Assembly: GCA_002353585.1 (NCBI GenBank)
Contig: DEJW01000005.1
Location: 8,155-72,154 of the forward strand
Reading direction: 5' to 3'
Source: Prevotellaceae bacterium UBA2738
GTDB lineage: Bacteria > Bacteroidota > Bacteroidia > Bacteroidales > Bacteroidaceae
Length of the DNA stretch: 64,000 bases
Numbering within the stretch: the stretch's first letter is position 1; each line of letters opens with the position of its first letter. Positions 1 to 64,000 of this stretch are shown piece by piece. The position numbers and the translations under genes were made by a program. The notes beneath the pieces are model-generated. The model was not told the origin of the DNA, did no database searches, and was given only the letters and a program-made list of their open reading frames with translations.

Positions 1-1274
1 AGAGCCATACCGATGCAGCAGCATGCCATAGTGAGCTCAGACACACCAGCCTGGAAGAATGCACCACCAAAGTCGTCCTTGGTCAGGGCACGAGTCTTCT
101 TGAGGAATCCGTCTGTCTTATCTGAGTTAGAAAGGTCTGCTGAAGCACATATCATATTAGGCACCTGCTCGGCAAGGAGTCCGAGACAAGCAGAGCCAGC
201 AGCACGAGTAGCTGCACCAGCCTTCTGCTGGAGGGATGACCAGTCAACCTTTGGTGCCTTGCCAGCAAACCAGTCTTTAACCTGGGCTGCTTTCTCTGGG
301 TTAGCCTTAGCCCAAGCCTCTTCTTCCTTATAACGCTCAGCACAAATCGCAGAGAGTTCTGCATCACGCTTAGCATACATTTCCTTTACATCGTCAAAAA
401 TCTGGAATGGATTGTCTATGTCACCACCAAGATTCTTTATGGTATTAACGTATGCATCGCCTCCAAGAGGTGCACCATGTGTCTTGCAGTTTGCCTCGTA
501 AGAGGTGCCATCTTCCTTCAGGGCACCCTTACCCATGATACACTTACCAATGATGAGTGTAGGCTGTCCCTTTACATTCTGTGCCTCTTCTATGGCAGAA
601 CGAATCTGGTTGACATCATTACCGTTGATTTCGATAACATACCAGCCAAGAGCACGATACTTGGCAGCTGTATCCTCATTCATGACCTCCTTAGTCTCAG
701 TGGAGAGCTGGATATCGTTGGAATCATAGAACATGATGAGATTATCAAGACCCAACGTAGAGGCTATGCGAGCACTACCCTGAGAAATCTCTTCCTGAAT
801 GCCACCATCAGAAATATAGGTGTAAATAGTTTCCTTAGCAAAGGTAGGGTTGCCAGTGTGAGCAGCAAGGAACTTAGCAGCTATAGCAGCACCAACAGCA
901 TAGGTGTGTCCCTGTCCCAAAGGACCAGAGGTGTTCTCAATGCCACGAGCTATCTCAAACTCAGGATGACCAGTAGTAGGACTACCCCACTGACGCAAGT
1001 TTGCTATCTCGTCGAGAGAGAACATTCCGCAAAGGCACAACTCGCCATAAAGCATAGGAGCCATGTGACCAGGATCAAGGAAGAAACGGTCTCTGCCCAT
1101 CCATGACGGATTCTTTGGGTCGCGAATAAGATATTCGGAATACAAAACATTGATAAAATCAGCTCCGCCCATAGCTCCACCAGGGTGTCCTGACTTTGCT
1201 TTCTCTACAGATGCAACAGACAGAATGCGGATGTTGTCTGCTGCATGGTTCATTGTCTTTATGTCGTTTTTCAT
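1..1274 (-). CDS. tkt: transketolase, N-terminal ~424 codons (3' end runs off the left window edge)
   Basis: Absent from the ORF track because it is open at the window edge. My reverse-strand translation from the ATG at 1274-1272 reads MKNDIKTMNHAADNIRILSVASVEKAKSGHPGGAMGGADFINVLYSEYL...DPGHMAPMLY...GPLGQGHTYAVGAAIAAKF...ISDGGIQEEISQG, which are classic transketolase TPP-binding signatures. The + strand ORFs 13..333, 477..1106 and 1150..1545 are shadows of it. Confidence 0.9.
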   Translation of the reverse strand, partial: MKNDIKTMNHAADNIRILSVASVEKAKSGHPGGAMGGADFINVLYSEYLIRDPKNPSWMGRDRFFLDPGHMAPMLYGELCLCGMFSLDEIANLRQWGSPTTGHPEFEIARGIENTSGPLGQGHTYAVGAAIAAKFLAAHTGNPTFAKETIYTYISDGGIQEEISQGSARIASTLGLDNLIMFYDSNDIQLSTETKEVMNEDTAAKYRALGWYVIEINGNDVNQIRSAIEEAQNVKGQPTLIIGKCIMGKGALKEDGTSYEANCKTHGAPLGGDAYVNTIKNLGGDIDNPFQIFDDVKEMYAKRDAELSAICAERYKEEEAWAKANPEKAAQVKDWFAGKAPKVDWSSLQQKAGAATRAAGSACLGLLAEQVPNMICASADLSNSDKTDGFLKKTRALTKDDFGGAFFQAGVSELTMACCCIGMA

Positions 1275-1445
1275 TATAAAAAAGAAATTTGTTTTTAGTT
1301 ACTCGGAAAACTATTTGAGTTCAAAGTTAATACATTTTTTTTACTTAACAACAATTTGTCGTGAGTTTTTTTGTCATAAAATATTTTTTATACACATTAT
1401 TAACTTATTTTATTCCTCAGCTTTGCAAAATAGAAGAAATTTTAT

Positions 1446-1453
1446 TAACTTTG
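1446..1453 (+). promoter_or_regulatory. Bacteroidetes -7 promoter box (TAACTTTG) upstream of ftsK
   Basis: Matches the TAnnTTTG consensus, 34 nt upstream of the ATG at 1488, in an AT-rich divergent intergenic region. Confidence 0.45.
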
Positions 1454-1487
1454 CATTCATATTCCCAAAAGAAAACGAAAAACTAAA

Positions 1488-3959
1488 ATGGCGCAGAAAA
1501 AACCAGCGAAACCCAAAAATAAAGTGTCTTTCAAGGAAGCAATAGGATTCAATGCCGTATTTGCGAATGAAAAGACCAACTTCACCGTAGGCATTACATT
1601 ATTCGTAATGGCGGTGCTGATGATTATCAGTTTTATATCTTATTTCACCACATGTGATGCAGACCAGAGTCTGGTGCTAAATCCTATGCCTGGCGATTTG
1701 GCTAATACGGGCAGAGAGTTTCAGAATGCCTGTGGTTCATGGGGAGCATACACCTCACACTTCTTTATCAATATCTGTTTTGGCTTTTCTGCATTCCTTA
1801 TACCTCTTTTTATTATAGCGAGTGCCACAAACATGATGGGAATATACAAACTGAACTTATGGAAGTGGTTCTTCTCTCTCATGTGTATCATGATATGGAG
1901 CAGTGTGACATGTGCAAAATTCGTAAATCCGCTGCTTACTGACCAGATTTACAACGCAGGTGGCGGACATGGATTGTTTATAGCCGACTCATTAGAGAAC
2001 ATCGTTGGAACACCAGGACTGACGGCTATACTTGCGCTGACGGCAATATTCTTCCTAACCTATATATCAAGCGAGACAATCGTTATAATAAGGAAGATGC
2101 TGAACCCGTTTGAGCACATCAAGAAGATTCCTCTGGTATTCTCAAATGTCAATGACAAGGGTGAGTTGGTAGTGCCAGAGACAAGCGAATTAGCGTCACA
2201 GGAGGATGACCTGGTGTATGATGACCCAACAGAGCAGTCTGTGGAGTTTGACCTCAAGACAGACCAGGCTATCATAAATGATGCTGGCTATAACGATGAC
2301 ACTACAGCAACTCAGCCAAGAGTGGTTGCACCAGAAACAAGCTATGGAAGTTCAGAAACAGGCTTTGAAATAGAAGAAGGATTCAAGGAAGAGGCTGCAG
2401 GTGATAAGATATTGGCGGACGATATGAGCATGGGTGCTTATGACCCTAAGGCTACACTGTCAAGATATAAGTACCCTACCCTTGACCTGCTGAAGAAGTA
2501 TGATACTGACGGACGTTCATTCATAGATATGGATGAGCAGCAGGCTAACAAGAACCGTATCGTTCAGGTGTTGGGTAACTTTGGCGTAATCGTTGAGAGC
2601 ATCAAGGCTACCGTTGGTCCTACTATCACACTGTATGAGATAACCCTTAAGCCTGGTATCAAGATCAGTAAGGTGCGTTCGCTGGAGGATGATATAGCCC
2701 TCTCTCTCGCTGCTGACGGAATACGTATCATAGCTCCTATACCTGGTCGTGGTACTATAGGTATTGAGGTGCCAAATGCCAACCCACAGGTGGTGTCAAT
2801 GGAGTCAATACTTAATTCTAAGAAGTTCAAGGAGTCAAAGATGGCTCTGCCACTGGCATTGGGTAAGACTATCAGTAATGAGATATACATGGTGGACCTT
2901 GCAAAGATTCCTCACCTGCTGGTAGCTGGTGCTACTGGTCAGGGTAAGTCTGTAGGTCTTAATGTCATTATCACCTCTTTATTATATAAGAAGCATCCAG
3001 CTGAACTGAAGTTTGTGCTTGTTGACCCAAAGATGGTGGAATTCTCTATCTACAAGCCTTTGACAAATCACTTCCTGGCGCAAATTCCACCAGAGAGCGA
3101 AGCTGACGAACCAATCATTACAGACGTAACCAAGGTGGTGAAGACCTTGAATTCTGTGTGTCAGGAGATGGATGATCGCTACAACCTGCTGAAACAGGCT
3201 AACGTGAGAAAGCTGGAAGAGTATAACGAGAAGTTCACTAACAGAGAACTGAATCCTGAACTCGGTCACAGATACTTGCCATATATCGTAGTAATAATCG
3301 ACGAGTATGGTGACCTGATTATGACAGCAGGAAAGGAAATAGAATTGCCTATAGCACGTATTGCACAGAAGGCTCGTGCCGTTGGTATTCACATGATTAT
3401 TGCTACTCAGCGTCCTACAACAAACATTATCACAGGTACTATCAAGGCTAACTTCCCTGGTCGTATGGCATTTAAGGTGATGTCGCAGATAGACTCCCGA
3501 ACAATCCTTGACGGTGGTGGCGCTAACCAGTTGATAGGTCGTGGTGATATGCTTATTCTGGATAAGGGGACACCAGTACGTGTTCAGTGTGCATTTGTTG
3601 ACACTCCAGAGGTGATTGCTATCAACGAGTTTATTGCTGAACAGCCAGGCTATGACGGTCCATTCGAATTGCCAGAGCCAATCGTTAATGATGAAGGCGG
3701 TGGTGGCAACTCAGAAGATCTCTCTAACCTCGACCAGTTGTTTGGCGAGGCTGCAAGGGTTATCGTTTCTACCCAGCAGGGTTCTACATCACTCATTCAG
3801 CGTAAGTTCTCTATCGGCTACAACCGTGCAGGACGACTGATGGATCAGTTGGAGAAAGCTGGTGTGGTAGGTGCTGCTCATGGTTCAAAGCCACGTGAGG
3901 TTTTGATACAGGATGAGAACACCCTGCAATCGCTTTTGAATACTCTGGGTACAAACTAA
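1488..3959 (+). CDS. ftsK: DNA translocase FtsK/SpoIIIE
   Basis: 823 aa with N-terminal TM helices. Walker A is GATGQGKSVGLN and Walker B is VVIIDEYGDL, followed by ATQRPT and a C-terminal gamma/winged-helix region (STSLIQRKFSIGYNRAGRLMDQLE). Confidence 0.92.
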   Translation: MAQKKPAKPKNKVSFKEAIGFNAVFANEKTNFTVGITLFVMAVLMIISFISYFTTCDADQSLVLNPMPGDLANTGREFQNACGSWGAYTSHFFINICFGFSAFLIPLFIIASATNMMGIYKLNLWKWFFSLMCIMIWSSVTCAKFVNPLLTDQIYNAGGGHGLFIADSLENIVGTPGLTAILALTAIFFLTYISSETIVIIRKMLNPFEHIKKIPLVFSNVNDKGELVVPETSELASQEDDLVYDDPTEQSVEFDLKTDQAIINDAGYNDDTTATQPRVVAPETSYGSSETGFEIEEGFKEEAAGDKILADDMSMGAYDPKATLSRYKYPTLDLLKKYDTDGRSFIDMDEQQANKNRIVQVLGNFGVIVESIKATVGPTITLYEITLKPGIKISKVRSLEDDIALSLAADGIRIIAPIPGRGTIGIEVPNANPQVVSMESILNSKKFKESKMALPLALGKTISNEIYMVDLAKIPHLLVAGATGQGKSVGLNVIITSLLYKKHPAELKFVLVDPKMVEFSIYKPLTNHFLAQIPPESEADEPIITDVTKVVKTLNSVCQEMDDRYNLLKQANVRKLEEYNEKFTNRELNPELGHRYLPYIVVIIDEYGDLIMTAGKEIELPIARIAQKARAVGIHMIIATQRPTTNIITGTIKANFPGRMAFKVMSQIDSRTILDGGGANQLIGRGDMLILDKGTPVRVQCAFVDTPEVIAINEFIAEQPGYDGPFELPEPIVNDEGGGGNSEDLSNLDQLFGEAARVIVSTQQGSTSLIQRKFSIGYNRAGRLMDQLEKAGVVGAAHGSKPREVLIQDENTLQSLLNTLGTN

Positions 3960-3993
3960 CTTGCTACATATATATATATAAAGTAAGAAGAAT

Positions 3994-4602
3994 ATGGTGA
4001 TAAGAAAACTGATTATATATATTGTCGCAATTTTGACAATATTCCCCCTCGTGGCTGATGCAGCCAAGAAGCAGGATGGTAAGGCTATACTTGATCGTGT
4101 GGCTTCGAAGATAAACATCAGCAAGGGAGCATCTATGGGCTTTACTGTTACGAGTGCCAAAATCAGTCAGAGTGGAACAATAACTGTGAAAGGTAATAAG
4201 TTCTGCGCCCGTACTGGTATGGCTAAGATATGGTATGATGGCAAGACCCAGTGGACTTACAACAAGAAAACCGATGAAGTAAATATAGCTTCGCCATCAG
4301 CCTCTCAGCAGCAGAGCATGAACCCCTACACCTTTCTTAATTTATATAAGCGGGGGTATTCCAATACTGTAGAGACTAAGAACAACGATTATATAGTTCA
4401 TCTGGTTGGTAAGGGCAAGAGCATCAGCGAGATGTACGTTACAGTAGATAAACGATATAATCTGAAACAGATAAAGTTGAAACAGGGAAGCAACTGGATA
4501 ACTATCTCTGTTTCAAATGTTAAGCATGTGAGCGTTTCTGATTCTGCTTTCCGATTTAACTCAAAAGAGTATCCGAAAGCTGAGATTATTGATTTAAGAT
4601 AA
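3994..4602 (+). CDS. LolA-like outer-membrane lipoprotein carrier family protein
   Basis: 202 aa with a signal peptide (ILTIFPLVADA). Size and position directly after ftsK fit the conserved Bacteroidetes ftsK/lolA-like synteny. The family call comes from memory of that synteny, not from a motif. Confidence 0.6.
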   Translation: MVIRKLIIYIVAILTIFPLVADAAKKQDGKAILDRVASKINISKGASMGFTVTSAKISQSGTITVKGNKFCARTGMAKIWYDGKTQWTYNKKTDEVNIASPSASQQQSMNPYTFLNLYKRGYSNTVETKNNDYIVHLVGKGKSISEMYVTVDKRYNLKQIKLKQGSNWITISVSNVKHVSVSDSAFRFNSKEYPKAEIIDLR

Positions 4603-4611
4603 AAGGGATTC

Positions 4612-5526
4612 TTGCAACCGTTTAAAGTTCACATATTAGGGTGTGGCTCAGCCTTGCCAACCAGTCATCATAATCCATCATCGCAAATTGTTGAGATTAG
4701 GGGTAAATATTTTATGATTGACTGTGGCGAGGGAACCCAGACTCAGGTCAGACGATCACATACCAGTTTCTCCAAACTATATGCCATCTTTATTTCTCAC
4801 ATACATGGTGACCACGTGTTGGGGCTTATAGGTATGCTCTCTACGTTCGGACTGCAAGGTCGCACTACCCCACTCCATGTATATGCTCCCAAGGAGTATG
4901 AAACACTTTTCAATATGGAGATAGAGACCTTCTGTTCCACACTTGATTATGACATAGTATTCCACCCGATAGACACGACAAAGGAGGAAATTATATACGA
5001 AGACCGCTCGCTGACGATTGAGACGATTCACCTGCATCATCGTATGCCTTGTTCAGGTTTCATATTCAGGGAAAAGGAAGGTCTTCGTCACATAAATCCT
5101 AAAGCGGTAGCTTTTTACAATGTTCCTACGTCACAGTTAAACAATCTGCGTGCTGGCAAAGACTGGGTGAATGAAGACGGAGAAGTCATAGCAAATGAGA
5201 AACTCACTACTCCAGCAGACCCAGTAAGAGCTTATGCCTATTGTTCAGATACAAGATATATGCCTTCCCTTCATAAAAAACTGAAAGGTGTCACCACTCT
5301 CTATCATGAATCCACCTATTGTGAGGATATGAAGGATAAGGCTGTGAAATATCTGCACTCTACGGCTCGAGAAGCTGCCATGACAGCTCGTGATGCTGGA
5401 GTAAATAAGTTGTTGCTTGGACATTACAGCAAACGTTATCAGGATGAACGTCCTCTGTTAGAAGAAGCAAAAGCAGTGTTTAAAGAGTCTTATCTAACAG
5501 ATGAAGGTAAGGTTTTTGAAGTATAG
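4612..5526 (+). CDS. rnz: ribonuclease Z (metallo-beta-lactamase fold)
   Basis: 304 aa with the HxHxDH motif (SHIHGDHVLG) and N-terminal LGCGSALPT. Length is typical for short-form RNase Z. TTG start. Confidence 0.85.
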   Translation: MQPFKVHILGCGSALPTSHHNPSSQIVEIRGKYFMIDCGEGTQTQVRRSHTSFSKLYAIFISHIHGDHVLGLIGMLSTFGLQGRTTPLHVYAPKEYETLFNMEIETFCSTLDYDIVFHPIDTTKEEIIYEDRSLTIETIHLHHRMPCSGFIFREKEGLRHINPKAVAFYNVPTSQLNNLRAGKDWVNEDGEVIANEKLTTPADPVRAYAYCSDTRYMPSLHKKLKGVTTLYHESTYCEDMKDKAVKYLHSTAREAAMTARDAGVNKLLLGHYSKRYQDERPLLEEAKAVFKESYLTDEGKVFEV

Positions 5527-5559
5527 ATTTTGTGCGGCTTAGATTCCGTGAACGCACAC

Positions 5560-5582
5560 AAAAAAAGGGCTCCGCTGAGCCC
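5560..5582 (-). terminator. intrinsic terminator oriented for the minus strand
   Basis: GGGCTC-AGCG-GAGCCC hairpin (5567..5582) followed on the minus strand by T7 (the A7 run at 5560..5566 on +). On the + strand it is followed only by CAATCTTTG. Confidence 0.55.
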
Positions 5583-5758
5583 CAATCTTTGTTAACCTTA
5601 AATCTAATACTATGAAAAACACATTGCAAAATTACAATCATAATCGTAAAATTGCAAGTTTTTTTTCTTTTTTCTTATTCACAATAATATTTTCTTGACC
5701 AAAATCAAGAAAAGCGGCGCGTTATACTCTCTAATATATGTATATTATTGCTTGCTGC

Positions 5759-5821
5759 GGTTACTTAGCATCCATCTCTGGTTACTAAGCAACCACATGT
5801 GGTTACTTAGCACCCACGTCT
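5759..5821. repeat. three tandem 21-bp direct repeats, GGTTACTWAGCANCCAYNTNT
   Basis: Units start at 5759, 5780 and 5801. A partial inverted copy (TGCTTAGTTAC) at 5826..5836 overlaps the stop codon of the DUF2520 gene. Confidence 0.8.
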
Positions 5822-5831
5822 CTTTGCTTAG

Positions 5832-6605
5832 TTACTGCGCAGAACTATCTTGTAGTATGCTTTTTGCCATAAGTTGATAGATTTCCTTGGTCAAGGGAGA
5901 GTCTATCAGTTCCATCTGGCGTCTCATGACTTCCTGATCATTTCTTACCATTGGACCAGTCTGCGCCAAACGAGGAGAAATATGTGTGGCTTTTTTGGCA
6001 GTCTCCATTATCAACGGACCAAAAAGTGAGAAATCTAAATGTTCGGCTTCTGTTATTCTCTCAGCCAGACGATAACAGTGGTTAGTAAGATTAGATGCGA
6101 AAACCGCAGCCAAATGCATCTTTTTGCGCTGGTCAGAATTTATCTCTACCACCCTGTCTGAAATGCTGTTTGCTATCCTTGTTACAACATCTTTGGTATA
6201 TTGGTTAACAGCTTCTATAAAACATGGTATCTCTTTGAAATTCACTGCTATACCCTTCGTAAAAGATTGCATCGGATACAGCACCCCAGCGTTATTCGTA
6301 TATTTTTTTATAACATCGATGGAAACACTACCTGCAGTATGTAGGAAAACAGCCTCTTCCCTACCCTTTGCTAATGATTCTACGACACCTTCTATGGCAT
6401 CATCTTTCACAGCTATGAGAAAAACATCAGCATCAGTTATAACATCCTCTGTTTTATCCGTAAACTGACACCCCAATTTATCAGCCAATTCCTTAGCATG
6501 TTCTAAGGTTTTACTGAACACCTGACATGGTACAATACCTGCATTTTTTAGTGCAAGTGAAATGTTTGTTGCAAGATTACCTGAGCCTATTATTACGATT
6601 TTCAT
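5832..6605 (-). CDS. Rossmann-fold oxidoreductase with DUF2520-type C-terminus; candidate PanG-type ketopantoate reductase
   Basis: 257 aa with an N-terminal dinucleotide-binding motif (MKIVIIGSGNLATNI). Divergently adjacent to panB. The PanG assignment is from memory of the family and from context. Confidence 0.6.
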   Translation of the reverse strand: MKIVIIGSGNLATNISLALKNAGIVPCQVFSKTLEHAKELADKLGCQFTDKTEDVITDADVFLIAVKDDAIEGVVESLAKGREEAVFLHTAGSVSIDVIKKYTNNAGVLYPMQSFTKGIAVNFKEIPCFIEAVNQYTKDVVTRIANSISDRVVEINSDQRKKMHLAAVFASNLTNHCYRLAERITEAEHLDFSLFGPLIMETAKKATHISPRLAQTGPMVRNDQEVMRRQMELIDSPLTKEIYQLMAKSILQDSSAQ

Positions 6606-6809
6606 ATTGCGAAGGTACGAGTATTTTTCTTCTCCACACCTTTATGATATGTGAAAAAAGATTAAAAGTCAGTACATTTATTTGTTTTAGTCAACTAAAA
6701 GTCATTATTAAATAGGTATAGTTGGAAAAATCTTTGTAATTTTGCACCCGAAAAAAAATAAAAAGGACTTTTAAGAGTTTTACAAAGATTTTATTGTAAA
6801 GAACTGGCG

Positions 6810-7634
6810 ATGAAGAAATCGATAAATGATTTTATTTCTCGTAAAGGAGTTTTACCAATCAGCATGTTGACAGCATACGACTATCACACAGCCTGCACTA
6901 TGGACGAGGCTGGAATTGATATGATACTGGTGGGTGACTCTCTTGGTAACGTGATGTTAGGATATGAAAATACCCTTGCTGTCACTGTTGAAGATATGAT
7001 ACATCATGGCAAAGCTGTTTGTCGTGGTGCAAAGAATGCTTTTGTTGTTATTGATATGCCTTTTATGTCATATCAAACCTCTGTGAGTGATGCTGTTGCT
7101 AATGCGGGCAGAATAATGAAGGAAACCAACTGCCAGGCTGTAAAGATGGAAGGTGGTGCAGAATATGCTGACCGTATCAAGGCAATAGTTCAGGCTGGTA
7201 TTCCTGTGGTGGCTCATATCGGATTGACACCACAGTCAGTAAACGCTTTAGGTGGATACAAGGTTCAGGGCAAGACATACGAAGCAGCCCAGAAACTGAT
7301 TCAGGATGCAAAGGCAGTAGAAGAAGCCGGCGCCTTCGCTATCACTCTGGAATGTGTTCCTGCAGCTTTGGCAAAACTTATTACTGAGCAGGTTGATGCA
7401 CTGACTATCGGCATAGGTGCAGGTAACGGTTGTGACGGACAGGTGTTGGTGTATCAGGACATGTTGGGCTACGCCAATGACTTCACACCTAAGTTTGTCA
7501 AGAAGTATGCCGACCTTCACAGCATAATGCTTGAGGCATTTAAGCAGTATAAATCCGATTGCGAGCAGCGTGTCTTCCCCTCTGATGACAAATCGTTTGA
7601 TATCAGCGATGAAGTGCTGCAGAAACTCTATTAG
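6810..7634 (+). CDS. panB: 3-methyl-2-oxobutanoate hydroxymethyltransferase
   Basis: 274 aa containing LTAYDY, ILVGDSLGNV, MPFMSY, VKMEGG and HIGLTPQS, all characteristic PanB blocks. Confidence 0.95.
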   Translation: MKKSINDFISRKGVLPISMLTAYDYHTACTMDEAGIDMILVGDSLGNVMLGYENTLAVTVEDMIHHGKAVCRGAKNAFVVIDMPFMSYQTSVSDAVANAGRIMKETNCQAVKMEGGAEYADRIKAIVQAGIPVVAHIGLTPQSVNALGGYKVQGKTYEAAQKLIQDAKAVEEAGAFAITLECVPAALAKLITEQVDALTIGIGAGNGCDGQVLVYQDMLGYANDFTPKFVKKYADLHSIMLEAFKQYKSDCEQRVFPSDDKSFDISDEVLQKLY

Positions 7635-7654
7635 AAACAATAAAAATAAAGATA

Positions 7655-8494
7655 ATGCAAGTAGTAAAAACCGTTAACGAGGTTAGAGAGATTGTAAAGG
7701 AGTGGAGAAAACAAGGCTTCAGCGTGGGTCTTGTTCCAACTATGGGATACCTGCATGAAGGCCACCAGAGCCTTATTCGCAAGTCGGCAAGCCAGAATGA
7801 CCGTACCGTAGTTTCTGTTTTTGTTAATCCTATACAGTTTGGTCCTACAGAGGATCTTGAGACATACCCACGCGACCTTGAGCGTGACAAGAAGAAAGTG
7901 GAAGAAGCTGGGGGAAACTTGATTTTCAACCCTGAACCAAGTGAGATGTACCCTGAACACTTCACTTCTTTCATAGATACTACAGAAACTACCGAACTGC
8001 TTTGTGGTGCACGTCGTCCAATACACTTTCGTGGAGTATGTACCGTGGTAGGCAAACTATTTAATATCGTAATGCCAGATAGCGCTTACTTTGGTCAGAA
8101 GGATGCACAGCAGCTTGCAACCATCAAAAGGTTTGCTCGTGACCTGAACTTTAATGTGAAGATTGTTCCCTGCCCTATCATCAGAGAGGACGATGGTCTT
8201 GCTAAGTCAAGTCGTAACACATACCTTTCACCAGTAGAACGTAAGGCTGCACTCATTCTGTCACAAAGTCTTGCTAAGGGTAAGGCAGCCATAGAGAATG
8301 GTGAGAAGAATGCAAACAAGATAATAAACATAATAAAAGAGAACCTTGAGACAGAACCTTTGGCTCGCGTCGACTACGTGGAGGTTGTTGACTTTGACAA
8401 CATTCAGCGTGTTGACACCATAACAGGCAATACCCTCGTTGCTATTGCTGTGTATATAGGTAAGACTCGTCTCATAGATAACTTCATTGTATGA
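7655..8494 (+). CDS. panC: pantoate--beta-alanine ligase
   Basis: 279 aa containing [31 protein letters not shown] and KSSRN. Confidence 0.95.
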
Positions 8495-8880
8495 ACATAA
8501 CACTCCTGAAATCCAAGATACACCGTGCTGTAGTAACACAGGCTGACCTTGATTATGTTGGTAGTGTTACCATAGATACCAACCTACTTCGCGAGGCTGG
8601 CATTATGGAGTATGAAAAAGTACAGATAGTTGACATTAACAACGGCAACCGCTTTGAAACCTACACCATAGCTGGTGAAGAAGGGTCAGGTATCATCTGT
8701 CTTAACGGCGCTGCTGCCAAATGCGTGAACGTTGGTGATAAGGTTATTATCATGGCTTATGCTGATATGTCAACTGAAGAGGCAACTACACATAAGCCTA
8801 CCGTACTTTTTGTAAACGACAAGAACCAGATAGTTCGTAAGGCAAATTACGAAAAGCATGGACTGTTGAACGACCAGTAA
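8491..8880 (+). CDS. panD: aspartate 1-decarboxylase
   Basis: 129 aa. [24 protein letters not shown] includes the self-processing G-S site. 4-nt overlap with panC. Confidence 0.92.
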
Positions 8881-8912
8881 AACTGTAGAATGACCCTTAA
8901 CAAACGGATCTT

Positions 8913-10100
8913 ATGTTGAATGGTAAAACAATAGTATTGGGCGTTACAGGCTCTATAGCTGCATATAAGATTGCAGGGCTGGCATCTATGCTGGTGAAGC
9001 AACATGCTGATGTGCATGTTATTATGACAAAGAATGCCTGCAATTTTATCAATCCCATAACATTTGAGACACTTACCAAACATAAGTGCCTCGTTGATAC
9101 ATTTGACAGAAACTTCGAGTTTAGTGTCAAACATGTTTCCCTTGCTCAGGCTGCTGATGTCTTCCTTATAGCTCCTGCTTCAGCAAATGTTATAGGTAAG
9201 ATAGCAAATGGAATATGTGATGACATGCTTACAACCACCGTTTGTGCAACACGTAAACCTGTTCTCATCTCCCCTGCCATGAACACTGGCATGTTTGAGA
9301 ATCCTATTGTTCAAGATAATCTGAAGAAACTTGCCCGTTTTGGCTATCATATCATCCAGCCTGCAGTTGGCAGATTAGCATGTGGCGATGTAGGAACTGG
9401 TAAGATGCCGTCAGAAGAGGAACTTTTTAATAACATCCTCCTTGCAATAGCAAAAGAAAAGGATTTGAAAGGAAAGCGCATTCTTATCTCTGCTGGTCCT
9501 ACTCAAGAGGCTATTGATCCTGTTCGCTATATAACAAACCATTCATCAGGCAAGATGGGGTATGCTTTGGCAAAGATGGCAAAACTTCGTGGTGCTGATG
9601 TGACACTCGTTTCTGGTCCTGTCAGCATTACAGCCTTTCCTGGTATTGAGGTAGTTGATGTGACAAGTGCAGCAGACATGTATGATGCCGTTACTACTCG
9701 TAGTTCTCAAGCGGATATAATTGTAATGTGTAGTGCTGTGGCAGATTACACCCCTACCCTATACTCTGAACAGAAGGTAAAGAAGAGTGATGGTGATTTG
9801 TCTATTGCCCTTTCACGAACCAAGGATATATTGAAGAATCTTGGAGAAAATAAGCGTGAAGGTCAGATTGTAGTAGGTTTTTCAATGGAGACAGAGAATC
9901 TTATAGAGAATTCACAGGCTAAACTCCAAAAGAAAAATGTTGACATGATATGCGCCAATTCTATATCTACAGATGAAACAGGTTTTGGCGTAGATACTAA
10001 TAAAGTGACGTTGATATTTAAGAATCATGTAGAAGAACTTCCTCTTTGTTCAAAAGAAGAAACAGCTGACATGATTCTCGACCAGATAATCAAGCTATGA
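8913..10100 (+). CDS. coaBC: bifunctional phosphopantothenoylcysteine decarboxylase / phosphopantothenate--cysteine ligase
   Basis: 395 aa. The N-terminal flavoprotein half carries GVTGSIAAYK and PAMN; the C-terminal CoaB half carries ITNHSSGKMG and AAVADY-like SAVADY. Confidence 0.92.
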   Translation: MLNGKTIVLGVTGSIAAYKIAGLASMLVKQHADVHVIMTKNACNFINPITFETLTKHKCLVDTFDRNFEFSVKHVSLAQAADVFLIAPASANVIGKIANGICDDMLTTTVCATRKPVLISPAMNTGMFENPIVQDNLKKLARFGYHIIQPAVGRLACGDVGTGKMPSEEELFNNILLAIAKEKDLKGKRILISAGPTQEAIDPVRYITNHSSGKMGYALAKMAKLRGADVTLVSGPVSITAFPGIEVVDVTSAADMYDAVTTRSSQADIIVMCSAVADYTPTLYSEQKVKKSDGDLSIALSRTKDILKNLGENKREGQIVVGFSMETENLIENSQAKLQKKNVDMICANSISTDETGFGVDTNKVTLIFKNHVEELPLCSKEETADMILDQIIKL

Positions 10101-10888
10101 AACTAATTATTGACATAGGCAACTCTACCATCGTTGTTGCAACGATAACTCCCACAGGAGAGGTTGACAAGACATGGCGTTTTAAGACCCTGAAGGATGA
10201 GACGGTTCGTTTCTTCCGTCATGAGTTATGGGCAGGATTCAAGAAACACAGCATGCTTGTAACAGATATTGATGATGTTGTGATAAGTTCTGTAGTGCCA
10301 GAGGTTAATGATGATGTAGCACAGGCTATATCGGACCTTACGGGCGTTATACCTCATTTCTTCTGCACTGCCGATGCTCTTAAATCATTAAAGGTAGATG
10401 TAGAATCTCCTTCTCAGTTGGGTAAAGACCGCATAGCCGATGCTATTGGCGCCATAGAGTTGTATGGTGCCCCAGCGCTTGTGTTTGATTTCGGCACAGC
10501 CACCACTGTTGGTATAATTGATGAACACAAAACCTTTATTGGGGGGATGATAATACCTGGTGTCAAGACTTCACTCAATGCCCTTAGCAACAGAGCTTCC
10601 CAACTTCCTGCAATTGATCTTGACAAACCTCGTCATATAGTTGGCAAAAACACTCTGGAATGTATGCAGAGCGGCATTCTTTATGGCACGGCAGCCATGA
10701 TTGACGGTATCATAGAGCGCCTTTTGCCACTTATAAATTCTAACAACGTAAAACTCATAGCAACAGGAGGCATGGCACGTTATATAATACCATATTGCCA
10801 GCACGATATTATAATTGAGGAATTCCTGCAATTCAAGGGCATCCTTGTTGCTACAAGACAACAGAAATATAATCTTCACATAGTATGA
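10097..10888 (+). CDS. coaX: type III pantothenate kinase
   Basis: 263 aa with ASKHA-fold motifs IDIGNS, GKDRIADA, DFGTATT and ATGG. 4-nt overlap with coaBC. Confidence 0.9.
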   Translation: MKLIIDIGNSTIVVATITPTGEVDKTWRFKTLKDETVRFFRHELWAGFKKHSMLVTDIDDVVISSVVPEVNDDVAQAISDLTGVIPHFFCTADALKSLKVDVESPSQLGKDRIADAIGAIELYGAPALVFDFGTATTVGIIDEHKTFIGGMIIPGVKTSLNALSNRASQLPAIDLDKPRHIVGKNTLECMQSGILYGTAAMIDGIIERLLPLINSNNVKLIATGGMARYIIPYCQHDIIIEEFLQFKGILVATRQQKYNLHIV

Positions 10889-11697
10889 CGATAACAGCTG
10901 ATAGTGGAAGTACCAAGACTACTTGGCTCTTCACAGACGATTTAAGGTCTGTAAGACTGACTACGCAAGGCATCAATCCATTTCATCAGTCAGAGGATGT
11001 GATGCGCCATATTATATGTGACGAACTGCTTAAACATCCCGAATTCCCTACTGATGCGTCTATTGAGGCAATATACTTTTATGGCGCAGGATGCACTAAG
11101 GAGAAATCACCTGTTCTAAAGGCTATAATCAAAGAGTCATTTCCTGTCGCGAAGGTTGAAGTTGATAGCGATATGTTAGGTGCAGCCAAGGCTTTGTTTG
11201 GTAATAGTGAAGGAATAGCATGTATTTTAGGCACGGGGTCCAACTCTTGTCTTTATGACGGCAACAATATTGTCAGTAATGTTTCTCCTATGGGCTATAT
11301 CCTTGGAGACGAAGGCAGCGGAGCCGTACTTGGCAAGACCTTCATAAACCTATTATATAAAGGTGGACATGCTGAAGACATCAAGGCTTTTGAATCAACA
11401 ACCCATCTTACTCAGGCAGACATAATACAAAGAGTTTATCGTGAGAAGATGCCTAACCGTTTCCTCGCATCTTTAGCTCCTTATATAGAGAGCGTGAAAG
11501 ACACCCCTTGGGTGAATGATATGATAATAGACTGTTTCCGTTTGTTCTTCCGTCGCAATATTGCGCATTATAATCGTCCAGACCTTTGTTGCTCATTTGT
11601 TGGCAGCATAGCATTCTATTTCGAATCTGAACTTCGCATAGCAGCAAAAAAAGAAGGTTCTCTCATTGGAAAAATAATGAAAGAACCTCTTATATAG
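10885..11697 (+). CDS. BadF/BadG/BcrA/BcrD-type ATPase (N-acetylglucosamine-kinase-like ASKHA protein)
   Basis: 270 aa containing ADSGSTKT, GAGC, ILGTGSNS and GDEGSG. 4-nt overlap with coaX. Confidence 0.75.
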   Translation: MTITADSGSTKTTWLFTDDLRSVRLTTQGINPFHQSEDVMRHIICDELLKHPEFPTDASIEAIYFYGAGCTKEKSPVLKAIIKESFPVAKVEVDSDMLGAAKALFGNSEGIACILGTGSNSCLYDGNNIVSNVSPMGYILGDEGSGAVLGKTFINLLYKGGHAEDIKAFESTTHLTQADIIQRVYREKMPNRFLASLAPYIESVKDTPWVNDMIIDCFRLFFRRNIAHYNRPDLCCSFVGSIAFYFESELRIAAKKEGSLIGKIMKEPLI

Positions 11698-11707
11698 TCT
11701 CTTGACT

Positions 11708-12235
11708 TTAGTTTGCTAAGTTTGTAATCTTCTCTGCGCTTGTCACAGCCAAATTGCTGATTTTCAGTCTTGCGTAGTAGAACTCCTCGTTTGTTTCATC
11801 TGGAGAACCTACGCTGACTACAAACATCAGATAATTTCCTTCTGCCTTTTCGAAACTGATACCCAGTAACACACCATTCTCCTTGAATTCCTTAGGCAGA
11901 GCTGGAGCAAAGTTGGTCTTGGAAAATTTCTTCTCAAAGAACTTTGAACCATCTGCCCTTGTAATAACCACGTCAACAGAATTGTCATAGTATTCCTTAT
12001 CGTGATTCTTCACTATGGGCAGTTCTTTGTCAGCCTTTCTGGTTATAGCATAGCTGTACTCAGAGTTCGAAATCCAAGATACTGACCCCGTCTGCTTGTC
12101 TTCGGGCATACTTTCTGGTCCTTCCTGTGGTTTTTCTATTACCTTTTCAACTATAATGTCCTCCTCCTGCTCCTTCTTTTTACAAGAAGCGATGCAGACG
12201 AGTGCAAGTAATGCTATTATAATTGTTCTGAGCAT
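11708..12235 (-). CDS. hypothetical lipoprotein
   Basis: 175 aa with a lipobox-like signal (LALVCIASCKKK). No recognisable catalytic motif. Confidence 0.6.
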   Translation of the reverse strand: MLRTIIIALLALVCIASCKKKEQEEDIIVEKVIEKPQEGPESMPEDKQTGSVSWISNSEYSYAITRKADKELPIVKNHDKEYYDNSVDVVITRADGSKFFEKKFSKTNFAPALPKEFKENGVLLGISFEKAEGNYLMFVVSVGSPDETNEEFYYARLKISNLAVTSAEKITNLAN

Positions 12236-12269
12236 GCTGTATTGGTTATCAGTGATTGCTATCTGTTAA

Positions 12270-12962
12270 TTATTCACCTATTCTCTCGATATATTTGTCT
12301 ATATCCTGAGCGGCAACACTATTGATATATTTAACCTTGATGTCCTTATATATCTTGAGGGCTTCATCTTTCTTTCCCTGACTCTCCAGCAAGCGTGCTG
12401 CCTGAATGAGATATGTAGGAGAAAGAGAATTGTTCACACCATCCTCCACTTCGTCGTCAGCCATTTCTGCAGCCTTCTTCAGTGTGCTGATAGCCTTATC
12501 TATATTGCCAGTGTTTGCATAAGCATTTCCTAATGCTGCTGTTACAGCAGGACTAATCATAGCATCACCTTTAGTGGAAAACTCTTCCAAATACTTTACG
12601 GCATCCTGCCACTTACCCAACTGTGCGTATGCCAGTCCTGCATAAGCATTAGCAAGGTTTGCTGCATCAGTGCCACCATAGTTTTCTGTTACTGCAATCA
12701 GTCCCTCAGTCTGTTTGTCACCTGTGAGTGCTTTCTGATACTCACCCTGAGCAAACAGATCCTGCGCCTTAGCCAGCGCGGTAGAAGCTTTCTCCTCGCG
12801 AGGACCAGCGATGAATGTGTTGTAAACGATACAACCTGCAATCACAACGATTACAGCAACAACAGCAGCGATTATCTGCTTGCGATACTTCAGGAAGAAT
12901 GCCTCCTGATTGTTCAATTCTGGCTGCTCTGGTGCAGCGCCCATTTTATTTGATTTAGCCAT
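12270..12962 (-). CDS. membrane-anchored tetratricopeptide-repeat protein (YfgM-like architecture)
   Basis: 230 aa with one TM helix (IIAAVVAVIVVIAGCIVY) followed by TPR-like A/Y/G-rich repeats. A TATCTTTG box lies on the minus strand at 12994..13001. Confidence 0.7.
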   Translation of the reverse strand: MAKSNKMGAAPEQPELNNQEAFFLKYRKQIIAAVVAVIVVIAGCIVYNTFIAGPREEKASTALAKAQDLFAQGEYQKALTGDKQTEGLIAVTENYGGTDAANLANAYAGLAYAQLGKWQDAVKYLEEFSTKGDAMISPAVTAALGNAYANTGNIDKAISTLKKAAEMADDEVEDGVNNSLSPTYLIQAARLLESQGKKDEALKIYKDIKVKYINSVAAQDIDKYIERIGE

Positions 12963-13039
12963 TATAAATTATGTTGATTTTCAATTTTAGGTGCAAAGAT
13001 ACAAAAAAAACTTTATCCTAGCAAATTATATAGCCAAAA

Positions 13040-13801
13040 TTATTCTGTAGTGTTGTTGTACGTCTGTTCAAACCCACGAAGCAGGTTCACGTCTTTCTTT
13101 ATCACAAAAACCTGACCGTCAGCTCCCTTAGCCTTCACCTGAACGTAATACACACCGTCTTTCACGTCTTTTCCGTTATACTTGCCGTCCCATCCGTCAT
13201 TAACATCACTCCATTCGTATAGTTTCTGTCCCCAGCGGTTGTATATGGCAGCATGAAATTCCACTATACTCTGTACTTCCTTAGCCTTGTATTTTTCGTT
13301 GTAATCATCACCGTTAGGAGAAAAAGCATTGGGGAACACCAGTTTGCTGTCATAGGTTTTGACAGAGAATATATGCTGGTTGGTTCTGTTATACTCAGGA
13401 GTAATATCTATTCTTTTTATATAGTCATCATATCCAACTTCCACGTATCCTACGTAGGCTATGCTGTCTGTGCCTGACGTGCGGAAAGTGAAATCAACTG
13501 GGTTGGTAGGATTCACCGCATCGGGAATCTCCATCTGTCCACCCTGTTTCCATCTTCTCCATCCTCCATAGAATGTGGCATCGTCATAGTCTCTTGTCTC
13601 GCCCGTAGCATCTTGATACACCATTTTGACAGTCATCTTTGCCGTTATAGGTGCCGACCCCTCATAGTGCTGGTCTTTGGATGCTACTGGTTCGCCTGTT
13701 CCATCTGTTACTTCCCAGGTGAAAGAAAGGTATGGCTCAGAATCAGCCAATAAGGTAACTGGTGTGCTGATGAGCAAAAATATAAATATGAGTTTGCGCA
13801 T
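13040..13801 (-). CDS. secreted protein with T9SS type-B (gliding-motility CHU_C) C-terminal sorting domain
   Basis: 253 aa with a signal peptide. The C-terminus reads FPNAFSPNGDDYNEKY...IYNRWGQKLYEW...GWDGKYNGKDVKDGVYYVQVKA, typical of type-B sorting domains. Confidence 0.75.
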   Translation of the reverse strand: MRKLIFIFLLISTPVTLLADSEPYLSFTWEVTDGTGEPVASKDQHYEGSAPITAKMTVKMVYQDATGETRDYDDATFYGGWRRWKQGGQMEIPDAVNPTNPVDFTFRTSGTDSIAYVGYVEVGYDDYIKRIDITPEYNRTNQHIFSVKTYDSKLVFPNAFSPNGDDYNEKYKAKEVQSIVEFHAAIYNRWGQKLYEWSDVNDGWDGKYNGKDVKDGVYYVQVKAKGADGQVFVIKKDVNLLRGFEQTYNNTTE

Positions 13802-13906
13802 AAGAAACTAATTATTTTGTGGCAAAATTAGTAATAAATTTTGATTAACCTTCGCTTTTTTGAGAAAAAAGTTGTATTTTTGCACTTTGAAAACAAGATT
13901 TAATCT

Positions 13907-15010
13907 ATGGTAAAGAATTTTTTAATCTTTCTTACAACATTTTTGGTTGTAGCATCAGCAGCAATGGCACAAGGGGTGCAACCCTCAGCCGCTACAGCCA
14001 AGAACTCCATAAACGTGGGTGTGATGCTGCCACTGCACGATATTGATGGTGACGGCCGCAGAATGACGGAATACTATCAGGGAATGCTGCTCGCAGTAAA
14101 AGAACTGAAGAAAGAGGGTATGAATATTAACGTACGCGCATGGAATCTGCCTATTGACGCAGACCCTCGTGCCACACTGCTGCAGGATGGTACCACCACA
14201 TGCGACATTATCTTCACTCCACTCTACACTAAGCAGGTGAAGGTGTTGGGCGATTTCTGTCGTGCATATAAGATAAAGATGGTTATTCCATTCTCTATAA
14301 ATGGTAATGAAGTGGATAAGAACCCTCAGATTTATCAGGTATATCAGTCGCCAGACGAGATGTACACTACTTCTATACAGAGAGTGGCTGAAGATTTCAC
14401 TCAGTATCATCCTGTTTTCATAGATTGTAATGACACCACATCAAGGAAGGGTCCTTTTACCTTCGGACTGAGGAAAGTGTTGGAGGATAAGGGTGTACAG
14501 TATAACATTACAAACCTCCGTTCTTCAGAGGAAATGTTTGCCCGCTCTTTCTCTCTTACCCAACCTAATCTCGTGATACTCAACACTGGACGTTCACCTG
14601 AAATGCGCATAGCACTTGAGAAACTTGATGCTCTTGTGAATGCCAATCGTAATGTTAGTATCACCCTTTTTGGCTATACCGAATGGCTTTTGTATGCAAA
14701 ATTTAATAAAGAAAAATTTGCCAAGTATAACACCTACATCCCAACTAATTTCTATTACAACGAGATGTCAGGCAATACACAGCGTTTCGCTCAGAACTAT
14801 CGTAATGCCTTCCATCATGACATGATGAATGCCCTACCCCATTTTGCTGCTACAGGCTATGACCATGCTATGTATTTTATCGGAGGCAAGACACAGTGGA
14901 TGCAGACTCCGTTGAAATTTATCAAGACCCATAATGGTGGTTATCGTAACAAGGCATTTATGCTTATTCACTACAAACAAGATGGAGGTATAGATGCGTT
15001 ACAATATTAA
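13907..15010 (+). CDS. periplasmic-binding-protein type 1 (LivK-like) family protein
   Basis: 367 aa with a signal peptide. INVGVMLPL...YYQGMLLAV has the PBP1 pattern. A TATTTTTG box sits at 13875..13882. Confidence 0.6.
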   Translation: MVKNFLIFLTTFLVVASAAMAQGVQPSAATAKNSINVGVMLPLHDIDGDGRRMTEYYQGMLLAVKELKKEGMNINVRAWNLPIDADPRATLLQDGTTTCDIIFTPLYTKQVKVLGDFCRAYKIKMVIPFSINGNEVDKNPQIYQVYQSPDEMYTTSIQRVAEDFTQYHPVFIDCNDTTSRKGPFTFGLRKVLEDKGVQYNITNLRSSEEMFARSFSLTQPNLVILNTGRSPEMRIALEKLDALVNANRNVSITLFGYTEWLLYAKFNKEKFAKYNTYIPTNFYYNEMSGNTQRFAQNYRNAFHHDMMNALPHFAATGYDHAMYFIGGKTQWMQTPLKFIKTHNGGYRNKAFMLIHYKQDGGIDALQY

Positions 15011-15761
15011 ATATCTCCTTTCCGCACTTTTTGTTTTCCTTGCCTTCTCAGTACAGAGCGCAAGAGGTCAGGTGGGTGACTATCGTCACGTGTGGGCTAT
15101 AGGCGTTAGCGGCGGTGTGGCTCTTAACAGTATAGGCTTCACCCCAGAGGTGTCGCAGAATATGCATAATGGCTACTCATTTGGTATCACTGCACGATAT
15201 ACCAGCGAGAAGTACTTCTCTACTATCTGCTCCATACAGACCGAAGTGAATATTTCACAATTGGGTTGGAAAGAAGATATCAAAACACTCAGTGGTGGCG
15301 ATGTTATAAACCCTGAGACTGGAGTTGCTGAACAATATAAGCGTGACATTACCTACTTACAGATTCCTATTATGGCTCACCTTGCCTGGGGCAAGGAGAA
15401 AAATGGCATCAATGCCTTCATCAATGCCGGTCCGCAGTTGGGCTTTTTCCTTAGTGAAAAAACAACTAAGAATTACAACAAACCATACACCAAGGATAAT
15501 TTCCCTGATTATGTAGGCGGAGAAGAGCGTGTGAGCGTCGAGGTGGCACAGGAGGATATGCCCATAGAGCGTAAGTTTGACTACGGCATCGCTGTGGGCG
15601 GTGGCATAGAATGGGATATCCGTCGCATCGGAAGATTCTCTCTTGAAGGACGCTATTACATAGGATTGGGTAATATCTATGATGATTCTAAGAAAGACGA
15701 GTTTGGCAAATCCAATCATGGTACCATATTCGTCAAACTGGCATACCTGAAAGACCTCTGA
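14994..15761 (+). CDS. outer-membrane beta-barrel protein (PorT/OMP_b-brl-like)
   Basis: 255 aa with a signal peptide, alternating beta-strand pattern and a terminal aromatic residue region ([10 protein letters not shown]). Confidence 0.6.
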
Positions 15762-15777
15762 ATACCTTAACTTAATT

Positions 15778-18354
15778 TTGGACGAACTTGAATTCATAAA
15801 TGTATGGGGGGCAAGAACGCACAACCTCAAGAATGTTGATGTGCAAATCCCTCGCAACAGCCTGACTGTCATCACTGGACTATCAGGCTCTGGCAAGTCG
15901 TCGCTGGCTTTCGACACCATACTGGCTGAGGGTCAACGTAGGTATATTGAGACCTTCTCTGCCTACGCCAGGAATTTTCTTGGGGGTATGGAGCGTCCTG
16001 ATGTTGACAAGATAACAGGACTTTCGCCAGTCATCTCCATCGAACAGAAGACCACCAACAAGAATCCCCGTTCTACTGTGGGCACCACCACCGAGGTGTA
16101 CGACTACCTTCGTCTTCTCTTTGCCCGTGCAGGAACAGCCTACAGCTGGGCTACAGGTGAGAAGATGGTGAAATATACTGAGGAACAGCTGGCTGACATG
16201 ATTGAGGAGAAGTATGCAGGTAAGGGCATATACATCCTCGCCCCCTTGGTCAGAAACAGAAAAGGTCACTATAGGGAACTCTTTGAACAGATGATAAAAA
16301 AAGGTTTCCTTCAGGTGCGTATTGATGAAGAACTGCAAGACCTTGTCTCAGGCATGAAGCTCGACAGGTACAAGAACCACAACATCGAGGTTGTGATAGA
16401 CAAGTTCAAGGTGCAGAATAACGAAGACGACAAGGGTAAGGCTAACCGTTTGAGAAAGAGCATAGAAGTTGCTATGCGCCAAGGTGACGGACTCATTATG
16501 ATAATGGAAAAGGACTCTAAGGAAGCCAAGTATTTCTCTAAACGCCTTATGTGTCCTACAACGGGAATGGCTTACAAAGACCCAGCCCCAAACATCTTCT
16601 CTTTCAATTCTCCTGAGGGTGCCTGTCCTTACTGCAAAGGACTTGGTGTAGTGGATATGAATGATCCATTGGCAACTATAGATTATCAAGAGGATATCTC
16701 TCCTGCTAAGGCTAAGGATGATGAGGACAGTGACACCACATACACTCTATGTCCAGCTTGTAACGGTGCCCGTCTGAGTCAGGAGTCGCTATCCTACAAG
16801 ATTTGGGATAAGAATATCTCCGAACTCTCTAATATGGATATCGACGAACTGAACGACTGGCTCTACGAGGCTCCTAAGCACATGGAGAATAAGGAGAAAA
16901 AGATATCAGAAGAAATCCTCAAGGAGATACATACACGCTTGCAGTTTATGCTTGATGTGGGACTGCATTACATTTCTCTTAGTCGCCCTTCTGTTTCACT
17001 CTCTGGTGGCGAAAACCAGCGCATTCGTCTTGCCACACAGATAGGTTCTCAACTGGTCAACGTGCTATATATCCTTGACGAGCCTTCTATAGGTTTGCAT
17101 CAGCGTGATAATGAACGTCTTATCAACTCCCTTAAACAGTTACGCGACCTTGGCAACACCATCATCGTTGTTGAGCATGATGAGGATATGATGCGTAATG
17201 CCGACTACGTGGTTGACATAGGTCCTGGAGCAGGCAGAAAGGGTGGTTATGTGGTGTTTCAGGGTACTCCCGCCACATTGTTAAAATCTGACACCCTCAC
17301 TGCATCCTATCTTAATAAGAAAAAGAGCATAGAACTGCCCCCAGAGCGTCGCAAAGGTAATGGCAAAAGTATAAGCATTCATGGGGCAAGCGGCAATAAT
17401 CTGAAGCATGTCGATGTTACCTTCCCTTTAGGCAAACTTATTGTGGTGACAGGTGTCAGTGGTTCTGGCAAATCTACTCTCATAAATGAAACTCTCCACC
17501 CTATCCTCGCCCAGCAGCTGTATAAGTCGCTCAAGCAGCCTATGCCATACGATAGTGTTGAGGGTATAGAGAATATTGATAAAGTGGTGTGTGTGGATCA
17601 GAGTCCCATAGGCAGAACTCCACGCTCTAATCCTGCCACCTACACAGGTGTATTCTCTGATATCAGGTCGCTCTTTGTCAACCTGCCAGAGGCAAAGATA
17701 AGAGGTTATAAACCTGGACGTTTCTCTTTTAATGTGAAGGGAGGCAGATGTGAAACCTGCGGAGGCAACGGCTATCGCACTCTTGAGATGAATTTCCTGC
17801 CCGATGTGTATGTGCCTTGTGAGGTGTGTCAGGGCAGGCGCTATAATCGTGAAACTCTCGAAGTGAGGTATAAGGGAAAGAGCATTTCAGATGTGCTCGA
17901 TATGACCATCAATCAGGCTGTAGAATTCTTTGAAGCGATACCTAAGATTCGTCAGAAACTCAAGACGTTACAAGATGTAGGTTTAGGCTATATTAAGGTG
18001 GGTCAGTCATGTAATACACTCTCTGGTGGTGAGAGTCAGCGAGTGAAGCTCGCCACCGAACTGTCTAAACGTGATACAGGCAAGACATTCTACATTCTCG
18101 ACGAACCCACCACAGGTTTGCATTTTGAAGACATTAGGGTGCTAATGCTTATTCTTCAACGACTCGTAGATAAGGGCAATACCGTATTGATTATTGAACA
18201 CAACCTTGATGTAATAAAACTTGCCGACCATATAATTGATATGGGACCAGAAGGCGGTCGTGGTGGCGGACAGGTTGTTGTGACAGGCACTCCAGAGGAG
18301 GTGGCACGATGCAAAGCCAGTAAGACATCAAGATTTCTCAAACCACTTCTTTGA
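15778..18354 (+). CDS. uvrA: excinuclease ABC subunit A, short form (858 aa)
   Basis: Two ABC ATPase modules are present ([12 protein letters not shown]; [12 protein letters not shown]; [10 protein letters not shown]; [10 protein letters not shown]; [12 protein letters not shown]; [10 protein letters not shown]) and the protein ends in TSRFLKPLL like E. coli UvrA. TTG start. Confidence 0.9.
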
Positions 18355-18443
18355 ATCTTACAACCGCTCCACGTGCGTAAATAAAATAGGTGCAAAATTT
18401 GTCTGTTTGACAATTTATTATTACCTTTGTCCGTGAATTTCTA

Positions 18444-19700
18444 TTGAATCAGCATTCCATGGAGGGTGATCATATAACTATCAATCGCTGGCTAATCCCT
18501 TTCTCTTGGCTCTATGGCTTAGGTGTTGGGATAAGAAATCTTCTTTTCGATACAGAGGTGTTGAAAAGCAGAAAATTCTCTGTACCAGTAATTTCGGTTG
18601 GCAACATCACCGTAGGCGGTTCAGGCAAGACACCACACGTGGAATACCTCGTGAAGTTGTTACATAACAGAGTGAAAACGGCAGTTCTCTCCAGAGGTTA
18701 CAAACGTAAGTCTAAAGGTTTTTTTTTAGCCGACGACAATACCAAGATGGAACAGATAGGTGACGAGCCTTATCAGATTCATAAGAAATTTCCCAATGTC
18801 TATGTGGCTGTTGACCCCAACCGTTGTCATGGTATCGACACCTTGCTTGCCACCCCTCAGACGAGTGGTCTTGATGTAGTGTTGCTCGATGATGCCTTTC
18901 AGCATCGTTACGTGAAGCCTGGCATAAACATCCTGCTGACTGATTATCACCGCATAATTACAGATGACATCCTTTTACCTGCTGGCAGACTGCGTGAACC
19001 CGTAAATGGCAAGGACAGGGCCGACATCGTGATAGTCACTAAGTGTCCTACCGAGATGAAGCCTATGACCTATCGTGTGCTTCAGCGCAATATGAATCTC
19101 TTTCCTTACCAGCATCTCTTCTTCACTACACTCAACTATTGTCCTCTGCAGCCTGTATTCCCTGAGGCAAACTACATACCTGCTATCGACTTTAATGTCA
19201 AGCCGTCTGAGGATGACGCACTACCCCTACCCCATGCCTTGCTTATTACTGGCATAGCATCACCTCGTCAGATGCTTGAAGACATCAAACCCTATTGCAA
19301 ATCCATAACCCACATATCCTTTGCTGACCATCATAACTTCACGCCTTCTGATGCAGAGTCTATCAACTTTGCATACAAGATGATGCCAAAGCCTGGTATC
19401 ATTATCACAACAGAGAAGGATGCTGTGAGAATGACAGACCTCAAAGGACTTTCAACCAAAGTGAGAGAAAACCTCTATTACCTGCCTATAGATATTAAGT
19501 TCTTGCAGGATGATGGAGAGAAGTTTAACCAATTGATTCTAGACTATGTACGGAAAAATTCAAGAAACAACATCCTGGCTCAAGCAACAAATACAGTTGC
19601 AAGCCCCAACAGCCTCCCTACCTCAAATAGCAATAATACTGGGAACGGGTTTGGGAACACTGGCAGAGCAAATAGAGACCTCTTTGGAAATCCCGTATAA
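18444..19700 (+). CDS. lpxK: tetraacyldisaccharide 4'-kinase
   Basis: P-loop [13 protein letters not shown] and the LDDAFQH motif. The likely true start is the ATG at 18459 (MEGDHIT...), preceded by a TACCTTTG box at 18422..18429. The low-complexity C-terminal tail overlaps the next gene. Confidence 0.85.
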
Positions 19701-20379
19701 GGATATCCCTAATTTTCCTGTCTCTACCGTTGAGGGACACGATGGCAAACTCATCTTCGGACGTTTGGGAGGTAAGGAAATCCTTGCCATGAAGGGACGC
19801 TTTCATTATTACGAAGGCTACTCTATGAAGGAGGTCACCTTCCCTGTCCGTGTTATGTATGAGTTGGGCATCAATGTACTCTTCGTCAGCAACGCAGCAG
19901 GCGGAGCCAATGCTTCATTTAGGGTTGGCGACCTTATGATTATTACCGACCACATCAATGGTTTCCCTGACAATCCGCTCAGGGGTGCTAATATCCCTAC
20001 TGGTCCGCGCTTCCCCGATATGCATGATGCATATAACCCAGAGTATGTTGCCCTCGCTGATTCTATAGCCGAGGAACATAACATGCGTCTGGTTCATGGC
20101 ACTTATTATGGCACTCAAGGTCCGTCTTACGAGACTCCAGCCGAATACAAGGCTTTCCACCTGTTGGGAGCCGATGCTGTGGGTATGAGTACCGTTCCTG
20201 AGGTTATCGTTGCCCGCCATTGTGGCATTAAGGTCTTTGGCGTGTCTGTAATAACCAATATGGGCATATCTGATGAAGCTGAGATAGCCACCCACGAAGA
20301 AGTGCAGGAGGTGGGAAATAGCGTACAGCCTCGCATGACCCTCCTCATAACACAGATGTTGGAAAAAATAGAATTATAA
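19546..20379 (+). CDS. purine nucleoside phosphorylase (trimeric PNP/PunA-type)
   Basis: 277 aa containing [30 protein letters not shown] and VGMSTVPE. Confidence 0.9.
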
Positions 20380-20416
20380 TGCATTCTTCACTCTTTATTC
20401 TTCATTATAAAATCAC

Positions 20417-21463
20417 ATGGAAATAGCCAAGTTAGGAGAATTCGGTCTGATAGACCACCTTACAAAAGACATACAACCCAAGAACCCATCAACCATCAAG
20501 GGCGTTGGTGACGATTGTGCCGTATTGCATTTTGCCGATACCGAGACCCTTGTAACATCTGATATGCTGATGGAGGGCATACACTTCGACCTTACCTATG
20601 TTGACATGAAGCACTTAGGCTATAAGTCGGCTATGGTCAATATCAGCGACATATTCGCTATGGGCGGTTCGCCAAAGCAGATTGTGGTCTCTCTTGCCAT
20701 ATCCAAGCGCTTTCAGGTTGAGGATATACAGGACTTTTACGACGGACTGAAGATGGCTTGCGACAAGTGGCAGGTTGACATCGTTGGAGGCGATACCACC
20801 TCGTCAAAGACTGGTCTCGCTATCTCTATCACCTGCATAGGTGAGGCTAAGAAGGAAGACATCATCTATCGTGATGGTGCCAAGGACACCGATTTGATTT
20901 GCGTCTCTGGCGACCTTGGAGCAGCTTATATGGGACTGCAGTTGCTCGAACGCGAGAAGAATGTTTATTACCAGCAGTTGCAGGAAGGCAAACTGAGCAA
21001 GGATGAGCCTTGGAATCCAGACTTTGCAGGCAAGGAGTACCTTATTCAGCGCCAGTTGCAGACTGAGGCTCGTGGCGATATTATCAAGAAGCTGCGTGAG
21101 TCAGGTATCCGTCCTACCTCTATGATGGATATCTCTGACGGCTTGTCTTCTGAGCTTCACCACATCTGCAAGCAGTCGGGCACAGGATGCCGAGTGTATG
21201 AAAACACCCTGCCTATAGACTATCAGACGGCTCTGATGGCTGAGGAACTCAATATGAATGTCACCACATGTGCACTTAACGGAGGTGAAGACTACGAATT
21301 GCTCTTCACCTGCCCTATCGGCGATAATGACAAACTCCAGAGTATGGAGGGTATAAAGGTGATAGGCTATATGACCAAACCCGACTTCGGACTCAAGCTC
21401 ATAGCTCGTGACGGAGGCGAGTTTGAACTCCTTGCTCAGGGATGGAACCATGCGAGAGATTAA
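20417..21463 (+). CDS. thiL: thiamine-monophosphate kinase
   Basis: 348 aa with the AIR-synthase-like fold. GDDCAVL...TSDMLMEGIHF and GGDT motifs are present. Confidence 0.85.
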   Translation: MEIAKLGEFGLIDHLTKDIQPKNPSTIKGVGDDCAVLHFADTETLVTSDMLMEGIHFDLTYVDMKHLGYKSAMVNISDIFAMGGSPKQIVVSLAISKRFQVEDIQDFYDGLKMACDKWQVDIVGGDTTSSKTGLAISITCIGEAKKEDIIYRDGAKDTDLICVSGDLGAAYMGLQLLEREKNVYYQQLQEGKLSKDEPWNPDFAGKEYLIQRQLQTEARGDIIKKLRESGIRPTSMMDISDGLSSELHHICKQSGTGCRVYENTLPIDYQTALMAEELNMNVTTCALNGGEDYELLFTCPIGDNDKLQSMEGIKVIGYMTKPDFGLKLIARDGGEFELLAQGWNHARD

Positions 21464-21467
21464 TAAT

Positions 21468-21495
21468 AATTAGTAATTAGTAATTAGAAATTAAA
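21468..21495. repeat. heptamer microsatellite (AATTAGT/AATTAGA/AATTAAA, 4 units)
   Basis: Read directly in the thiL/nucleotidyltransferase spacer. It is followed by the palindrome TTTGAATT-A-AATTCAAA at 21505..21521. Confidence 0.8.
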
Positions 21496-21535
21496 AGTTC
21501 AGTATTTGAATTAAATTCAAAAAAAATAATACATT

Positions 21536-22459
21536 ATGAAACCAACACTTTTTCTCCTTGCTGCAGGAATGGGAAGCCGCTACGGTGGCTTAAAGCAGCT
21601 TGATGGCGTAGGTCCTAATGGTGAGACCATCATGGACTATAGTATTTATGATGCAATACAGGCTGGCTTCGGCAAGGTTGTATGGGTTATCCGTAAGGAT
21701 TTCGAACAGCAGTTCCGTGAGCAGATACTGTCTAAATACGAAGGCAAGATACAGTGCGAACTGTGTTTTCAGGAGCTTGATGCCCTGCCAGCAGGTTTCA
21801 GCGTGCCAGAAGGCAGACAGAAGCCTTGGGGCACCAACCACGCCATCCTCATGGGTAAGGACGTGATAAAGGAGCCTTTCTGCGTCATCAACTGCGACGA
21901 TTTCTATAATCGTGACTGCTTCATGGTGATAGGCAAATATCTCTCTTCTCTGCCTGCAGATGCCAAGGGCAAGTATGCTATGGTAGGTTTCCGCATCGGC
22001 AACACCCTCTCTGAGAATGGTACCGTTTCACGCGGTTTGTGTTCTAAGGATGCTGAGGGCAACCTCACCACCTGCGTTGAGCGCACCAAGATAGCACGTC
22101 AGGCTGATGGTTCAGTGGCTTATCGTAAGGACAACAAGGAAGACGGCGACTGGGTAAACGTAGATGAGAACAGTCCTGTGAGCATGAATGTGTGGGGTTT
22201 CACTCCTGACTACTTTGAGTATTCAGAGCAGATGTTCAAGGAGTTCCTCTCTGACCCAGCCAATATGTCTAATCCCAAGTCGGAGTTCTTCATCCCTATG
22301 GTAGTCAACAAGATGATAAACGACGGCACAGCTACCTGTAAGGTGCTCGACACTACCTCTAAGTGGTTTGGAGTAACATATTCCGAGGACCGTCCTGACA
22401 CCGTTGCTCGTATAGCAAAACTCGTGGCTGACGGTGTATATCCACAAAAACTCTTTTAA
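21536..22459 (+). CDS. sugar-phosphate nucleotidyltransferase family protein
   Basis: 307 aa with the N-terminal NTP-transferase loop LLAAGMGSRYGGLKQLD. Confidence 0.7.
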   Translation: MKPTLFLLAAGMGSRYGGLKQLDGVGPNGETIMDYSIYDAIQAGFGKVVWVIRKDFEQQFREQILSKYEGKIQCELCFQELDALPAGFSVPEGRQKPWGTNHAILMGKDVIKEPFCVINCDDFYNRDCFMVIGKYLSSLPADAKGKYAMVGFRIGNTLSENGTVSRGLCSKDAEGNLTTCVERTKIARQADGSVAYRKDNKEDGDWVNVDENSPVSMNVWGFTPDYFEYSEQMFKEFLSDPANMSNPKSEFFIPMVVNKMINDGTATCKVLDTTSKWFGVTYSEDRPDTVARIAKLVADGVYPQKLF

Positions 22460-23494
22460 ATGAATATTGACTTACTGACAAATGACGAGGTTGCGAGTCT
22501 GCGCAGCCTCGTCAATAACTCTACAAACATAGTAAACATCTGTCACACCAATGCCGATGGCGATGCTCTCGGCTCAGTCCTTGCGTGGGCAGAATACCTC
22601 AAGCAGCAAGGCAAGGACGTCACAGTCATAGTGCCTGATATGTATCCTGACTTCCTTCAGTGGTTGCCAGGCACACAGAGCATCGTGCGCTTCGACAAGA
22701 AGAAAGATGAGGCAACCCAACTGTTGAAGGATGCCGACCTCGTTTGCTGTATGGACTTCAATACCCTCTCGCGCTCTTCTGAAGAGATAGAGCGGGTTTT
22801 GCTCGAAGCCCATAAGCCCCTTCTGCTCATTGACCATCACCTCTCCCCCAGCAACAATTATGAACTGTCACTCTCCTATCCTACTATGAGCAGTACGGCA
22901 GAGGTGGTTTTTCGCTTGATATGGCAACTTGGTGGCTATGAGAGTATGACCAGGAATATGGCTGTCAATATTTATTGTGGTATGATGACCGACACAGGTG
23001 GTTTCACCTTCAATTCCTCTCGTCCTGAGATATTCTTCATCATCTCTCAGCTCATAGCCAGAGGTATAGACAAGGACAAAATCTATAGGAATATCTATCA
23101 TGTGTTTAGTGTTGACCGTCTGCGACTTACGGGTTATATCCTCTATCAGAAGATGAAGGTGCTCACCCCTCTTCGTGCGTCCTATTACACTATCTCGCGC
23201 GAAGAGCAGAAACGCTTCCATTTCATAAAAGGCGATGCAGAGGGATTGGTCAATCTCCCACTCCAGATTAAGGGTCACCGACTCTCTATCTCTATGCGTG
23301 AAGACACGGAGAAAGACAACCTCATCTGGATTAGTCTCAGGTCTGTTGACGATTTCCCCTGCAACAAAATGGCTGAGGAGTTCTTCAATGGCGGAGGACA
23401 TAAGAATGCCTCTGGTGGCAAACTCTACTGTTCACTCGACGAAGCAGAGAAAATAGCTCGCAAGGCAATACAGGCATACGCAAAAATGTTATAA
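22460..23494 (+). CDS. DHH/DHHA1 phosphoesterase (NrnA-like oligoribonuclease / pAp phosphatase)
   Basis: 344 aa containing HTNADGDALGS, DHH (LIDHHLS) and GGGHKNASGG. The start codon abuts the previous stop. Confidence 0.8.
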   Translation: MNIDLLTNDEVASLRSLVNNSTNIVNICHTNADGDALGSVLAWAEYLKQQGKDVTVIVPDMYPDFLQWLPGTQSIVRFDKKKDEATQLLKDADLVCCMDFNTLSRSSEEIERVLLEAHKPLLLIDHHLSPSNNYELSLSYPTMSSTAEVVFRLIWQLGGYESMTRNMAVNIYCGMMTDTGGFTFNSSRPEIFFIISQLIARGIDKDKIYRNIYHVFSVDRLRLTGYILYQKMKVLTPLRASYYTISREEQKRFHFIKGDAEGLVNLPLQIKGHRLSISMREDTEKDNLIWISLRSVDDFPCNKMAEEFFNGGGHKNASGGKLYCSLDEAEKIARKAIQAYAKML

Positions 23495-23500
23495 AAAAAG

Positions 23501-23535
23501 AATAGTGGTTGGCTTCTTATCGGTCAACCACTATT
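23501..23535. terminator. 11-bp-stem hairpin between convergent genes
   Basis: AATAGTGGTTG-13 nt loop-CAACCACTATT, followed by GTTTCTC on the + strand. Confidence 0.5.
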
Positions 23536-23607
23536 GTTTCTCATAAAGTCCTTTTCGCATTATGAAAATACCATAATGGTAAATCCATAATGCTGTAGAT
23601 AGATTTT

Positions 23608-24135
23608 TTACTTCACCACTTTCCTTGTGGTTCCGTCACTCATCTTGAGGATGTTCAATCCCTTTTGAGGCTGAGAGAACTGCTTGCCATCGAGGGAATA
23701 ATATTTCGCTTCATTAGTATTAGAAGCGGAAACATCTTTAACTGCCGTTTCATCCATCTCTACTATATTTACAAAGTTCTTCCAACCAGTTGTAGAAAGA
23801 TACTTGTCTTTCGTACCAAAAGGAACATACAGTGTAGCATTAGAATAGTTCGAATTATCGAAGTTTGAACCTATAACGCTTGCAGGCTCCTCTATGTAAC
23901 TACATACCGATGTCAGTCCTGAGCAACCTGAGAAAGCATGATATTCTATGCTTGTCACGCTGTTAGGGATAGTGATAGAGGTCAGTCCTGAGCAACCAGA
24001 GAAAGCCCATTCTCCTATGCTCGTCACGCTATTAGGGATGGTTATAGAGGTCAGTCCTGAGCAACCATCGAAAGCATAATTTCCAATGCTCGTCACACTG
24101 TTAGGGATGGTAATAGAGGTCAGTCCTGAGCAATA
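23608..24135 (-). pseudogene. 5'-truncated BspA-type leucine-rich-repeat protein retaining a T9SS C-terminal sorting domain
   Basis: 23-aa LRR units ([19 protein letters not shown]) are encoded by a 69-bp DNA period, with GTCAGTCCTGAGCAA at 23912, 23981, 24050 and 24119. The fourth unit breaks off at about 24135 and the frame closes with a stop about 30 nt further upstream, so there is no signal peptide. The C-terminal YYSLDGKQF...[17 protein letters not shown] resembles a type-A CTD. Confidence 0.7.
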
Positions 24136-24515
24136 TTTGTATTTACAAATCGTTTTATATCAACAACTTGCAAATTAAACGGTAGAAAAGTGATCACGCA
24201 GATTCTATAGATGGGAGAAATGATGAAAATTTAACGTTTTTAACTTTTATTAGGGCCCCCTGAATTCAAATTAATAACACAACAACTTTATAATTGTTTT
24301 GTTCTCTCCATATTTCTGTCTGTATAATTCGACTGTCATTTTGTTACTTTGCAATAGCTGGCACGGCTCTTGCATAATGCATATTGTGTATTGGGCACTC
24401 ACGAGCCTATGATTTTATATCAGGATAACGTGACTGGGCTTTTTTTGACGCTTCCCCCATGAAAAACTGAAGATAAGAGATAATAAACTTGTTTAACTAT
24501 TAGGGTAAAAAGATT

Positions 24516-24770
24516 ATGGCTGAAAGAGACACTATCAAATACCAAATAAAAGATGGTAACGAGATTGTTTATTACGGCATAACTAACGACCTGGAACGTC
24601 GCGAGCAGGAACATCGTAGTGAGGGTATGGACTTCACTTCTATCGAAAAGATAGGAAATGTTACAACTCGTGACGCAGCTGGCGATTGGGAAGAAGAACG
24701 CATTAAGCATTACATGAGCCAGCATAGTGGTCGTAGGCCAAGATACAATCAAAACGATACTGGTAAGTAA
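24516..24770 (+). CDS. small stand-alone GIY-YIG nuclease-superfamily protein
   Basis: 84 aa. IKYQIKDGNEIVYYGITNDLERREQEH fits the Y..I...G..hYhG.T.DL..R...H GIY-YIG pattern. An intrinsic terminator lies downstream. Confidence 0.55.
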   Translation: MAERDTIKYQIKDGNEIVYYGITNDLERREQEHRSEGMDFTSIEKIGNVTTRDAAGDWEEERIKHYMSQHSGRRPRYNQNDTGK

Positions 24771-24827
24771 AGATTTTAATGTTCTTTGCTCACATCGTGT
24801 AGCAGCACGATAAAGAGCCTTATCAAA

Positions 24828-24863
24828 CGACTGTCGGCATGCACCACGGCAGTCGCTATTTTT
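24828..24863 (+). terminator. intrinsic terminator after the GIY-YIG ORF
   Basis: CGACTGTCG-10 nt loop-CGGCAGTCG (one G-U pair) followed by CTATTTTTAT. Confidence 0.55.
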
Positions 24864-25108
24864 ATAAATGTTGTTTGATTTATTTTATTGTATATAATTG
24901 TGCCACACATCTGACTAAAGAAGCTACAACTGCATTACGCAAGGTTAATATAATTGTAATCTCAATTATTGCGTGACGCTCTTATATAGGGGGAACGCCA
25001 CGGATTTCAGGGTTTTAACGTATATTGTCACCATCTTTTAATTTGTTTTCAATTATTTCGATTCGTATCATGAACTATTTGCACGAACTTTAATGTCCAA
25101 ACCATAAG

Positions 25109-25468
25109 TTATTCAGATATAACCCACTTTCTCAAGATGTCTTTGCCTTCATGCTTCAAAATACCTTTCTTCTCCAAAGCAGAAAGGTCACGTTCGATGG
25201 TGCGCTGGCTCACCGACAAAGTCTCCGACACGTCTCCGTCATAGTCTCCGACATTTTGTGTGTCGGAGGAGGCGAAGATAACGGTCTGGAATTGGGTCGG
25301 AGTAGATTTGAACTTGGGCTTTAGCTCGTCCTTATAACCTTCCAAGGCTTTGGTCTCATTACAGATGCGTGTGAGTCCACTGCCTCGTTTCTCCATGTAG
25401 TCAAGTTGAGCCATTACGTTTGCAAGTATGGGATTGCGCCTTTCAGAAGACACATCTTTGATGTCCAA
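25109..25468 (-). pseudogene. C-terminal remnant of an AlbA_2/HATPase_c_4-type putative transcriptional regulator ('ATP-binding protein')
   Basis: Only 119 aa remain. RNPILANVMAQLDYMEKRGSGLTRI and a terminal HTH (LSVSQRTIERDLSALEKKGIL) match the C-terminal quarter of roughly 450-500-aa Schlafen/AlbA_2 family proteins. The space where the N-terminus should be is occupied by the PfkB gene. Confidence 0.5.
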
Positions 25469-25491
25469 ATCCTGTGTCCTTTATTGTTTCA

Positions 25492-26385
25492 TTACTGCAT
25501 CATGCCTCGCGCCCCTTCATAAGAGCAACTCTCAGCACCTACTTTCTGTGCTTCATTTAGAGCTGTTTCCAAATCTGATTCTAAGAGATTGCATATTCCG
25601 AACATTACTTTGTTTTTGAACAAATTATTAATCAAGGCAGCCGCTGTCCAGTCACCCGCACCAGCTGTATCCACCACTTTTTCATTTGCAATAGGTTCCA
25701 AGTGCTTCCAATCGCCACTCAAGCGGTAGCTCAAGCCCTTTGCTCCTTGCGTCTGGATAAACAGCTTATCCTTATAGTCTTTAAACTGGTTAATCTCTTT
25801 TATCCTCTGTTCCGAGAACTTGACTATATCAGACACCTCAACACATTTGTAGAACAGGCTGACATTACCTCCTCTGCTAGAAGGCTCAAAGAATATCACC
25901 GAACCCTTTTCCTTGAATGTAGTGGCTAGCTTCAAGATCGCGGGTGAAACCCTGTCAAAGAAGAATACCTTTGGCACAAAGTCTATCCTCTCAATCACCC
26001 CATTTGCCTGTTTCAGCGTCAGCGACTTGAAGTCCAGATAGAACCGTCCGATATTGTTGCGCGATTCAAACTTATGCGTGGGAATACCGTCCTTGTTAAT
26101 GAAGTTACGCTGCACGATCACCGGTGTCTTACCGTCTTGGGTAGAGACAAAATCAGTGTGTACGCGGTGCTTTTTCATGTCATCCAGCACTCTCACCCCG
26201 TCTTTCGTCCCATCCAAACGGGCTATGGGATAAGCATCCCAACCCATGTGGGAGAGAATCATCATCACATTACCGCATGTGCCACCCACGTAATAGGATA
26301 TAGGGACTCTTTGCCCGTCCCATATCAAAACATCCAGGCAAATCAGACCTGCTCCAACTACTATATTATTTGTTTCAAGTTTCAT
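25492..26385 (-). CDS. PfkB (ribokinase-like) family sugar/nucleoside kinase
   Basis: 297 aa. It has the N-terminal GG-dipeptide region (YYVGGTCGNV) and the C-terminal anion-hole motif VVDTAGAGDWTAAAL (DTxGAGD). Confidence 0.8.
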   Translation of the reverse strand: MKLETNNIVVGAGLICLDVLIWDGQRVPISYYVGGTCGNVMMILSHMGWDAYPIARLDGTKDGVRVLDDMKKHRVHTDFVSTQDGKTPVIVQRNFINKDGIPTHKFESRNNIGRFYLDFKSLTLKQANGVIERIDFVPKVFFFDRVSPAILKLATTFKEKGSVIFFEPSSRGGNVSLFYKCVEVSDIVKFSEQRIKEINQFKDYKDKLFIQTQGAKGLSYRLSGDWKHLEPIANEKVVDTAGAGDWTAAALINNLFKNKVMFGICNLLESDLETALNEAQKVGAESCSYEGARGMMQ

Positions 26386-26421
26386 GATTCAAGTTTCAAA
26401 ATTCAAGTTTCAAGATTCAAA
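26374..26421. repeat. three tandem 14-bp repeats (TTCAAGTTTCA core) spanning the abiEii stop / PfkB start junction
   Basis: Cores lie at 26374, 26388 and 26402. The first copy contains the PfkB start codon and codons 2-4 (MKLE). The abiEii stop is at 26417..26419. Confidence 0.8.
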
Positions 26422-27220
26422 CTACAGGATTAAGCCTCTCCACCAATTCCGCTTTCACCTTTTCCCACGCCACCTGAGGGTCATACTCCACCTGTGGCCC
26501 AAGAATCATTTCCGTGTCCGTCAAGAATTCCTCATCCTGTAGTTTCCCGTCCATATTCAACAAAAACTCTTTGTATGTTGGCAAGTGAGACGCTGTAAAG
26601 CCCAGATACCGCTCATAGCTCTCCATCACTTTCACTTTATTCAACTCAGGGCGCATTGACAGAATCTTCCACAGGTCAAACAAATCACGTCCTTTTCTCC
26701 GCTGATACACAGCCCTCAGTTTCGTCCCTGTCAACTCTGCTAACTCATAGGTCAGCACCTCGCATGTACCTTTGAACCACGTACTATTCACTTCAAAAGG
26801 CTCTCTTACCATTGGATATACCGAGAAATGCTCCTTGCAGTTAATCTCCACCTTCAAGTGAATCTCCCCCGCATCCATATCCGTCGGTTGCACCTTGAAC
26901 ACCAGCGTATTGTTGTGCTTCTTCTGCTTCACCACCGGCTCACCCAGCCAAGCCAAAGCATCCCGCAGATGGTCAATCGTCTCTTTGATGGGTTCCGCCT
27001 GCACTTGTACAAGGTCGATGTCTTCCGAGTATCTGGGCTGCGGCTTCAGATACAGCTTACCTAATGCCGTGCCGCCTCTGAATGCCAGATGCTCCGCAAG
27101 AAATGCATCGCTATAGATAGACACTAACGCACGGCAGACTATCAAATCCTGTTCGATGAATTTATTCACCACCCACGGGGCCTGCTCGCTCCATTCCGTA
27201 ATATATCGCTCTGGTATCAT
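26417..27220 (-). CDS. abiEii: AbiEii/AbiGii-family nucleotidyltransferase toxin (type IV TA / abortive infection)
   Basis: 267 aa. The N-terminus reads MIPERYITEWSEQAPW...LAFRGGTALGKLYL...RYSEDIDL (GG..L and the DxD of the NTase fold). 4-nt overlap with abiEi. Confidence 0.88.
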   Translation of the reverse strand: MIPERYITEWSEQAPWVVNKFIEQDLIVCRALVSIYSDAFLAEHLAFRGGTALGKLYLKPQPRYSEDIDLVQVQAEPIKETIDHLRDALAWLGEPVVKQKKHNNTLVFKVQPTDMDAGEIHLKVEINCKEHFSVYPMVREPFEVNSTWFKGTCEVLTYELAELTGTKLRAVYQRRKGRDLFDLWKILSMRPELNKVKVMESYERYLGFTASHLPTYKEFLLNMDGKLQDEEFLTDTEMILGPQVEYDPQVAWEKVKAELVERLNPVV

Positions 27221-28023
27221 AACTCGTCAATCTCTATGGTTTCGTTCACAATAATTCTCCACTTGGCGTTTCTTTCGCCCCCCTCGCTACTCTTTCCAGC
27301 CTTTAAAGGCACATACTGGAGTGCGAAACCGGAACACTTCAACAGACTGTACACCGACTCTGCCGCTTCTCCTTCCTCCAGCACCTCGTCCAGAATGTAG
27401 CCCAGACGTTGCAGACTGGTTACAGGCACTTCCTTCACGAAGTCAGCCCCTAAACGCCCGAAATCCAGTTTCTCAGCCAGTTCAGCCAGAACAGTGGCTG
27501 CCCGCGAAACGCTCCCTGTCTTTGCCTGATACGTAAGCAAATCCACTGCCGTCAGTTCAGGACACGACACGTTAATGTAGCCCGTCCGCGTCTGCCGTCT
27601 CTCCACATATGTCTCAGGAATATGACTTTTGCAGAAATAATGCGTAAGGTACTTCTCTCCCTTCTTGTCGCGCATGGCGGGAGGCTCTATCATCACGCTG
27701 AACCGCAGCGGAACCTGATGCGAAGCTCCGTGATAACTTGCCGCACTCAACAGAGCCACATAGTATTTGCGTCCCAGATGGTGCATCATGTCGTCTAAGT
27801 AAAACGACTGCGGCACAGCCCCGCGCAGCACATACTCATCTGGCACAATGACGTAGAAGCCGCGCATGGGCGACATAATCCGTCTCTTGCTCACCTCCCT
27901 GGTCAGAGCACGCGCAATGCTACCAGCGCTCATTTCAGAAAATACCTGCGCCACCTCATTGTGTGTGAAGGTGTAATTGCCTCTAAGCGGCTTATCATAT
28001 ATCCAGTTTGCAATGCTTGCCAT
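27217..28023 (-). CDS. abiEi: AbiEi-family antitoxin / transcriptional regulator
   Basis: 268 aa with an N-terminal wHTH-like region. Size and position immediately upstream of, and overlapping, abiEii fit the family. The sequence pattern (RGFYVIVP...YYVALLSAASYHGASHQ) is typical of Bacteroidales AbiEi. Confidence 0.82.
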   Translation of the reverse strand: MASIANWIYDKPLRGNYTFTHNEVAQVFSEMSAGSIARALTREVSKRRIMSPMRGFYVIVPDEYVLRGAVPQSFYLDDMMHHLGRKYYVALLSAASYHGASHQVPLRFSVMIEPPAMRDKKGEKYLTHYFCKSHIPETYVERRQTRTGYINVSCPELTAVDLLTYQAKTGSVSRAATVLAELAEKLDFGRLGADFVKEVPVTSLQRLGYILDEVLEEGEAAESVYSLLKCSGFALQYVPLKAGKSSEGGERNAKWRIIVNETIEIDEL

Positions 28024-28048
28024 TATCTCGCATTCATTATTTTGTTTG

Positions 28049-28056
28049 CAAAGATA
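28049..28056 (-). promoter_or_regulatory. -7 promoter box (TATCTTTG on the minus strand) for abiEi-abiEii(-PfkB)
   Basis: TAnnTTTG match 25 nt upstream of the abiEi ATG (28023), in the 113-nt gap after the four-gene operon. Confidence 0.45.
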
Positions 28057-28136
28057 GACATTTTTTGTCTAACTACGCAAATCAATAACGATAATCTGAT
28101 CTTTTTATTGTAGCTTATTTATATTTTTGACCTGAA

Positions 28137-29276
28137 TCAATTTTCATTATAAGCCTCACCTGTTATCCAGAGGAGAAATGGTTCACTTTCCTTATTCAAC
28201 TCTTCAAACTCAAAGGCATCATCTATCTCGTAACTGGTTGAGCTTACATTGTATATAGCCACACTATCATTGTGCTCAATACCAACCAACAATGCACCCA
28301 TCGATAGTAGTTTACTTGTCAGCAACGCGATGCCAAAACACACATGATCACTTATAGGTTTAAGCGTATCATTATGTCCCTTCATCAAGTTCAATATTTT
28401 TCTATACAGCTCAAAGGGATTTTGTTCGTCCGCATATGTAAAGTTTTGTGCAGATGTCAAATGATGATCAGAGAAGAATTCGTGATACTCCTGCATAAGG
28501 TTATCAGAACGACGAGGATTCTTTGAAGGGAAGGGTAAAACTGGAAACATATCAGATGGCTGAAAGTGATTATAAATCCTGTTCAAAATAGCCAAATTGT
28601 GCTCACCCATCAAAGGAATTAATATATTGACTCTGTCAAGTACAGACTCCCTATTAGACATGGCTTTAAAGCCTACTAATGGTTCAATACTTTCGTTACT
28701 GATATTTTTCTTTATTTTTTCATCAATCTTCCAATTCTCAGAGACAGCGAAGAACATGTTCTTTGTCTTGTCATCCTTCAGCTTTCGGTAAAGGGATTTA
28801 GCAATATTGAAATAAAATGACCTGGGCAAAGAACTGGCGTCTAGAATGATGTCATTATAACCACTAAAGTCCATATTAAGAATTTCCAGGCTCATTTTAG
28901 ATATGCGCTTATCCCATATCAACTTGGAATCAACTGGTATATCCCTTACGACAAAACCATATTGAACCTGCAATTCTTTTAGATGCTGAACATTTAACTT
29001 GTATAACTTCTTTTTCTCTTTATGGTCGTCATCGCCATCTGGAAAGTCAAAAGTTATGCAGTCAATACGCAATCCTTGAACAGAACTTAGTAACAACTCC
29101 AACACATTATTCATACGTGGATCAAAGCCCTTTCCCAGAAAGAAGAGAACCTTTGAGTCGTGTTTATCCTTATAGAACTCCACCCAAAATTTCTTTAACT
29201 CTTTGGGCTTATGATACATCACATAAGACTCCCACTTATTGTGCATATCTTTACTCATTTTTACTTGCTTATCCAT
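28137..29276 (-). CDS. hypothetical protein, gene 4 (D) of the candidate operon; weak Rossmannoid/CARF-like features only
   Basis: 379 aa with a 16-nt overlap with the upstream ATPase gene. No catalytic motif recognised. VLFFLGKGFDPR and IILDASSLPRSFYF resemble strand-loop elements of Rossmann-like ligand-binding domains. Confidence 0.7.
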   Translation of the reverse strand: MDKQVKMSKDMHNKWESYVMYHKPKELKKFWVEFYKDKHDSKVLFFLGKGFDPRMNNVLELLLSSVQGLRIDCITFDFPDGDDDHKEKKKLYKLNVQHLKELQVQYGFVVRDIPVDSKLIWDKRISKMSLEILNMDFSGYNDIILDASSLPRSFYFNIAKSLYRKLKDDKTKNMFFAVSENWKIDEKIKKNISNESIEPLVGFKAMSNRESVLDRVNILIPLMGEHNLAILNRIYNHFQPSDMFPVLPFPSKNPRRSDNLMQEYHEFFSDHHLTSAQNFTYADEQNPFELYRKILNLMKGHNDTLKPISDHVCFGIALLTSKLLSMGALLVGIEHNDSVAIYNVSSTSYEIDDAFEFEELNKESEPFLLWITGEAYNEN

Positions 29277-31090
29277 TGTTTAAGTTGGCTCAAAGGCAAT
29301 TTACGCCAACCGCCTCTTCGCAAAGGGATATTCGCATGGGCACACAACCAGTAATTAAGATAAAATACCGTCCAGTTTTGCCCTTTTTCGCCTTGTGTAT
29401 GTGGATCTTTCTCCAAAAGATTAAAAGCCATACAGTCTCTCAGTAAAAGTGCCACCTCGCTATTCTTCTCATCCTGAAACCAGAAACCATCATAACCATA
29501 TCTTCCGGAATTCTCTTCCTTGACGGCAAAACCACTTACAGTTCGGTACGAATAACTATCGGAATAGGTTTGTTCCTTACAGAAAGATATTACTTGATTC
29601 AAAAATGCATATATTTTGTTTCCTCTAGGCAAACGTTTGATTTCTTCAAAGCGTTTCTTACAAAAGGACTTAATAATACTATCCTGCGTTTCAGGTTCCA
29701 AAGCATAATTTGCAGAATCCATAATTTTCTTTGCTAATAGAACCTCAAACATTCTGGAGGACAAATGAAGGAAAAGTTCAATATTTCCTGCTGATAGGTT
29801 TATTAATGTCTGTGAGCCGTAATACTGAGGTAGTCTCTTTATTTCACCAGGCAACAAATCAGCTGCAAGAGGAGATAATTCCATTAGGATTCCCTGTATT
29901 TCTTCTTCACTATACTCAAAAAGTCTAGCTGACTGACGTGAGGCATATATTAACAAAGCGCGACTATGGAGTGCTTTCTCATACGGTTCTTCTTTCTGTA
30001 TAGCCTTAATACCTTCAGCATAATTATCATAAACAGGCAGTGCTTTTAATTGAGTTAGATACTCCACACTCTTTTCGTTGTATTCATCCGTATAATTGAC
30101 GGTTGAGATTTCCGAAAGGTACGTAAACAGGTCAATGCCGTCTTCTGATTGTTTAGAGCGAATAGATGCCGTAGTAGTGGCCATTCTATTGAAGAGACTT
30201 TGAGACAAAGTATCCAACTTTATCACTTGAAAATCACGATCCATTATATTATTGTCGCTCAGGATCTCAACAGAACTGAGTGATTCCATACGTTCTGCAA
30301 GCCACAAGGTTGCCTTTTGGCGCATTCCTGCTACCTCATCACGAATAATCTTCTGCTGGTTATCTGACAACTTATGTCCATCATCAAATTGAAAGATGAA
30401 CTCTTCGCATAACGGCTTGTTATCAAATCGGAACCAAGTAGCTTTCATAGCGCTTAACGCAAATAATCTTATGTTTCCTTTGAATCCACCTTCCGGCGGC
30501 AGGAAGCTATCAAGGAACTCGCATACGCGACCTTCTTTGTCTGCAGCCCAGTCTAATAATTCCTTACCAGTATAAAATGCTTTGATGGCTCCCAACTCTG
30601 GAATTGGTTCCTCAGGTGTAAAAACCAATCTGTCTAAATCAGTGTATTTAACACCAGCCAGTGTCATACATGTTTTCAGGGTTGCGAGCACAATTCTTGC
30701 ATTAAGCAATGACAGAAATATACTTGTTTGCTCAGCTTCGCTGAACTGCTCGTCTTCCAATAATTTGTACTCACGTCCCATCTGTAGATAGACACCACAC
30801 TTTTGTATCTGCTCTCCATTACGCACTTCCAACTTCTTCAATTTTTTGAAGATAACCGGATAGTTAGTCTTAGTTACCTTTTGTAGAACTGATGGTGAGA
30901 ATAGCCGTAATAGTGTGGTCTTACCTGCACCCGGGGTACTCATTATATAGGTAAGTGTACCCCATAGCGTGTCATTCTTATAGTTATCCTCCAAATAGGA
31001 CAAGGGTTCTACAGAAAACAAGTCCAGGAACCTTTCATCAGTCTCTATTCGTTCAGAGACCCGTATGGAAAATGGATTCTTATAACTCAT
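29261..31090 (-). CDS. P-loop NTPase, gene 3 (C) of the candidate operon
   Basis: 609 aa. Walker A is MSTPGAGKTTLLRLF and the Walker B-like motif is EEFIFQFDDGHKL. A long helical C-terminal region of unknown function follows. Confidence 0.8.
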   Translation of the reverse strand: MSYKNPFSIRVSERIETDERFLDLFSVEPLSYLEDNYKNDTLWGTLTYIMSTPGAGKTTLLRLFSPSVLQKVTKTNYPVIFKKLKKLEVRNGEQIQKCGVYLQMGREYKLLEDEQFSEAEQTSIFLSLLNARIVLATLKTCMTLAGVKYTDLDRLVFTPEEPIPELGAIKAFYTGKELLDWAADKEGRVCEFLDSFLPPEGGFKGNIRLFALSAMKATWFRFDNKPLCEEFIFQFDDGHKLSDNQQKIIRDEVAGMRQKATLWLAERMESLSSVEILSDNNIMDRDFQVIKLDTLSQSLFNRMATTTASIRSKQSEDGIDLFTYLSEISTVNYTDEYNEKSVEYLTQLKALPVYDNYAEGIKAIQKEEPYEKALHSRALLIYASRQSARLFEYSEEEIQGILMELSPLAADLLPGEIKRLPQYYGSQTLINLSAGNIELFLHLSSRMFEVLLAKKIMDSANYALEPETQDSIIKSFCKKRFEEIKRLPRGNKIYAFLNQVISFCKEQTYSDSYSYRTVSGFAVKEENSGRYGYDGFWFQDEKNSEVALLLRDCMAFNLLEKDPHTQGEKGQNWTVFYLNYWLCAHANIPLRRGGWRKLPLSQLKQWISK

Positions 31091-31095
31091 ACGGA

Positions 31096-32253
31096 TTAGT
31101 GACGGCTAATGCGTGGAAATAAGCCACGGAATTGATTGGAATCCTGCCAAAGTATAGGCAGTGAGTTGTTTGGTGTATTGTGAGATAGCACTAAAGGAAG
31201 AGCGCATTCGTCAAATCCGAGGTATGGATGAGTAGTATTGCCCACCTTATATGCATCACTCTCGGTAACTTCATCGGTGAGATATTGTGGTTTCTTGAGA
31301 ACTGCCATCAAATCAACATCTGTAATAATGGAATTGCTCAATTCATTTTCAAGTTCTTGAACGATGTGTATCTCGAAAGTCACTTTTTTCTTAAACTGTC
31401 GCGACTTCAAATAGCTTTTTAGTCCATTTTCTATATTGGCTTTAGCTTTTTGAGTGGCCATACAGAAAAAAATGTCTATATGAATAACGTTATGATTAGG
31501 ATCAAGTACAAAACTCAAATGCTTCTTATCTTCTATGCCTGTTTTCTTTTTTCCCTCTGTTGCTATCTTATTCTCAGCACAAAGCTGATCAATTATCTTA
31601 GTAAGCTTGCCCTTGTATTTCTTTTCTTTTTTGTCATAGCGCACAAAACTCTTACCGCTAGCAGTAAAGTCGTCAATCAAAAAAATGCTCTGATAATACT
31701 TTGTGTTGTCACCCATTTTTTTCATATCATTCTGTAACTTCTTGAGTAGGTCGTCTATTTTCTCAGCATCAGGATAATAATTGGTTAACACCTGCTCGTT
31801 GCTAAAACCGGCATCACGACGAAGTATATCAATATGGGCACCATCACTAAGTCCAATAACTAGAGAGGAACGTTTCTCTATCCTGAAACGATTAACCACC
31901 TCCTTATTGGCTAAACAATAGGAAGCCTTACCTGTAGCCTTCGTTGCTTTGCTTAATAACAATGGTCGTATATTAGTATCATACAGCAAATCAACCAGAT
32001 AATTCATCTGAGTGGAAGAGATAAATACCAACCTGCTCTTTATGAATTTAAAAGCCACATCGCGGTCCTCTTGATCTAAACGATTCAACCACTGCACCAA
32101 ACTACTCATAAATCGCATACCAGGCATAAAGCGGTCATAACCATCGTATTTCATGCTTCCCATGAATTCAAGGGCCGCCCTCTCATTTGCCAATTGCTGT
32201 GGTTCCCACCCCATAATACTGGCAAGTAGTCTATGTGCCAAATTACTGTTCAT
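31096..32253 (-). CDS. phosphoribosyltransferase (PRTase)-fold protein, gene 2 (B) of the candidate operon
   Basis: 385 aa. The PRPP-binding-loop-like motif SIFLIDDFTASGKSF (four hydrophobic residues, an acidic pair, then a T/S-G-rich loop) lies behind a roughly 190-aa N-terminal region of unknown function. 4-nt overlap with gene A. Confidence 0.7.
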   Translation of the reverse strand: MNSNLAHRLLASIMGWEPQQLANERAALEFMGSMKYDGYDRFMPGMRFMSSLVQWLNRLDQEDRDVAFKFIKSRLVFISSTQMNYLVDLLYDTNIRPLLLSKATKATGKASYCLANKEVVNRFRIEKRSSLVIGLSDGAHIDILRRDAGFSNEQVLTNYYPDAEKIDDLLKKLQNDMKKMGDNTKYYQSIFLIDDFTASGKSFVRYDKKEKKYKGKLTKIIDQLCAENKIATEGKKKTGIEDKKHLSFVLDPNHNVIHIDIFFCMATQKAKANIENGLKSYLKSRQFKKKVTFEIHIVQELENELSNSIITDVDLMAVLKKPQYLTDEVTESDAYKVGNTTHPYLGFDECALPLVLSHNTPNNSLPILWQDSNQFRGLFPRISRH

Positions 32254-34151
32254 ACACTAAACTTACATTTAATCACACCATCCTTTGCAAAGAGCCGGCT
32301 CAGATAATAGAGCGTTGCATCAAGCCCATATATACCTGATGGGGCTATATTCCAGCAACTCTCTGCATTTTTCGATACGCGGTCAACGCTCAATGAATAC
32401 TTACTAGTCAGCATTTCGTAGTCGTTACCTTCCACTGTGCCATAATCACCTATGCACAAGGTGTGCCAGAAGTCTTCTATTACCCGTAGTTTGCTCACTT
32501 CACGGTAAACCACAATATCCATACTGTGACTACTACGCCACATACGGATACCATTCAACTGCTTGTCCCAAATGATTTCGCAGCAGGTGGAGTAAAGTAC
32601 CTCTGCATCAGATGAAGACTGCACTTCTTCTATAGAGAGCTGCTGGCTGCGGGGTGAAAGTTTATACTTGATAAAGTCCTTAGGTAAACGTCTCTGTAAT
32701 TCTTCACTCAGTTCTTTCAATTCGCTATCAAAGGGCTGTTTCTTCCATCTTTTCAGTTCATCTTCATCACCCAAAGCCAACAGGCAAGCGCCATTATAAT
32801 AACCCACCTTTATCTGTGGCCAATACATTTGGTCTAAGGAGTTCTTAAACGAATCCCCTACTGACTTGCCACGACCTGTTGCAACGACTATCTGAACTCT
32901 ATTTTCCAACAACGGCAAAAGAGCATTCTTTATCTCATCACACAATCTGTTTGTGAAACGGCTCTTATGGTTTGCAGCAGACAGTGTACCGTCATAGTCA
33001 AAGGCCACAGTAGTAAACTTGCCCTTATTCAGCTGCTTTACAAACCGCTGACAAGCCTCACTGTAATACTCCCATAATGGGGCATTTTCTATTCCTGAAG
33101 ATCCCAGTTTGCGACGTACCGCCACATCTAGTGTCTTTTCTGCGGGCAGTATGCGGTTGGTCAACTTGAAGTAGTCCAAATTATATAGTGTACGACCATA
33201 GGAAGGTACACCTGGACGACCTGGATCTATTCCACGAGCCACACCCAAATCATTCACAAAGCGGAACGCCTTTAGCAGCATGTCGATAGATGCAGCAGGC
33301 GTTTCCAACTCCGTTTCTATGAATACCACCGGTACATCCTTGGGCAAACAGCCAATGGTCTTATATGCCAGTTCCTGCTCAACGGGAGTTATCAGCGCAA
33401 TAATGCAAGAGTTATCTCCCTTCTTTGAAAACCAATGATGACGACCATGACCAAAGTTACGATAGTCGCTGAGCAAAGCAGAGCCTAAAGCAGCTTCTGT
33501 GAGTTTAGACTCAATATCCCACGCTACAGGTTCACCGGTTGCGCCATACAACACCAGAAAGTTTTGAATGCAGGTCAAGTCAAATTCATAATTCTTGGTA
33601 TATGTACCAAAAACCTGATAATTGAAACCTGAAACATCACTTAAACACTCAGCCGCCTTACATAGAAGTGCAAAAGTGGCTGCTAAAGAGTTGGTGGCCA
33701 GAAAGCCATCTTTCTCGCTGGGGATGTCTTCACACCAGCGCAGCACTTTGGGGTATTGGTCCAATAGTTCCTCGGTAGGATTGTTCTTGCGGAGGGTCAG
33801 GCTCATCATGCCTATCTCGTTATACTTTACGCCATACTTGATGGCATTCAGTATATCCTTGTTCTTACCACTGGCACTAAGGAAAAGTAGTTTGCTGCTA
33901 CGGATAATATTATGCCCTGCATACATCAACTGAAGCGGTGTCATAGCCTGTGCCAGCACACCATTGCACTGCTGATAGAGCTGGGCTGCATAATGGCAAG
34001 CACTAAGCGAACCGCCAGAGCCAATACACACCAAAGGTATCTGCTTGTTCTCTGCAAACAAAAACTGGGCAAGACGCATCACATCTTGCTGCTCAGCCCA
34101 TCGAATAGTTTCCGAAAGCTTTTTCAGTTCTTCCTTAAATGGCTTTCCCAT
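32250..34151 (-). CDS. double-SIS (GlmS/AgaS/FrlB-like phosphosugar-binding) domain fused to a HAD-IIB (Cof-type) phosphatase, gene 1 (A) of the candidate operon
   Basis: 633 aa. SIS-1 is LVCIGSGGSLSACHYAA...LLFLSASGKNKDILNA...FLATNSLAATFALL. SIS-2 is LVLYGATGEPVAWDIESKLTEA...FGHGRHHW. The HAD motifs are FDYDGTL (I), VVATGRG (II) and CIGDYGTVEGNDYEML (IV). Confidence 0.8.
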   Translation of the reverse strand: MGKPFKEELKKLSETIRWAEQQDVMRLAQFLFAENKQIPLVCIGSGGSLSACHYAAQLYQQCNGVLAQAMTPLQLMYAGHNIIRSSKLLFLSASGKNKDILNAIKYGVKYNEIGMMSLTLRKNNPTEELLDQYPKVLRWCEDIPSEKDGFLATNSLAATFALLCKAAECLSDVSGFNYQVFGTYTKNYEFDLTCIQNFLVLYGATGEPVAWDIESKLTEAALGSALLSDYRNFGHGRHHWFSKKGDNSCIIALITPVEQELAYKTIGCLPKDVPVVFIETELETPAASIDMLLKAFRFVNDLGVARGIDPGRPGVPSYGRTLYNLDYFKLTNRILPAEKTLDVAVRRKLGSSGIENAPLWEYYSEACQRFVKQLNKGKFTTVAFDYDGTLSAANHKSRFTNRLCDEIKNALLPLLENRVQIVVATGRGKSVGDSFKNSLDQMYWPQIKVGYYNGACLLALGDEDELKRWKKQPFDSELKELSEELQRRLPKDFIKYKLSPRSQQLSIEEVQSSSDAEVLYSTCCEIIWDKQLNGIRMWRSSHSMDIVVYREVSKLRVIEDFWHTLCIGDYGTVEGNDYEMLTSKYSLSVDRVSKNAESCWNIAPSGIYGLDATLYYLSRLFAKDGVIKCKFSV

Positions 34152-34197
34152 AATTAAACTTTGAGTCCACTTAAAAAAGTGGCATTAATTTGATTTA

Positions 34198-34205
34198 CAA
34201 AGGTA
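34198..34205 (-). promoter_or_regulatory. -7 promoter box (TACCTTTG on the minus strand) for the four-gene operon
   Basis: Perfect TAnnTTTG match 46 nt upstream of the ATG at 34151. Confidence 0.5.
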
Positions 34206-34320
34206 CTACTTTTTCTCGAAACGGAAGCATAAAATCATTGTTTCGCGCGTATTTTAAGCAAATTTTATCTGAAATCATACTTATGTGGCACAAAAAGTTG
34301 CCATAATTGAAGTTTTTTCG

Positions 34321-34328
34321 TACCTTTG
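34321..34328 (+). promoter_or_regulatory. -7 promoter box (TACCTTTG), divergent, about 265 nt upstream of the protease gene
   Basis: Perfect TAnnTTTG match on the + strand. The next + strand ORF starts only at 34593. Confidence 0.4.
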
Positions 34329-34592
34329 CAACGCATAGTGGCGACATACCATCTTTGCACGACATATTGAAATAATGAAGCGTTATGCTCGACTTGCAAA
34401 AGGAAACGTGAGAAACTTCCAAGAAAGAACTGCAAGAACGGTGTACGGTTCGCGCTATATAGCGTGGGCTGGTTACTCCTTCTCAGTTCAGGTAATTCTC
34501 ACGACCTCCTTTTGAAGAAGTGGTATATCAGTGCCACGCTTCTTCACGAACAAAAAGTCCTTAAGGCTACTGAGGGATATTGACTTGAAAGT

Positions 34593-36473
34593 ATGAAGAG
34601 TAGATTTTTGGTTATGGTTTCGATGCTACTGAGTATAACAAGTTATGCTCAAGTAACGACAATGTTCTATGGCCGTAATAAGATTCAATCAAAGAATGAA
34701 ACAGCAGCTTTGTATTCTGTAGAAATATATGAGAATAATACAAGAGTAACTGTTGAGTTAATACCAACAAAAAATCGTTCCCGCATGAATTATTGGACAA
34801 GCAGGAACACATACATAATAGTTGATGATAATATTGAGCTTCCCATACTTGGTTTCTTGGGAGAAAGGAGTGGGGAGCCAGTTGTTGATACAGATCCGTT
34901 TTCTGGGAATTGGGGATGGAGCAATGTGAAAAAAGATACAAAGTACTATTACACAATGGTCTTTGCTGGTAAAATTCCTCCAGGAATGACTAATTTTACA
35001 TTGAAGGATAAAGGTGCATATAATGGGGCGCATGGTTATGGATTCAGCAATTACGAACTTAATAATCCAAGAACAGGTACCACATCTTGGACTGAAGCAT
35101 CCGTAAAACAATTCGCAGATGCCAATAATGATGGCATCTGCGGAATCTATGAAGGCTCTGGAACGAATGGATATAAACTCGGATGTATAAAGGAGGGAAT
35201 TGAATACAGATTATTGTATCTCGGTGGAAAAGAACGATTGTCATGGTGGCAAATAGGTGATACAAAGGCTGTGTTACGGAATAGTGCAACTACAGGCTTC
35301 TTTAAGGGAGACTGGTATATGCAAGATAAGACACCAAATTCTGATTGTTATGTGGTTTTTGATGGAGGAAGTATGAAAACCATCATAGATAATGAAGAAG
35401 AATTTTATTTGAAGATGTATCCGACATCAAATTCAAATGGAACAAATACGGTTGCAGAGAAATGGACCGGTACAGGATTTGCATTAAATGGCGAATATAT
35501 AGTAACAAACTACCATGTTGTGGAAAATGCCACATCTATCAAAGTTCAAGGAGTGAGAGGAGATTTTAATAAAGTATATAATGCCAATGTCGTGTCAACT
35601 GACAAAACAAATGATTTAGCGATTATAAAAATCTCCGACCAGAACTTTAATGGGTTCGGCAATATACCATACAAAGTGAAAACCTCTTTATCAGAAGTAG
35701 GTGAAGATGTCTTTGTCTTGGGATATCCTCTTACTTCTACAATGGGAGATGAAATCAAACTGACTACAGGCGTAATCAGTTCTAAAACTGGATTTCAAGG
35801 TGACATTTCTCTTTATCAAATTTCAGCTCCTATACAACCAGGGAACAGCGGTGGGCCAGTCTTTGATGGGAAGGGCAATCTTATCGGGATTGTAAATGCT
35901 AAGCATAGAGGTGCCGAAAATGTAAGCTATGCCATAAAGTCTTCATATTTAGGCAATTTAATAGAAAGTGCCACATACGTTTCAGTTTTGCCCTCTAACA
36001 ACACCATTTCAACAATGTCATTGAGTAACAAAGTAAAGAATATTAGGGACTTTGTATTCATGATTACTTGTTCAAATGGACAACAAGCGACAGCAATGTC
36101 AAGTCAAAATGACATAGTTATCTCTTATCCATCAGTATCAAGCAATACTCTCAATGATTCACAACACTACACCTCTACACTTATATCAAAAGTTACTGTA
36201 GGAAACTACGCCACAATAATAGAACTAACCTTAAAGAATTATGTGTGGTGTTCCATAAATCCAGGAACATACATTTATGCTAATGGACAAAAATATACAT
36301 TACAACGTTCAGAGGGCATTGCAACCGAACCACAAAAAACTTATCCTTCTTATCGCGGTGCTGATATAGTATGTAGGTTGTATTTTCCTCCGATACCAAA
36401 ATCAACCAACTCTTTTGATTTGATAGAAAGTCAGAGTAGTAGATGGAAATTTTATGGGGTGAAACTGAGATAA
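34593..36473 (+). CDS. secreted trypsin-like (S1/S1C-type) serine protease with unknown N- and C-terminal domains
   Basis: 626 aa with a signal peptide (SMLLSITSYAQ). The catalytic triad context is IVTNYHVV (His), NDLAIIKI (Asp) and QPGNSGGPVFD (Ser). Confidence 0.8.
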   Translation: MKSRFLVMVSMLLSITSYAQVTTMFYGRNKIQSKNETAALYSVEIYENNTRVTVELIPTKNRSRMNYWTSRNTYIIVDDNIELPILGFLGERSGEPVVDTDPFSGNWGWSNVKKDTKYYYTMVFAGKIPPGMTNFTLKDKGAYNGAHGYGFSNYELNNPRTGTTSWTEASVKQFADANNDGICGIYEGSGTNGYKLGCIKEGIEYRLLYLGGKERLSWWQIGDTKAVLRNSATTGFFKGDWYMQDKTPNSDCYVVFDGGSMKTIIDNEEEFYLKMYPTSNSNGTNTVAEKWTGTGFALNGEYIVTNYHVVENATSIKVQGVRGDFNKVYNANVVSTDKTNDLAIIKISDQNFNGFGNIPYKVKTSLSEVGEDVFVLGYPLTSTMGDEIKLTTGVISSKTGFQGDISLYQISAPIQPGNSGGPVFDGKGNLIGIVNAKHRGAENVSYAIKSSYLGNLIESATYVSVLPSNNTISTMSLSNKVKNIRDFVFMITCSNGQQATAMSSQNDIVISYPSVSSNTLNDSQHYTSTLISKVTVGNYATIIELTLKNYVWCSINPGTYIYANGQKYTLQRSEGIATEPQKTYPSYRGADIVCRLYFPPIPKSTNSFDLIESQSSRWKFYGVKLR

Positions 36474-36476
36474 AAG

Positions 36477-36506
36477 ATAAGGGCGATATTTCGCCCTTAT
36501 TCTTTT
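36477..36506 (+). terminator. intrinsic terminator after the protease gene
   Basis: ATAAGGGCGA-TATT-TCGCCCTTAT (10-bp stem) followed by TCTTTT. Confidence 0.65.
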
Positions 36507-37228
36507 AATTGCCACATTTTCCCGTCCCATTCAAATTGGAAACCGTTCACTTCCAAATACGGAAGCCTATCAAATTCGATACTATTAACAAAATTCCACA
36601 TAAAGTAGATAAATAAAAAGTTCTGCCACTATCGACATTGTTGCAAAATTACTCAATTTTCAGTATTCCTACAATAGCATAAGTAAAACCATTAATATCA
36701 CTAAGTTATTTACTTATTCTTACAAAGAATGAAACAGACCCTTTTTCGCTAACACAAAGAAATAAAGCGAAAGTACACATAGAAAGCTATCTCAATTGCA
36801 ATCGTTATGATTGACAGTAGGGAAAGAGAGCAGACAACGTAGAATAGTTCCGTGGAAATCTAGACACCTTCTGTGCTCCTAAAGATTTACGGAAACCTAT
36901 GGGCTATGCCTTTGCGATAACACTTTCTCTCTAATATACAGAGTTGTTTGTGTTCGCAGAATTAGAAATAGCATCTACGACAGGCTTGCCTTGAAGTGGA
37001 AGCCTCCAATCAAACGATGTGGAGATGGGGTATTAGGCTACCCACTGCTTGAAAAATGTGGCATCGGCAAGCCGATTTTACACGCTTGATATTATTCTCT
37101 GGCATCGGCTCCGATATTCATGGCCTGCCATATGTGAGAATAGCTTAATGCCAGATTCCGTGACCTCTGCTTGCAGATTTATGTGGTCAGTCCAACGTTC
37201 GATGCTAATAGAAACGGGTAGTGAGCTT

Positions 37229-37260
37229 CCCGATGCTTGTTTTATGTGGCAAGCATCGGG
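37229..37260. other. 11-bp-stem hairpin in the ORF-free region
   Basis: CCCGATGCTTG-10 nt-CAAGCATCGGG. Related TGTGGCATCGG / TGTGGCAAGCATCGG direct-repeat words occur at about 37054, 37101 and 37240. Confidence 0.6.
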
Positions 37261-37736
37261 CATGCCCTCTACTTCATAGCTACATTGCCTTCATCCATTC
37301 CTTATTTCATGGATAGACGTTTTTTCCTTGTTAAGTTAATTTTTTTTCTCCAAACAAAGGGGAGAAAAAATACGGAAAAGAAAGATTTTTGAATTTCAAC
37401 CTCACTTACTCACTTGGGGGCTCTCAAGGCGCATGAATACTGGGATGAGGATAGTGACCTGTGTTTGGCTACACCTCACTTAGAGGTCACTTTATACCTC
37501 TGAAGTGCCTGCCACTTTTTCACTTTGTCATGAAAACGGCGATTTTACTGACAAAGTGAATTTTTCTGAAGGCGCGAGAGTGAAGAATTTGGAGGCGAGT
37601 GGGAAGTTTGGTTTCAAATTCGGAAATCTCGTGAATTTTGTAAAAGATTGGTGGTCAGAGGGTTGAAAAATGGGGTGATTTTTGTGCTGTGATATTGGTG
37701 TGGTAATCTGCGAATAAGGGTTGGATTTTTGGTTGC

Positions 37737-37793
37737 AGAAGCAATGCTTTTGCATGCAGAAGTAATGCTTCTATCTCTAAAAGTAATGCTTTT
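37737..37793 (+). repeat. iteron-like array A: three 15-mers (AGAAGCAATGCTTTT, AGAAGTAATGCTTCT, AAAAGTAATGCTTTT) at exact 21-bp spacing
   Basis: Units start at 37737, 37758 and 37779. A CCCCGATTTTT..AAAAACGGGG hairpin follows at 37813..37838. The same word family recurs inverted at 63591..63669. Confidence 0.8.
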
Positions 37794-37955
37794 ATAGTTG
37801 AAAATTAAGAATGCCCCGATTTTTGGTTAAAAACGGGGTGTGGAATGCTCCAGATTTGATTTTGAAACGGAGGTTTTTCAGTGAGCAGAGTGTCACGAAA
37901 AGGGGCATTTTGCTTACGTTTTGATATTTGGGTGGATTCAACACTCAAATTTTAA

Positions 37956-38087
37956 AGACAACCAGGACAACAAGGGACAATTATATTTTGGTATTTTGGC
38001 AAACCTGCCAAAATGATTTTAAAACAGTTTAGCGAGTTTGCTAAACTGACCTATATATAAGGTTGTTTTATGTTGTCCGTGTTGTCG
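37956..38087. repeat. imperfect 25-bp inverted repeat enclosing two perfect hairpins
   Basis: Arms are 37956..37980 (AGACAACCAGGACAACAAGGGACAA) and 38063..38087 (about 18/25 complementary). Inside are TTTTGGCA-AACC-TGCCAAAA (37994..38013) and CAGTTTAGC-GAGTTT-GCTAAACTG (38025..38048). Confidence 0.65.
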
Positions 38088-38283
38088 TTAATATTCAATC
38101 TTTGTCTTAGAACTTAATAGTGAGCCGATGATTATTTCAAATAAATTAAGCGTTTGTTAAGATTTTTAATAAGGTAAAAGTTAGGCTAAGTGAGGATTTT
38201 TTTGTACCTTTAAATAAGGTTAGAATGCACTCGGCAAAGCGTAAATAAATACTAATTTATTTTGCTATTTGCTCTCGTTTTTG

Positions 38284-38291
38284 TACCTTTG
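38284..38291 (+). promoter_or_regulatory. -7 promoter box (TACCTTTG) for the GH25 gene
   Basis: TAnnTTTG match 23 nt upstream of the ATG at 38315. Confidence 0.5.
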
Positions 38292-38314
38292 CATAAATAA
38301 ATTCAGAAAAGACT

Positions 38315-39043
38315 ATGCGATATATACTTAACTGTTTGGCAGTCAGCCTACTAACTACGATATTTACTCTTAATACGTTTGCTCGCGATGATATGGATGA
38401 TGTATGTGTGGCATGTGAGGACACTTGTTCGCATGTGCACGGCATAGACATTTCTCACTATCAGGGAGAGGTGTTCTGGGAGCATGTGGGCGACACGAAG
38501 ATGGCTTACTGCTACATCAAGGCTACGGAGGGTGGCGACAAGATAGACTCAAGATATGAGAACAACCTGAAGATAGGTCACAGCTATGGCATAAAGGTGG
38601 GCTCATACCACTTCTACCGTCCGAAGACGGAGCAGGAGCTGCAGCTGAACAACTTCATGGTGCAGTGCAAACCAAGCGAGCAGGACCTGATTCCGATGAT
38701 TGACATAGAGACCACGAACGGTCTGCCTACAGAGGAGTTCTGCGACTCGCTGTTTAAGTTCCTCGATATGGTGGAGCGTGCCTACAAGCAGAGACCTCTG
38801 CTATATACTGGTGCAAACTTCTACAACAAGCATCTGGCTGAGAAGGTGGACAGATACCTGGTGATGATTGCCCAATATACCCCTGAGGAGCCCAAGCTGG
38901 TGGACGAGAGGGATATCACCCTGTGGCAATATACTGGCAAGGGAAGCCTGAACGGTGTGAGGGGTCATGTGGACAAATCACGTTTCATGGGCAACCACAC
39001 GCTGAGAGAACTGAAGTTTAAACACCGAAAGGGGGAGAATTAA
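38315..39043 (+). CDS. glycoside hydrolase family 25 lysozyme (muramidase)
   Basis: 242 aa with a signal peptide. HGIDISHYQGEVFW...YIKATEG...GSYHFY...WQYT are GH25 hallmark blocks. Confidence 0.85.
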   Translation: MRYILNCLAVSLLTTIFTLNTFARDDMDDVCVACEDTCSHVHGIDISHYQGEVFWEHVGDTKMAYCYIKATEGGDKIDSRYENNLKIGHSYGIKVGSYHFYRPKTEQELQLNNFMVQCKPSEQDLIPMIDIETTNGLPTEEFCDSLFKFLDMVERAYKQRPLLYTGANFYNKHLAEKVDRYLVMIAQYTPEEPKLVDERDITLWQYTGKGSLNGVRGHVDKSRFMGNHTLRELKFKHRKGEN

Positions 39044-39048
39044 CAATA

Positions 39049-39143
39049 ACGATACGCTTCGCTACGATACGTGGCTTTGCCACTACGATACGGAGCCTTT
39101 GGCTCCTACGATAACCCTAAACCCTAGAACCAGCGCGAAGCGC
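39049..39143. repeat. four ACGATAC words, each followed by a short GC-rich mini-hairpin
   Basis: ACGATAC occurs at about 39050, 39063, 39084 and 39107. The hairpins are GTGGC-TTT-GCCAC, GGAGCC-TT-GGCTCC-type and GCGC-GAA-GCGC. They lie in the spacer between the GH25 and zinc-ribbon genes. Confidence 0.7.
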
Positions 39144-39171
39144 ATTTTGAACTATTGAACAAAGAACAGAT

Positions 39172-40266
39172 ATGCTTATAAGGTGTCCTGAATGTAATAA
39201 TGAGGTGAGCGACAAGGCTGAGATTTGTCCTCACTGCGGAATAAAGATAGCTGGTAATCCAGAGGTAACGGGAACTGGAACTGGAACGGAAACCGTAAGA
39301 AAGCCTACCCCAAACCAGCCGAAAAGGATTGGTGAACAGGGAAAAGGCAAGTCGAAGGCTGTATGGGTGGTGTCACTCATCATAGCCTTGGCGGTGTTTG
39401 GCGTGGGCTTCTACTTCTATCAATCGGCTCAGCAGGATAAGGAGCAGGAGGCATTTGAGTATGCCCTGCACAGCAACGACCTGATGGTGATGCAAAACTA
39501 CCTGAGCAAATATCAGGATGCACCAAGAGAGCATCGTGACTCTATCAATGCCGTGATAGACATGATGAAGTATGAGGACCTGGAATGGAATAATGCCGTG
39601 AACAGCGGTTCGAAGAACGAACTGCTGAAGTATATAGAGGAGAATCAGGATTCGCCCCACATAACAGAGGCTAAGAACAAGATTGACTCCATAGACTACA
39701 ACCACGCTATGCGCGAGTATAAGAGCAGCAAGAACGTGCTGGCTCTGCAGAAATACCTGACGGAACACCCTAACGGAAGATACTCATCACAGGTGCAGGA
39801 CATAATGGATGAGCTGAAAAGCGTGGAGGTGACACCTGAGGAGATGGATATGGCGAAGGGCGTTTGCAGAAAATTCCTTCAGGCTATAAACTCACGAAAC
39901 GAGACGAAACTGCTCAGCACGGTGACTGAGATACTCGACTCTTTCCTCAACCGTACTGGAGCAACAAACCAGGATGTGGTGACCTTCATGAACAAGCTGT
40001 ATAAGGATGACATCACCAACATGAACTGGTATATGATGGATGACTTCAAGGCTGAGAAGGTGGATAATGTTAACGGGAACGGGAACGTTAACGGGAACTA
40101 TAACGGGAACAAAAACATCAGGGTGCAGTTTGGTGCTGAGCAACGCATGGAGCGCACTAATCCTAACAAGGAGAAGATAGCCAAATACATCATCGTTGCC
40201 GATGTTACCCCCGAGGGACTGATAACCCGATTTAACATGAAGAAAGTGGCAATAGCCAAGGACTAA
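39172..40266 (+). CDS. zinc-ribbon membrane protein with low-complexity inserts
   Basis: 364 aa with an N-terminal CPECNNEV...CPHCG zinc ribbon and one TM helix (VWVVSLIIALAVFGVGFYFY). Simple repeats TGTGTGTE and NVNGNGNVNGNYNGN are encoded by GGAAC/AACGGGAAC repeats. Confidence 0.65.
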   Translation: MLIRCPECNNEVSDKAEICPHCGIKIAGNPEVTGTGTGTETVRKPTPNQPKRIGEQGKGKSKAVWVVSLIIALAVFGVGFYFYQSAQQDKEQEAFEYALHSNDLMVMQNYLSKYQDAPREHRDSINAVIDMMKYEDLEWNNAVNSGSKNELLKYIEENQDSPHITEAKNKIDSIDYNHAMREYKSSKNVLALQKYLTEHPNGRYSSQVQDIMDELKSVEVTPEEMDMAKGVCRKFLQAINSRNETKLLSTVTEILDSFLNRTGATNQDVVTFMNKLYKDDITNMNWYMMDDFKAEKVDNVNGNGNVNGNYNGNKNIRVQFGAEQRMERTNPNKEKIAKYIIVADVTPEGLITRFNMKKVAIAKD

Positions 40267-40302
40267 AACGGGAACTGGTAAAAAACGAGACAAGAAAAAT
40301 AC

Positions 40303-42024
40303 GTGATGAACTTTAAGTGGAACATAGAAGAGCAGACTGAGCTGCAGAAGAAGCAGGCGATGGAGTTGAGCGAAAAGCTCAACATCTCACCTATTCTGAC
40401 GGCTCAGCTGGTAAAGCACGGAATCTCTACGGAGTCCGCTGCCAAGCGCTTCTTCCGTCCACAGCTGCAGGACCTCATCAACCCCTTCCTGATGAAGGAT
40501 ATGGACCTTGCCGTTGACAGACTCAACGACGCCATAGGTCATAAGGAACGCATACTGGTGTATGGCGACTACGACGTTGACGGATGTACGGCCGTGGCGC
40601 TGGTGTATAAGTTTCTGCAACAGTTCTACAGCAACATCGACTACTACATCCCTGACCGTTATGACGAGGGTTACGGAGTGAGCAAGAAGGGCATAGACTT
40701 TGCCAAAGAGCAAGGGGTGAGCCTCATTATTATATTAGACTGTGGCATCAAGGCTCACGAGGCTATTGCCTACGCCAAGAGCATAGGAATAGACTTCATA
40801 GTGTGCGACCACCATGTGCCAGACGAGACCCTGCCTGATGCTTACGCCATACTCAACCCAAAGCGTACGGACGACACATACCCCTTCAAGCACCTGTGCG
40901 GATGTGGTGTGGGATTCAAGTTCATGCAGGCTTTTGCCAAGAACAATGGCATACCATTCTCTAAGCTCATCTCGCTGCTCGACCTCTGCGCCATAAGCAT
41001 AGCAGCCGACCTGGTGGAGGTGACTGACGAAAACAGAATATTAGCCTATCACGGACTGAAGATGCTGAACCAGACACCATCAGTGGGCGTGAAGGCGATA
41101 ATAGACACCTGCGGACTGAGCGAGCGAGAGATAACGATGACCGACATCATGTTTAAGATAGGTCCGCGAATCAATGCCTCTGGCCGCATGGAGAACGGCA
41201 AACTGTCTGTTGACCTGCTGATACAGAAGGATTACTCTACGGCTATGGCTATGGCAAAGCACATAGACGAATATAACGACCTGCGCCGAGAGGTGGACAA
41301 GCAGATGACTGAAGAGGCTAACCAGATTGTAGAGAAACTGGACAAGCAGCAGCATCCGCAGTGTATCGTATTATGTGACGAAAACTGGACCAAAGGCGTG
41401 ATAGGCATTGTGGCATCAAGGCTCACGGAAATGTATTTCAGACCAACCATAGTGCTGACTCGCGACGGACAGTTTGCTACGGGCTCAGCGCGCTCAGTGT
41501 CAGGCTTTGACGTATATGCCGCCATAAAGAGTTGCAGAGACCTGCTCATCAACTTCGGAGGACACACCTATGCCTGCGGAATGACGATAAAGTGGGAAGA
41601 TGTGGATAAGTTCAAACAGCGTTTCCAGCAGTATGTAAAGGAGCATATCAAGGAACAGCATACGGAGCCGACCATAAACGTAGATGCCATAATAGACTTC
41701 AGCAGCATCAACAAGCGACTGTATCACGACCTGAAACGCTTCTCGCCATTCGGTCCTGGCAACACCAAACCTGTGTTTGCCACCAAGGGTGTGTATGACT
41801 TCGGCACATCAAAGGTGGTGGGAAGAAAGCAGGAGCATATAAAACTGGAACTGGTAGATTCCAAATCGCCTACCGTAATAAACGGCATAGCCTTCGGACA
41901 AGCCCAGTCAGTCAGATACATCAAGTCAAGACGTTCGTTTGACATAGCCTATACCATAGAAGAAAATGTATATAAGCGAGGCAATGTGCAACTGCAAATA
42001 GAAGATATACACTTCAGTGAGTAA
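40303..42024 (+). CDS. recJ: single-stranded-DNA-specific exonuclease RecJ
   Basis: 573 aa with DHH-family motifs YGDYDVDG, ILDCG and CDHH, plus DHHA1 GGHTYACG. Confidence 0.9.
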   Translation: MMNFKWNIEEQTELQKKQAMELSEKLNISPILTAQLVKHGISTESAAKRFFRPQLQDLINPFLMKDMDLAVDRLNDAIGHKERILVYGDYDVDGCTAVALVYKFLQQFYSNIDYYIPDRYDEGYGVSKKGIDFAKEQGVSLIIILDCGIKAHEAIAYAKSIGIDFIVCDHHVPDETLPDAYAILNPKRTDDTYPFKHLCGCGVGFKFMQAFAKNNGIPFSKLISLLDLCAISIAADLVEVTDENRILAYHGLKMLNQTPSVGVKAIIDTCGLSEREITMTDIMFKIGPRINASGRMENGKLSVDLLIQKDYSTAMAMAKHIDEYNDLRREVDKQMTEEANQIVEKLDKQQHPQCIVLCDENWTKGVIGIVASRLTEMYFRPTIVLTRDGQFATGSARSVSGFDVYAAIKSCRDLLINFGGHTYACGMTIKWEDVDKFKQRFQQYVKEHIKEQHTEPTINVDAIIDFSSINKRLYHDLKRFSPFGPGNTKPVFATKGVYDFGTSKVVGRKQEHIKLELVDSKSPTVINGIAFGQAQSVRYIKSRRSFDIAYTIEENVYKRGNVQLQIEDIHFSE

Positions 42025-43948
42025 GCCTGACAACCTTTACATAGAAACACTACAACGGTATTTCGGATATGACTCATTCCGAAGTATTCAGCTTGACATC
42101 ATTAAGAGTATTTCAGAAGGCAGCGACACACTGGGACTGATGCCTACAGGCGGAGGAAAGAGTATAACATTCCAGGTGCCAGCCCTCATGATGGACGGGG
42201 TGTGTATAGTTATCACCCCACTCATAGCCCTGATGAAAGACCAGGTGATGCACCTGAAGCAAAGAGGCATAAGGGCAGAGGCTATATACTCAGGACTGAC
42301 TCACGACGATATACTGCGAATACTGGATAATGCCAGCTATGGTGGAGTGAAATTCCTCTATGTATCACCTGAAAGACTCTCTTCCCCACTCTTCCTTGCC
42401 AAACTTAACCATATAAATGTGTGTTTCATCACAGTGGATGAGGCACACTGTATTTCGCAGTGGGGATATGACTTCAGACCATCATACCTGCAGATAGACA
42501 AGATAAGGGAACAGTTGCCTGAGGCACCAGTGCTTGCCCTCACAGCAACGGCAACACCACAGGTGATAGACGACATACAGAGGAAACTCGATTTTGGCAA
42601 ATACACTCAGGGCAAGACGGGAGTGTTTAAGATGAGTTTCAGGCGCGAGAACCTGTCGTATGTGGTAAGGCAGACGGAAGATAAGTATGAGGAGATGGTG
42701 CACATACTGCAATCAGTAAACGGAAGCGCCATCATATACACCAGAAACAGAAAACGCACCAAGGAACTTGCCGAAGTGCTTGAGGCTAACGGCATTACGG
42801 CTACCTTCTATCATGCAGGACTGGACTTTGCCATAAAAGACACACGACAGCAGGAGTGGCAGGAGAACAAATACAGGGTGATGGTGGCAACCAACGCATT
42901 CGGTATGGGTATAGACAAACCCGATGTGAGACTCGTGATACACTTTGACTGTCCTGACTCGCTCGAGGCTTATTTTCAGGAGGCAGGTCGTGCAGGACGA
43001 GACGGTAAGCGCTCGTATGCCGTATTGCTCTATAACAGGGATGACAGCAAGAAACTACTGAGACATGCTGACAACTCCTTCCCTCACAGAGACTATATAC
43101 GAAAGGTGTATGATAACCTGGCATATTACTTCGAATTGCCTGAATACGAAGGTGAGGGAGCAAGATTTGAATTTAACGAGGAGGTGTTCTGCGTTCGCTT
43201 TCATCACTACCCAAGCACAATGGAGGCAGCTCTCTCGATACTGCAGAATGCAGGCTACATAGATTACGACCCAGAGCCAGACTCCAATCCGAGAATCATG
43301 ATAACGGTGCCTCGCAATGAACTCTATAATATAGGGGGAATGTCGAAGACGGAGGAAGAGGTTATTACAGCCCTGATGAGGTATTACGGCACACTGTTCA
43401 CCAACCTCACCTTCATCAATCCTGTGCTGATAGAGAATGCCTGTAAGATAGACGAGAACAGACTGCATGTAGCACTAAAGAACCTTGCCACACACAACAT
43501 AATAAGGTATGTTCCGAGAAGGAATGTTCCGATAATAACCTATCTGAGTCAGAGAATTTCGTCAGACAAACTCATTATTTCGAAAGAGATATATGAGGAG
43601 CTGCATAAAAGAATGGTGGAGAGAGTGAAGGCTGTGATAAGATACATAGAGTGTGAAGACATCTGTCGCTCTACCCTATTGTTGGAGTATTTCGGCGAAC
43701 TGGATGCAGAACCCTGCCAGCATTGTGATGTTTGTGTAGAAAACAAAAACAGTCATCATTCTGGGAATACCCAGCCAGAGAAAAAGAATAGTCTGCTGAA
43801 ACTGCTGGCAGACCATAAGGAACACCATATAGACGAACTGGTGAAGGCATATAACATTCCCAAACAGATGTTTGATGCAGAAATAGAACATCTGCGCCAA
43901 CAGGAACTCATTACCATTTCATACCCAAACATAAGGTTAAAAGACTAA
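42017..43948 (+). CDS. recQ: RecQ-family ATP-dependent DNA helicase
   Basis: 643 aa containing MPTGGGKS, VDEAHCISQWGYDFRPSY, LTATAT, ATNAFGMGIDKPDVR, QEAGRAGRDG and a Zn-binding CxxC cluster (CQHCDVC). 8-nt overlap with recJ. Confidence 0.85.
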   Translation: MSKPDNLYIETLQRYFGYDSFRSIQLDIIKSISEGSDTLGLMPTGGGKSITFQVPALMMDGVCIVITPLIALMKDQVMHLKQRGIRAEAIYSGLTHDDILRILDNASYGGVKFLYVSPERLSSPLFLAKLNHINVCFITVDEAHCISQWGYDFRPSYLQIDKIREQLPEAPVLALTATATPQVIDDIQRKLDFGKYTQGKTGVFKMSFRRENLSYVVRQTEDKYEEMVHILQSVNGSAIIYTRNRKRTKELAEVLEANGITATFYHAGLDFAIKDTRQQEWQENKYRVMVATNAFGMGIDKPDVRLVIHFDCPDSLEAYFQEAGRAGRDGKRSYAVLLYNRDDSKKLLRHADNSFPHRDYIRKVYDNLAYYFELPEYEGEGARFEFNEEVFCVRFHHYPSTMEAALSILQNAGYIDYDPEPDSNPRIMITVPRNELYNIGGMSKTEEEVITALMRYYGTLFTNLTFINPVLIENACKIDENRLHVALKNLATHNIIRYVPRRNVPIITYLSQRISSDKLIISKEIYEELHKRMVERVKAVIRYIECEDICRSTLLLEYFGELDAEPCQHCDVCVENKNSHHSGNTQPEKKNSLLKLLADHKEHHIDELVKAYNIPKQMFDAEIEHLRQQELITISYPNIRLKD

Positions 43949-43991
43949 AAAATTTGGTTATCTGTTCAAAAAATAGTACCTTTGCAAAGAA

Positions 43992-44675
43992 ATGAACAAC
44001 TTTATACCACATATGTACCTCTCATTTAACTTCCTTGACATAATAGTCAAAGGAATGATTGTGGGAATAGTATGCTCGGCACCTATGGGACCTGTGGGTG
44101 TGCTTTGTGTGCAGAGAACCCTGAACAAGGGACGCTGGTATGGATTTGTGACAGGACTGGGTGCTGCTACCTCAGACATGATATATGCCTTGCTGACAGG
44201 TTTCGGCATGAGTTTCGTGATGGAATTTATAGATAATCCGCAATATAAATTCTACTTGCAGATATTCGGTTCGATACTGCTGTTCTGCTTCGGATTTTAT
44301 TGCTATAAGTCTGACCCGCGAAAGAAGGTGCATACGGGCAAGAAGAAACAGAAGGGAACCCTGCTGCATAACTACGTTACAGCATTCATAGTGACATTCT
44401 CCAACCCACTCATAATATTGCTGTTCCTTGCCACCTTCGCACAGTTTGCCTTTGTGGTGCCTGAGCACCCTGTGGAGATGTCTTTAGGATACCTCAGCAT
44501 AATAGGCGGAGCATTGTTGTGGTGGTACGGACTGACGTGGCTGGTGGACCGCATTAGGGAATTCTTCTCGCTTAACTCCATCGTTCTCATCAATCGCATT
44601 ATAGGTACCATAGTGATGGTATTCTCATTTGCCATATTCATTGGCACAACATTCAATTTATTTAGTCTTTACTAA
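43992..44675 (+). CDS. LysE/RhtB-family amino-acid exporter
   Basis: 227 aa with about 6 TM segments and the N-terminal PMGPVGVLCVQRTL pattern. A TACCTTTG box lies at 43978..43985. Confidence 0.7.
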   Translation: MNNFIPHMYLSFNFLDIIVKGMIVGIVCSAPMGPVGVLCVQRTLNKGRWYGFVTGLGAATSDMIYALLTGFGMSFVMEFIDNPQYKFYLQIFGSILLFCFGFYCYKSDPRKKVHTGKKKQKGTLLHNYVTAFIVTFSNPLIILLFLATFAQFAFVVPEHPVEMSLGYLSIIGGALLWWYGLTWLVDRIREFFSLNSIVLINRIIGTIVMVFSFAIFIGTTFNLFSLY

Positions 44676-44691
44676 AAAATACAACTGCAAA

Positions 44692-45237
44692 GTGATAATT
44701 TCTCAACAACTACGCAAAACCAATATAGCTGAATACGTGCTATACATGTGGCAGGTAGAGGACATAATACGTGCCTACCAGTGTGACCTTTCGGCTATCA
44801 AACGCGAATATATCTCACGTTTTGACCTTACTGATGAACAGCGTGACGAAATGGTGGACTGGTATGGCAACCTGATTCGTATGATACGCGAGGAGGGACT
44901 GACGGCTGGGGGACACATACAGATAAACAAGATAGTGGTGCAGCAGATGAACGAGCTTCATGCCCAACTGCTGTCGTCGCCTAAGTTTCCTTTCTATAAT
45001 GCTGAATACTATAAGGTGTTGCCATTCATAGTGGAACTGAGAAACAAAGGTAGCAAAGACATAAGCGAAATAGAGACTTGCCTCAATGCCCTGTATGGTG
45101 TGATGATGCTACGCCTGCAACACAAAGAGGTGAGCAAGTCAACCGAGAATGCCGTAAAAGAAATAACCACTTTCCTCGGTATGCTTTCAGACTACTATAA
45201 GAAAGACAAAGAAGAAGGACTGAAATTTGAAGATTAA
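44692..45237 (+). CDS. DUF4924-like conserved hypothetical protein
   Basis: The track ORF starts at 44629 inside the LysE gene. An in-frame GTG at 44692, just after the LysE stop, gives VIISQQLRKTNIAEYVLYMWQVEDIIRA..., which matches the usual N-terminus of this Bacteroidetes family as I remember it. Confidence 0.55.
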   Translation: MIISQQLRKTNIAEYVLYMWQVEDIIRAYQCDLSAIKREYISRFDLTDEQRDEMVDWYGNLIRMIREEGLTAGGHIQINKIVVQQMNELHAQLLSSPKFPFYNAEYYKVLPFIVELRNKGSKDISEIETCLNALYGVMMLRLQHKEVSKSTENAVKEITTFLGMLSDYYKKDKEEGLKFED

Positions 45238-45246
45238 AGATAAACC

Positions 45247-45274
45247 TCTTGAACTTTTTGAACCCCTTGAACCC
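45247..45274 (+). repeat. TTGAAC mini-array (CTTGAAC / TTTGAACC / CTTGAACCC)
   Basis: Three units lie in the 44-nt spacer upstream of prfC. Confidence 0.75.
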
Positions 45275-45281
45275 AACATAA

Positions 45282-46874
45282 ATGAATCCAGAAATATCAA
45301 GACGACGCACATTCGCAATCATATCACACCCTGATGCTGGTAAGACAACGCTGACGGAGAAGTTTCTGCTCTTTGGAGGACAGATACAGGTGGCTGGTGC
45401 AGTAAAATCAAACAAGATTAAGAAGACAGCAACATCTGACTGGATGGACATAGAGAAACAACGTGGTATATCTGTCTCTACTTCGGTTATGGAGTTTGAT
45501 TACCTCCCCCCCACGCTTGAGGGTGGAGAACCATATAAGGTGAACATTCTCGATACTCCTGGTCACCAGGACTTCTGCGAAGATACCTATCGCACCCTTA
45601 CAGCTGTGGATTCTGCCATAATAGTGGTGGACGGTGCAAAGGGCGTGGAGGCTCAGACCAGAAAACTGATGGAGGTGTGCCGTATGCGCAACACCCCAGT
45701 TATCATCTTTATCAATAAGATGGATCGCGAAGGCAGAGACCCGTTTGACCTTCTCGACGAACTGGAGCAGGAGTTGCAGATAGGTGTGCGTCCGCTTTCA
45801 TGGCCTATCAACCAGGGAGCACGATTCAAGGGCGTTTATAACATTTATGAGCAACAGCTCAACCTTTTCACCCCTGACAAACAGAGAGTGACGGAAAAGG
45901 TGAGCGTAGATATTGCTTCAACAGAACTCGACAACCAGGTTGGAGAAGAGGATGCAGCAAAACTGCGTGACGACCTGGAACTGGTGGATGGTGTATATCC
46001 CGAGTTTAATGTGGAGAGTTATCGTGCTGCTGAAGTGGCACCTGTGTTCTTCGGTAGTGCGCTGAATAATTTTGGTGTTCAAGAGTTGCTCGACTGTTTT
46101 GTTGAGATTGCTCCATCACCTCGTCCAACAAAGGCTGAGGAACGTATGGTGGAACCAGACGAACAGAAATTTACCGGCTTTATCTTCAAGATTACGGCAA
46201 ACATAGACCCTAACCACCGTTCATGTATCGCTTTCTGTAAGGTATGCTCAGGCAAGTTCGAGCGTAACAAACCTTATCTGCACGTTGGACAGAACAAGAC
46301 GCTTCGTTTCTCTTCGCCTACACAGTTTATGGCTCAGCGCAAGAGCACTATTGACGAGGCTTGGGCAGGTGATATAGTTGGTTTGCCTGATAACGGCATA
46401 TTCAAAATCGGCGACACTCTGACAGAGGGCGAGTTGTTGCATTTCCGTGGTCTTCCTTCATTCTCTCCTGAGATGTTCAAATACATAGAGAATGATGACC
46501 CGATGAAGGCTAAGCAGTTCCAGAAAGGATTGGAGCAGTTGATGAATGAGGGTGTGGCACAGTTGTTTGTCAATCAGTTTAACGGTCGTAAGATTGTAGG
46601 TACGGTGGGACAACTGCAGTTTGAGGTGATACAGTATCGCCTTGAAAACGAGTATAATGCCAAGTGCCGTTGGGAACCCGTACACCTTTACAAGGCTTGC
46701 TGGATAGAGAGTGATAATGAGCAGGAACTGGATAACTTCAAGAAGAGAAAGTATCAGTATATGGCAAAGGATAAAGACGACAGAGATGTGTTCCTTGCCG
46801 ATTCAGGTTATGTGCTCTCTATGGCTCAGCAGGATTTTGAACATATCAAGTTCCACTTCACAAGTGAGTTCTAA
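45282..46874 (+). CDS. prfC: peptide chain release factor 3
   Basis: 530 aa with translational GTPase motifs [24 protein letters not shown] and NKMD, and the length typical of RF3. Confidence 0.95.
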
Positions 46875-46908
46875 TAATATGATTATCGGATTCTAAAACA
46901 AGTTATTT

Positions 46909-47283
46909 TTGGCAGTTACAGTAAAAATATCTATTGGTGCAAACGCAGACCGCGCGATACAGATGATGCGTGCCAGAAGTTTTTTGACAAAAGAATTCTC
47001 TGGTATTCGTTTCACGAAGATGGTCACTATGCCTGCCTATGACAAGCCTGACGATAAACTTTATTATTCAAACATGCTTGCCACCTTTAGCACAGAACTT
47101 GATGAGCAGTCGCTCATAATGCTACTGAAGAATGCAGAAATGGAACTCGATGATACGCCTGAATTACGTAAACGTGGCATAGTGATGATGGACCTTGACC
47201 TGTTGCAATATGGTGAAGAAAAACATCATACAGACGACTGGCAACGTACTTACGTTAAGCAACTTATGGAGGAATTAGGATAA
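46909..47283 (+). CDS. small HPPK (FolK)-like protein, divergent
   Basis: 124 aa with a TTG start. ISIGANADRA and MDLDLLQYGEE loosely resemble the HPPK LGSNLGDR and IDLDILLYG blocks. It is shorter than canonical FolK. Confidence 0.35.
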   Translation: MAVTVKISIGANADRAIQMMRARSFLTKEFSGIRFTKMVTMPAYDKPDDKLYYSNMLATFSTELDEQSLIMLLKNAEMELDDTPELRKRGIVMMDLDLLQYGEEKHHTDDWQRTYVKQLMEELG

Positions 47284-47329
47284 TTAATAACAGATTGGAA
47301 CTATAAAAAAGGCGATACACATATTTTTT

Positions 47330-47986
47330 TTGTTTCTCTCCTTTGTTATTATGGCTTACGGAGCAGAACCGGCATCAGTCCTTTTGGGTAAAGCAATAGA
47401 ATATTATCAGGGACGAAAATACCATGAGTGTATCCTCGCCTTTGAAAATCTGCGCCGACATTATCAGCTAAACCCACGATTTACTGCTTATCTCGGTTTT
47501 AGTTATTACAAAACGCAACAATATCCCGAAGCAATAGATTTTTTGGAGGAAAGCATTCCGTCATTAAAGGCTTATTCACCTCAAGAGCAGGCTGTATATC
47601 TATATGCTTGTGCTGAAAGCCATTTTGCTCTCACGCAATACAGTGAGGCTCTACCCTACTACACCCAAGCCTTACCTTTAATAAATGGATTGGATAAGGC
47701 TGATGTAAATTATCACATGGCTTTCTGCTATTATTTTCAGGGTACAGACAGCACGAGTGTTAATCAGACTATTCAACACTTTACTTCAGCAAACGATATC
47801 TATAGGGAGAGCGCACGTCAGTCTGCCCTTAGTGAACTTCATACAGCCCGTTTGTCGCAAACTGAGAATATGCTAAGAGCTTTACGCAAGTCACTACCAC
47901 AACAAGCTGATAGCATACCTGGTAAAGCTCCTATAGATAGTATAACTGCTAAGGTTCCAGTAGATAGTATTCCTACTTTACCGTAA
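47330..47986 (+). CDS. TPR-repeat protein
   Basis: 218 aa with TPR-like A/Y/L periodicity (GKAIEYYQGRKYHECILAFENL...AYLGFSYYKTQQYPEAIDFLEE). The start is uncertain (TTG at 47330 or ATG at 47351). Confidence 0.5.
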   Translation: MFLSFVIMAYGAEPASVLLGKAIEYYQGRKYHECILAFENLRRHYQLNPRFTAYLGFSYYKTQQYPEAIDFLEESIPSLKAYSPQEQAVYLYACAESHFALTQYSEALPYYTQALPLINGLDKADVNYHMAFCYYFQGTDSTSVNQTIQHFTSANDIYRESARQSALSELHTARLSQTENMLRALRKSLPQQADSIPGKAPIDSITAKVPVDSIPTLP

Positions 47987-48959
47987 CCCCGCAATACTTG
48001 ATAAGTTTTACTTTCTTACCCTTGGCTATTACAGGCTTCTGCCAAGTGCCGTCAAGTATTAGAATCTGAGTCTTCTTGCCCATAGGTGTAGCATCTACAG
48101 CCTCTTGAAGAGTGAGGTAATTGCCCCTACCTTTAGCTGATACCACATAATCATAATGACGAACAAATGGAGCCAGTTGAGGACAAACCTTTGCCATTTC
48201 ATCAACAAGCAGAGAAGCCATAAGTCGTGCGCCATAAACATTATAATGGGTGTTATCCTTACCATTATACTTTATCATGTGCAAATCGCGTGAACCCTCA
48301 ACGCCGAGACTATTCTCAAGGTCGGTAGAAATCTTGTTGGCATCAATATAAGGTACATTAAATTCCTTAGCTATCTGCTGTGGCACGCGAGCGTAGTCGC
48401 CATGAGTGTCAACAAGTGTATCGCTATTGACCTTTTCATTACCATTATACTTATCGCGATTAACGCTTCTAAGCGCTTCATCATCAATCTCCTCCTTTGT
48501 CTTAGCATTAAAGAAATTACGACGCGCAACACAATTCATTACGATTGGTGTTACACCCTTTTCCTTTGCAGCACGAATGAACATACGATAGTTGTCGGCA
48601 AACTCTTGCCAAGGACGAGTGTAGCGAAGGCTGTCAGTACGTTTTTCGTCATTATGACCAAACTGAATCACAAGGTAATCGCCAGGCTGCATCTTATCCA
48701 ACACCTTCTGCCAACGTCCTTCGTTGATGAATGACTTAGAAGAACGACCGTTTATTGCGTGGTTGTCTATCTTCACATTCTCAGTAAAGAATCCTTGAAG
48801 CACCATACCCCATCCTCTCTCTTCTGGGGCTTTCTTCATATTCTTATCAGCCATAGTTGAGTCACCAATCATGTAGATGGTGAATTGTTTGTTGGATGAG
48901 GTGAGCATAAACGTCATAGCCATCACCAATACAAGGCTCATAATCTTTCTCATAGTCAA
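47973..48959 (-). CDS. SGNH/GDSL hydrolase (rhamnogalacturonan-acetylesterase-like) with a short pectinesterase-like C-terminal tail
   Basis: 328 aa with a signal peptide, block I IYMIGDSTMAD, block III GHND and a C-terminal DxxH region. The tail GNYLTLQEAVDATP resembles the start of CE8 domains. Confidence 0.7.
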   Translation of the reverse strand: MTMRKIMSLVLVMAMTFMLTSSNKQFTIYMIGDSTMADKNMKKAPEERGWGMVLQGFFTENVKIDNHAINGRSSKSFINEGRWQKVLDKMQPGDYLVIQFGHNDEKRTDSLRYTRPWQEFADNYRMFIRAAKEKGVTPIVMNCVARRNFFNAKTKEEIDDEALRSVNRDKYNGNEKVNSDTLVDTHGDYARVPQQIAKEFNVPYIDANKISTDLENSLGVEGSRDLHMIKYNGKDNTHYNVYGARLMASLLVDEMAKVCPQLAPFVRHYDYVVSAKGRGNYLTLQEAVDATPMGKKTQILILDGTWQKPVIAKGKKVKLIKYCGVTVK

Positions 48960-48977
48960 TAGAATTATGTTGTTTGT

Positions 48978-50381
48978 TTAACCTTTTATCTTTTCCAGCA
49001 GTTCCTGTGGAGTTAACAGTTGCTGTTCACCAGTTGTCATATTCTTCAGCGTAACCTTACCTTCCTTGATTTCGTTGTCACCAGCAAGTGCAACATAAGG
49101 AATGTTGAGAGCGTTGGCATATGACATCTGTTTTTTCATCTTGGCTGATTCAGCGTAGATTTCGGTACGAATGCCAGCCTTACGTGCCTTTTGAGCTATA
49201 GGCATACAATAAGCTGTCTCTGCCTCACCAAAGTTGATGAAAAGCAGTTGGGTACCTGTGATAGTCTCCTTAGGATAGAGGTCGAGTTGGTTGAGCACAT
49301 CATATATACGGTCAGCACCAAATGAAATACCTACACCACTAAGACCAGGCATTCCAAATATACCTGTGAGGTTATCGTAACGGCCACCACCAGTTATGCT
49401 GCCAATCTGTACATCAAGAGCCTTAACCTCGAAGATAGCACCAGTATAGTAATTCAGTCCACGGGCAAGGGTAAGGTCGAGTTGCACCATAGCACTACCC
49501 CATCCTTCTCTTTCAGGCAGAGTGTCAACACCATTAGTGTTAAGTGCTCCGAGGTGGTCAAGGATGTAACGCATCTCTTCCACTCCCTTCATACCTATTT
49601 CAGACTCGCTCAGCACACTTGCTATTGTGTCGAGTTTCTGGGCATTAGTGCCTTCTAACTTAATTATAGGCTGTAGTTTTGCAATTGCATCTTCTGAAAT
49701 ACCATCAGCACGAAGTTCGTCATTAACTGCATCCAGTCCTATCTTATCAAGTTTGTCTATAGCAACGGTAATGTCAACAATCTTGTCGGCCTCGCCTATT
49801 ACCTCAGCAATACCAGTAAGAATCTTACGATTGTTAATCTTTATCTGTACGCGAACGCCGAAAGATGTAAAGATATCATCTGTTATCTGCATGAGGTCGA
49901 CCTCGTTGAGCAGAGAGTCAGAGCCAACAACATCGACATCACACTGATAGAACTCACGATAACGTCCTTTCTGTGGACGGTCAGCACGCCATACGGGTTG
50001 TATCTGGTAGCGTTTGAAAGGCAACTGCAATTCCTCACGATGTTGCACCACATAACGAGCAAATGGCACGGTGAGGTCGTAACGAAGTCCCTTCTCGCAG
50101 AATTTGGAAGCCAATTTGAGTGTGCTGGTATTAGCCACCTCATCAGCTGTCATACCATGCAGGAAATCACCTGAGTTAAGTATCTTAAACAAGAGTTTGT
50201 CACCTTCTTCGCCATACTTACCCATGAGAGTAGAAAGGTTCTCCTGTGCAGGTGTCTCTATCTGACGGAATCCGTAGAGTTCAAACACCTTGCGAACAGT
50301 ATTAAAGATGTAGTTGCGCTTTGCCATCTCCAATGGTCCAAAGTCGCGTGTTCCTTTAGGTATGCTTGGTTTTTGTGCCAT
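48978..50381 (-). CDS. hisS: histidine--tRNA ligase
   Basis: 467 aa containing KGTRDF, class II motifs FRYERPQKGR-like [19 protein letters not shown] and GGGRYD. Confidence 0.95.
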
Positions 50382-51653
50382 TTATTTTCTTACGATTGTT
50401 TGTTCACGGTCAGGACCGATAGAAATGATAGTGATAGGAGTCTCGAGTTGTTCCTCAAGGAACTTGATGTAGTTCTTGAATGCCTCGGGGAACTGTTCCT
50501 CGCTGGTGAACTTAGTCATATCGGTTTGCCAACCAGGCAACTCCTTATATACAGGCTCTATGCCACTCTCTATGTCATAAGGGAAATCAGGTGTCTCTAC
50601 ACCATTCACCTTATATGCTACACAAGCCTTGATGGTCGCAAAAGTGTCAAGTACGTCACTCTTCATCATGATGAGTTGTGTAACACCATTCACCATGATA
50701 GAATAGCGTAATGCTACGAGATCAATCCATCCACAACGACGCTCACGACCTGTAACGGCACCATACTCATGACCTATATCGCGCATCTTCTTGCCTGTCT
50801 CGTCAAAGAGTTCTGTAGGGAAAGGACCGGCTCCAACACGTGTGCAGTAAGCCTTCATGATGCCATAAACCTCACCAATCTTGTTTGGACCGAGTCCGAG
50901 ACCAGTACAAGCACCTGCACAGATGGTGTTAGAAGATGTTACGAAAGGATAAGAACCAAAATCAACATCGAGCATGGTGCCCTGAGCACCCTCGCAGAGA
51001 ACTGATTTACCTGACTTGAGAGCTTTGTTGATAGCGTGTTCTGAGTCAACCAACTGGAACTGACGCAGGTATTCGATACCCTCCATCCAGTGTTTCTCTA
51101 TATCAGTGATGTCGTAATCTGTATAGCCCATAGCTTTGAGAGTTTCCTCATGCTTTGCTTTATGAGCAGCATACTTTTCATCAAAGTTGTTGAGGATATC
51201 ACCAACACGCAGACCTGTACGAGCTATCTTATCTGAATAAGTAGGACCGATACCCTTACCTGTAGTGCCAACCTTATTCTTACCCTTTGAAGCTTCTATT
51301 GCAGCATCGAGCACGCGGTGAGTAGGCATAATGAGGTGAGCCTTCTTAGATATGCACAGACGTGATTTAAGGTCGTGACCTGACTTCTCCAAATCTTTAG
51401 CTTCATCCATAAACAGGTCTGGAGCGAGCACTACACCATTACCTATGATATTCACCTTACCACCCTGGAATATACCAGAAGGAATAGAACGGAGAACATA
51501 TTTCTCGCCATTAAACTCCAGTGTGTGACCAGCATTAGGACCACCCTGGAAACGAGCAATTATATCATACTTTGGCGTGAGCACGTCAACAACCTTGCCT
51601 TTACCTTCGTCGCCCCACTGCAAGCCGAGGAGCACATCTACTTTTCCTGTCAT
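50382..51653 (-). CDS. purA: adenylosuccinate synthase
   Basis: 423 aa containing GLQWGDEGKGK, GPNAGHT, TTGKGIGPTY and GAVTGR. It abuts hisS with no gap. Confidence 0.95.
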   Translation of the reverse strand: MTGKVDVLLGLQWGDEGKGKVVDVLTPKYDIIARFQGGPNAGHTLEFNGEKYVLRSIPSGIFQGGKVNIIGNGVVLAPDLFMDEAKDLEKSGHDLKSRLCISKKAHLIMPTHRVLDAAIEASKGKNKVGTTGKGIGPTYSDKIARTGLRVGDILNNFDEKYAAHKAKHEETLKAMGYTDYDITDIEKHWMEGIEYLRQFQLVDSEHAINKALKSGKSVLCEGAQGTMLDVDFGSYPFVTSSNTICAGACTGLGLGPNKIGEVYGIMKAYCTRVGAGPFPTELFDETGKKMRDIGHEYGAVTGRERRCGWIDLVALRYSIMVNGVTQLIMMKSDVLDTFATIKACVAYKVNGVETPDFPYDIESGIEPVYKELPGWQTDMTKFTSEEQFPEAFKNYIKFLEEQLETPITIISIGPDREQTIVRK

Positions 51654-51722
51654 ATATTTATTTTGTTTTAGTTTTATATTCTATTATTTCAGACTTATAC
51701 AAATTATAGCATGTTACTACAA

Positions 51723-53420
51723 CTAATCTTGAGAATGACGTGAGCATTCTGCTGCTGCCTGAACAACGTTGATTATATAGTCACCAAGTTTTTCACACTC
51801 GTTAATAAAGTCTGTGTAATATACACCTAACTGATAAGAGTACTGACCATTACCTATATCGGTAAGGTTCTGTCCCTTGAGGTGTGAACGATAGTTATTT
51901 ATCTCATTCTCTATATTTCTTGATTTGGTGTATGATATTCCCTGAGCATCAGGATGAGCCACCATCTTCACCATTTCAGTCATAGCACTGTCAACGAGTA
52001 CGAGCATAGAGTTCAGATGTTCCATCTGGTCTGCAGTAAACTGCTCTTTCACATTCTTGCGACGACGGTTAAGGGTTCGCGCAAGATTATAGAGTGAATC
52101 GCCAATTGACTCCAATTCATCAATCTGGCGCATCATACGCTGTATGCGTCCCTTAGACTCATCAGACAGCCTACCCTCGCTCACCTTATTGAGATAGTTG
52201 GCTATCTCCACTTCCATATTATCGGTGATATTTTCATATTTCTCTATACGAGAGAATTTTTTGGTAAACTCATCATCCTTCTCCACTTTCATTATGTCAA
52301 CCACAAGACCAAACATCTTGTAGCAACGTTCAGCAAAGTTGTTGATTTCTTTTTTTGCCTCAAGAATTGAGAGCTCGGCAGTAGAAAGAAGACCTGCTGA
52401 AATGAAACGCAAGCGATATTCCTCGTCCTGTTCCTTCTGTGGCAATACTGCACATACGAACTTCTCTATCTGAGGAACGAACCATATGAGCAGCAAGGTG
52501 TTGAGGACATTGAATGCCGTGTGGAATGCTGACAGCTTGTACATATCGTTACCGGTATGCATTACGTCAACTGCAAACCAATCTACAGCACGACAAGCTG
52601 GATAGAAAACTATCAATACTGCAACCACGCCAAACACATTGAAGAACATGTGTGCAAGAGCAGCGCGGCGAGCCTGTGTGTTTGCTGCCAGTGACGCCAT
52701 GAATGCCGTTATCGTAGTACCTATATTCTGACCCATGGCGAGAGCTGCAGCCTGTTCAAAGCCGAAGCCAGGGATATGCATATCAAAGAGCATCAAGGTG
52801 ATAGCCATCGTAGCAGCAGAAGCCTGAACTATCATGGTTACCAATGCACCAACAAACACAAACAGCAGTATGGTAAAGAAGCTGTCACCAGGAATAGTGG
52901 CAAGCATATTAGCCGTTATGGTACCAATATCCAGACTTGTTGCAGCCTGCTGCAGGAAGGCAAGTCCCATAAAGAGGAACGAGAATCCGAACAGGAACTC
53001 ACCGATACTCTTCTTGCTCGACTTACTCGAGAATATCAGCGGCATACCGATGGCAAGCAAAGGAATGGCGAACGCAGCTATGTCAACCTTAAAACCTATG
53101 GCTGATATTACCCATGCCGTAACCGTAGTACCGATATTGGCACCCATTATGACACCTATAGCCTGTGCAAGGTTCATCAGTCCGGCATTCACAAAGCTTA
53201 CGACCATTACGGTGGTAGCCGATGACGACTGTATAATAGCCGTTATTATGATACCAGTAATGACGCCCATAAAGCGGTTATTGGTCATAGCCGCAAGAAT
53301 GGCGCGCAACTTACTACCTGCAAACTTCTCCAATCCCTCACTCATTATCTTCATTCCGTATAGGAACAAGGCGAGCGAGCCTAACAGGGAGAATAGGTTG
53401 ATGATCGTATCCATGAACAA
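51723..53420 (-). CDS. Na+/phosphate cotransporter (NptA/PhoU-domain) family protein
   Basis: 565 aa with duplicated membrane repeats (QSSSATT / ASAATMA) and a C-terminal PhoU-like helical domain. Confidence 0.85.
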   Translation of the reverse strand: MFMDTIINLFSLLGSLALFLYGMKIMSEGLEKFAGSKLRAILAAMTNNRFMGVITGIIITAIIQSSSATTVMVVSFVNAGLMNLAQAIGVIMGANIGTTVTAWVISAIGFKVDIAAFAIPLLAIGMPLIFSSKSSKKSIGEFLFGFSFLFMGLAFLQQAATSLDIGTITANMLATIPGDSFFTILLFVFVGALVTMIVQASAATMAITLMLFDMHIPGFGFEQAAALAMGQNIGTTITAFMASLAANTQARRAALAHMFFNVFGVVAVLIVFYPACRAVDWFAVDVMHTGNDMYKLSAFHTAFNVLNTLLLIWFVPQIEKFVCAVLPQKEQDEEYRLRFISAGLLSTAELSILEAKKEINNFAERCYKMFGLVVDIMKVEKDDEFTKKFSRIEKYENITDNMEVEIANYLNKVSEGRLSDESKGRIQRMMRQIDELESIGDSLYNLARTLNRRRKNVKEQFTADQMEHLNSMLVLVDSAMTEMVKMVAHPDAQGISYTKSRNIENEINNYRSHLKGQNLTDIGNGQYSYQLGVYYTDFINECEKLGDYIINVVQAAAECSRHSQD

Positions 53421-53456
53421 CTCTTTGAACTGTTATACTTTTTAACTCTTGAACTA
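53421..53456 (+). repeat. TTGAAC mini-array (TTTGAACT / TTTAACT / CTTGAACT)
   Basis: Lies in the spacer between the Na/Pi transporter start and the folD stop. Confidence 0.7.
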
Positions 53457-54332
53457 TTTATAGTATTCTTTCTTGCCTGCAGCCAGAGTATTCTTCATCA
53501 GCGAGCAGATTGTCATAGGTCCTACTCCGCCTGGTACAGGTGTGATAAACGAACACTTAGGTGCTACATTCTCGAAATCCACATCACCAGAGAGACGGAA
53601 ACCACTCTTGCGAGTAGCGTCAGGCACTCTTGTAGTACCTACATCTACTATTACGGCACCATCCTTCACCATATCAGCGGTTACAAAGGCTGGTCGTCCT
53701 ATTGCCGCTATGATAATGTCAGCCTCGCGACATTCCTTCTTCAGGTCGGCAGAACGTGAGTGACACACCGTAACGGTAGCATCACCATATTGCTTCTGCA
53801 TCATCAGTTGAGCCATAGGCTTACCTACGATATTAGAACGTCCGAGTATCACGCATTTCTTGCCACTCGTCTCTATATTGTAACGCTTCAGCAGGGTTAT
53901 GATACCCAAAGGAGTGGCTGAGATGAAGCAAGGCAGACCGATAGCCATTCGTCCCACGTTGATAGGATGGAAACCGTCCACATCCTTACGATAGTCTATT
54001 GCCTCAATGATTTTCTGCTCATTGATATGCTTGGGCAGAGGCAACTGAACGATGAATCCGTCAACATCATCATCCTTGTTTAACTTATCTACACAAGTCA
54101 GAAGTTCCTCTTCGGTAATATTGTCCTCAAAACGGATGAGCGTTGATTTGAATCCACACGCCTCACAAGCCAGAACCTTGTTCTTGACGTATGTCTCTGA
54201 GCCTCCGTCATGACCTACGAGTACAGCAGCCAGATGTGGTTGCTTACCACCCTTAGCCATTATTTCCTTCACCTCTTCAGCAATCTCCGCCTTTATGGCT
54301 GTTGCTGTTGCTTTACCATCAATGAGCTTCAT
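53454..54332 (-). CDS. folD: bifunctional methylenetetrahydrofolate dehydrogenase / methenyl-THF cyclohydrolase
   Basis: 292 aa containing [25 protein letters not shown] and [11 protein letters not shown]. Confidence 0.95.
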
Positions 54333-54377
54333 AGTGACAATTTTAATATTTATCCTTACTAATCTTAATTTGCTTGA

Positions 54378-55754
54378 TTACAGTTTAGGCATTCCACCCA
54401 TCATACCAGGCATTCCGCCTTTCATACCCTTCATCATACCAGCCATCTTCATCATGTTCGCCATCTTGTTGCCTTGGAACATACGCATCATCTTGCGCAT
54501 CTGGTCAAACTGCTTTATCAGTCGGTTTACCTCCTGAATATCAGTACCTGAACCTTTGGCAATACGTTGTTTACGTGACAGGTTGAGTATTTCCGGGTTC
54601 TGACGCTCTTTAGGTGTCATAGACTGAATGATAGCCTCTATACCCTTGAAGGCATCGTCAGGAATGTCCACATCCTTTATTGCTTTGCCTACTCCTGGAA
54701 TCATGCCAGCCAGATCCTTGATGTTACCCATCTTCTTTATTTGCTGTATCTGTCCAAGGAAATCGTCAAAGTCAAACTTATTCTTAGCAATCTTCTTCTG
54801 CAGACGCTTAGCCTCTTCAAGGTCAAACTGCTCCTGAGCGCGTTCAACGAGTGATACAACATCGCCCATACCGAGTATTCTGTCTGCCATACGGTCTGGG
54901 TGGAACACGTCGAGTGCTTCCATCTTCTCGCCCGTACCGATGAACTTGATAGGCTTAGTAACAACAGTACGTATAGAGAGAGCCGCACCGCCGCGAGTGT
55001 CACCATCGAGTTTGGTGAGTATCACACCGTCTATCTCCAGTCGCTCGTTGAATATCTTAGCTGTATTGACAGCATCCTGACCAGTCATTGAATCGACTAC
55101 GAGAAGTGTCTCGTTAGGATTGGTCGCCTTCTTGATATTCTCAGCCTGCTGCATGAGTTCCTCGTCAATAGACTGACGACCAGCGGTATCAATGATTACT
55201 ACATCGTAAGCCTTCGCCTTCGCCTCCTGAATAGCGTTGAGAGCCACCTTTACAGGGTCTGTCGCGCCCTGTTCTATGTAGCAAGGCACCTCCACTTGAT
55301 CAGCCAGCACCTTCAACTGCTCCATAGCAGCAGGACGGAAGGTGTCACAGGCTGCAAGAAGAGGCTTCTTGTGTAGTTTATTCTTCAGGTAGAGAGCCAG
55401 TTTGCCTGACATAGTGGTCTTACCAGCACCATTCAGACCCGCCATCATTATTACGGCAGGGTGTCCGCTAACCTTCAGTTCCTCAGCTGTTCCACCCATC
55501 AGTTCTGCCAGTTCGTCGTGAACCAGCTTCACCATGAGTTGTCCTGGCTTGATGGCTGTCAGCACATTCATTCCCAGAGCCTTCTGCTTTACGGTATCTG
55601 TGAATGTCTTGGCTACCTTATAGTTTACGTCGGCGTCAAGCAGCGCTCTGCGTACGTCTTTTAATGTTTCAGCAACATTTATCTCGGTGATTTTTCCTTC
55701 ACCTTTGAGTATCTTAAACGAACGTTCAAGTCTATCTGATAGATTTTCAAACAT
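54378..55754 (-). CDS. ffh: signal recognition particle protein
   Basis: 458 aa with MFENLSDRL, GLNGAGKTT, DTAGR, TKLDGD and a Met-rich M domain. Confidence 0.95.
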   Translation of the reverse strand: MFENLSDRLERSFKILKGEGKITEINVAETLKDVRRALLDADVNYKVAKTFTDTVKQKALGMNVLTAIKPGQLMVKLVHDELAELMGGTAEELKVSGHPAVIMMAGLNGAGKTTMSGKLALYLKNKLHKKPLLAACDTFRPAAMEQLKVLADQVEVPCYIEQGATDPVKVALNAIQEAKAKAYDVVIIDTAGRQSIDEELMQQAENIKKATNPNETLLVVDSMTGQDAVNTAKIFNERLEIDGVILTKLDGDTRGGAALSIRTVVTKPIKFIGTGEKMEALDVFHPDRMADRILGMGDVVSLVERAQEQFDLEEAKRLQKKIAKNKFDFDDFLGQIQQIKKMGNIKDLAGMIPGVGKAIKDVDIPDDAFKGIEAIIQSMTPKERQNPEILNLSRKQRIAKGSGTDIQEVNRLIKQFDQMRKMMRMFQGNKMANMMKMAGMMKGMKGGMPGMMGGMPKL

Positions 55755-55762
55755 ATTGTGTT

Positions 55763-56896
55763 TTATCTGTTTTTATACATATTCTCGTAATACTTCTCGT
55801 AATCGCCAGAAGTTACGTTCTTCATCCATGCCTCGTTGTCGAGGTACCACTTCACGGTCTTCTCTATGCCCTCCTCAAACTGCAGGCTTGGTTCCCAACC
55901 GAGTTCCTTCTGCAACTTGGTTGAGTCGATAGCATAGCGGGCATCATGTCCCAAGCGGTCGGTAACGTAGGTGATGAGGTTCATATCCTCACCCTCTGCC
56001 CTGCCGAGCAGGCGGTCAACGGTCTTGATGACGGTCTTGATGATGTCGATATTCTTCCACTCGTTGAAACCACCAATGTTGTATGTCTCAGCAATCTTTC
56101 CCTTATGGAATATCACGTCGATAGCCCTTGCGTGGTCTTCCACATAGAGCCAGTCGCGCACGTTCTCGCCCTTGCCATATACTGGCAGAGGTTTCTTGTT
56201 CCTTATATTATTTATAAATAAAGGTATAAGTTTCTCTGGGAACTGGTAAGGACCATAGTTGTTAGAGCAATTGGTAACAATCGTAGGCATACCGTAGGTA
56301 TCGTGGAAAGCGCGGACAAAGTGGTCTGAGCTTGCCTTTGAGGCTGAATAAGGTGAGTGAGGGTTATACTTCGTGGTCTCATAGAAGAAATCCTTGCCAT
56401 AAGCCAGGTGGTGCTCACTCGAACTTGCTGTAGTAGTAAATGGTGGCTCTATGCCCTCTGGGTTTGTCATCTGCAAGGCACCATACACCTCATCGGTTGA
56501 GATGTGGTAAAAGCGCTTGCCCTCGTATTTCTCTGACAACGACTCCCAATAGAGCTTTGCTGCCTGCAGCAGGGTCAGCGTTCCCATCACGTTGGTACGG
56601 GCAAAGGTGAACGGGTCTTTGATGCTACGGTCAACGTGACTTTCAGCAGCCAGATGTATTATACCGTCTATCTTCTCGTCCTGCATCAGTTTGTAGAAAG
56701 CATCAAAATCGCAGATGTCCATCCTCACAAACTTATAGTTGGGCTTCGTCTCCACATCCTTCAGGTTTTCGAGATTACCTGCATAGGTTAGTTTGTCGAG
56801 GTTTATGATGTTATACTCAGGATACTTATTCACGAATAGACGTACCACATGACTGCCTATAAAGCCTGCTCCGCCTGTTATTACAATATTCTTCAT
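55763..56896 (-). CDS. rfbB: dTDP-glucose 4,6-dehydratase
   Basis: 377 aa containing TGGAGFIGS, HLAAESHVDRS and YSASKASSDH. Confidence 0.9.
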   Translation of the reverse strand: MKNIVITGGAGFIGSHVVRLFVNKYPEYNIINLDKLTYAGNLENLKDVETKPNYKFVRMDICDFDAFYKLMQDEKIDGIIHLAAESHVDRSIKDPFTFARTNVMGTLTLLQAAKLYWESLSEKYEGKRFYHISTDEVYGALQMTNPEGIEPPFTTTASSSEHHLAYGKDFFYETTKYNPHSPYSASKASSDHFVRAFHDTYGMPTIVTNCSNNYGPYQFPEKLIPLFINNIRNKKPLPVYGKGENVRDWLYVEDHARAIDVIFHKGKIAETYNIGGFNEWKNIDIIKTVIKTVDRLLGRAEGEDMNLITYVTDRLGHDARYAIDSTKLQKELGWEPSLQFEEGIEKTVKWYLDNEAWMKNVTSGDYEKYYENMYKNR

Positions 56897-56924
56897 ATTC
56901 AGTGAATTGATGTTCTTTATTCGT

Positions 56925-57509
56925 TTAATACAGACTCACATTGATGTCGAATGGTGAATCAAAATCCTTCAGCAGGGCGTGCTTGGTGTCTTTATCTGAC
57001 AGCAACACCTTGTCTGTAGGTATCTTCCAGTCTATGCCCAGACTATCGTCGGCTATTGATATGCCACCGTCAGCCTCAGGATGATAGAACTCATCACATT
57101 TGTATTGGAAAATGGCAATGTCAGAGAGTACGGCAAAGCCATGAGCAAAACCTCTCGGCACAAAGAACTGGCGATGGTTGTCTTCAGTCAGCTCTACAGC
57201 TACATGCTTGCCGTATGTAGGTGAGCCCTTACGTATGTCAACAGCCACATCGAGCACCTTGCCACGAACGCAACGCACCAGCTTTGACTGGGTGTATGGC
57301 GGACGCTGGAAATGCAGTCCTCGCATCACTCCGTATGACGACATTGACTCGTTGTCTTGCACGAAGTTGATAGTGTGACCCAGAATGGTTGCCACCTTCT
57401 CATCAAACTCCCTCTGTGAGAATGACTCAAAAAAGTACCCTCGCGCGTCCTTAAACACACGGGGTTCTATTATCAATACATCCTTTATTTCAGTCTGTAT
57501 AACTTCCAT
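56925..57509 (-). CDS. rfbC: dTDP-4-dehydrorhamnose 3,5-epimerase
   Basis: 194 aa containing FKDARGYFFE, RGLHFQ, KLVRCVRGKVLDVAVD and PRGFAHGF. Confidence 0.9.
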   Translation of the reverse strand: MEVIQTEIKDVLIIEPRVFKDARGYFFESFSQREFDEKVATILGHTINFVQDNESMSSYGVMRGLHFQRPPYTQSKLVRCVRGKVLDVAVDIRKGSPTYGKHVAVELTEDNHRQFFVPRGFAHGFAVLSDIAIFQYKCDEFYHPEADGGISIADDSLGIDWKIPTDKVLLSDKDTKHALLKDFDSPFDINVSLY

Positions 57510-57534
57510 TTTCTCTCGTTTTATAGCCGAAATC

Positions 57535-58470
57535 TTACTTTTTCATAAGATGTTTCATACATTTCCTCAAGGAATGAGTCCAGTAAGGCACCTTCACGTC
57601 AAATGACTGCTTTACCTTAGTCTTGTCGAGCACAGAATATGGCGGACGCTTCACTGGTGAAGGGAACTCGTCGCTGTGGCAGGGCTGTATGTCGCAATCC
57701 TTGTTGCCTGCTATATCGGCTATCTTCATGGCGAAATCGAACCAAGAGCATACACCCTCGTTGGTATAGTTATAAATGCCGTTCTTGGAGTATTTCCTTG
57801 CACCTGTTGATGCCCCTTCCTCAGCAGTCTCTATCTTGTAGTCGAACAGTATTCGCATGATAGCCTCTGCCAGGTCGCCAGCGTAGGTAGGAGTGCCAAC
57901 CTGGTCGAACACCACGTTCAGCGAAGGTCTTGTGGCAGTGAGGTTCATCATGGTCTTTACGAAGTTCTTACCATATTCAGAATACAGCCAAGCCGTACGT
58001 ATTATAACATAGTTCACGCCTGTAGCGATGATGTTCTTCTCACCATCCAACTTGGTCTTACCATACACACCTGTAGGCTTGCCTTTCATATCCTCTGTGC
58101 AAGGCAGGTTGTTTGCTTCGCCGCCAAACACGTAGTCGGTACTGATATGGAGCAGCATACCCTTTGCCTTTTTCATCACCTGTGCAAGCAGTTTGGGTGC
58201 TTCGGCATTGAGCTTATGGCATAGTTCCTCGTCACTCTCAGCCTTGTCCACATTGGTGTATGCGGCACAGTTTACTATTACGTCGATGCCGTTATCTTTC
58301 ACCATCTTGGTTACGGCATCCACGTCTGTTATGTCAAGCTTTATGGTCTCCACGCCATCCTGCTCTACCAGGTCGGTAAAGAAGAATGTGTTGCTTGACC
58401 TTCTTGCCTTCAGGCGTATCTCGTTGCCTAACTGTCCGTTAGCTCCTGTTACAAGTATTTTCATAATCAC
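57535..58470 (-). CDS. rfbD: dTDP-4-dehydrorhamnose reductase
   Basis: 311 aa containing ILVTGANGQLG, NCAAYTNVDKAE, STDYVF and YGKTK. Confidence 0.85.
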   Translation of the reverse strand: MIMKILVTGANGQLGNEIRLKARRSSNTFFFTDLVEQDGVETIKLDITDVDAVTKMVKDNGIDVIVNCAAYTNVDKAESDEELCHKLNAEAPKLLAQVMKKAKGMLLHISTDYVFGGEANNLPCTEDMKGKPTGVYGKTKLDGEKNIIATGVNYVIIRTAWLYSEYGKNFVKTMMNLTATRPSLNVVFDQVGTPTYAGDLAEAIMRILFDYKIETAEEGASTGARKYSKNGIYNYTNEGVCSWFDFAMKIADIAGNKDCDIQPCHSDEFPSPVKRPPYSVLDKTKVKQSFDVKVPYWTHSLRKCMKHLMKK

Positions 58471-58478
58471 CTCCTTTG

Positions 58479-59351
58479 TTATACAGCCTTGAATGATAAG
58501 TCTAATCCCTTCACGCTATGGGTCAGTGCGCCGAATGATATGAAGTCAACGCCAGCCTTAGCGTATGGTACCATAGTCTCGAATGTGATGCCTCCTGATG
58601 ATTCCGTCTCGCACTGGTGGTTTACTATCTCCACTGCCTTCTTGGTGTCTTCAGGTGTGAAGTTGTCAAACATTATGCGGTCGGGCTTCTCGGCAAGAGC
58701 CTGCTCCAGTTCCTCAAAGTTGCGCACCTCCACCTCTATCTTGAGGTCTTTGCCCTTCTCCTTGCAATATTGCTTGGCGCGTGATACGGCATTGTGTATG
58801 CCACCAGCAAAGTCTATGTGGTTGTCCTTGAGCAGTATCATGTCAAAGAGTCCGATGCGGTGGTTCATTCCTCCACCTATCTTCACAGCCTCTTTCTCCA
58901 GCATACGCATTCCAGGGGTTGTCTTGCGTGTGTCGAGCACACGGGTCTTGGTGCCTGCATCTATCAGTGCCTGCTGGTATTTGTGGGTCATAGTGGCTAT
59001 GCCGCTCATGCGCTGCATGATGTTGAGCATCAGGCGCTCTGTCTGCAACAGACTCTGCACCTTACCACTTACTATCATCGCCACATCGCCCTTCTTCACC
59101 TCGGCGCCATCGTTTATCAGCACCTCCACCTCCAGTGTGGGGTCAAAGCGACGGAACACCTCCTTAGCCACCTCTATGCCAGCCAGTATGCCATCTTCCT
59201 TCACCAGCAGGCGACTCTTGCCCATAGCGTCGGCAGGTATGCAACTCAGCGTGGTGTGGTCGCCATCGCCTATATCCTCGGCAAAACTCAGGTCTATGAG
59301 TTTGTCGGTCAGTTCCTTCACTGTATGTTGATATAATTGGCTGTGATCCAT
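58479..59351 (-). CDS. nadC: nicotinate-nucleotide diphosphorylase (carboxylating) / quinolinate phosphoribosyltransferase
   Basis: 290 aa containing EDIGDGDHTT, DTRKTTPG, GGGxNHR, MLKDNH and SGGI. Confidence 0.9.
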   Translation of the reverse strand: MDHSQLYQHTVKELTDKLIDLSFAEDIGDGDHTTLSCIPADAMGKSRLLVKEDGILAGIEVAKEVFRRFDPTLEVEVLINDGAEVKKGDVAMIVSGKVQSLLQTERLMLNIMQRMSGIATMTHKYQQALIDAGTKTRVLDTRKTTPGMRMLEKEAVKIGGGMNHRIGLFDMILLKDNHIDFAGGIHNAVSRAKQYCKEKGKDLKIEVEVRNFEELEQALAEKPDRIMFDNFTPEDTKKAVEIVNHQCETESSGGITFETMVPYAKAGVDFISFGALTHSVKGLDLSFKAV

Positions 59352-59353
59352 AA

Positions 59354-59408
59354 CTTTTTGAACCCTTTTGAACTATTGAACCCTTTTAACTCTTGAACTC
59401 TTGAACTA
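59354..59408 (+). repeat. largest TTGAAC mini-array (about 6 units: TTTGAACCC, TTTGAACT, ATTGAACCC, TTTAACT, CTTGAACT, CTTGAACT)
   Basis: Fills the nadC-start / OMP-stop spacer. It shares the 15-mer TTTGAACTATTGAAC with 39146..39160. Confidence 0.8.
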
Positions 59409-59930
59409 CTTAAACGCCTCTTTTACAGAGTTCTGTATCTTGTTCTTTGGCAGGTAGATGCCCAGTCCTACCTTTATACCGATAGTAGAACGGTTCTTGT
59501 GGTCGCTCAGGCTCTGCTCATAGTAGAGAGCTGGCTCAATAGTCAGCGAATGGCTAACGAAGAAAGCATAGCCAATCTCCAATGCTGGCATGAAGTCGTT
59601 GTAGCTCTTTGTCTCATGCACATAGTTGCCGTTCAAACCAAGGAACAGACCATTCTGCACGATATAGTAACGTCCGCCGACACCTATTTTCAGGTCGTTA
59701 ACCTTTGACTCGCCGATGTGTTGGTAACCCACCTGACCGAAGAGTAGCCAGTTATCCTTAATAAACTGACCTGCACGAGCCTCTACGCCGATGTTCCATT
59801 TCTTGGCACCGTTATAGTTCAGGTCAAGACCTGTAACTGAAGCACCAATGAAGGTTTTACCACTCTCAAACTGTGCGTTTGCAACTGTTGTAATTGCCAT
59901 CATGGCAATCATCATCAACAACTTTTTCAT
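59406..59930 (-). CDS. small outer-membrane beta-barrel protein
   Basis: 174 aa with a signal peptide (MAITTVANAQ) and alternating beta-strand pattern. Confidence 0.6.
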   Translation of the reverse strand: MKKLLMMIAMMAITTVANAQFESGKTFIGASVTGLDLNYNGAKKWNIGVEARAGQFIKDNWLLFGQVGYQHIGESKVNDLKIGVGGRYYIVQNGLFLGLNGNYVHETKSYNDFMPALEIGYAFFVSHSLTIEPALYYEQSLSDHKNRSTIGIKVGLGIYLPKNKIQNSVKEAFK

Positions 59931-59964
59931 AATACTTTATATTTTTTAATTATCATTTTTTCAA

Positions 59965-61503
59965 TTATCTCACCCTCTCACCATATTTATTGGTCTTGTG
60001 CAGGGTGATGAACTTCTTGTTATACCAGATGAAGAATGAAAGCAGACAGATTACAGAAACCAATGCTCCTATCGGGTAGCCGTATTCCACAGGCATTCCT
60101 ATGGCATCCTTGCTTACGCAGAGGAAGGTAGCACATACGCAGGTCATGAAGATGGCTGGTATCATGGTGATGATGAACAGCTTATGCTTCAGAGCCAGAT
60201 AAACCGTGATAGCCCACAGGGTGAATACCGACAGCGTCTGGTTAGCCCATCCGAAGTATTTCCATATTGTGTTGAAAGAGTCAGGGTTGTCAAGTTGCCA
60301 TACGAGCAATGCTATGGATGCAGCAAACAAAGGAGCGCTGACCATCAGTCGTTTGCCGACAGGTCTCTGGTCTATGTGCAGAGCATCGGCAACTATCAGT
60401 CGCGCAGAACGCAGAGCCGTATCGCCGCTGGTGATAGGTGCTGCCACCACACCGAGTATGGCGAGTATGCCACCTACTACGCCCAGCCATCCCTCACACA
60501 CGGTCATCACCACCTTAGGGGCTGGGAAGAACTGTGTCACGGTGCGCTCCGACTGCCCTGTAAACTCAGCTACCATCTCAGGTGTGCACACCTCGCGCCA
60601 ACCCTCGTTGTAGAAGAACCAGCTGCTTACCGTTGCCCAGATGAGTGCCACGATGCCCTCTGTTATCATTGAACCATAGAATATAGGTCTGCCGAGCATC
60701 TCCGACTTCATGCAGCGAGCCATCAGCGGACTCTGTGTAGCGTGGAAACCTGAGATAGCGCCACATGCGATGGTTATGAACAGAGCAGGATAGATTGGGT
60801 CAGGATTGGTGATGCCGATTTCAGGTCCCATATTATGCAATCCGTCCCACACCTCAGGTATTGCAGGCCATCTCATGAAGAGCAGCACCATCAGTGCCAG
60901 TGCCATGAATATCAGTGAGATAGCAAAGAGCGGATAAATCTTGCCGATAATCTTATCTACTGGCATCATAGTTGCTATGATGTAATAGAAGAATATCACG
61001 CATATCCATACCAGCAGGTTGTCGAATCCGCCTACTGAAACTACCATATTGTTGATGAGCGAAGCAGGAGCGCTAACGAATACGGCACCCACCAGTATCA
61101 GCAACATCACGGCAAAGAAGAGCATCAGCTTTCTCATGGCGCTGCCCAGGTACTGACCCACGATGTCAGGCAGTCCGATGCCACCCTTTCTCAGACTTAT
61201 CATGCCGCTGAGGTAGTCGTGAGTAGCTCCGGCAAAGATGCAGCCGAACACTATCCACAGGTAAGCCGAGGTACCGAACCACATACCCATTATAGCACCA
61301 AAGATAGGACCTGTGCCAGCAATATTCAGGAATTGAATCATGAACACCTTCCACGTTGGAAGTGCCACGAAGTCAACGCCGTCAGCCTTGCGGATAGCTG
61401 GCGCAATCCTCCTCTTATCAGGACCAAACACCTTCTCTACGAACTTTCCGTAAATCAGAAAGCCCAAAACCAATGCTATGAGTGATATTAGAAATGTAAT
61501 CAT
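59965..61503 (-). CDS. cstA: carbon starvation protein A (CstA-family peptide/pyruvate transporter)
   Basis: Multi-TM protein with typical CstA blocks (FQFLNIAGTGPIFG-like MIQFLNIAGTGPIFGA; GAISGFHATQSP). The start is set at the ATG 61503 (MITFLISL...) because a TACCTTTG box (minus strand, 61526..61533) lies inside the longer track ORF. Confidence 0.85.
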   Translation of the reverse strand: MITFLISLIALVLGFLIYGKFVEKVFGPDKRRIAPAIRKADGVDFVALPTWKVFMIQFLNIAGTGPIFGAIMGMWFGTSAYLWIVFGCIFAGATHDYLSGMISLRKGGIGLPDIVGQYLGSAMRKLMLFFAVMLLILVGAVFVSAPASLINNMVVSVGGFDNLLVWICVIFFYYIIATMMPVDKIIGKIYPLFAISLIFMALALMVLLFMRWPAIPEVWDGLHNMGPEIGITNPDPIYPALFITIACGAISGFHATQSPLMARCMKSEMLGRPIFYGSMITEGIVALIWATVSSWFFYNEGWREVCTPEMVAEFTGQSERTVTQFFPAPKVVMTVCEGWLGVVGGILAILGVVAAPITSGDTALRSARLIVADALHIDQRPVGKRLMVSAPLFAASIALLVWQLDNPDSFNTIWKYFGWANQTLSVFTLWAITVYLALKHKLFIITMIPAIFMTCVCATFLCVSKDAIGMPVEYGYPIGALVSVICLLSFFIWYNKKFITLHKTNKYGERVR

Positions 61504-61525
61504 GAGCGTATTAATATTTACCATG

Positions 61526-61533
61526 CAAAGGTA
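61526..61533 (-). promoter_or_regulatory. -7 promoter box (TACCTTTG on the minus strand) for cstA
   Basis: TAnnTTTG match 22 nt upstream of the ATG at 61503. The divergent gene has its own TAACTTTG at 61566..61573. Confidence 0.5.
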
Positions 61534-61581
61534 CAAAAAAATTTGCTAAAACAAAAATAAAAGAGTAACTTTGTACTCGAA

Positions 61582-63297
61582 ATGAAGAAATTTTTTATCA
61601 CAACACTGCTTAACACCTTTTTTCTTGCTGTTATGACGGCAGGAAACGCCCCCACCCTCAGTATATATTCTCCTGTGACGGAACCATTGCACGAAGTGCG
61701 TGCCGTATGGCTTACCACCATCGGCGGAATTGACTGGCCACACTCCTATGCCCAGCCTTACCAGCCCCGTTCGGTGGAGGTGCAGCAACACGAGCTGTGC
61801 CAGATACTTGACCGCTTGGTCAAGGCAAATATCAATACCGTAATAATACAGACGCGCATCAGAGCTACCACCATATTCCCTTCTGACATGGAGCCTTGGG
61901 ACGGCTGTCTGAGCGGCAAACCAGGTCAGTCGCCTGGCTACGATGCCCTTGCCTTTGCTATCGACGAGTGTCACAAGCGCGGACTGAAGGTGCACGCCTG
62001 GGTGGTCACCATACCTTGCGGCAAGTGGAACGGAGCAGGATGCAAGAACCTGCGCAAAACCCACCCCGAACTGCTGAAGAGGATTGGCGAGGACGGTTTC
62101 CTCAACCCTGAGAATCCCGGCACAGCCGACTATCTGGCTCGCTTCTGCGGCGACCTTGCCAGCCGTTACGATATCGACGGCATACACCTCGACTACATAC
62201 GCTATCCCGACTCATGGGGCAAGATAGGCAATAGGGAGCGCGGATGCGACAATATAACACGCATAGTAAGGGCTATAGCCAGTGAGGTGAGAGACATAAA
62301 GCCTTGGGTGCAGATGTCTTGTTCGCCAGTGGGCAAATATGCCGACACCAAGCGCCAGTGGTCTCACGGCTGGAACGCCCGCGATGCAGTCTGTCAGGAT
62401 GTACACCTGTGGCTCAAGGAGGGACTGATGGATGCTATCTACCCTATGATGTATTTCAAAAACGAGAATTTCTATCCCTTCGCCATCGACTGGCAGGAGC
62501 GTTCTGAGGGCAGGATTGTGGCTCCGGGACTGGGCATATACTTCATGCATCCTCGCGAGAAGAACTGGCTGCTCACCGACATCACTCGCCAGTTCCACGT
62601 GTTGCGTCAGTTTGGCATGGGCAACTGCATGTTCCGCTCCAAATTCTTTACCGACAACACAAAGGGGCTCTACAACTACTTTGCCGATGGTTTTGCCTCT
62701 CTGCCAGCCCTGCAGCCTGCTATGACGTGGCTCAGCAACGTGAAGCCTGCCAGCCCCTCATACGTCCATTTTACTGGCAATGTGGTAAGTTGGGGAGAAG
62801 AGGTTCAAGGGTTCAAGGGTTCAAGGGTTCAAGATGTTACTTACAACCTCTACGGCTCTGACGTGATGCCAGTAGATGTGAGCAAGGCTGAGAACCTGTT
62901 GGCAGCCAATCTTACCGACAGGCAGATAAACGTAGGCAATACGGGCGCGATACGCTACTTCGCCGTTACGGCAACCGACCGCTATGGCAATGAGTCAAAG
63001 CCTACTTTCTCATACGCCACTGGGCATGATGAACACCCCGTTCCCTCTGCTCCCACCATGCTACCCTACTCTAACGGCGTGGTGACGCTCAATGGCACAG
63101 ATGCTTCAGCAGGCAAACTGATGATTGTAACCTCTGCCTACGGCAACGACATCTGCTCGGCTATCGTCAGCCGCTATGCTGGCAACACCACCATCCGCAC
63201 GGGCAAGCTCTCTGCAGGACTGTATAAGGTATATACCATTTACAAGAAAGGTCACCGCCACCTCCTGGGCTATTTTGCCGTGGATGTAGACAGGTAG
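61582..63297 (+). CDS. glycoside-hydrolase-like GHL10 (DUF187/YngK-type) family protein
   Basis: 571 aa with a signal peptide. VRAVWLTTIGGIDWP...INTVIIQTR...GYDALAFAIDECHKRGLKVHAWV...GIHLDYIRYP has the TIM-barrel pattern typical of this family. Confidence 0.75.
   Translation: MKKFFITTLLNTFFLAVMTAGNAPTLSIYSPVTEPLHEVRAVWLTTIGGIDWPHSYAQPYQPRSVEVQQHELCQILDRLVKANINTVIIQTRIRATTIFPSDMEPWDGCLSGKPGQSPGYDALAFAIDECHKRGLKVHAWVVTIPCGKWNGAGCKNLRKTHPELLKRIGEDGFLNPENPGTADYLARFCGDLASRYDIDGIHLDYIRYPDSWGKIGNRERGCDNITRIVRAIASEVRDIKPWVQMSCSPVGKYADTKRQWSHGWNARDAVCQDVHLWLKEGLMDAIYPMMYFKNENFYPFAIDWQERSEGRIVAPGLGIYFMHPREKNWLLTDITRQFHVLRQFGMGNCMFRSKFFTDNTKGLYNYFADGFASLPALQPAMTWLSNVKPASPSYVHFTGNVVSWGEEVQGFKGSRVQDVTYNLYGSDVMPVDVSKAENLLAANLTDRQINVGNTGAIRYFAVTATDRYGNESKPTFSYATGHDEHPVPSAPTMLPYSNGVVTLNGTDASAGKLMIVTSAYGNDICSAIVSRYAGNTTIRTGKLSAGLYKVYTIYKKGHRHLLGYFAVDVDR
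62802..62833 (+). repeat. (GGTTCAAG)x4 octanucleotide tandem repeat inside the GHL10 CDS
   Basis: Four perfect 8-bp units encoding VQGFKGSRVQD. The reverse complement CTTGAACC is the intergenic mini-array word. Confidence 0.9.
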
Positions 63298-63301
63298 ACA
63301 T

Positions 63302-63505
63302 GGAGACAATAGACAATAAGGTGGTTGCAACATACCAAAGATAAGAAACTGATGACACATTGTAAAATATTAAGGGTAAATATGAACAAAGTGTAAGTAG
63401 TATAATTTAATATCATATTATTATATAATTATATAATAATATGATATTACCCATAGTCAGCACCCTCCTCTCAGCAACTCGTCACGTGCTTATTGTCTAT
63501 TGTCT
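63302..63505. repeat. MITE-like inverted repeat with a central perfect palindrome
   Basis: There is a 17-bp perfect IR: AGACAATAGACAATAAG at 63304..63320 and its complement at 63489..63505, with imperfect extension to about 32 bp. It encloses an AT-rich core holding a perfect 42-bp palindrome at 63408..63449 (TAATATCATATTATTATATA|TATATAATAATATGATATTA). Confidence 0.85.
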
Positions 63506-63590
63506 ACGTGTCTCCGTCTCCAAAATAGGTGTAAGTGCCACAAATGTTAAAAACCCCGTCGCATTTTCCACCAATTTCGCCTCAAAACAT

Positions 63591-63669
63591 AAAAGCAATA
63601 CTTTTAGGTGGTAAAAGCATTACTTCTACAGCTAAAAGCATTACTTCTGCATCCAAAAGTAATGCTTTT
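63591..63669 (-). repeat. iteron-like array B: four 15-mers (AAAAGCAATACTTTT, AAAAGCATTACTTCT x2, AAAAGTAATGCTTTT) at 21-22-bp spacing
   Basis: Units start at 63591, 63613, 63634 and 63655. The middle two are exact reverse complements of the AGAAGTAATGCTTTT-type words of array A (37737..37793). Confidence 0.8.
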
Positions 63670-63722
63670 ACATCACCCCCTCGCAAGCCCCATAAACACT
63701 GGGCTCACGCGAATGTTAAATA

Positions 63723-63755
63723 CCCCGTTTTACTTGCGTGAACGGGGCTTTTTTG
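63723..63755 (+). terminator. intrinsic terminator oriented for the + strand
   Basis: CCCCGTT-11 nt-AACGGGG followed by CTTTTTTG. Confidence 0.6.
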
Positions 63756-63785
63756 TTAACTTTGTACACAGAAAAAACGGGGAGA

Positions 63786-64000
63786 TTATTTCCCCTGAGT
63801 GTTCTTTGACTTGTTGTTTCGTCGGTAGTTTCCTTTGTTTCCTTGCTTACCACCTTGTCTGCCACCATTCTTGCCACCCTGCTTGCCACCATTCTTGCCA
63901 CGATAGCGCTTGTTTGATTTGCCTGACGGTTTGCCTCCCTCCGTCACCTTATATTCGGGAGCCTCGCCAATGCCCTCTGGCAGAGTGTTCTTATGTATAT
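63786..64000 (-). CDS. C-terminal end of a gene entering from the right edge; basic Gly/Lys/Asn-rich tail resembling Bacteroidetes DEAD-box RNA helicase tails
   Basis: My reverse translation reads ...IHKNTLPEGIGEAPEYKVTEGGKPSGKSNKRYRGKNGGKQGGKNGGRQGGKQGNKGNYRRNNKSKNTQGK*, with the stop at 63788..63786. Only the low-complexity tail is visible, so the family call is weak. Confidence 0.35.
   Translation of the reverse strand, partial: IHKNTLPEGIGEAPEYKVTEGGKPSGKSNKRYRGKNGGKQGGKNGGRQGGKQGNKGNYRRNNKSKNTQGK

What the first reader, a model, noticed from the sequence alone, without database searches (positions are those of the whole stretch)
28137..34151. Candidate undescribed four-gene conflict/defence operon: double-SIS+HAD fusion, PRTase-fold protein, P-loop NTPase, orphan protein
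Seen in the sequence: four co-directional minus-strand genes are packed for translational coupling. Gene A is 34151->32250. Gene B is 32253->31096 (4-nt overlap). Gene C is 31090->29261 (5-nt gap). Gene D is 29276->28137 (16-nt overlap). A perfect TAnnTTTG box sits 46 nt upstream of A, and the AbiE pair downstream has its own separate box. Motifs: A has two SIS modules plus HAD-IIB motifs (FDYDGTL, ATGRG, GDYGTVEGND). B has a PRPP-loop-like IFLIDDFTASGKS. C has Walker A STPGAGKTT and Walker B-like FIFQFDDG. D has nothing recognisable. Context: the operon lies immediately beside an AbiEi/AbiEii abortive-infection module, inside an island littered with gene remnants. That is the usual neighbourhood of defence genes. 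Inference: I cannot map this gene set onto any named system I know (RM, BREX, DISARM, Dnd/Ssp, Dpd, CBASS, Pycsar, Thoeris, Gabija, Septu, Lamassu, Zorya, Druantia, Wadjet, Hachiman, Kiwa, Qat, Mza, Detocs, Kongming, retrons and others). The enzymology (phosphosugar isomerase/binding, sugar-phosphate phosphatase, phosphoribosyl transfer, with a PfkB kinase two genes away) suggests three options: synthesis or destruction of a phosphoribosyl/phosphosugar-derived small molecule, depletion of a nucleotide precursor, or a sugar-type nucleic-acid modification. The NTPase and the orphan protein would then act as sensor and/or effector. PRTase plus HAD modules predicted to make nucleoside-like metabolites are known from Ter-associated conflict systems, which gives a loose precedent.
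Basis: partly seen in the sequence, partly recalled or inferred. Interest (0 to 1): 0.88.

Follow-up and report, generated by a model that had tools for sequence, protein, structure and literature searches.

The report
Five-gene mobile candidate defence operon
The four genes are real, but they belong to a widespread, mobile five-gene unit that looks like an untested bacterial immune system. It pairs a sugar-phosphate enzyme and a sugar kinase with a fast-evolving trio of phosphoribosyltransferase, ATPase and ligand-sensor-like protein, and several of its parts are already catalogued in conflict-system libraries.

Summary
Three corrections apply.

1. Gene D is not an orphan. It matches the PADLOC 'CARF6' model over its full length (E 9e-108).
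2. B and C belong to the paired Pfam families PRTase-CE and ORC-CDC6-like.
3. The unit has five genes, not four. The PfkB kinase 'two genes away' accompanies A-D in 89 of 90 loci that are long enough to show it. The AbiEi/AbiEii pair is a secondary insertion between D and PfkB.

The operon occurs across phyla: Bacteroidota, Alpha-, Beta- and Gammaproteobacteria, Desulfuromonadaceae and Actinomycetota. It sits on conjugative transposons, plasmids, Tn7-like and Mu-like elements, and beside RM, AbiE, GmrSD and SIR2 genes.

Gene-order permutations and recombination statistics define two modules. B-C-D is always contiguous, with pairwise identities correlated at r=0.99. A+PfkB sometimes carries NADAR and an HTH regulator.

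A is structurally a NagB-II/GlmS-type double-SIS isomerase fused to a HAD-IIB phosphatase.

Best reading: an uncharacterised abortive-infection-type defence system with a PRTase effector and a phosphosugar or phosphoribosyl ligand circuit. The mechanism is inferred, not shown. It is not unmappable, but it has not been tested experimentally and PADLOC does not define it as a system.

The parts
34198..34205 (-). Bacteroidota-type -7 promoter box TAccTTTG of the operon, 46 nt upstream of the start codon of A
   Evidence: Read directly from the sequence. It lies inside the DNA block shared with dozens of loci, whose right edge is at 34273/34274.
32250..34151 (-). Gene A: double-SIS phosphosugar isomerase/deaminase-like module (about aa 1-330) fused to a HAD-IIB phosphatase (about aa 380-633)
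   Evidence: AF2 model with pLDDT 87.2. Foldseek matches NagB-II, GlmS isomerase and AgaS structures at E 7.5e-14, TMt 0.72-0.76. The SIS profile hits 3g68 and 2aml, with the E-x-K..E and F-x-H-G motifs aligned. The HAD profile hits 4qjb. The HAD motifs DYDGT, TGRG.S, K554 and GD.G...GND are invariant or nearly invariant in 41 sequences across phyla.
31096..32253 (-). Gene B: PRTase-CE family phosphoribosyltransferase-fold protein, the predicted effector
   Evidence: Pfam PF24390 at 2.5e-19, 70.6 bits against a cutoff of 27. PADLOC PRTase_III-A at 1.9e-17. The motifs GLSDG.H.DI.RR, DDFTASG.SF.R and HNTPNN are invariant in 12 divergent homologues.
29261..31090 (-). Gene C: ORC-CDC6-like P-loop/AAA+ ATPase, the predicted sensor or switch
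   Evidence: Pfam PF24389 at 5.6e-29 over aa 39-596. Walker A PG.GKT and the Walker B-like IFQ.DD.HKL are invariant.
28137..29276 (-). Gene D: stand-alone protein of three Rossmann-like alpha/beta units, 'CARF6' clade, the predicted ligand sensor
   Evidence: PADLOC PDLC01910 at 9.4e-108. Distant orthologues hit PDLC01916/01910 at 1e-63 to 1e-118. AF2 pLDDT 86.6, pTM 0.88. Foldseek gives only low-TM Rossmannoid hits, including the Csx1-Crn2 CARF-HTH. The family has 704 clusters at 50% identity; the best 150 listed are mostly 355-400 aa and none is long enough to carry a fused domain.
26417..28023 (-). AbiEi (27217-28023) and AbiEii (26417-27220): an independent type IV TA/abortive-infection pair nested between D and PfkB
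   Evidence: Pfam and PADLOC hits. It has its own TAtcTTTG box. It is absent from many loci in which D abuts PfkB, and it is replaced by a PDC-S01 gene in L041.
25492..26385 (-). Gene E: PfkB/ribokinase-family kinase, the fifth constant member of the system
   Evidence: Pfam PfkB at 1e-17. The GG.CGNV, FFEPS and D..G.GDW motifs are invariant. It is present in 89 of 90 loci with at least 3.5 kb after D. It lies adjacent to A whenever A is separated from B-C-D.
25472..34274 (-). The conserved, horizontally shared DNA block: promoter, A-B-C-D, AbiE insert and PfkB
   Evidence: blastn against the fetched loci gives recurrent common end points at 25472/25476 and 34273/34274.

Best explanation
The locus is one copy of a widespread, horizontally mobile five-gene conflict (most likely anti-phage or anti-MGE) system built from two modules.

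Module 1 is B-C-D. B is a PRTase-CE phosphoribosyltransferase-fold protein, C is an ORC/Cdc6-like ATPase, and D is a CARF6-type three-Rossmannoid ligand-binding protein. I propose that these form a co-adapted protein complex. C acts as the NTP-driven sensor or switch, D as a small-molecule receptor, and B as the effector. Once activated, B attacks the nucleotide/PRPP pool through phosphoribosyl transfer or its reversal and arrests the infected cell.

Module 2 is A+PfkB. A is a NagB-II/GlmS-like double-SIS isomerase fused to a HAD-IIB phosphatase, and PfkB is a ribokinase-family kinase. In Proteobacteria this module often also carries a NADAR N-glycosidase and an XRE-type HTH regulator. I propose that it is a small-molecule-processing module that makes, recycles or destroys the phosphosugar or phosphoribosyl-derived ligand or product that links to module 1.

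Shown here: the gene set, its near-absolute co-occurrence, the two-module structure, the folds and intact catalytic motifs, and the mobile, defence-island context.

Inferred: defence function, the roles of sensor and effector, and the chemistry.

The AbiEi/AbiEii pair in this window is a separate system that inserted between D and PfkB.
For: - Family assignments: B is PF24390, C is PF24389, and D matches the PADLOC CARF6 models. B also hits the retron III-A PRTase effector models.
- A is structurally a double-SIS plus HAD-IIB protein with conserved catalytic motifs. PfkB has an intact ribokinase anion-hole motif.
- Co-occurrence across 137 loci: 95 are A-B-C-D-PfkB, 4 are A-PfkB-B-C-D and 2 are B-C-D-A-PfkB. 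The rest are cut by contig ends. PfkB is found in 89 of 90 informative loci and A in 105 of 105.
- Taxonomic breadth: Bacteroidales, Chryseolinea, Neptuniibacter, Desulfuromonadaceae, Rhizobiales, Sphingomonas, Burkholderia and Paenarthrobacter.
- Two-module evidence: B-C-D is never split or reordered, and A stays next to PfkB when the order is permuted.
- Recombination statistics over 2415 locus pairs: identity vectors correlate at r=0.99 among B, C and D, at 0.71-0.74 with A, and at 0.30 with PfkB. Of 874 pairs with PfkB at least 90% identical, 407 have B, C and D below 70%. No pair has one of B, C or D at 90% or more and another below 70%.
- Context: cargo on a conjugative transposon, a Tn7-like element with SIR2 and AbiEii nearby, MmeI RM, a helicase and T5orf172, an adjacent integrase, HsdM, AbiEii and an AAA_14/DUF4143 gene, GmrSD, Dcm/Vsr and an EcoRI methylase, and conjugative plasmids.
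- The D|PfkB junction hosts AbiE or PDC-S01 defence genes.
- Precedent for PRTase effectors in validated defence systems: DprA-PRTase protects against T7 and lambda, and retron PRTases are probable effectors (PMC9122126).
Against: - There is no experimental evidence of any phenotype.
- No PADLOC model exists for A or PfkB, and C gets only a non-significant hit (E 0.0055). No system-level definition was found.
- The CARF identity of D rests on a model name and on low-TM structural similarity (TM 0.25-0.32). Tandem-USP and KaiC folds score equally well, and Pfam finds nothing.
- No cyclase or other signal synthase of a known type lies in the operon or the window, so the ligand is unknown.
- B and C have no detectable relative among solved structures by sequence. 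The direction of the PRTase reaction and its substrate are therefore guesses.
- The lower divergence of A and PfkB could reflect enzymatic constraint alone rather than a diffusible link between modules.
- I could not read the paper I believe named PRTase-CE (Nicastro et al., NAR 2023, recalled from memory).
Confidence: 0.6

Rival explanations
1. Second-messenger variant. A, PfkB and possibly B form a biosynthetic pathway for a novel phosphosugar or N-ribosyl signal, made through kinase, isomerase, phosphatase and PRTase steps. D senses that signal. The real effector is then the uncharacterised, highly conserved C-terminal half of C, or D itself, and not the PRTase.
For: - All four enzymes keep intact catalytic motifs across phyla.
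- D is a stand-alone ligand-binding-type protein with many invariant polar loop residues.
- The C-terminal 300 aa of C carry many invariant residues of unknown function.
- No other signal synthase is present.
Against: - B co-evolves with C and D and not with A and PfkB. B also stays with C-D when the gene order is permuted. This fits an effector within a protein complex better than a pathway enzyme.
- PRTase relatives are effectors in retrons and in the DprA-PRTase system.
Confidence: 0.15
2. Addiction or competition module of mobile elements rather than phage defence. B makes a toxic phosphoribosyl product or adduct. A, PfkB and NADAR act as the small-molecule 'antidote' that removes it, much as NADAR or macrodomains reverse DarT toxins. 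The effect would be to stabilise the element or to exclude rival elements.
For: - The unit is nearly always on plasmids, conjugative transposons or transposons.
- A NADAR N-glycosidase is recruited in several proteobacterial versions.
- The pairing of a PfkB kinase with a double-SIS protein follows the same logic as the FrlD kinase/FrlB deglycase pair, which cleaves sugar-amine C-N bonds. This is an inference from established enzymology, supported by weak NCBIfam and JGI naming hints.
Against: - Five genes with an NTPase and a sensor-like protein are more elaborate than known TA modules.
- Some copies are chromosomal, between housekeeping genes, with no element nearby (and this window).
- A hypervariable B-C-D cassette suggests an arms race with a variable external target.
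Confidence: 0.12
3. Ordinary catabolic or salvage operon for an aminosugar, Amadori compound or nucleoside. C and D would act as regulators, and the operon would be carried on mobile elements as a niche-adaptation trait.
For: - A, PfkB and B belong to enzyme superfamilies that are typical of sugar-phosphate and nucleotide metabolism.
- RefSeq and JGI annotate them as HAD hydrolase, carbohydrate kinase, or FrlB-like/phosphoheptose isomerase.
Against: - No transporter, glycosidase or classical transcription factor is conserved with the operon.
- B and C fall in conflict-system-specific families.
- The neighbours are defence and mobility genes.
- B-C-D diverges to 22-36% identity while the frame stays above 90% identical in recently transferred copies. 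This is atypical of housekeeping metabolism.
- The system is not fixed in any lineage examined.
Confidence: 0.07
4. Sugar-type nucleic-acid modification system. It would install or remove a ribosyl or sugar group on DNA or RNA for self/non-self discrimination.
For: - ORC/Cdc6-like ATPases are typically DNA-binding (from general knowledge of the family).
- NADAR enzymes can remove ADP-ribose from guanine bases (general knowledge).
- The sugar-phosphate enzymology is compatible with such a role.
Against: - No nuclease, transglycosylase, glycosyltransferase or methyltransferase is conserved with the operon.
- PRTase-fold enzymes act on free bases and small nucleophiles.
- No restriction partner is present.
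Confidence: 0.03

Closest known systems
Predicted PRTase-CE / ORC-CDC6-like conflict systems (Pfam PF24390 and PF24389). From memory, these were named in the survey of nucleotide-targeting effectors by Nicastro, Burroughs, Iyer & Aravind, NAR 2023; the paper is not held here, so I could not verify this.
   Same: B and C score well above the gathering thresholds of these two consecutively numbered families, here and in every distant orthologue tested. Their context is mobile elements and defence islands.
   Different: I could not check whether that work describes the full five-gene set (A, PfkB, the CARF6 protein, NADAR) or the two-module structure. No experimental characterisation is known to me. 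PADLOC v2 has no system definition.
Retron type III-A (RT + ncRNA + PRTase effector)
   Same: B hits all five PADLOC PRTase_III-A models, the best at 1.9e-17. Both have a PRTase-fold protein as the presumed effector, with an unknown mode of action (PMC9122126).
   Different: No reverse transcriptase and no msr/msd-type element is part of the conserved gene set. The partners are instead an ATPase, a CARF6 protein, a SIS-HAD protein and a kinase.
DprA-PRTase / ShosTA-type two-gene systems
   Same: A PRTase toxin or effector is held in check by a partner. The DprA-PRTase system gave experimentally shown protection against T7 and lambda (PMC9122126).
   Different: No DprA/SLOG partner is present. 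B gave no ShosT-type hit in PADLOC. This system has five genes with an NTPase.
CARF-based second-messenger immunity (type III CRISPR ancillary effectors; CBASS-like logic)
   Same: D belongs to models labelled CARF6 and has a Rossmannoid fold with weak similarity to the Csx1-Crn2 CARF-HTH. A sensor of a small nucleotide-like ligand is plausible.
   Different: No Cas10, CD-NTase or mCpol cyclase lies in the operon or the window. D is never fused to an effector domain. The candidate ligand-making enzymes are sugar-phosphate enzymes, not cyclases.
FrlD/FrlB (fructoselysine 6-kinase plus double-SIS deglycase) and GlmS/NagB-II aminosugar-phosphate isomerases
   Same: A PfkB-family kinase is paired with a double-SIS enzyme. 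The SIS module of A superposes on NagB-II, GlmS and AgaS structures and keeps the E-x-K..E and F-x-H-G motif. Weak NCBIfam and JGI naming hints point to FrlD and FrlB.
   Different: Sequence identity is only 12-21%. A carries an extra HAD-IIB phosphatase. The genomic context is defence and mobile elements rather than catabolism. The substrate is unknown.
Ter-associated PRTase + HAD nucleoside-like metabolite modules
   Same: A PRTase and a HAD phosphoesterase are combined in a conflict context.
   Different: No TerB, TerC, TerD, TelA or ATP-grasp genes appear in the window or in any conserved neighbourhood examined. B belongs to the PRTase-CE family rather than to a nucleobase PRTase family. 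It scores below the PF00156 cutoff in the one locus where that family appears at all.

Membership tests
Pfam PF24390 PRTase-CE | Score above the family gathering threshold | tested here: met
   70.6 bits against a cutoff of 27, E 2.5e-19, profile positions 3-253 of 253. Orthologues in L121, L128 and L129 also pass.
Pfam PF24390 PRTase-CE | PRTase-type acidic dyad plus 5-phosphate-binding loop (the PRPP loop) | tested here: met
   D194-D195-F-T-A-S-G-x-S is invariant in 12 homologues at 37-65% identity.
Pfam PF24390 PRTase-CE | Nucleotide- or PRPP-directed catalytic activity | not testable with these tools
   There is no solved relative by sequence. A biochemical assay is needed.
Pfam PF24389 ORC-CDC6-like | Score above the gathering threshold over the whole protein, with intact Walker A and Walker B | tested here: met
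   101.7 bits against a cutoff of 27, aa 39-596. G54, G56, K57, T58 and D236, D237 are invariant.
CARF superfamily (clade 'CARF6' as labelled in PADLOC-DB) | Match to the clade's profile | tested here: met
   PDLC01910 at 9.4e-108 over the full length. Distant orthologues score 1e-63 to 1e-118.
CARF superfamily (clade 'CARF6' as labelled in PADLOC-DB) | CARF-type Rossmann-like fold | tested here: inconclusive
   The confident AF2 model shows three alpha/beta units. Foldseek hits to the Csx1-Crn2 CARF-HTH (E 2.4e-5) have TM of only 0.27-0.32, and tandem-USP, KCC-CTD and KaiC folds score as well or better. There is no Pfam CARF hit.
CARF superfamily (clade 'CARF6' as labelled in PADLOC-DB) | Genomic link to a cyclic-oligonucleotide synthase (Cas10, mCpol or CD-NTase) | tested here: not met
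   None is found in the operon, the window, or any of the conserved neighbourhoods.
CARF superfamily (clade 'CARF6' as labelled in PADLOC-DB) | Binding of a cyclic oligoadenylate or other nucleotide ligand | not testable with these tools
   Binding assays are needed.
Retron type III-A | Reverse transcriptase and msr/msd ncRNA adjacent to the PRTase | tested here: not met
   No RT domain occurs in any of the five proteins or in the conserved neighbours. Only the PRTase models are hit.
ShosTA / DprA-PRTase | DprA/SLOG-like partner next to the PRTase | tested here: not met
   No such domain occurs in the operon.
Double-SIS phosphosugar isomerase/deaminase (GlmS C-terminal, NagB-II, AgaS, FrlB type) | Two tandem SIS domains with this fold | tested here: met
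   Foldseek to 8fdb, 8eym and 3hba at E 7.5e-14 to 2e-13, TMt 0.74-0.76, rmsd about 4 A over about 330 columns. Profile hits to 3g68 (1.1e-5) and 2aml (1.6e-3).
Double-SIS phosphosugar isomerase/deaminase (GlmS C-terminal, NagB-II, AgaS, FrlB type) | Phosphate-binding Ser/Gly loops and the catalytic Glu/Lys/His motif | tested here: met
   GSGGS (44-48), SASG.N.D (92-99), E214-S-K216..E219 and F233-x-H235-G are invariant across phyla. They align to the E.K..E and F.HG positions of 3g68 and 2aml. Assigning catalytic roles to these residues is an inference.
HAD-IIB phosphatase | HAD motifs I-IV, including the DxD nucleophile, and a type IIB cap | tested here: met
   D385-Y-D387-G-T, T425-G-R-G-x-S, K554 and G568-D-x-G...G575-N-D577 are invariant or nearly invariant. 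TIGR01484 HAD-SF-IIB matches at 1e-5, below its trusted cutoff. The profile hits the 4qjb Cof-type HAD at 4.5e-5.
PfkB/ribokinase kinase | Pfam score above cutoff, with the GG lid motif and the DxxGxGD anion hole and catalytic Asp | tested here: met
   PF00294 at 64.9 bits against a cutoff of 25.8. G34-G35, D239, G242, G244 and D245 are invariant. The nearest solved relatives are generic sugar and nucleoside kinases. No NCBIfam equivalog cutoff is reached.
AbiE (type IV TA / abortive infection) | Adjacent AbiEi antitoxin and AbiEii nucleotidyltransferase toxin | tested here: met
   PF09407 at 6.7e-24 and PF08843 at 1.1e-32. PADLOC AbiEi at 2.8e-84 and AbiEii at 3.7e-106. This is a separate system nested in the operon, not part of it.

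The most novel reading that the evidence does not exclude
The system is a bacterial immune pathway whose messenger or checkpoint molecule is not a cyclase-made (oligo)nucleotide. It would instead be a phosphosugar or N-(phospho)ribosylamine (Amadori-type) metabolite. The PRTase would write it. The PfkB kinase, the double-SIS isomerase/deglycase, the HAD phosphatase and sometimes NADAR would edit or erase it. A CARF6-type receptor coupled to an ORC/Cdc6-like ATPase would read it. That would be a new chemical class of immune signalling or of small-molecule toxin-antidote control.
Probability: 0.18. Interest if true: 0.85.

Novelty: new member of a known kind. Interest (0 to 1): 0.6.

Why it matters
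This is a very common, horizontally spreading five-gene cassette. One A-protein cluster alone was seen on 891 contigs, including Phocaeicola vulgatus, P. dorei and Bacteroides heparinolyticus. It also occurs in soil and marine Proteobacteria and in Actinomycetota.

If it is a defence system, it would be a major untested immune module of the human and ruminant gut microbiota. It would also be a rare case in which sugar-phosphate enzymes (SIS isomerase, HAD phosphatase, ribokinase-like kinase) are integral to immunity.

The two-module architecture and the hypervariable B-C-D cassette give clear, testable predictions about which parts contact each other and which parts communicate through a small molecule. 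In practical terms, annotation pipelines currently call these genes 'HAD hydrolase', 'hypothetical protein' and 'carbohydrate kinase'.

Tried and rejected
**Literature**
Terms included PRTase-CE, CARF6, and PRTase with CARF, ORC, Cdc6, PfkB and SIS. None returned a held paper that describes the operon.
- The three most relevant papers are not held, so their content is cited only from memory: Makarova et al. 2020 CARF census (PMC7498327), Burroughs et al. 2015 NAR, and Nicastro et al. 2023 NAR (PMC10681802).

**Sequence searches against solved structures**
- B: nothing.
- C: only noise.
- D: only noise.

**Other searches that found nothing useful**
- Pfam on 28 D homologues at E up to 5.
- NCBIfam gave no equivalog for any of the five proteins.
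- Foldseek of D against viral structures returned only generic Rossmann folds.
- No match to C in 50,697 phage genomes, and no PHROG family for A-D. A phage origin is therefore rejected.
- No tRNA gene in the window and no convincing att-like repeats at the block ends, so the insertion mechanism here remains unknown.

**Readings considered and rejected**
- The upstream trypsin-like protease (34593-36473) is not part of the system. It has a signal peptide and is absent from all related loci.
- Retron, ShosTA, Ter-linked and type III CRISPR ancillary membership each fail a defining feature.
- sigma-70-type promoter and terminator scans were no better than shuffled controls.

Full report
**1. Observation.** The junctions are a 4-nt overlap, a 5-nt gap and a 16-nt overlap.
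- The quoted motifs are all in the translations.
- A perfect Bacteroidota -7 box, TAccTTTG, lies at 34205-34198, 46 nt before the start of A. A second box, TAtcTTTG, precedes AbiEi.
- The rest of the window is core chromosome: FtsK, Dfp, UvrA, LpxK, an NrnA-like DHH protein, RecJ, RecQ, RF3, HisRS, PurA and Ffh.
- The island between about 23.5 and 38.3 kb is therefore a small insertion. It also holds gene fragments.

**2. What the proteins are.**
- B is Pfam PF24390 'PRTase-CE' (2.5e-19) and C is PF24389 'ORC-CDC6-like' (5.6e-29).
- D was called an orphan, but it matches PADLOC 'CARF6--CARF_CARF_CARF' at 9.4e-108 over its whole length. B also hits the PRTase effector models of retron type III-A.
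- A has only marginal Pfam SIS and HAD hits. A confident AlphaFold model (pLDDT 87.2) superposes its first 330 residues or so on NagB-II, GlmS-isomerase and AgaS double-SIS enzymes (E 7.5e-14, TMt 0.72-0.76).
- A profile of the SIS half of A reaches 3g68 and 2aml, with the E-x-K..E and F-x-H-G motifs aligned. The C-terminal half has all the HAD motifs and matches Cof-type HAD-IIB phosphatases.
- D gives a good model (pLDDT 86.6, pTM 0.88) made of three alpha/beta units. Structural matches are weak (TM 0.2-0.3) and are spread over tandem-USP, KaiC and CARF folds, and Pfam finds nothing. I therefore treat 'CARF' as a label from the PADLOC library rather than as something proven here.
- B and C have invariant PRPP-loop and Walker motifs. 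PfkB keeps the ribokinase catalytic motif.

**3. The unit is five genes.** I fetched loci through relatives of D (35 genomes), of B (80 metagenome contigs and 2 'viral' contigs), of A and of C (plasmids).
- Profile searches of six-frame ORFs in all 137 loci give 95 A-B-C-D-PfkB, 4 A-PfkB-B-C-D and 2 B-C-D-A-PfkB. The remainder are truncated by contig ends.
- PfkB is present in 89 of 90 loci with at least 3.5 kb after D. A is present in 105 of 105 informative loci.
- The single exception, a Burkholderia gladioli plasmid, has a NADAR gene translationally coupled in front of A.
- D directly abuts or overlaps PfkB in many loci, including all the distant ones.
- In gut and rumen Bacteroidales, the D-PfkB junction usually contains the AbiEi/AbiEii pair (gap of about 1.73 kb). 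In some loci it contains a PADLOC PDC-S01 ATPase instead (gap of about 1.29 kb).
- The AbiE pair in this window is therefore a nested, independent system, and the kinase 'two genes away' is a genuine member.

**4. Distribution and context.** The A family has thousands of members (3989 and 3120 hits in two capped searches).
- Named sources include Phocaeicola vulgatus (one cluster on 891 contigs), P. dorei, Bacteroides heparinolyticus, Nitrospira, Gemmataceae, Desulfuromonadaceae, Rhodospirillales, Neptuniibacter and Chryseolinea.
- The D family has 704 clusters at 50% identity. The best 150 listed are mostly 355-400 aa and none is long enough to carry a fused domain.
- Contexts found:
  - cargo next to relaxase, MobC and T4CP genes in Bacteroides-type conjugative transposons;
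  - Tn7-like element cargo with SIR2 and AbiEii nearby;
  - beside an MmeI-type RM, a DEAD helicase and T5orf172;
  - next to an integrase;
  - beside HsdM, AbiEii and AAA_14-DUF4143 genes;
  - beside GmrSD, Dcm/Vsr and an EcoRI methylase;
  - between the relaxase/T4CP genes and the virB operon of a conjugative plasmid;
  - on a Mu-like element.
- There is no match in 50,697 phage genomes and no PHROG family.
- In this window, the DNA shared with other loci ends sharply at 25472/25476 and 34273/34274.

**5. Two modules.** Within Bacteroidales, B, C and D fall into discrete sequence types (about 95/93/91, 63/57/63, 62/65/59, 43/40/45 and 36/34/39 % identity to the window). A and PfkB vary independently of those types, and AbiE stays at 91-97%.
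- Over 2415 locus pairs, the identity vectors of B, C and D correlate at r=0.99. The correlation is 0.71-0.74 with A and 0.30 with PfkB.
- Of 874 pairs with PfkB at least 90% identical, 407 have B, C and D below 70%. No pair has one of B, C or D at 90% or more and another below 70%.
- The first 26 codons or so of A and its promoter are conserved even where the rest of A is only 45% identical. This places a recombination breakpoint there.
- Independently, gene order in Proteobacteria and Actinomycetota is permuted only between the modules. The orders seen are A-PfkB-(NADAR)-HTH-B-C-D, NADAR-A-PfkB-B-C-D and B-C-D-A-PfkB.
- I infer that B-C-D are physically co-adapted. I also infer that A+PfkB (with or without NADAR) interact with them through something generic, most simply a small molecule.

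**6. Mechanism (inferred).** The most economical model has three parts.
- C is the NTP-dependent sensor or switch. D is a receptor for a phosphoribosyl or phosphosugar ligand. B is the effector that acts on PRPP or nucleotides.
- PRTase-fold effectors are known in retrons and in the experimentally protective DprA-PRTase system (PMC9122126).
- A+PfkB resemble the kinase-plus-double-SIS logic of FrlD/FrlB and the aminosugar C-N chemistry of GlmS and NagB-II, with a phosphatase attached. Together with NADAR, an N-glycosidase family, this points to chemistry on N-ribosyl or ketosamine phosphate species.
- Whether this module makes a signal, drains the effector's product or detoxifies it cannot be decided here. 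These alternatives are listed as rivals, along with a purely metabolic reading and a nucleic-acid modification reading.

**7. Comparison and novelty.** The locus is not a retron (no RT), not ShosTA (no DprA partner), not Ter-linked (no Ter genes), and not a CRISPR ancillary module or CBASS (no cyclase).
- Its B and C components belong to Pfam families that were created for conflict systems, and D belongs to a catalogued CARF clade. The claim that it is 'undescribed' is therefore too strong.
- From memory, PRTase-CE was named in Nicastro et al. 2023 as a predicted nucleotide-targeting effector. I could not read that paper.
- I found no experimental work and no system-level model.
- I rate it a new member of a known, computationally predicted kind, with moderately high interest. 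The system is abundant, its enzymology is unusual for immunity, and the predictions that follow from its architecture are clean and testable.

Noticed in passing
window 26386-28136; L041 12118-13404: The junction between D and PfkB is a recurrent insertion site for other defence genes. It is empty in many loci, holds AbiEi/AbiEii (with its own TAtcTTTG box) in this window and most gut Bacteroidales, and holds a PADLOC PDC-S01 AAA_14/DUF4143-type ATPase in L041 and its relatives.
   Followed up: yes
window 34075-34274; L027 and L034 (5' end of gene A): The promoter region and the first 26 codons or so of A are nearly identical between cassette types whose A proteins are otherwise only about 45% identical. 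This indicates a recombination breakpoint inside the 5' end of A, through which whole cassettes are exchanged.
   Followed up: partly
window 34298-34331: About 150 nt upstream of A there is a degenerate repeat of A's start region (34298-34315 against 34145-34162). There is also an inverted copy of the promoter-box region (34320-34331 against 34195-34206). The inverted copy places a second TAccTTTG box on the plus strand, facing the protease gene.
   Followed up: no
L128, L131, L134, L135, L137 (proteobacterial plasmids): A NADAR-family N-glycosidase gene and an XRE-type HTH regulator frequently accompany the A+PfkB module. In the Burkholderia gladioli plasmid, NADAR is present and PfkB is absent.
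   Followed up: partly
window 34593-36473 (+): This 626-aa trypsin-like serine protease has an N-terminal signal peptide. Its PADLOC hits (RT-Protease_XI, LmuA, HamA, Avs1b) cover the protease domain only. It is absent from all related loci, so it is probably an exported protease and not a defence component.
   Followed up: partly
window 23608-25468: Gene remnants lie between nrnA and PfkB. They are a BspA-type LRR fragment (23608-24096), a small ORF (24516-24770), and the C-terminal fragment (25109-25468) of a helicase/AlbA_2-like protein. That protein is full length (453 aa) downstream of PfkB in L041.
   Followed up: partly
window 36474-38314: This stretch of about 1.8 kb has no ORF longer than 76 aa. 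It lies between the protease gene and the GH25 gene and has low GC (about 0.38). Its nature is unknown.
   Followed up: no
L006 (CALVCJ010000116.1): A contig binned as Candidatus Gastranaerophilales carries a Bacteroidales-type block with PfkB 94% identical to the window. This is either recent cross-phylum transfer or a binning error.
   Followed up: no
L121 (IMGVR_UViG_3300023199_000149): An IMG/VR 'viral' contig carries a distant full five-gene operon (A 32%, B 34%, C 22%, D 22% and PfkB 40% identity) next to a Mu-type transposase and a ParB gene. It is probably a transposable element or prophage cargo. No counterpart exists in the GenBank phage collection.
   Followed up: partly

What the first reader, a model, noticed from the sequence alone, without database searches (positions are those of the whole stretch)
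32250..34151. Unusual fusion: GlmS/AgaS-type double SIS module joined to a Cof-type HAD phosphatase
SIS-1 (GSGGS...SASGKN...ATNSLAAT) and SIS-2 (YGATGEP...FGHGRHHW) together look like the isomerase/deglycase half of GlmS/FrlB/AgaS. There is no glutaminase domain. Instead a complete HAD-IIB sugar-phosphatase follows (DxDGT, TGR, GD...GND). An isomerase coupled to a phosphatase in one polypeptide implies channeling of a phosphosugar to a dephosphorylated product. This parallels the GmhA (SIS) / GmhB (HAD) / PfkB-kinase logic of ADP-heptose synthesis, but here in a defence-island context. The canonical SIS-2 ligand-contact sequence (KHGP) is replaced by GHGRHHW, so the module may bind ligand without catalysis.
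Basis: partly seen in the sequence, partly recalled or inferred. Interest (0 to 1): 0.6.

Follow-up and report, generated by a model that had tools for sequence, protein, structure and literature searches.

The report
SIS isomerase–HAD phosphatase of PRTase cassette
The gene encodes a real, apparently fully active two-enzyme fusion (sugar-phosphate isomerase plus phosphatase) that is the invariant first gene of a widespread, mobile, untested five-gene cassette, probably an anti-virus system working on nucleotide-precursor chemistry.

Summary
Window 32250-34151 (-) encodes a 633-aa protein with a GlmS/NagB-II-type double SIS module (VIA Z about 30) joined to a HAD-IIB phosphatase domain (Z about 17).

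Lys216, Glu219 and His235 align with the GlmS/NagB-II catalytic Lys, Glu and His, with the same 16-residue Glu-His spacing. Glu219 and His235 are invariant in 221 family members, and so are nearly all HAD motif residues.

The fusion is not rare. It has at least 835 clusters at 50% identity and at least 577 loci in one-genome-per-species data, across many bacterial phyla and methanogens. It is accessory: 1 of 41 related genomes carries it, and it also occurs on plasmids.

In 72 of 80 loci it heads the same operon: SIS-HAD, PRTase-CE, ORC/Cdc6-like ATPase, CARF6-like protein. A PfkB kinase usually follows. Here AbiEi/AbiEii sits between the CARF6 gene and PfkB.

The most likely role, by inference, is processing of phosphoribosyl or phosphosugar metabolites linked to the PRTase effector, together with PfkB.

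This scan found the same cassette before on other DNA, in at least 8 genomes. No experimental study was found.

The parts
32250..34151 (-). SIS-SIS-HAD fusion gene (633 aa, P0001), first gene of the operon. Its stop overlaps the PRTase-CE start (ATGA).
33627..34040 (-). SIS-1 (about residues 38-175). Carries the phosphate-binding loops GSGGS 44-48 and SASGKNKD 92-99, and DGFLATNS 148-155.
33174..33569 (-). SIS-2 (about residues 195-326). Carries Lys216, Glu219 and His235, the family-specific HGRHxW motif and the DPGRPGVP tail.
33018..33173 (-). Helical linker (about residues 327-378) with near-invariant Arg347 and Lys348.
32253..33017 (-). HAD-IIB phosphatase domain (residues 379-633). Motif I D385-x-D387-G-T389, motif II T425, motif III K554, motif IV G568-D569...N576-D577.
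34198..34205 (-). TACCTTTG, which matches the Bacteroidota -7 promoter consensus TAnnTTTG (consensus from my own knowledge). It lies 47 nt upstream of the ATG.
   Evidence: sequence reading only
31096..32253 (-). PRTase-CE protein (385 aa). PRPP loop LIDDFTASG 192-200. It carries G-x14-PNN 346-363, close to the published Gx14PNNxP motif of retron PRTase-like effectors, here followed by S-L-P.
29261..31090 (-). ORC-CDC6-like AAA+ ATPase (609 aa), Walker A GAGKT 54-58.
28137..29276 (-). CARF6-like protein (379 aa), PADLOC PDLC01910 at E 9e-108.
26417..28023 (-). AbiEi/AbiEii toxin-antitoxin pair. It sits in a variable slot between the CARF6 gene and PfkB.
25492..26385 (-). PfkB-family kinase (297 aa, DTAGAGD at 239), the fifth gene of the cassette.

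Best explanation
P0001 is a bifunctional enzyme in which both halves look catalytically competent. The N-terminal double SIS module is of the GlmS/NagB-II/FrlB type. These enzymes open a phosphosugar ring and isomerise, deaminate or deglycate at C1-C2. The C-terminal HAD-IIB module removes, or possibly moves, a phosphate. P0001 is the obligate first gene of a horizontally mobile cassette: SIS-HAD, PRTase-CE, ORC/Cdc6-like ATPase, CARF6-like protein and PfkB kinase. The cassette most likely acts as a defence or conflict system.

Shown: the domain folds, the intact catalytic residues, the rigid gene order, and the patchy, plasmid- and transposon-borne distribution.

Inferred: PRTase-CE is the effector and consumes PRPP, as retron III-A PRTases and ShosT do. 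The ATPase and CARF6 control it. SIS-HAD together with PfkB forms a sugar-phosphate processing arm on the 5-phosphoribosyl side of that reaction.

My favoured version is as follows. SIS binds the 5-phosphate and opens and isomerises or deglycates the ribose-5-phosphate-type product. HAD then removes the phosphate. This either makes PRPP or pentose-phosphate loss irreversible or clears the PRTase product. PfkB supplies the opposing or priming phosphorylation.
For: Folds and residues:
- The SIS module matches at Z about 30 and the HAD module at Z 14-17.
- The profile matches NagB-II at E 2e-6, with K216, E219 and H235 aligned to its K, E and H. The same holds for this genome's own GlmS, with identical 16-residue Glu-His spacing.
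- In 221 members E219, H235, D387, T389, D569, N576 and D577 are invariant, D385 is kept in 220 and K554 in 216.

Operon and distribution:
- 72 of 80 loci carry all four genes in the same order; the other eight lack one or more (six are shorter loci where sequence may run out, L072 shows a split gene and lacks CARF6). PfkB is directly adjacent downstream of the CARF6 gene, on the same strand, in 54 of 72 by the script's test; in 2 more the open frames overlap; in 2 it is adjacent on the opposite strand. It lies 1.1-2.5 kb downstream, behind an insertion, in 11 Bacteroidales loci, as in the window.
- The start and stop codons overlap within the operon.
- The cassette is accessory: 1 of 41 relatives carries it. 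It is found in 20 plasmid records, 10 of them conjugative, and one lies beside TniB/Mu transposase genes. Recurrent neighbours are recombinases, integrases and restriction-modification genes.

Related systems:
- PRTase-CE matches retron III-A effector models.
- Retron-Eco11 activation depletes PRPP (PMC12746101). ShosT toxicity needs PRPP binding (PMC12961424).
- Relatives of the cassette's PfkB are fused to ADP-ribosylglycohydrolase, NADAR or a nucleotidyltransferase, which points to ribosyl chemistry.

Expression:
- Near-identical contigs in three animal-gut RNA libraries from two studies cover the operon, and one bridges the SIS-HAD/PRTase junction. This is weak evidence, because DNA carry-over is not excluded.
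Against: No substrate is known for any of the five proteins, and no experiment on this cassette was found. The GlmS Schiff-base Lys (K603) has no conserved counterpart here, and the usual T-K of SIS-1 is replaced by K-D, so the chemistry may differ from every characterised relative. The HAD fold ties equally with phosphomutases and with IMP nucleotidase, so 'phosphatase on a sugar' is not proven. A kinase plus a phosphatase in one system could also mean synthesis of a signal rather than a drain. The defence function rests on context only. The cassette was not found in phage genomes, which neither supports nor contradicts a defence role.
Confidence: 0.4

Rival explanations
1. Signal synthesis. 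PRTase-CE, SIS-HAD and PfkB together build or tailor a nucleoside- or nucleotide-like small molecule from PRPP. The CARF6-like protein reads this molecule. This would resemble the predicted PRTase plus HAD signal-biosynthesis pair of Ter systems.
For: A CARF-type sensor sits in the operon with no known signal synthase. PRTase plus HAD is described as a predicted nucleoside/nucleotide-derivative signal pathway in Ter systems (PMC7824862). The HAD fold is also close to the IMP-specific nucleotidase ISN1.
Against: If this were so, no obvious effector would remain in the cassette. PRTase-CE relatives act as effectors in retrons. A three-enzyme metabolic route is unusual for an infection-triggered signal.
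Confidence: 0.2
2. Eraser or antidote arm. PfkB and the double SIS act like FrlD/FrlB, a kinase plus a deglycase. Together with HAD they remove or detoxify phosphoribosyl- or Amadori-type adducts made by PRTase-CE, which protects the host until infection.
For: Characterised double-SIS enzymes break or make C-N bonds at C1/C2 of phosphosugars; FrlB matches at Z 23.3. The PfkB protein weakly matches fructoselysine 6-kinase. PfkB relatives are fused to the N-glycoside erasers NADAR and ADP-ribosylglycohydrolase. SIS-HAD is the first gene and is translationally coupled to PRTase-CE, as an antitoxin would be.
Against: The PfkB protein matches ribose-1-phosphate kinase better than FrlD, and all these matches fall far below the curated cut-offs. 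The genomic context of the fused PfkB proteins is unknown. No toxicity data exist.
Confidence: 0.15
3. GmhA/HldE/GmhB-like 'phosphate walk'. SIS isomerises a ketose phosphate, PfkB phosphorylates the anomeric carbon, and HAD removes the distal phosphate. The result is a sugar-1-phosphate, or HAD acts as a mutase. The product serves as a precursor or ligand.
For: The same three enzyme classes make up the ADP-heptose route (my own knowledge). Relatives of the cassette's PfkB are fused to a cytidylyltransferase-like domain, as in HldE. Phosphomannomutases tie with phosphatases in the HAD fold search.
Against: The SIS here is the double GlmS type rather than the GmhA type, and the HAD is IIB rather than IIIA. 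This cassette has no nucleotidyltransferase.
Confidence: 0.12
4. One reading: the SIS module is a ligand-binding sensor without catalysis, and only the HAD domain is an enzyme.
For: Non-catalytic SIS domains exist in RpiR/MurR regulators and GKRP, and these appear as weak matches. The K603 equivalent is not conserved.
Against: Lys216 is K in 213 and R in 7 of 221 members. Glu219 and His235 are invariant in 221 of 221 and keep the exact catalytic spacing.
Confidence: 0.06
5. An ordinary housekeeping amino-sugar or sugar-phosphate catabolic enzyme that merely lies in the island.
For: RefSeq names members 'HAD hydrolase family protein' or 'sucrose-6-phosphate hydrolase'.
Against: It has rigid synteny with PRTase-CE, the ORC-like ATPase and CARF6 across phyla. 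It is absent from 40 of 41 relatives. It is carried on plasmids and transposons. No sugar transporter or regulator recurs beside it.
Confidence: 0.03

Closest known systems
Double-SIS phosphosugar isomerase/deaminase/deglycase family (GlmS isomerase module, NagB-II, AgaS, FrlB)
   Same: It has two tandem SIS domains (Z 23-30). It has Ser-rich phosphate loops. Its Lys, Glu and His align with the catalytic residues, with the same 16-residue spacing.
   Different: It has no glutaminase domain and only 12-19% identity. The Schiff-base Lys of GlmS is not conserved. It has its own invariant motifs (KDGFLATNS, RNF-HGRH-W, DPGRPGVP) and is fused to a HAD domain. Its substrate is unknown.
Cof-type and other HAD-IIB sugar phosphatases (YidA, YbiV, BT4131, PfHAD1), plus PMM, T6PP and ISN1
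   Same: It has all four HAD motifs and a C2B-type cap fold (Z 14-17). All 44 family members match HAD-SF-IIB and 40 match the Cof model at E <= 0.01.
   Different: Scores fall far below the curated cut-offs (25.7 against 41.8 bits; 17.8 against 137 bits). It has its own conserved cap motifs (GYYNG, SSHSxD, CWN). It is never free-standing in the loci examined.
GmhA / HldE kinase / GmhB route to heptose-1-phosphate
   Same: It uses the same trio of enzyme classes (SIS isomerase, PfkB kinase, HAD phosphatase) within one gene set.
   Different: The SIS and HAD subfamilies differ. This cassette has no nucleotidyltransferase. It is tied to PRTase-CE, an ATPase and a CARF-like protein, and it is mobile and accessory.
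PRTase-effector defence systems (type III-A retrons such as Retron-Eco11; ShosTA)
   Same: The partner gene matches the PRTase_III-A models and carries G-x14-PNN, close to the published Gx14PNNxP motif. The context resembles a defence island.
   Different: There is no reverse transcriptase, ncRNA or DprA partner. Instead the partners are an ORC-like ATPase, CARF6, SIS-HAD and PfkB. No experiments exist.
Ter-system PRTase plus HAD pair (predicted nucleoside-like signal synthesis)
   Same: A PRTase and a HAD phosphoesterase occur in one conflict-type operon (PMC7824862).
   Different: The Ter proteins are separate genes with TerB/C/D partners. Here the HAD is fused to a double SIS and the sensor is CARF-like.

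Membership tests
Double-SIS GlmS/NagB-II/AgaS/FrlB family | Two tandem SIS (alpha/beta) domains | tested here: met
   VIA Z 29.6-30.3 to GlmS 249-608 and to NagB-II over model residues 2-326. Foldseek E 1e-13.
Double-SIS GlmS/NagB-II/AgaS/FrlB family | Phosphate-binding Ser/Thr loops (G-x-S and S-x-S-G-x-x-x-D) | tested here: met
   GSGGS 44-48 and SASGKNKD 92-99 align with GRGSS and SQSGRSPD of NagB-II. G46, G47, G95, N97 and D99 are invariant in 221 members.
Double-SIS GlmS/NagB-II/AgaS/FrlB family | Catalytic Glu, with Lys three residues before it and ring-opening His 16 residues after it | tested here: met
   K216, E219 and H235 align with K-x-x-E...H of NagB-II and of this genome's GlmS. 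E219 and H235 are kept in 221 of 221 members.
GlmS (glucosamine-6-phosphate synthase) | N-terminal glutaminase domain and C-terminal Schiff-base Lys in DxPRNLAKSVTVE | tested here: not met
   The protein starts at the SIS module. The tail reads DPGRPGVP, and no Lys is conserved at the candidate positions: 316 is Pro, and 321 is Thr here and Lys in only 126 of 221 members.
Pfam SIS (PF01380) | Score above the gathering threshold | tested here: not met
   18.5 bits against a cut-off of 25 for this sequence. Fold and profile evidence nevertheless place it in the superfamily.
HAD superfamily, subfamily IIB | Motifs I-IV (DxDGT; T/S; K; GDxxxND) | tested here: met
   D385, D387, T389, T425, K554, D569, N576 and D577 are present and are conserved in 216-221 of 221 members.
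HAD superfamily, subfamily IIB | C2B cap inserted between motifs II and III | tested here: met
   The domain model (pLDDT 93) matches IIB structures over residues 17-269 at Z 14-17. HAD-SF-IIB is hit by 44 of 44 members, but P0001 scores 25.7 bits, below the 41.8 cut-off.
Cof subfamily (TIGR00099) | Score above the curated cut-off (137 bits) | tested here: not met
   17.8 bits for P0001. 40 of 44 members match only at E <= 0.01.
GmhA/GmhB ADP-heptose enzymes | Single-SIS GmhA and HAD-IIIA GmhB | tested here: not met
   The SIS is the double GlmS type and the HAD is IIB. The resemblance is in pathway logic only.
PRTase-CE / ORC-CDC6-like / CARF6 / PfkB cassette | All partner genes present in the conserved order on one strand | tested here: met
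   PF24390 at 2.5e-19, PF24389 at 5.6e-29, PDLC01910 at 9e-108 and PfkB at 1e-17. The order matches 72 of 80 loci. PfkB is displaced by an AbiE insertion.
Anti-phage defence system | Experimentally shown protection against phage | not testable with these tools
   Only context is available: AbiE, restriction-modification genes, integrases, plasmids and patchy distribution.

The most novel reading that the evidence does not exclude
The cassette performs chemistry not yet seen in immunity. PRTase-CE would phosphoribosylate an amine acceptor. The double SIS module would then carry out an Amadori-type rearrangement or deglycation of that N-(5-phosphoribosyl) adduct, as HisA and TrpF do after HisG and TrpD. 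HAD and PfkB would toggle its phosphate. The outcome would be a new ribulosamine- or nucleoside-like messenger or antiviral metabolite read by the CARF6 protein.
Probability: 0.15. Interest if true: 0.85.

Novelty: new variant of a known kind. Interest (0 to 1): 0.55.

Why it matters
Known PRTase-based defences (type III-A retrons, ShosTA) have unknown acceptor substrates and no dedicated sugar enzymes. This cassette pairs such a PRTase with a strictly conserved isomerase-phosphatase fusion and a kinase, and all of them have intact active sites. That gives a biochemical handle on what PRTase effectors really make or destroy. It may also show what a CRISPR-independent CARF protein senses. The family is large, spans bacteria and archaea, and is entirely uncharacterised, being annotated only as 'HAD hydrolase'.

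Tried and rejected
- The single-sequence PDB search gave nothing useful; a family profile was needed.
- The papers I suspected of describing the families, tried by DOI and by guessed PMC ids, are not held. Kaur et al. 2020 does not mention them.
- Eight literature searches found no study of this cassette.
- I looked for Rosetta-stone fusions. P0281 is a double SIS plus PfkB, known from one contig. P0273 is CARF6 plus PfkB and may be a read-through.
- L149 encodes a truncated double SIS joined to only the C-terminal part of PRTase-CE, with a degenerate PRPP loop, followed by PfkB. I read it as a decayed, deletion-derived remnant rather than evidence of functional fusion.
- hhalign against this genome's own GlmS gave only 53-61% probability and mis-gapped the His region. 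The residue equivalences therefore rest on the ungapped NagB-II alignment and on the identical spacing.
- No match was found in 50,697 phage records.
- The RNA-library contigs cover the operon but cannot prove transcription.
- Whether the two active sites face each other could not be tested, because no coordinates or PAE were available.
Full report
**Observation.** Window 32250-34151 (minus strand) is a single 633-aa ORF. Single-sequence profile hits are weak: Pfam SIS scores 18.5 bits against a cut-off of 25, Hydrolase_3 sits at its cut-off, and NCBIfam HAD-IIB scores 25.7 against 41.8. I therefore built a family profile and structure models.

**The family.** An exhaustive HMMER search of 1.84 billion representatives found 1832 proteins at E <= 1e-3 and 835 at E <= 1e-30. 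Nearly all of the best 150 are full length, about 630 aa. Close relatives (80-88% identity) abound in gut and rumen Bacteroidales and are named only 'HAD hydrolase family protein'. An alignment of 44 diverse members (A1, 32-81% identity to P0001) shows dense invariant positions in both halves.

**SIS half.**
- The A1 profile matches the Shewanella NagB-II double-SIS deaminase (8eol, 3hba) at E 2.3e-6 over residues 20-237.
- The AlphaFold model (pLDDT 89) matches the GlmS isomerase module, NagB-II, AgaS-like and archaeal deaminases at VIA Z 29-30. The rmsd is 2.5-3.0 A over about 300 residues, covering model residues 2-326, which is the whole two-SIS module including its tail. FrlB scores Z 23.3.
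- In the ungapped HMMER alignment, ESK216-L-S/T-E219...H235 lies on ALKLKE...FLH of NagB-II.
- hhalign against the GlmS encoded by this same genome puts D212, K216 and E219 on the E, K and E of LEGALKLKE.
- The Glu-to-His distance is 16 residues in P0001, in NagB-II and in GlmS, by direct reading.
- Across 221 full-length members, E219 and H235 are invariant and K216 is K in 213 and R in 7.
The His is the conserved one. R237, H238 and W240 are additional family-specific invariants.
- What is not conserved is a counterpart of the GlmS C-terminal Lys in DQPRNLAKSVTVE. The tail here is DPGRPGVP, and the candidate positions are Pro316 and a variable residue 321. That this Lys forms a Schiff base in GlmS is my own knowledge.
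- The chemistry is therefore probably isomerase-, deaminase- or deglycase-like rather than GlmS-like amination. This last step is inference.

**HAD half.**
- A separate 44-sequence alignment (A2) and model (pLDDT 93, pTM 0.91) match HAD-IIB enzymes at Z 14-17. These are the Cof-type sugar phosphatases YbiV, YidA, SupH, BT4131 and PfHAD1, and also phosphomannomutases, trehalose-6-phosphate phosphatases, MpgP and the IMP nucleotidase ISN1. All are effectively tied.
- All four HAD motifs are intact and nearly invariant in 221 members: D385 220, D387 221, T389 221, T/S425 221, K554 216, D569, N576 and D577 221 each.
- All 44 A1 members match NCBIfam HAD-SF-IIB and 40 match the Cof model, all at E <= 0.01; P0001 itself is below both curated cut-offs.
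- The domain is thus a HAD-IIB phosphotransferase with a working active site. Phosphatase or mutase activity, and sugar or nucleotide substrate, cannot be told apart from fold alone.

**Context.**
- The gene starts a tight minus-strand operon. Its stop overlaps the start of a PRTase-CE protein (PF24390, 2.5e-19; PADLOC retron PRTase_III-A models up to 1.9e-17).
- Next come an ORC-CDC6-like AAA+ ATPase (PF24389, 5.6e-29) and a protein that matches PADLOC CARF6 over its full length (9e-108).
- A TACCTTTG box, fitting the Bacteroidota -7 consensus, lies 47 nt upstream of the ATG (the consensus is my own knowledge).
- In the 80 best loci, 72 carry all four genes in the same order and orientation. 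The other eight lack one or more: six are shorter loci where sequence may run out, L054 ends about 30 bases after the SIS-HAD gene, and L072 shows a split gene and lacks CARF6.
- Taxa include Bacteroidota, Myxococcota, Cyanobacteria, Mycobacterium, Acidobacteriota, Chloroflexota, Bacillota, Verrucomicrobiota, and Methanoregula and Methanotrichaceae archaea.
- Only this genome, out of 41 related genomes searched, has the gene.
- It is present on 20 plasmid records, 10 of them conjugative. In an Agrobacterium plasmid it lies beside TniB/Mu-type transposase and recombinase genes and is annotated as 'HAD hydrolase family protein', three 'hypothetical proteins' and 'PfkB family carbohydrate kinase'.
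- No phage record carries it.
- Flanks are otherwise variable. The recurrent neighbours are serine recombinases, integrases, RadC and restriction-modification methylases.

**The fifth gene.**
- Prompted by earlier notes of this scan, I tested for a PfkB kinase. It directly follows the CARF6 gene on the same strand in 54 of 72 loci by the script's test. In 2 more the two open frames overlap, and in 2 it is adjacent on the opposite strand.
- In 11 Bacteroidales loci, and in the window, it lies 1.1-2.5 kb further on.
- In the window that gap holds AbiEi/AbiEii (26417-28023). In relatives the gap holds the same pair, a fused AbiEi-AbiEii-like gene, an AAA_21/AAA_15 ATPase with RloB, or an AAA_14-DUF4143 ATPase.
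- So the PfkB gene at 25492-26385 belongs to the cassette, and the AbiE pair is cargo in an internal variable slot.
- The kinase has the DTAGAGD catalytic motif. Its best NCBIfam matches, all far below cut-off, are ribose-1-phosphate kinase (3e-10), fructokinase, nucleoside kinase and fructoselysine 6-kinase.
- Longer relatives of this PfkB are fused to ADP-ribosylglycohydrolase, NADAR, a cytidylyltransferase-like domain or an alpha/beta hydrolase. One is fused to the cassette's double SIS (P0281) and one to CARF6.
- A metagenome scan with P0281 found no second full fusion. It found only L149, which looks like a decayed cassette next to a helicase-PRTase/DprA pair.

**Expression.** Near-identical contigs in three RNA-seq libraries of animal gut samples, from two studies, cover SIS-HAD, PRTase-CE, the ATPase and CARF6. 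One contig bridges the SIS-HAD/PRTase junction. The tool warns that DNA may be present in such libraries, so this is only a weak hint of transcription.

**Mechanism.** The following points are shown:
- a two-centre enzyme with both active sites under strong purifying selection;
- obligate linkage to PRTase-CE, an AAA+ ATPase, a CARF-like protein and a PfkB kinase;
- mobile, accessory, island-type distribution.

The rest is inferred.
- In characterised PRTase defences, activation of Retron-Eco11 lowers PRPP (PMC12746101). ShosT toxicity needs PRPP binding, and its acceptor is unknown (PMC12961424). PRTase-CE here carries the PRPP loop LIDDFTASG and a G-x14-PNN element close to the published retron motif Gx14PNNxP.
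- I therefore take PRTase-CE as the effector and the ATPase and CARF6 as its controllers.
- I take SIS-HAD plus PfkB as a processing arm for the 5-phosphoribosyl or phosphosugar side of the reaction. SIS would bind the terminal phosphate and open and isomerise or deglycate at C1-C2. HAD would remove the phosphate.
- My favoured reading, at about 0.4, is that this makes PRPP or pentose-phosphate loss irreversible or clears the PRTase product.
- The rivals are signal synthesis for CARF6 (a Ter-like PRTase plus HAD logic, PMC7824862), an FrlD/FrlB-like eraser or antidote arm, a GmhA/HldE/GmhB-like phosphate walk, a non-catalytic SIS sensor, and housekeeping catabolism. The last two are poorly supported.

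**Comparison and novelty.**
- The protein works like a member of the double-SIS and HAD-IIB superfamilies and passes their structural and catalytic-residue tests.
- It fails the curated thresholds of every named subfamily (Pfam SIS, HAD-SF-IIB, Cof) and lacks the GlmS-specific features.
- The partner families are catalogued in Pfam (PF24389, PF24390) and PADLOC (CARF6). However, I found no paper in the held library that describes or tests this cassette, and the likely source papers are not held.
- This scan has reported the same cassette in at least eight other genomes. This window adds a Bacteroidales copy with an internal AbiE insertion.
- I rate it a new variant of a known kind: a PRTase-effector conflict system with a dedicated sugar-phosphate enzyme arm. 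Interest is moderate to high because its enzymology is testable and uncharacterised.

Noticed in passing
window 26417-28023; L003 8390-9993; L011 12438-14781; L012 15060-16259; L016 15088-16089: Gut and rumen Bacteroidales copies of the cassette have a variable cargo slot between the CARF6-like gene and PfkB. Depending on the locus, it holds AbiEi/AbiEii, a fused AbiEi-AbiEii-like gene, an AAA_21/AAA_15 ATPase plus RloB, or an AAA_14-DUF4143 ATPase. This looks like a defence-gene hotspot inside another candidate defence operon.
   Followed up: partly
proteins P0274, P0277, P0278/P0280, P0279, P0281, P0273: Relatives of the cassette-type PfkB kinase (33-37% identity) occur fused to other domains. 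These are ADP-ribosylglycohydrolase, NADAR, a cytidylyltransferase-like domain, a UPF0227 hydrolase, the cassette's double SIS, or CARF6. Their genomic contexts could not be fetched.
   Followed up: partly
L149 3689-10513: A helicase-PRTase fusion plus DprA/SLOG pair (PsyrTA/ShosTA-like) lies next to what looks like a decayed cassette. The remnant is a truncated double SIS joined to the C-terminal third of PRTase-CE with a degenerate PRPP loop, followed by PfkB.
   Followed up: partly
window 34593-36473 (+): A divergently transcribed 626-aa protein has a Trypsin_2 protease domain (residues 293-433). The domain matches protease parts of PADLOC models (RT-Protease_XI, LmuA, HamA, Avs1b). Its N-terminal 270 residues are unassigned. 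It may be a separate defence gene.
   Followed up: no
window 34167-34182 (-): A perfect 6-bp inverted repeat, CCACTT-TTTT-AAGTGG, lies between the putative -7 box and the ATG of the SIS-HAD gene. It is short enough to be chance.
   Followed up: no
window 25109-25468 (-) and 23608-24096 (-): A 119-aa fragment of an HATPase_c_4/HTH regulator and a truncated BspA-type LRR gene lie at the left edge of the island. GH25 lysozyme, RecJ and RecQ genes follow on the right from 38315, so the accessory island spans roughly 24.1-38.3 kb.
   Followed up: partly
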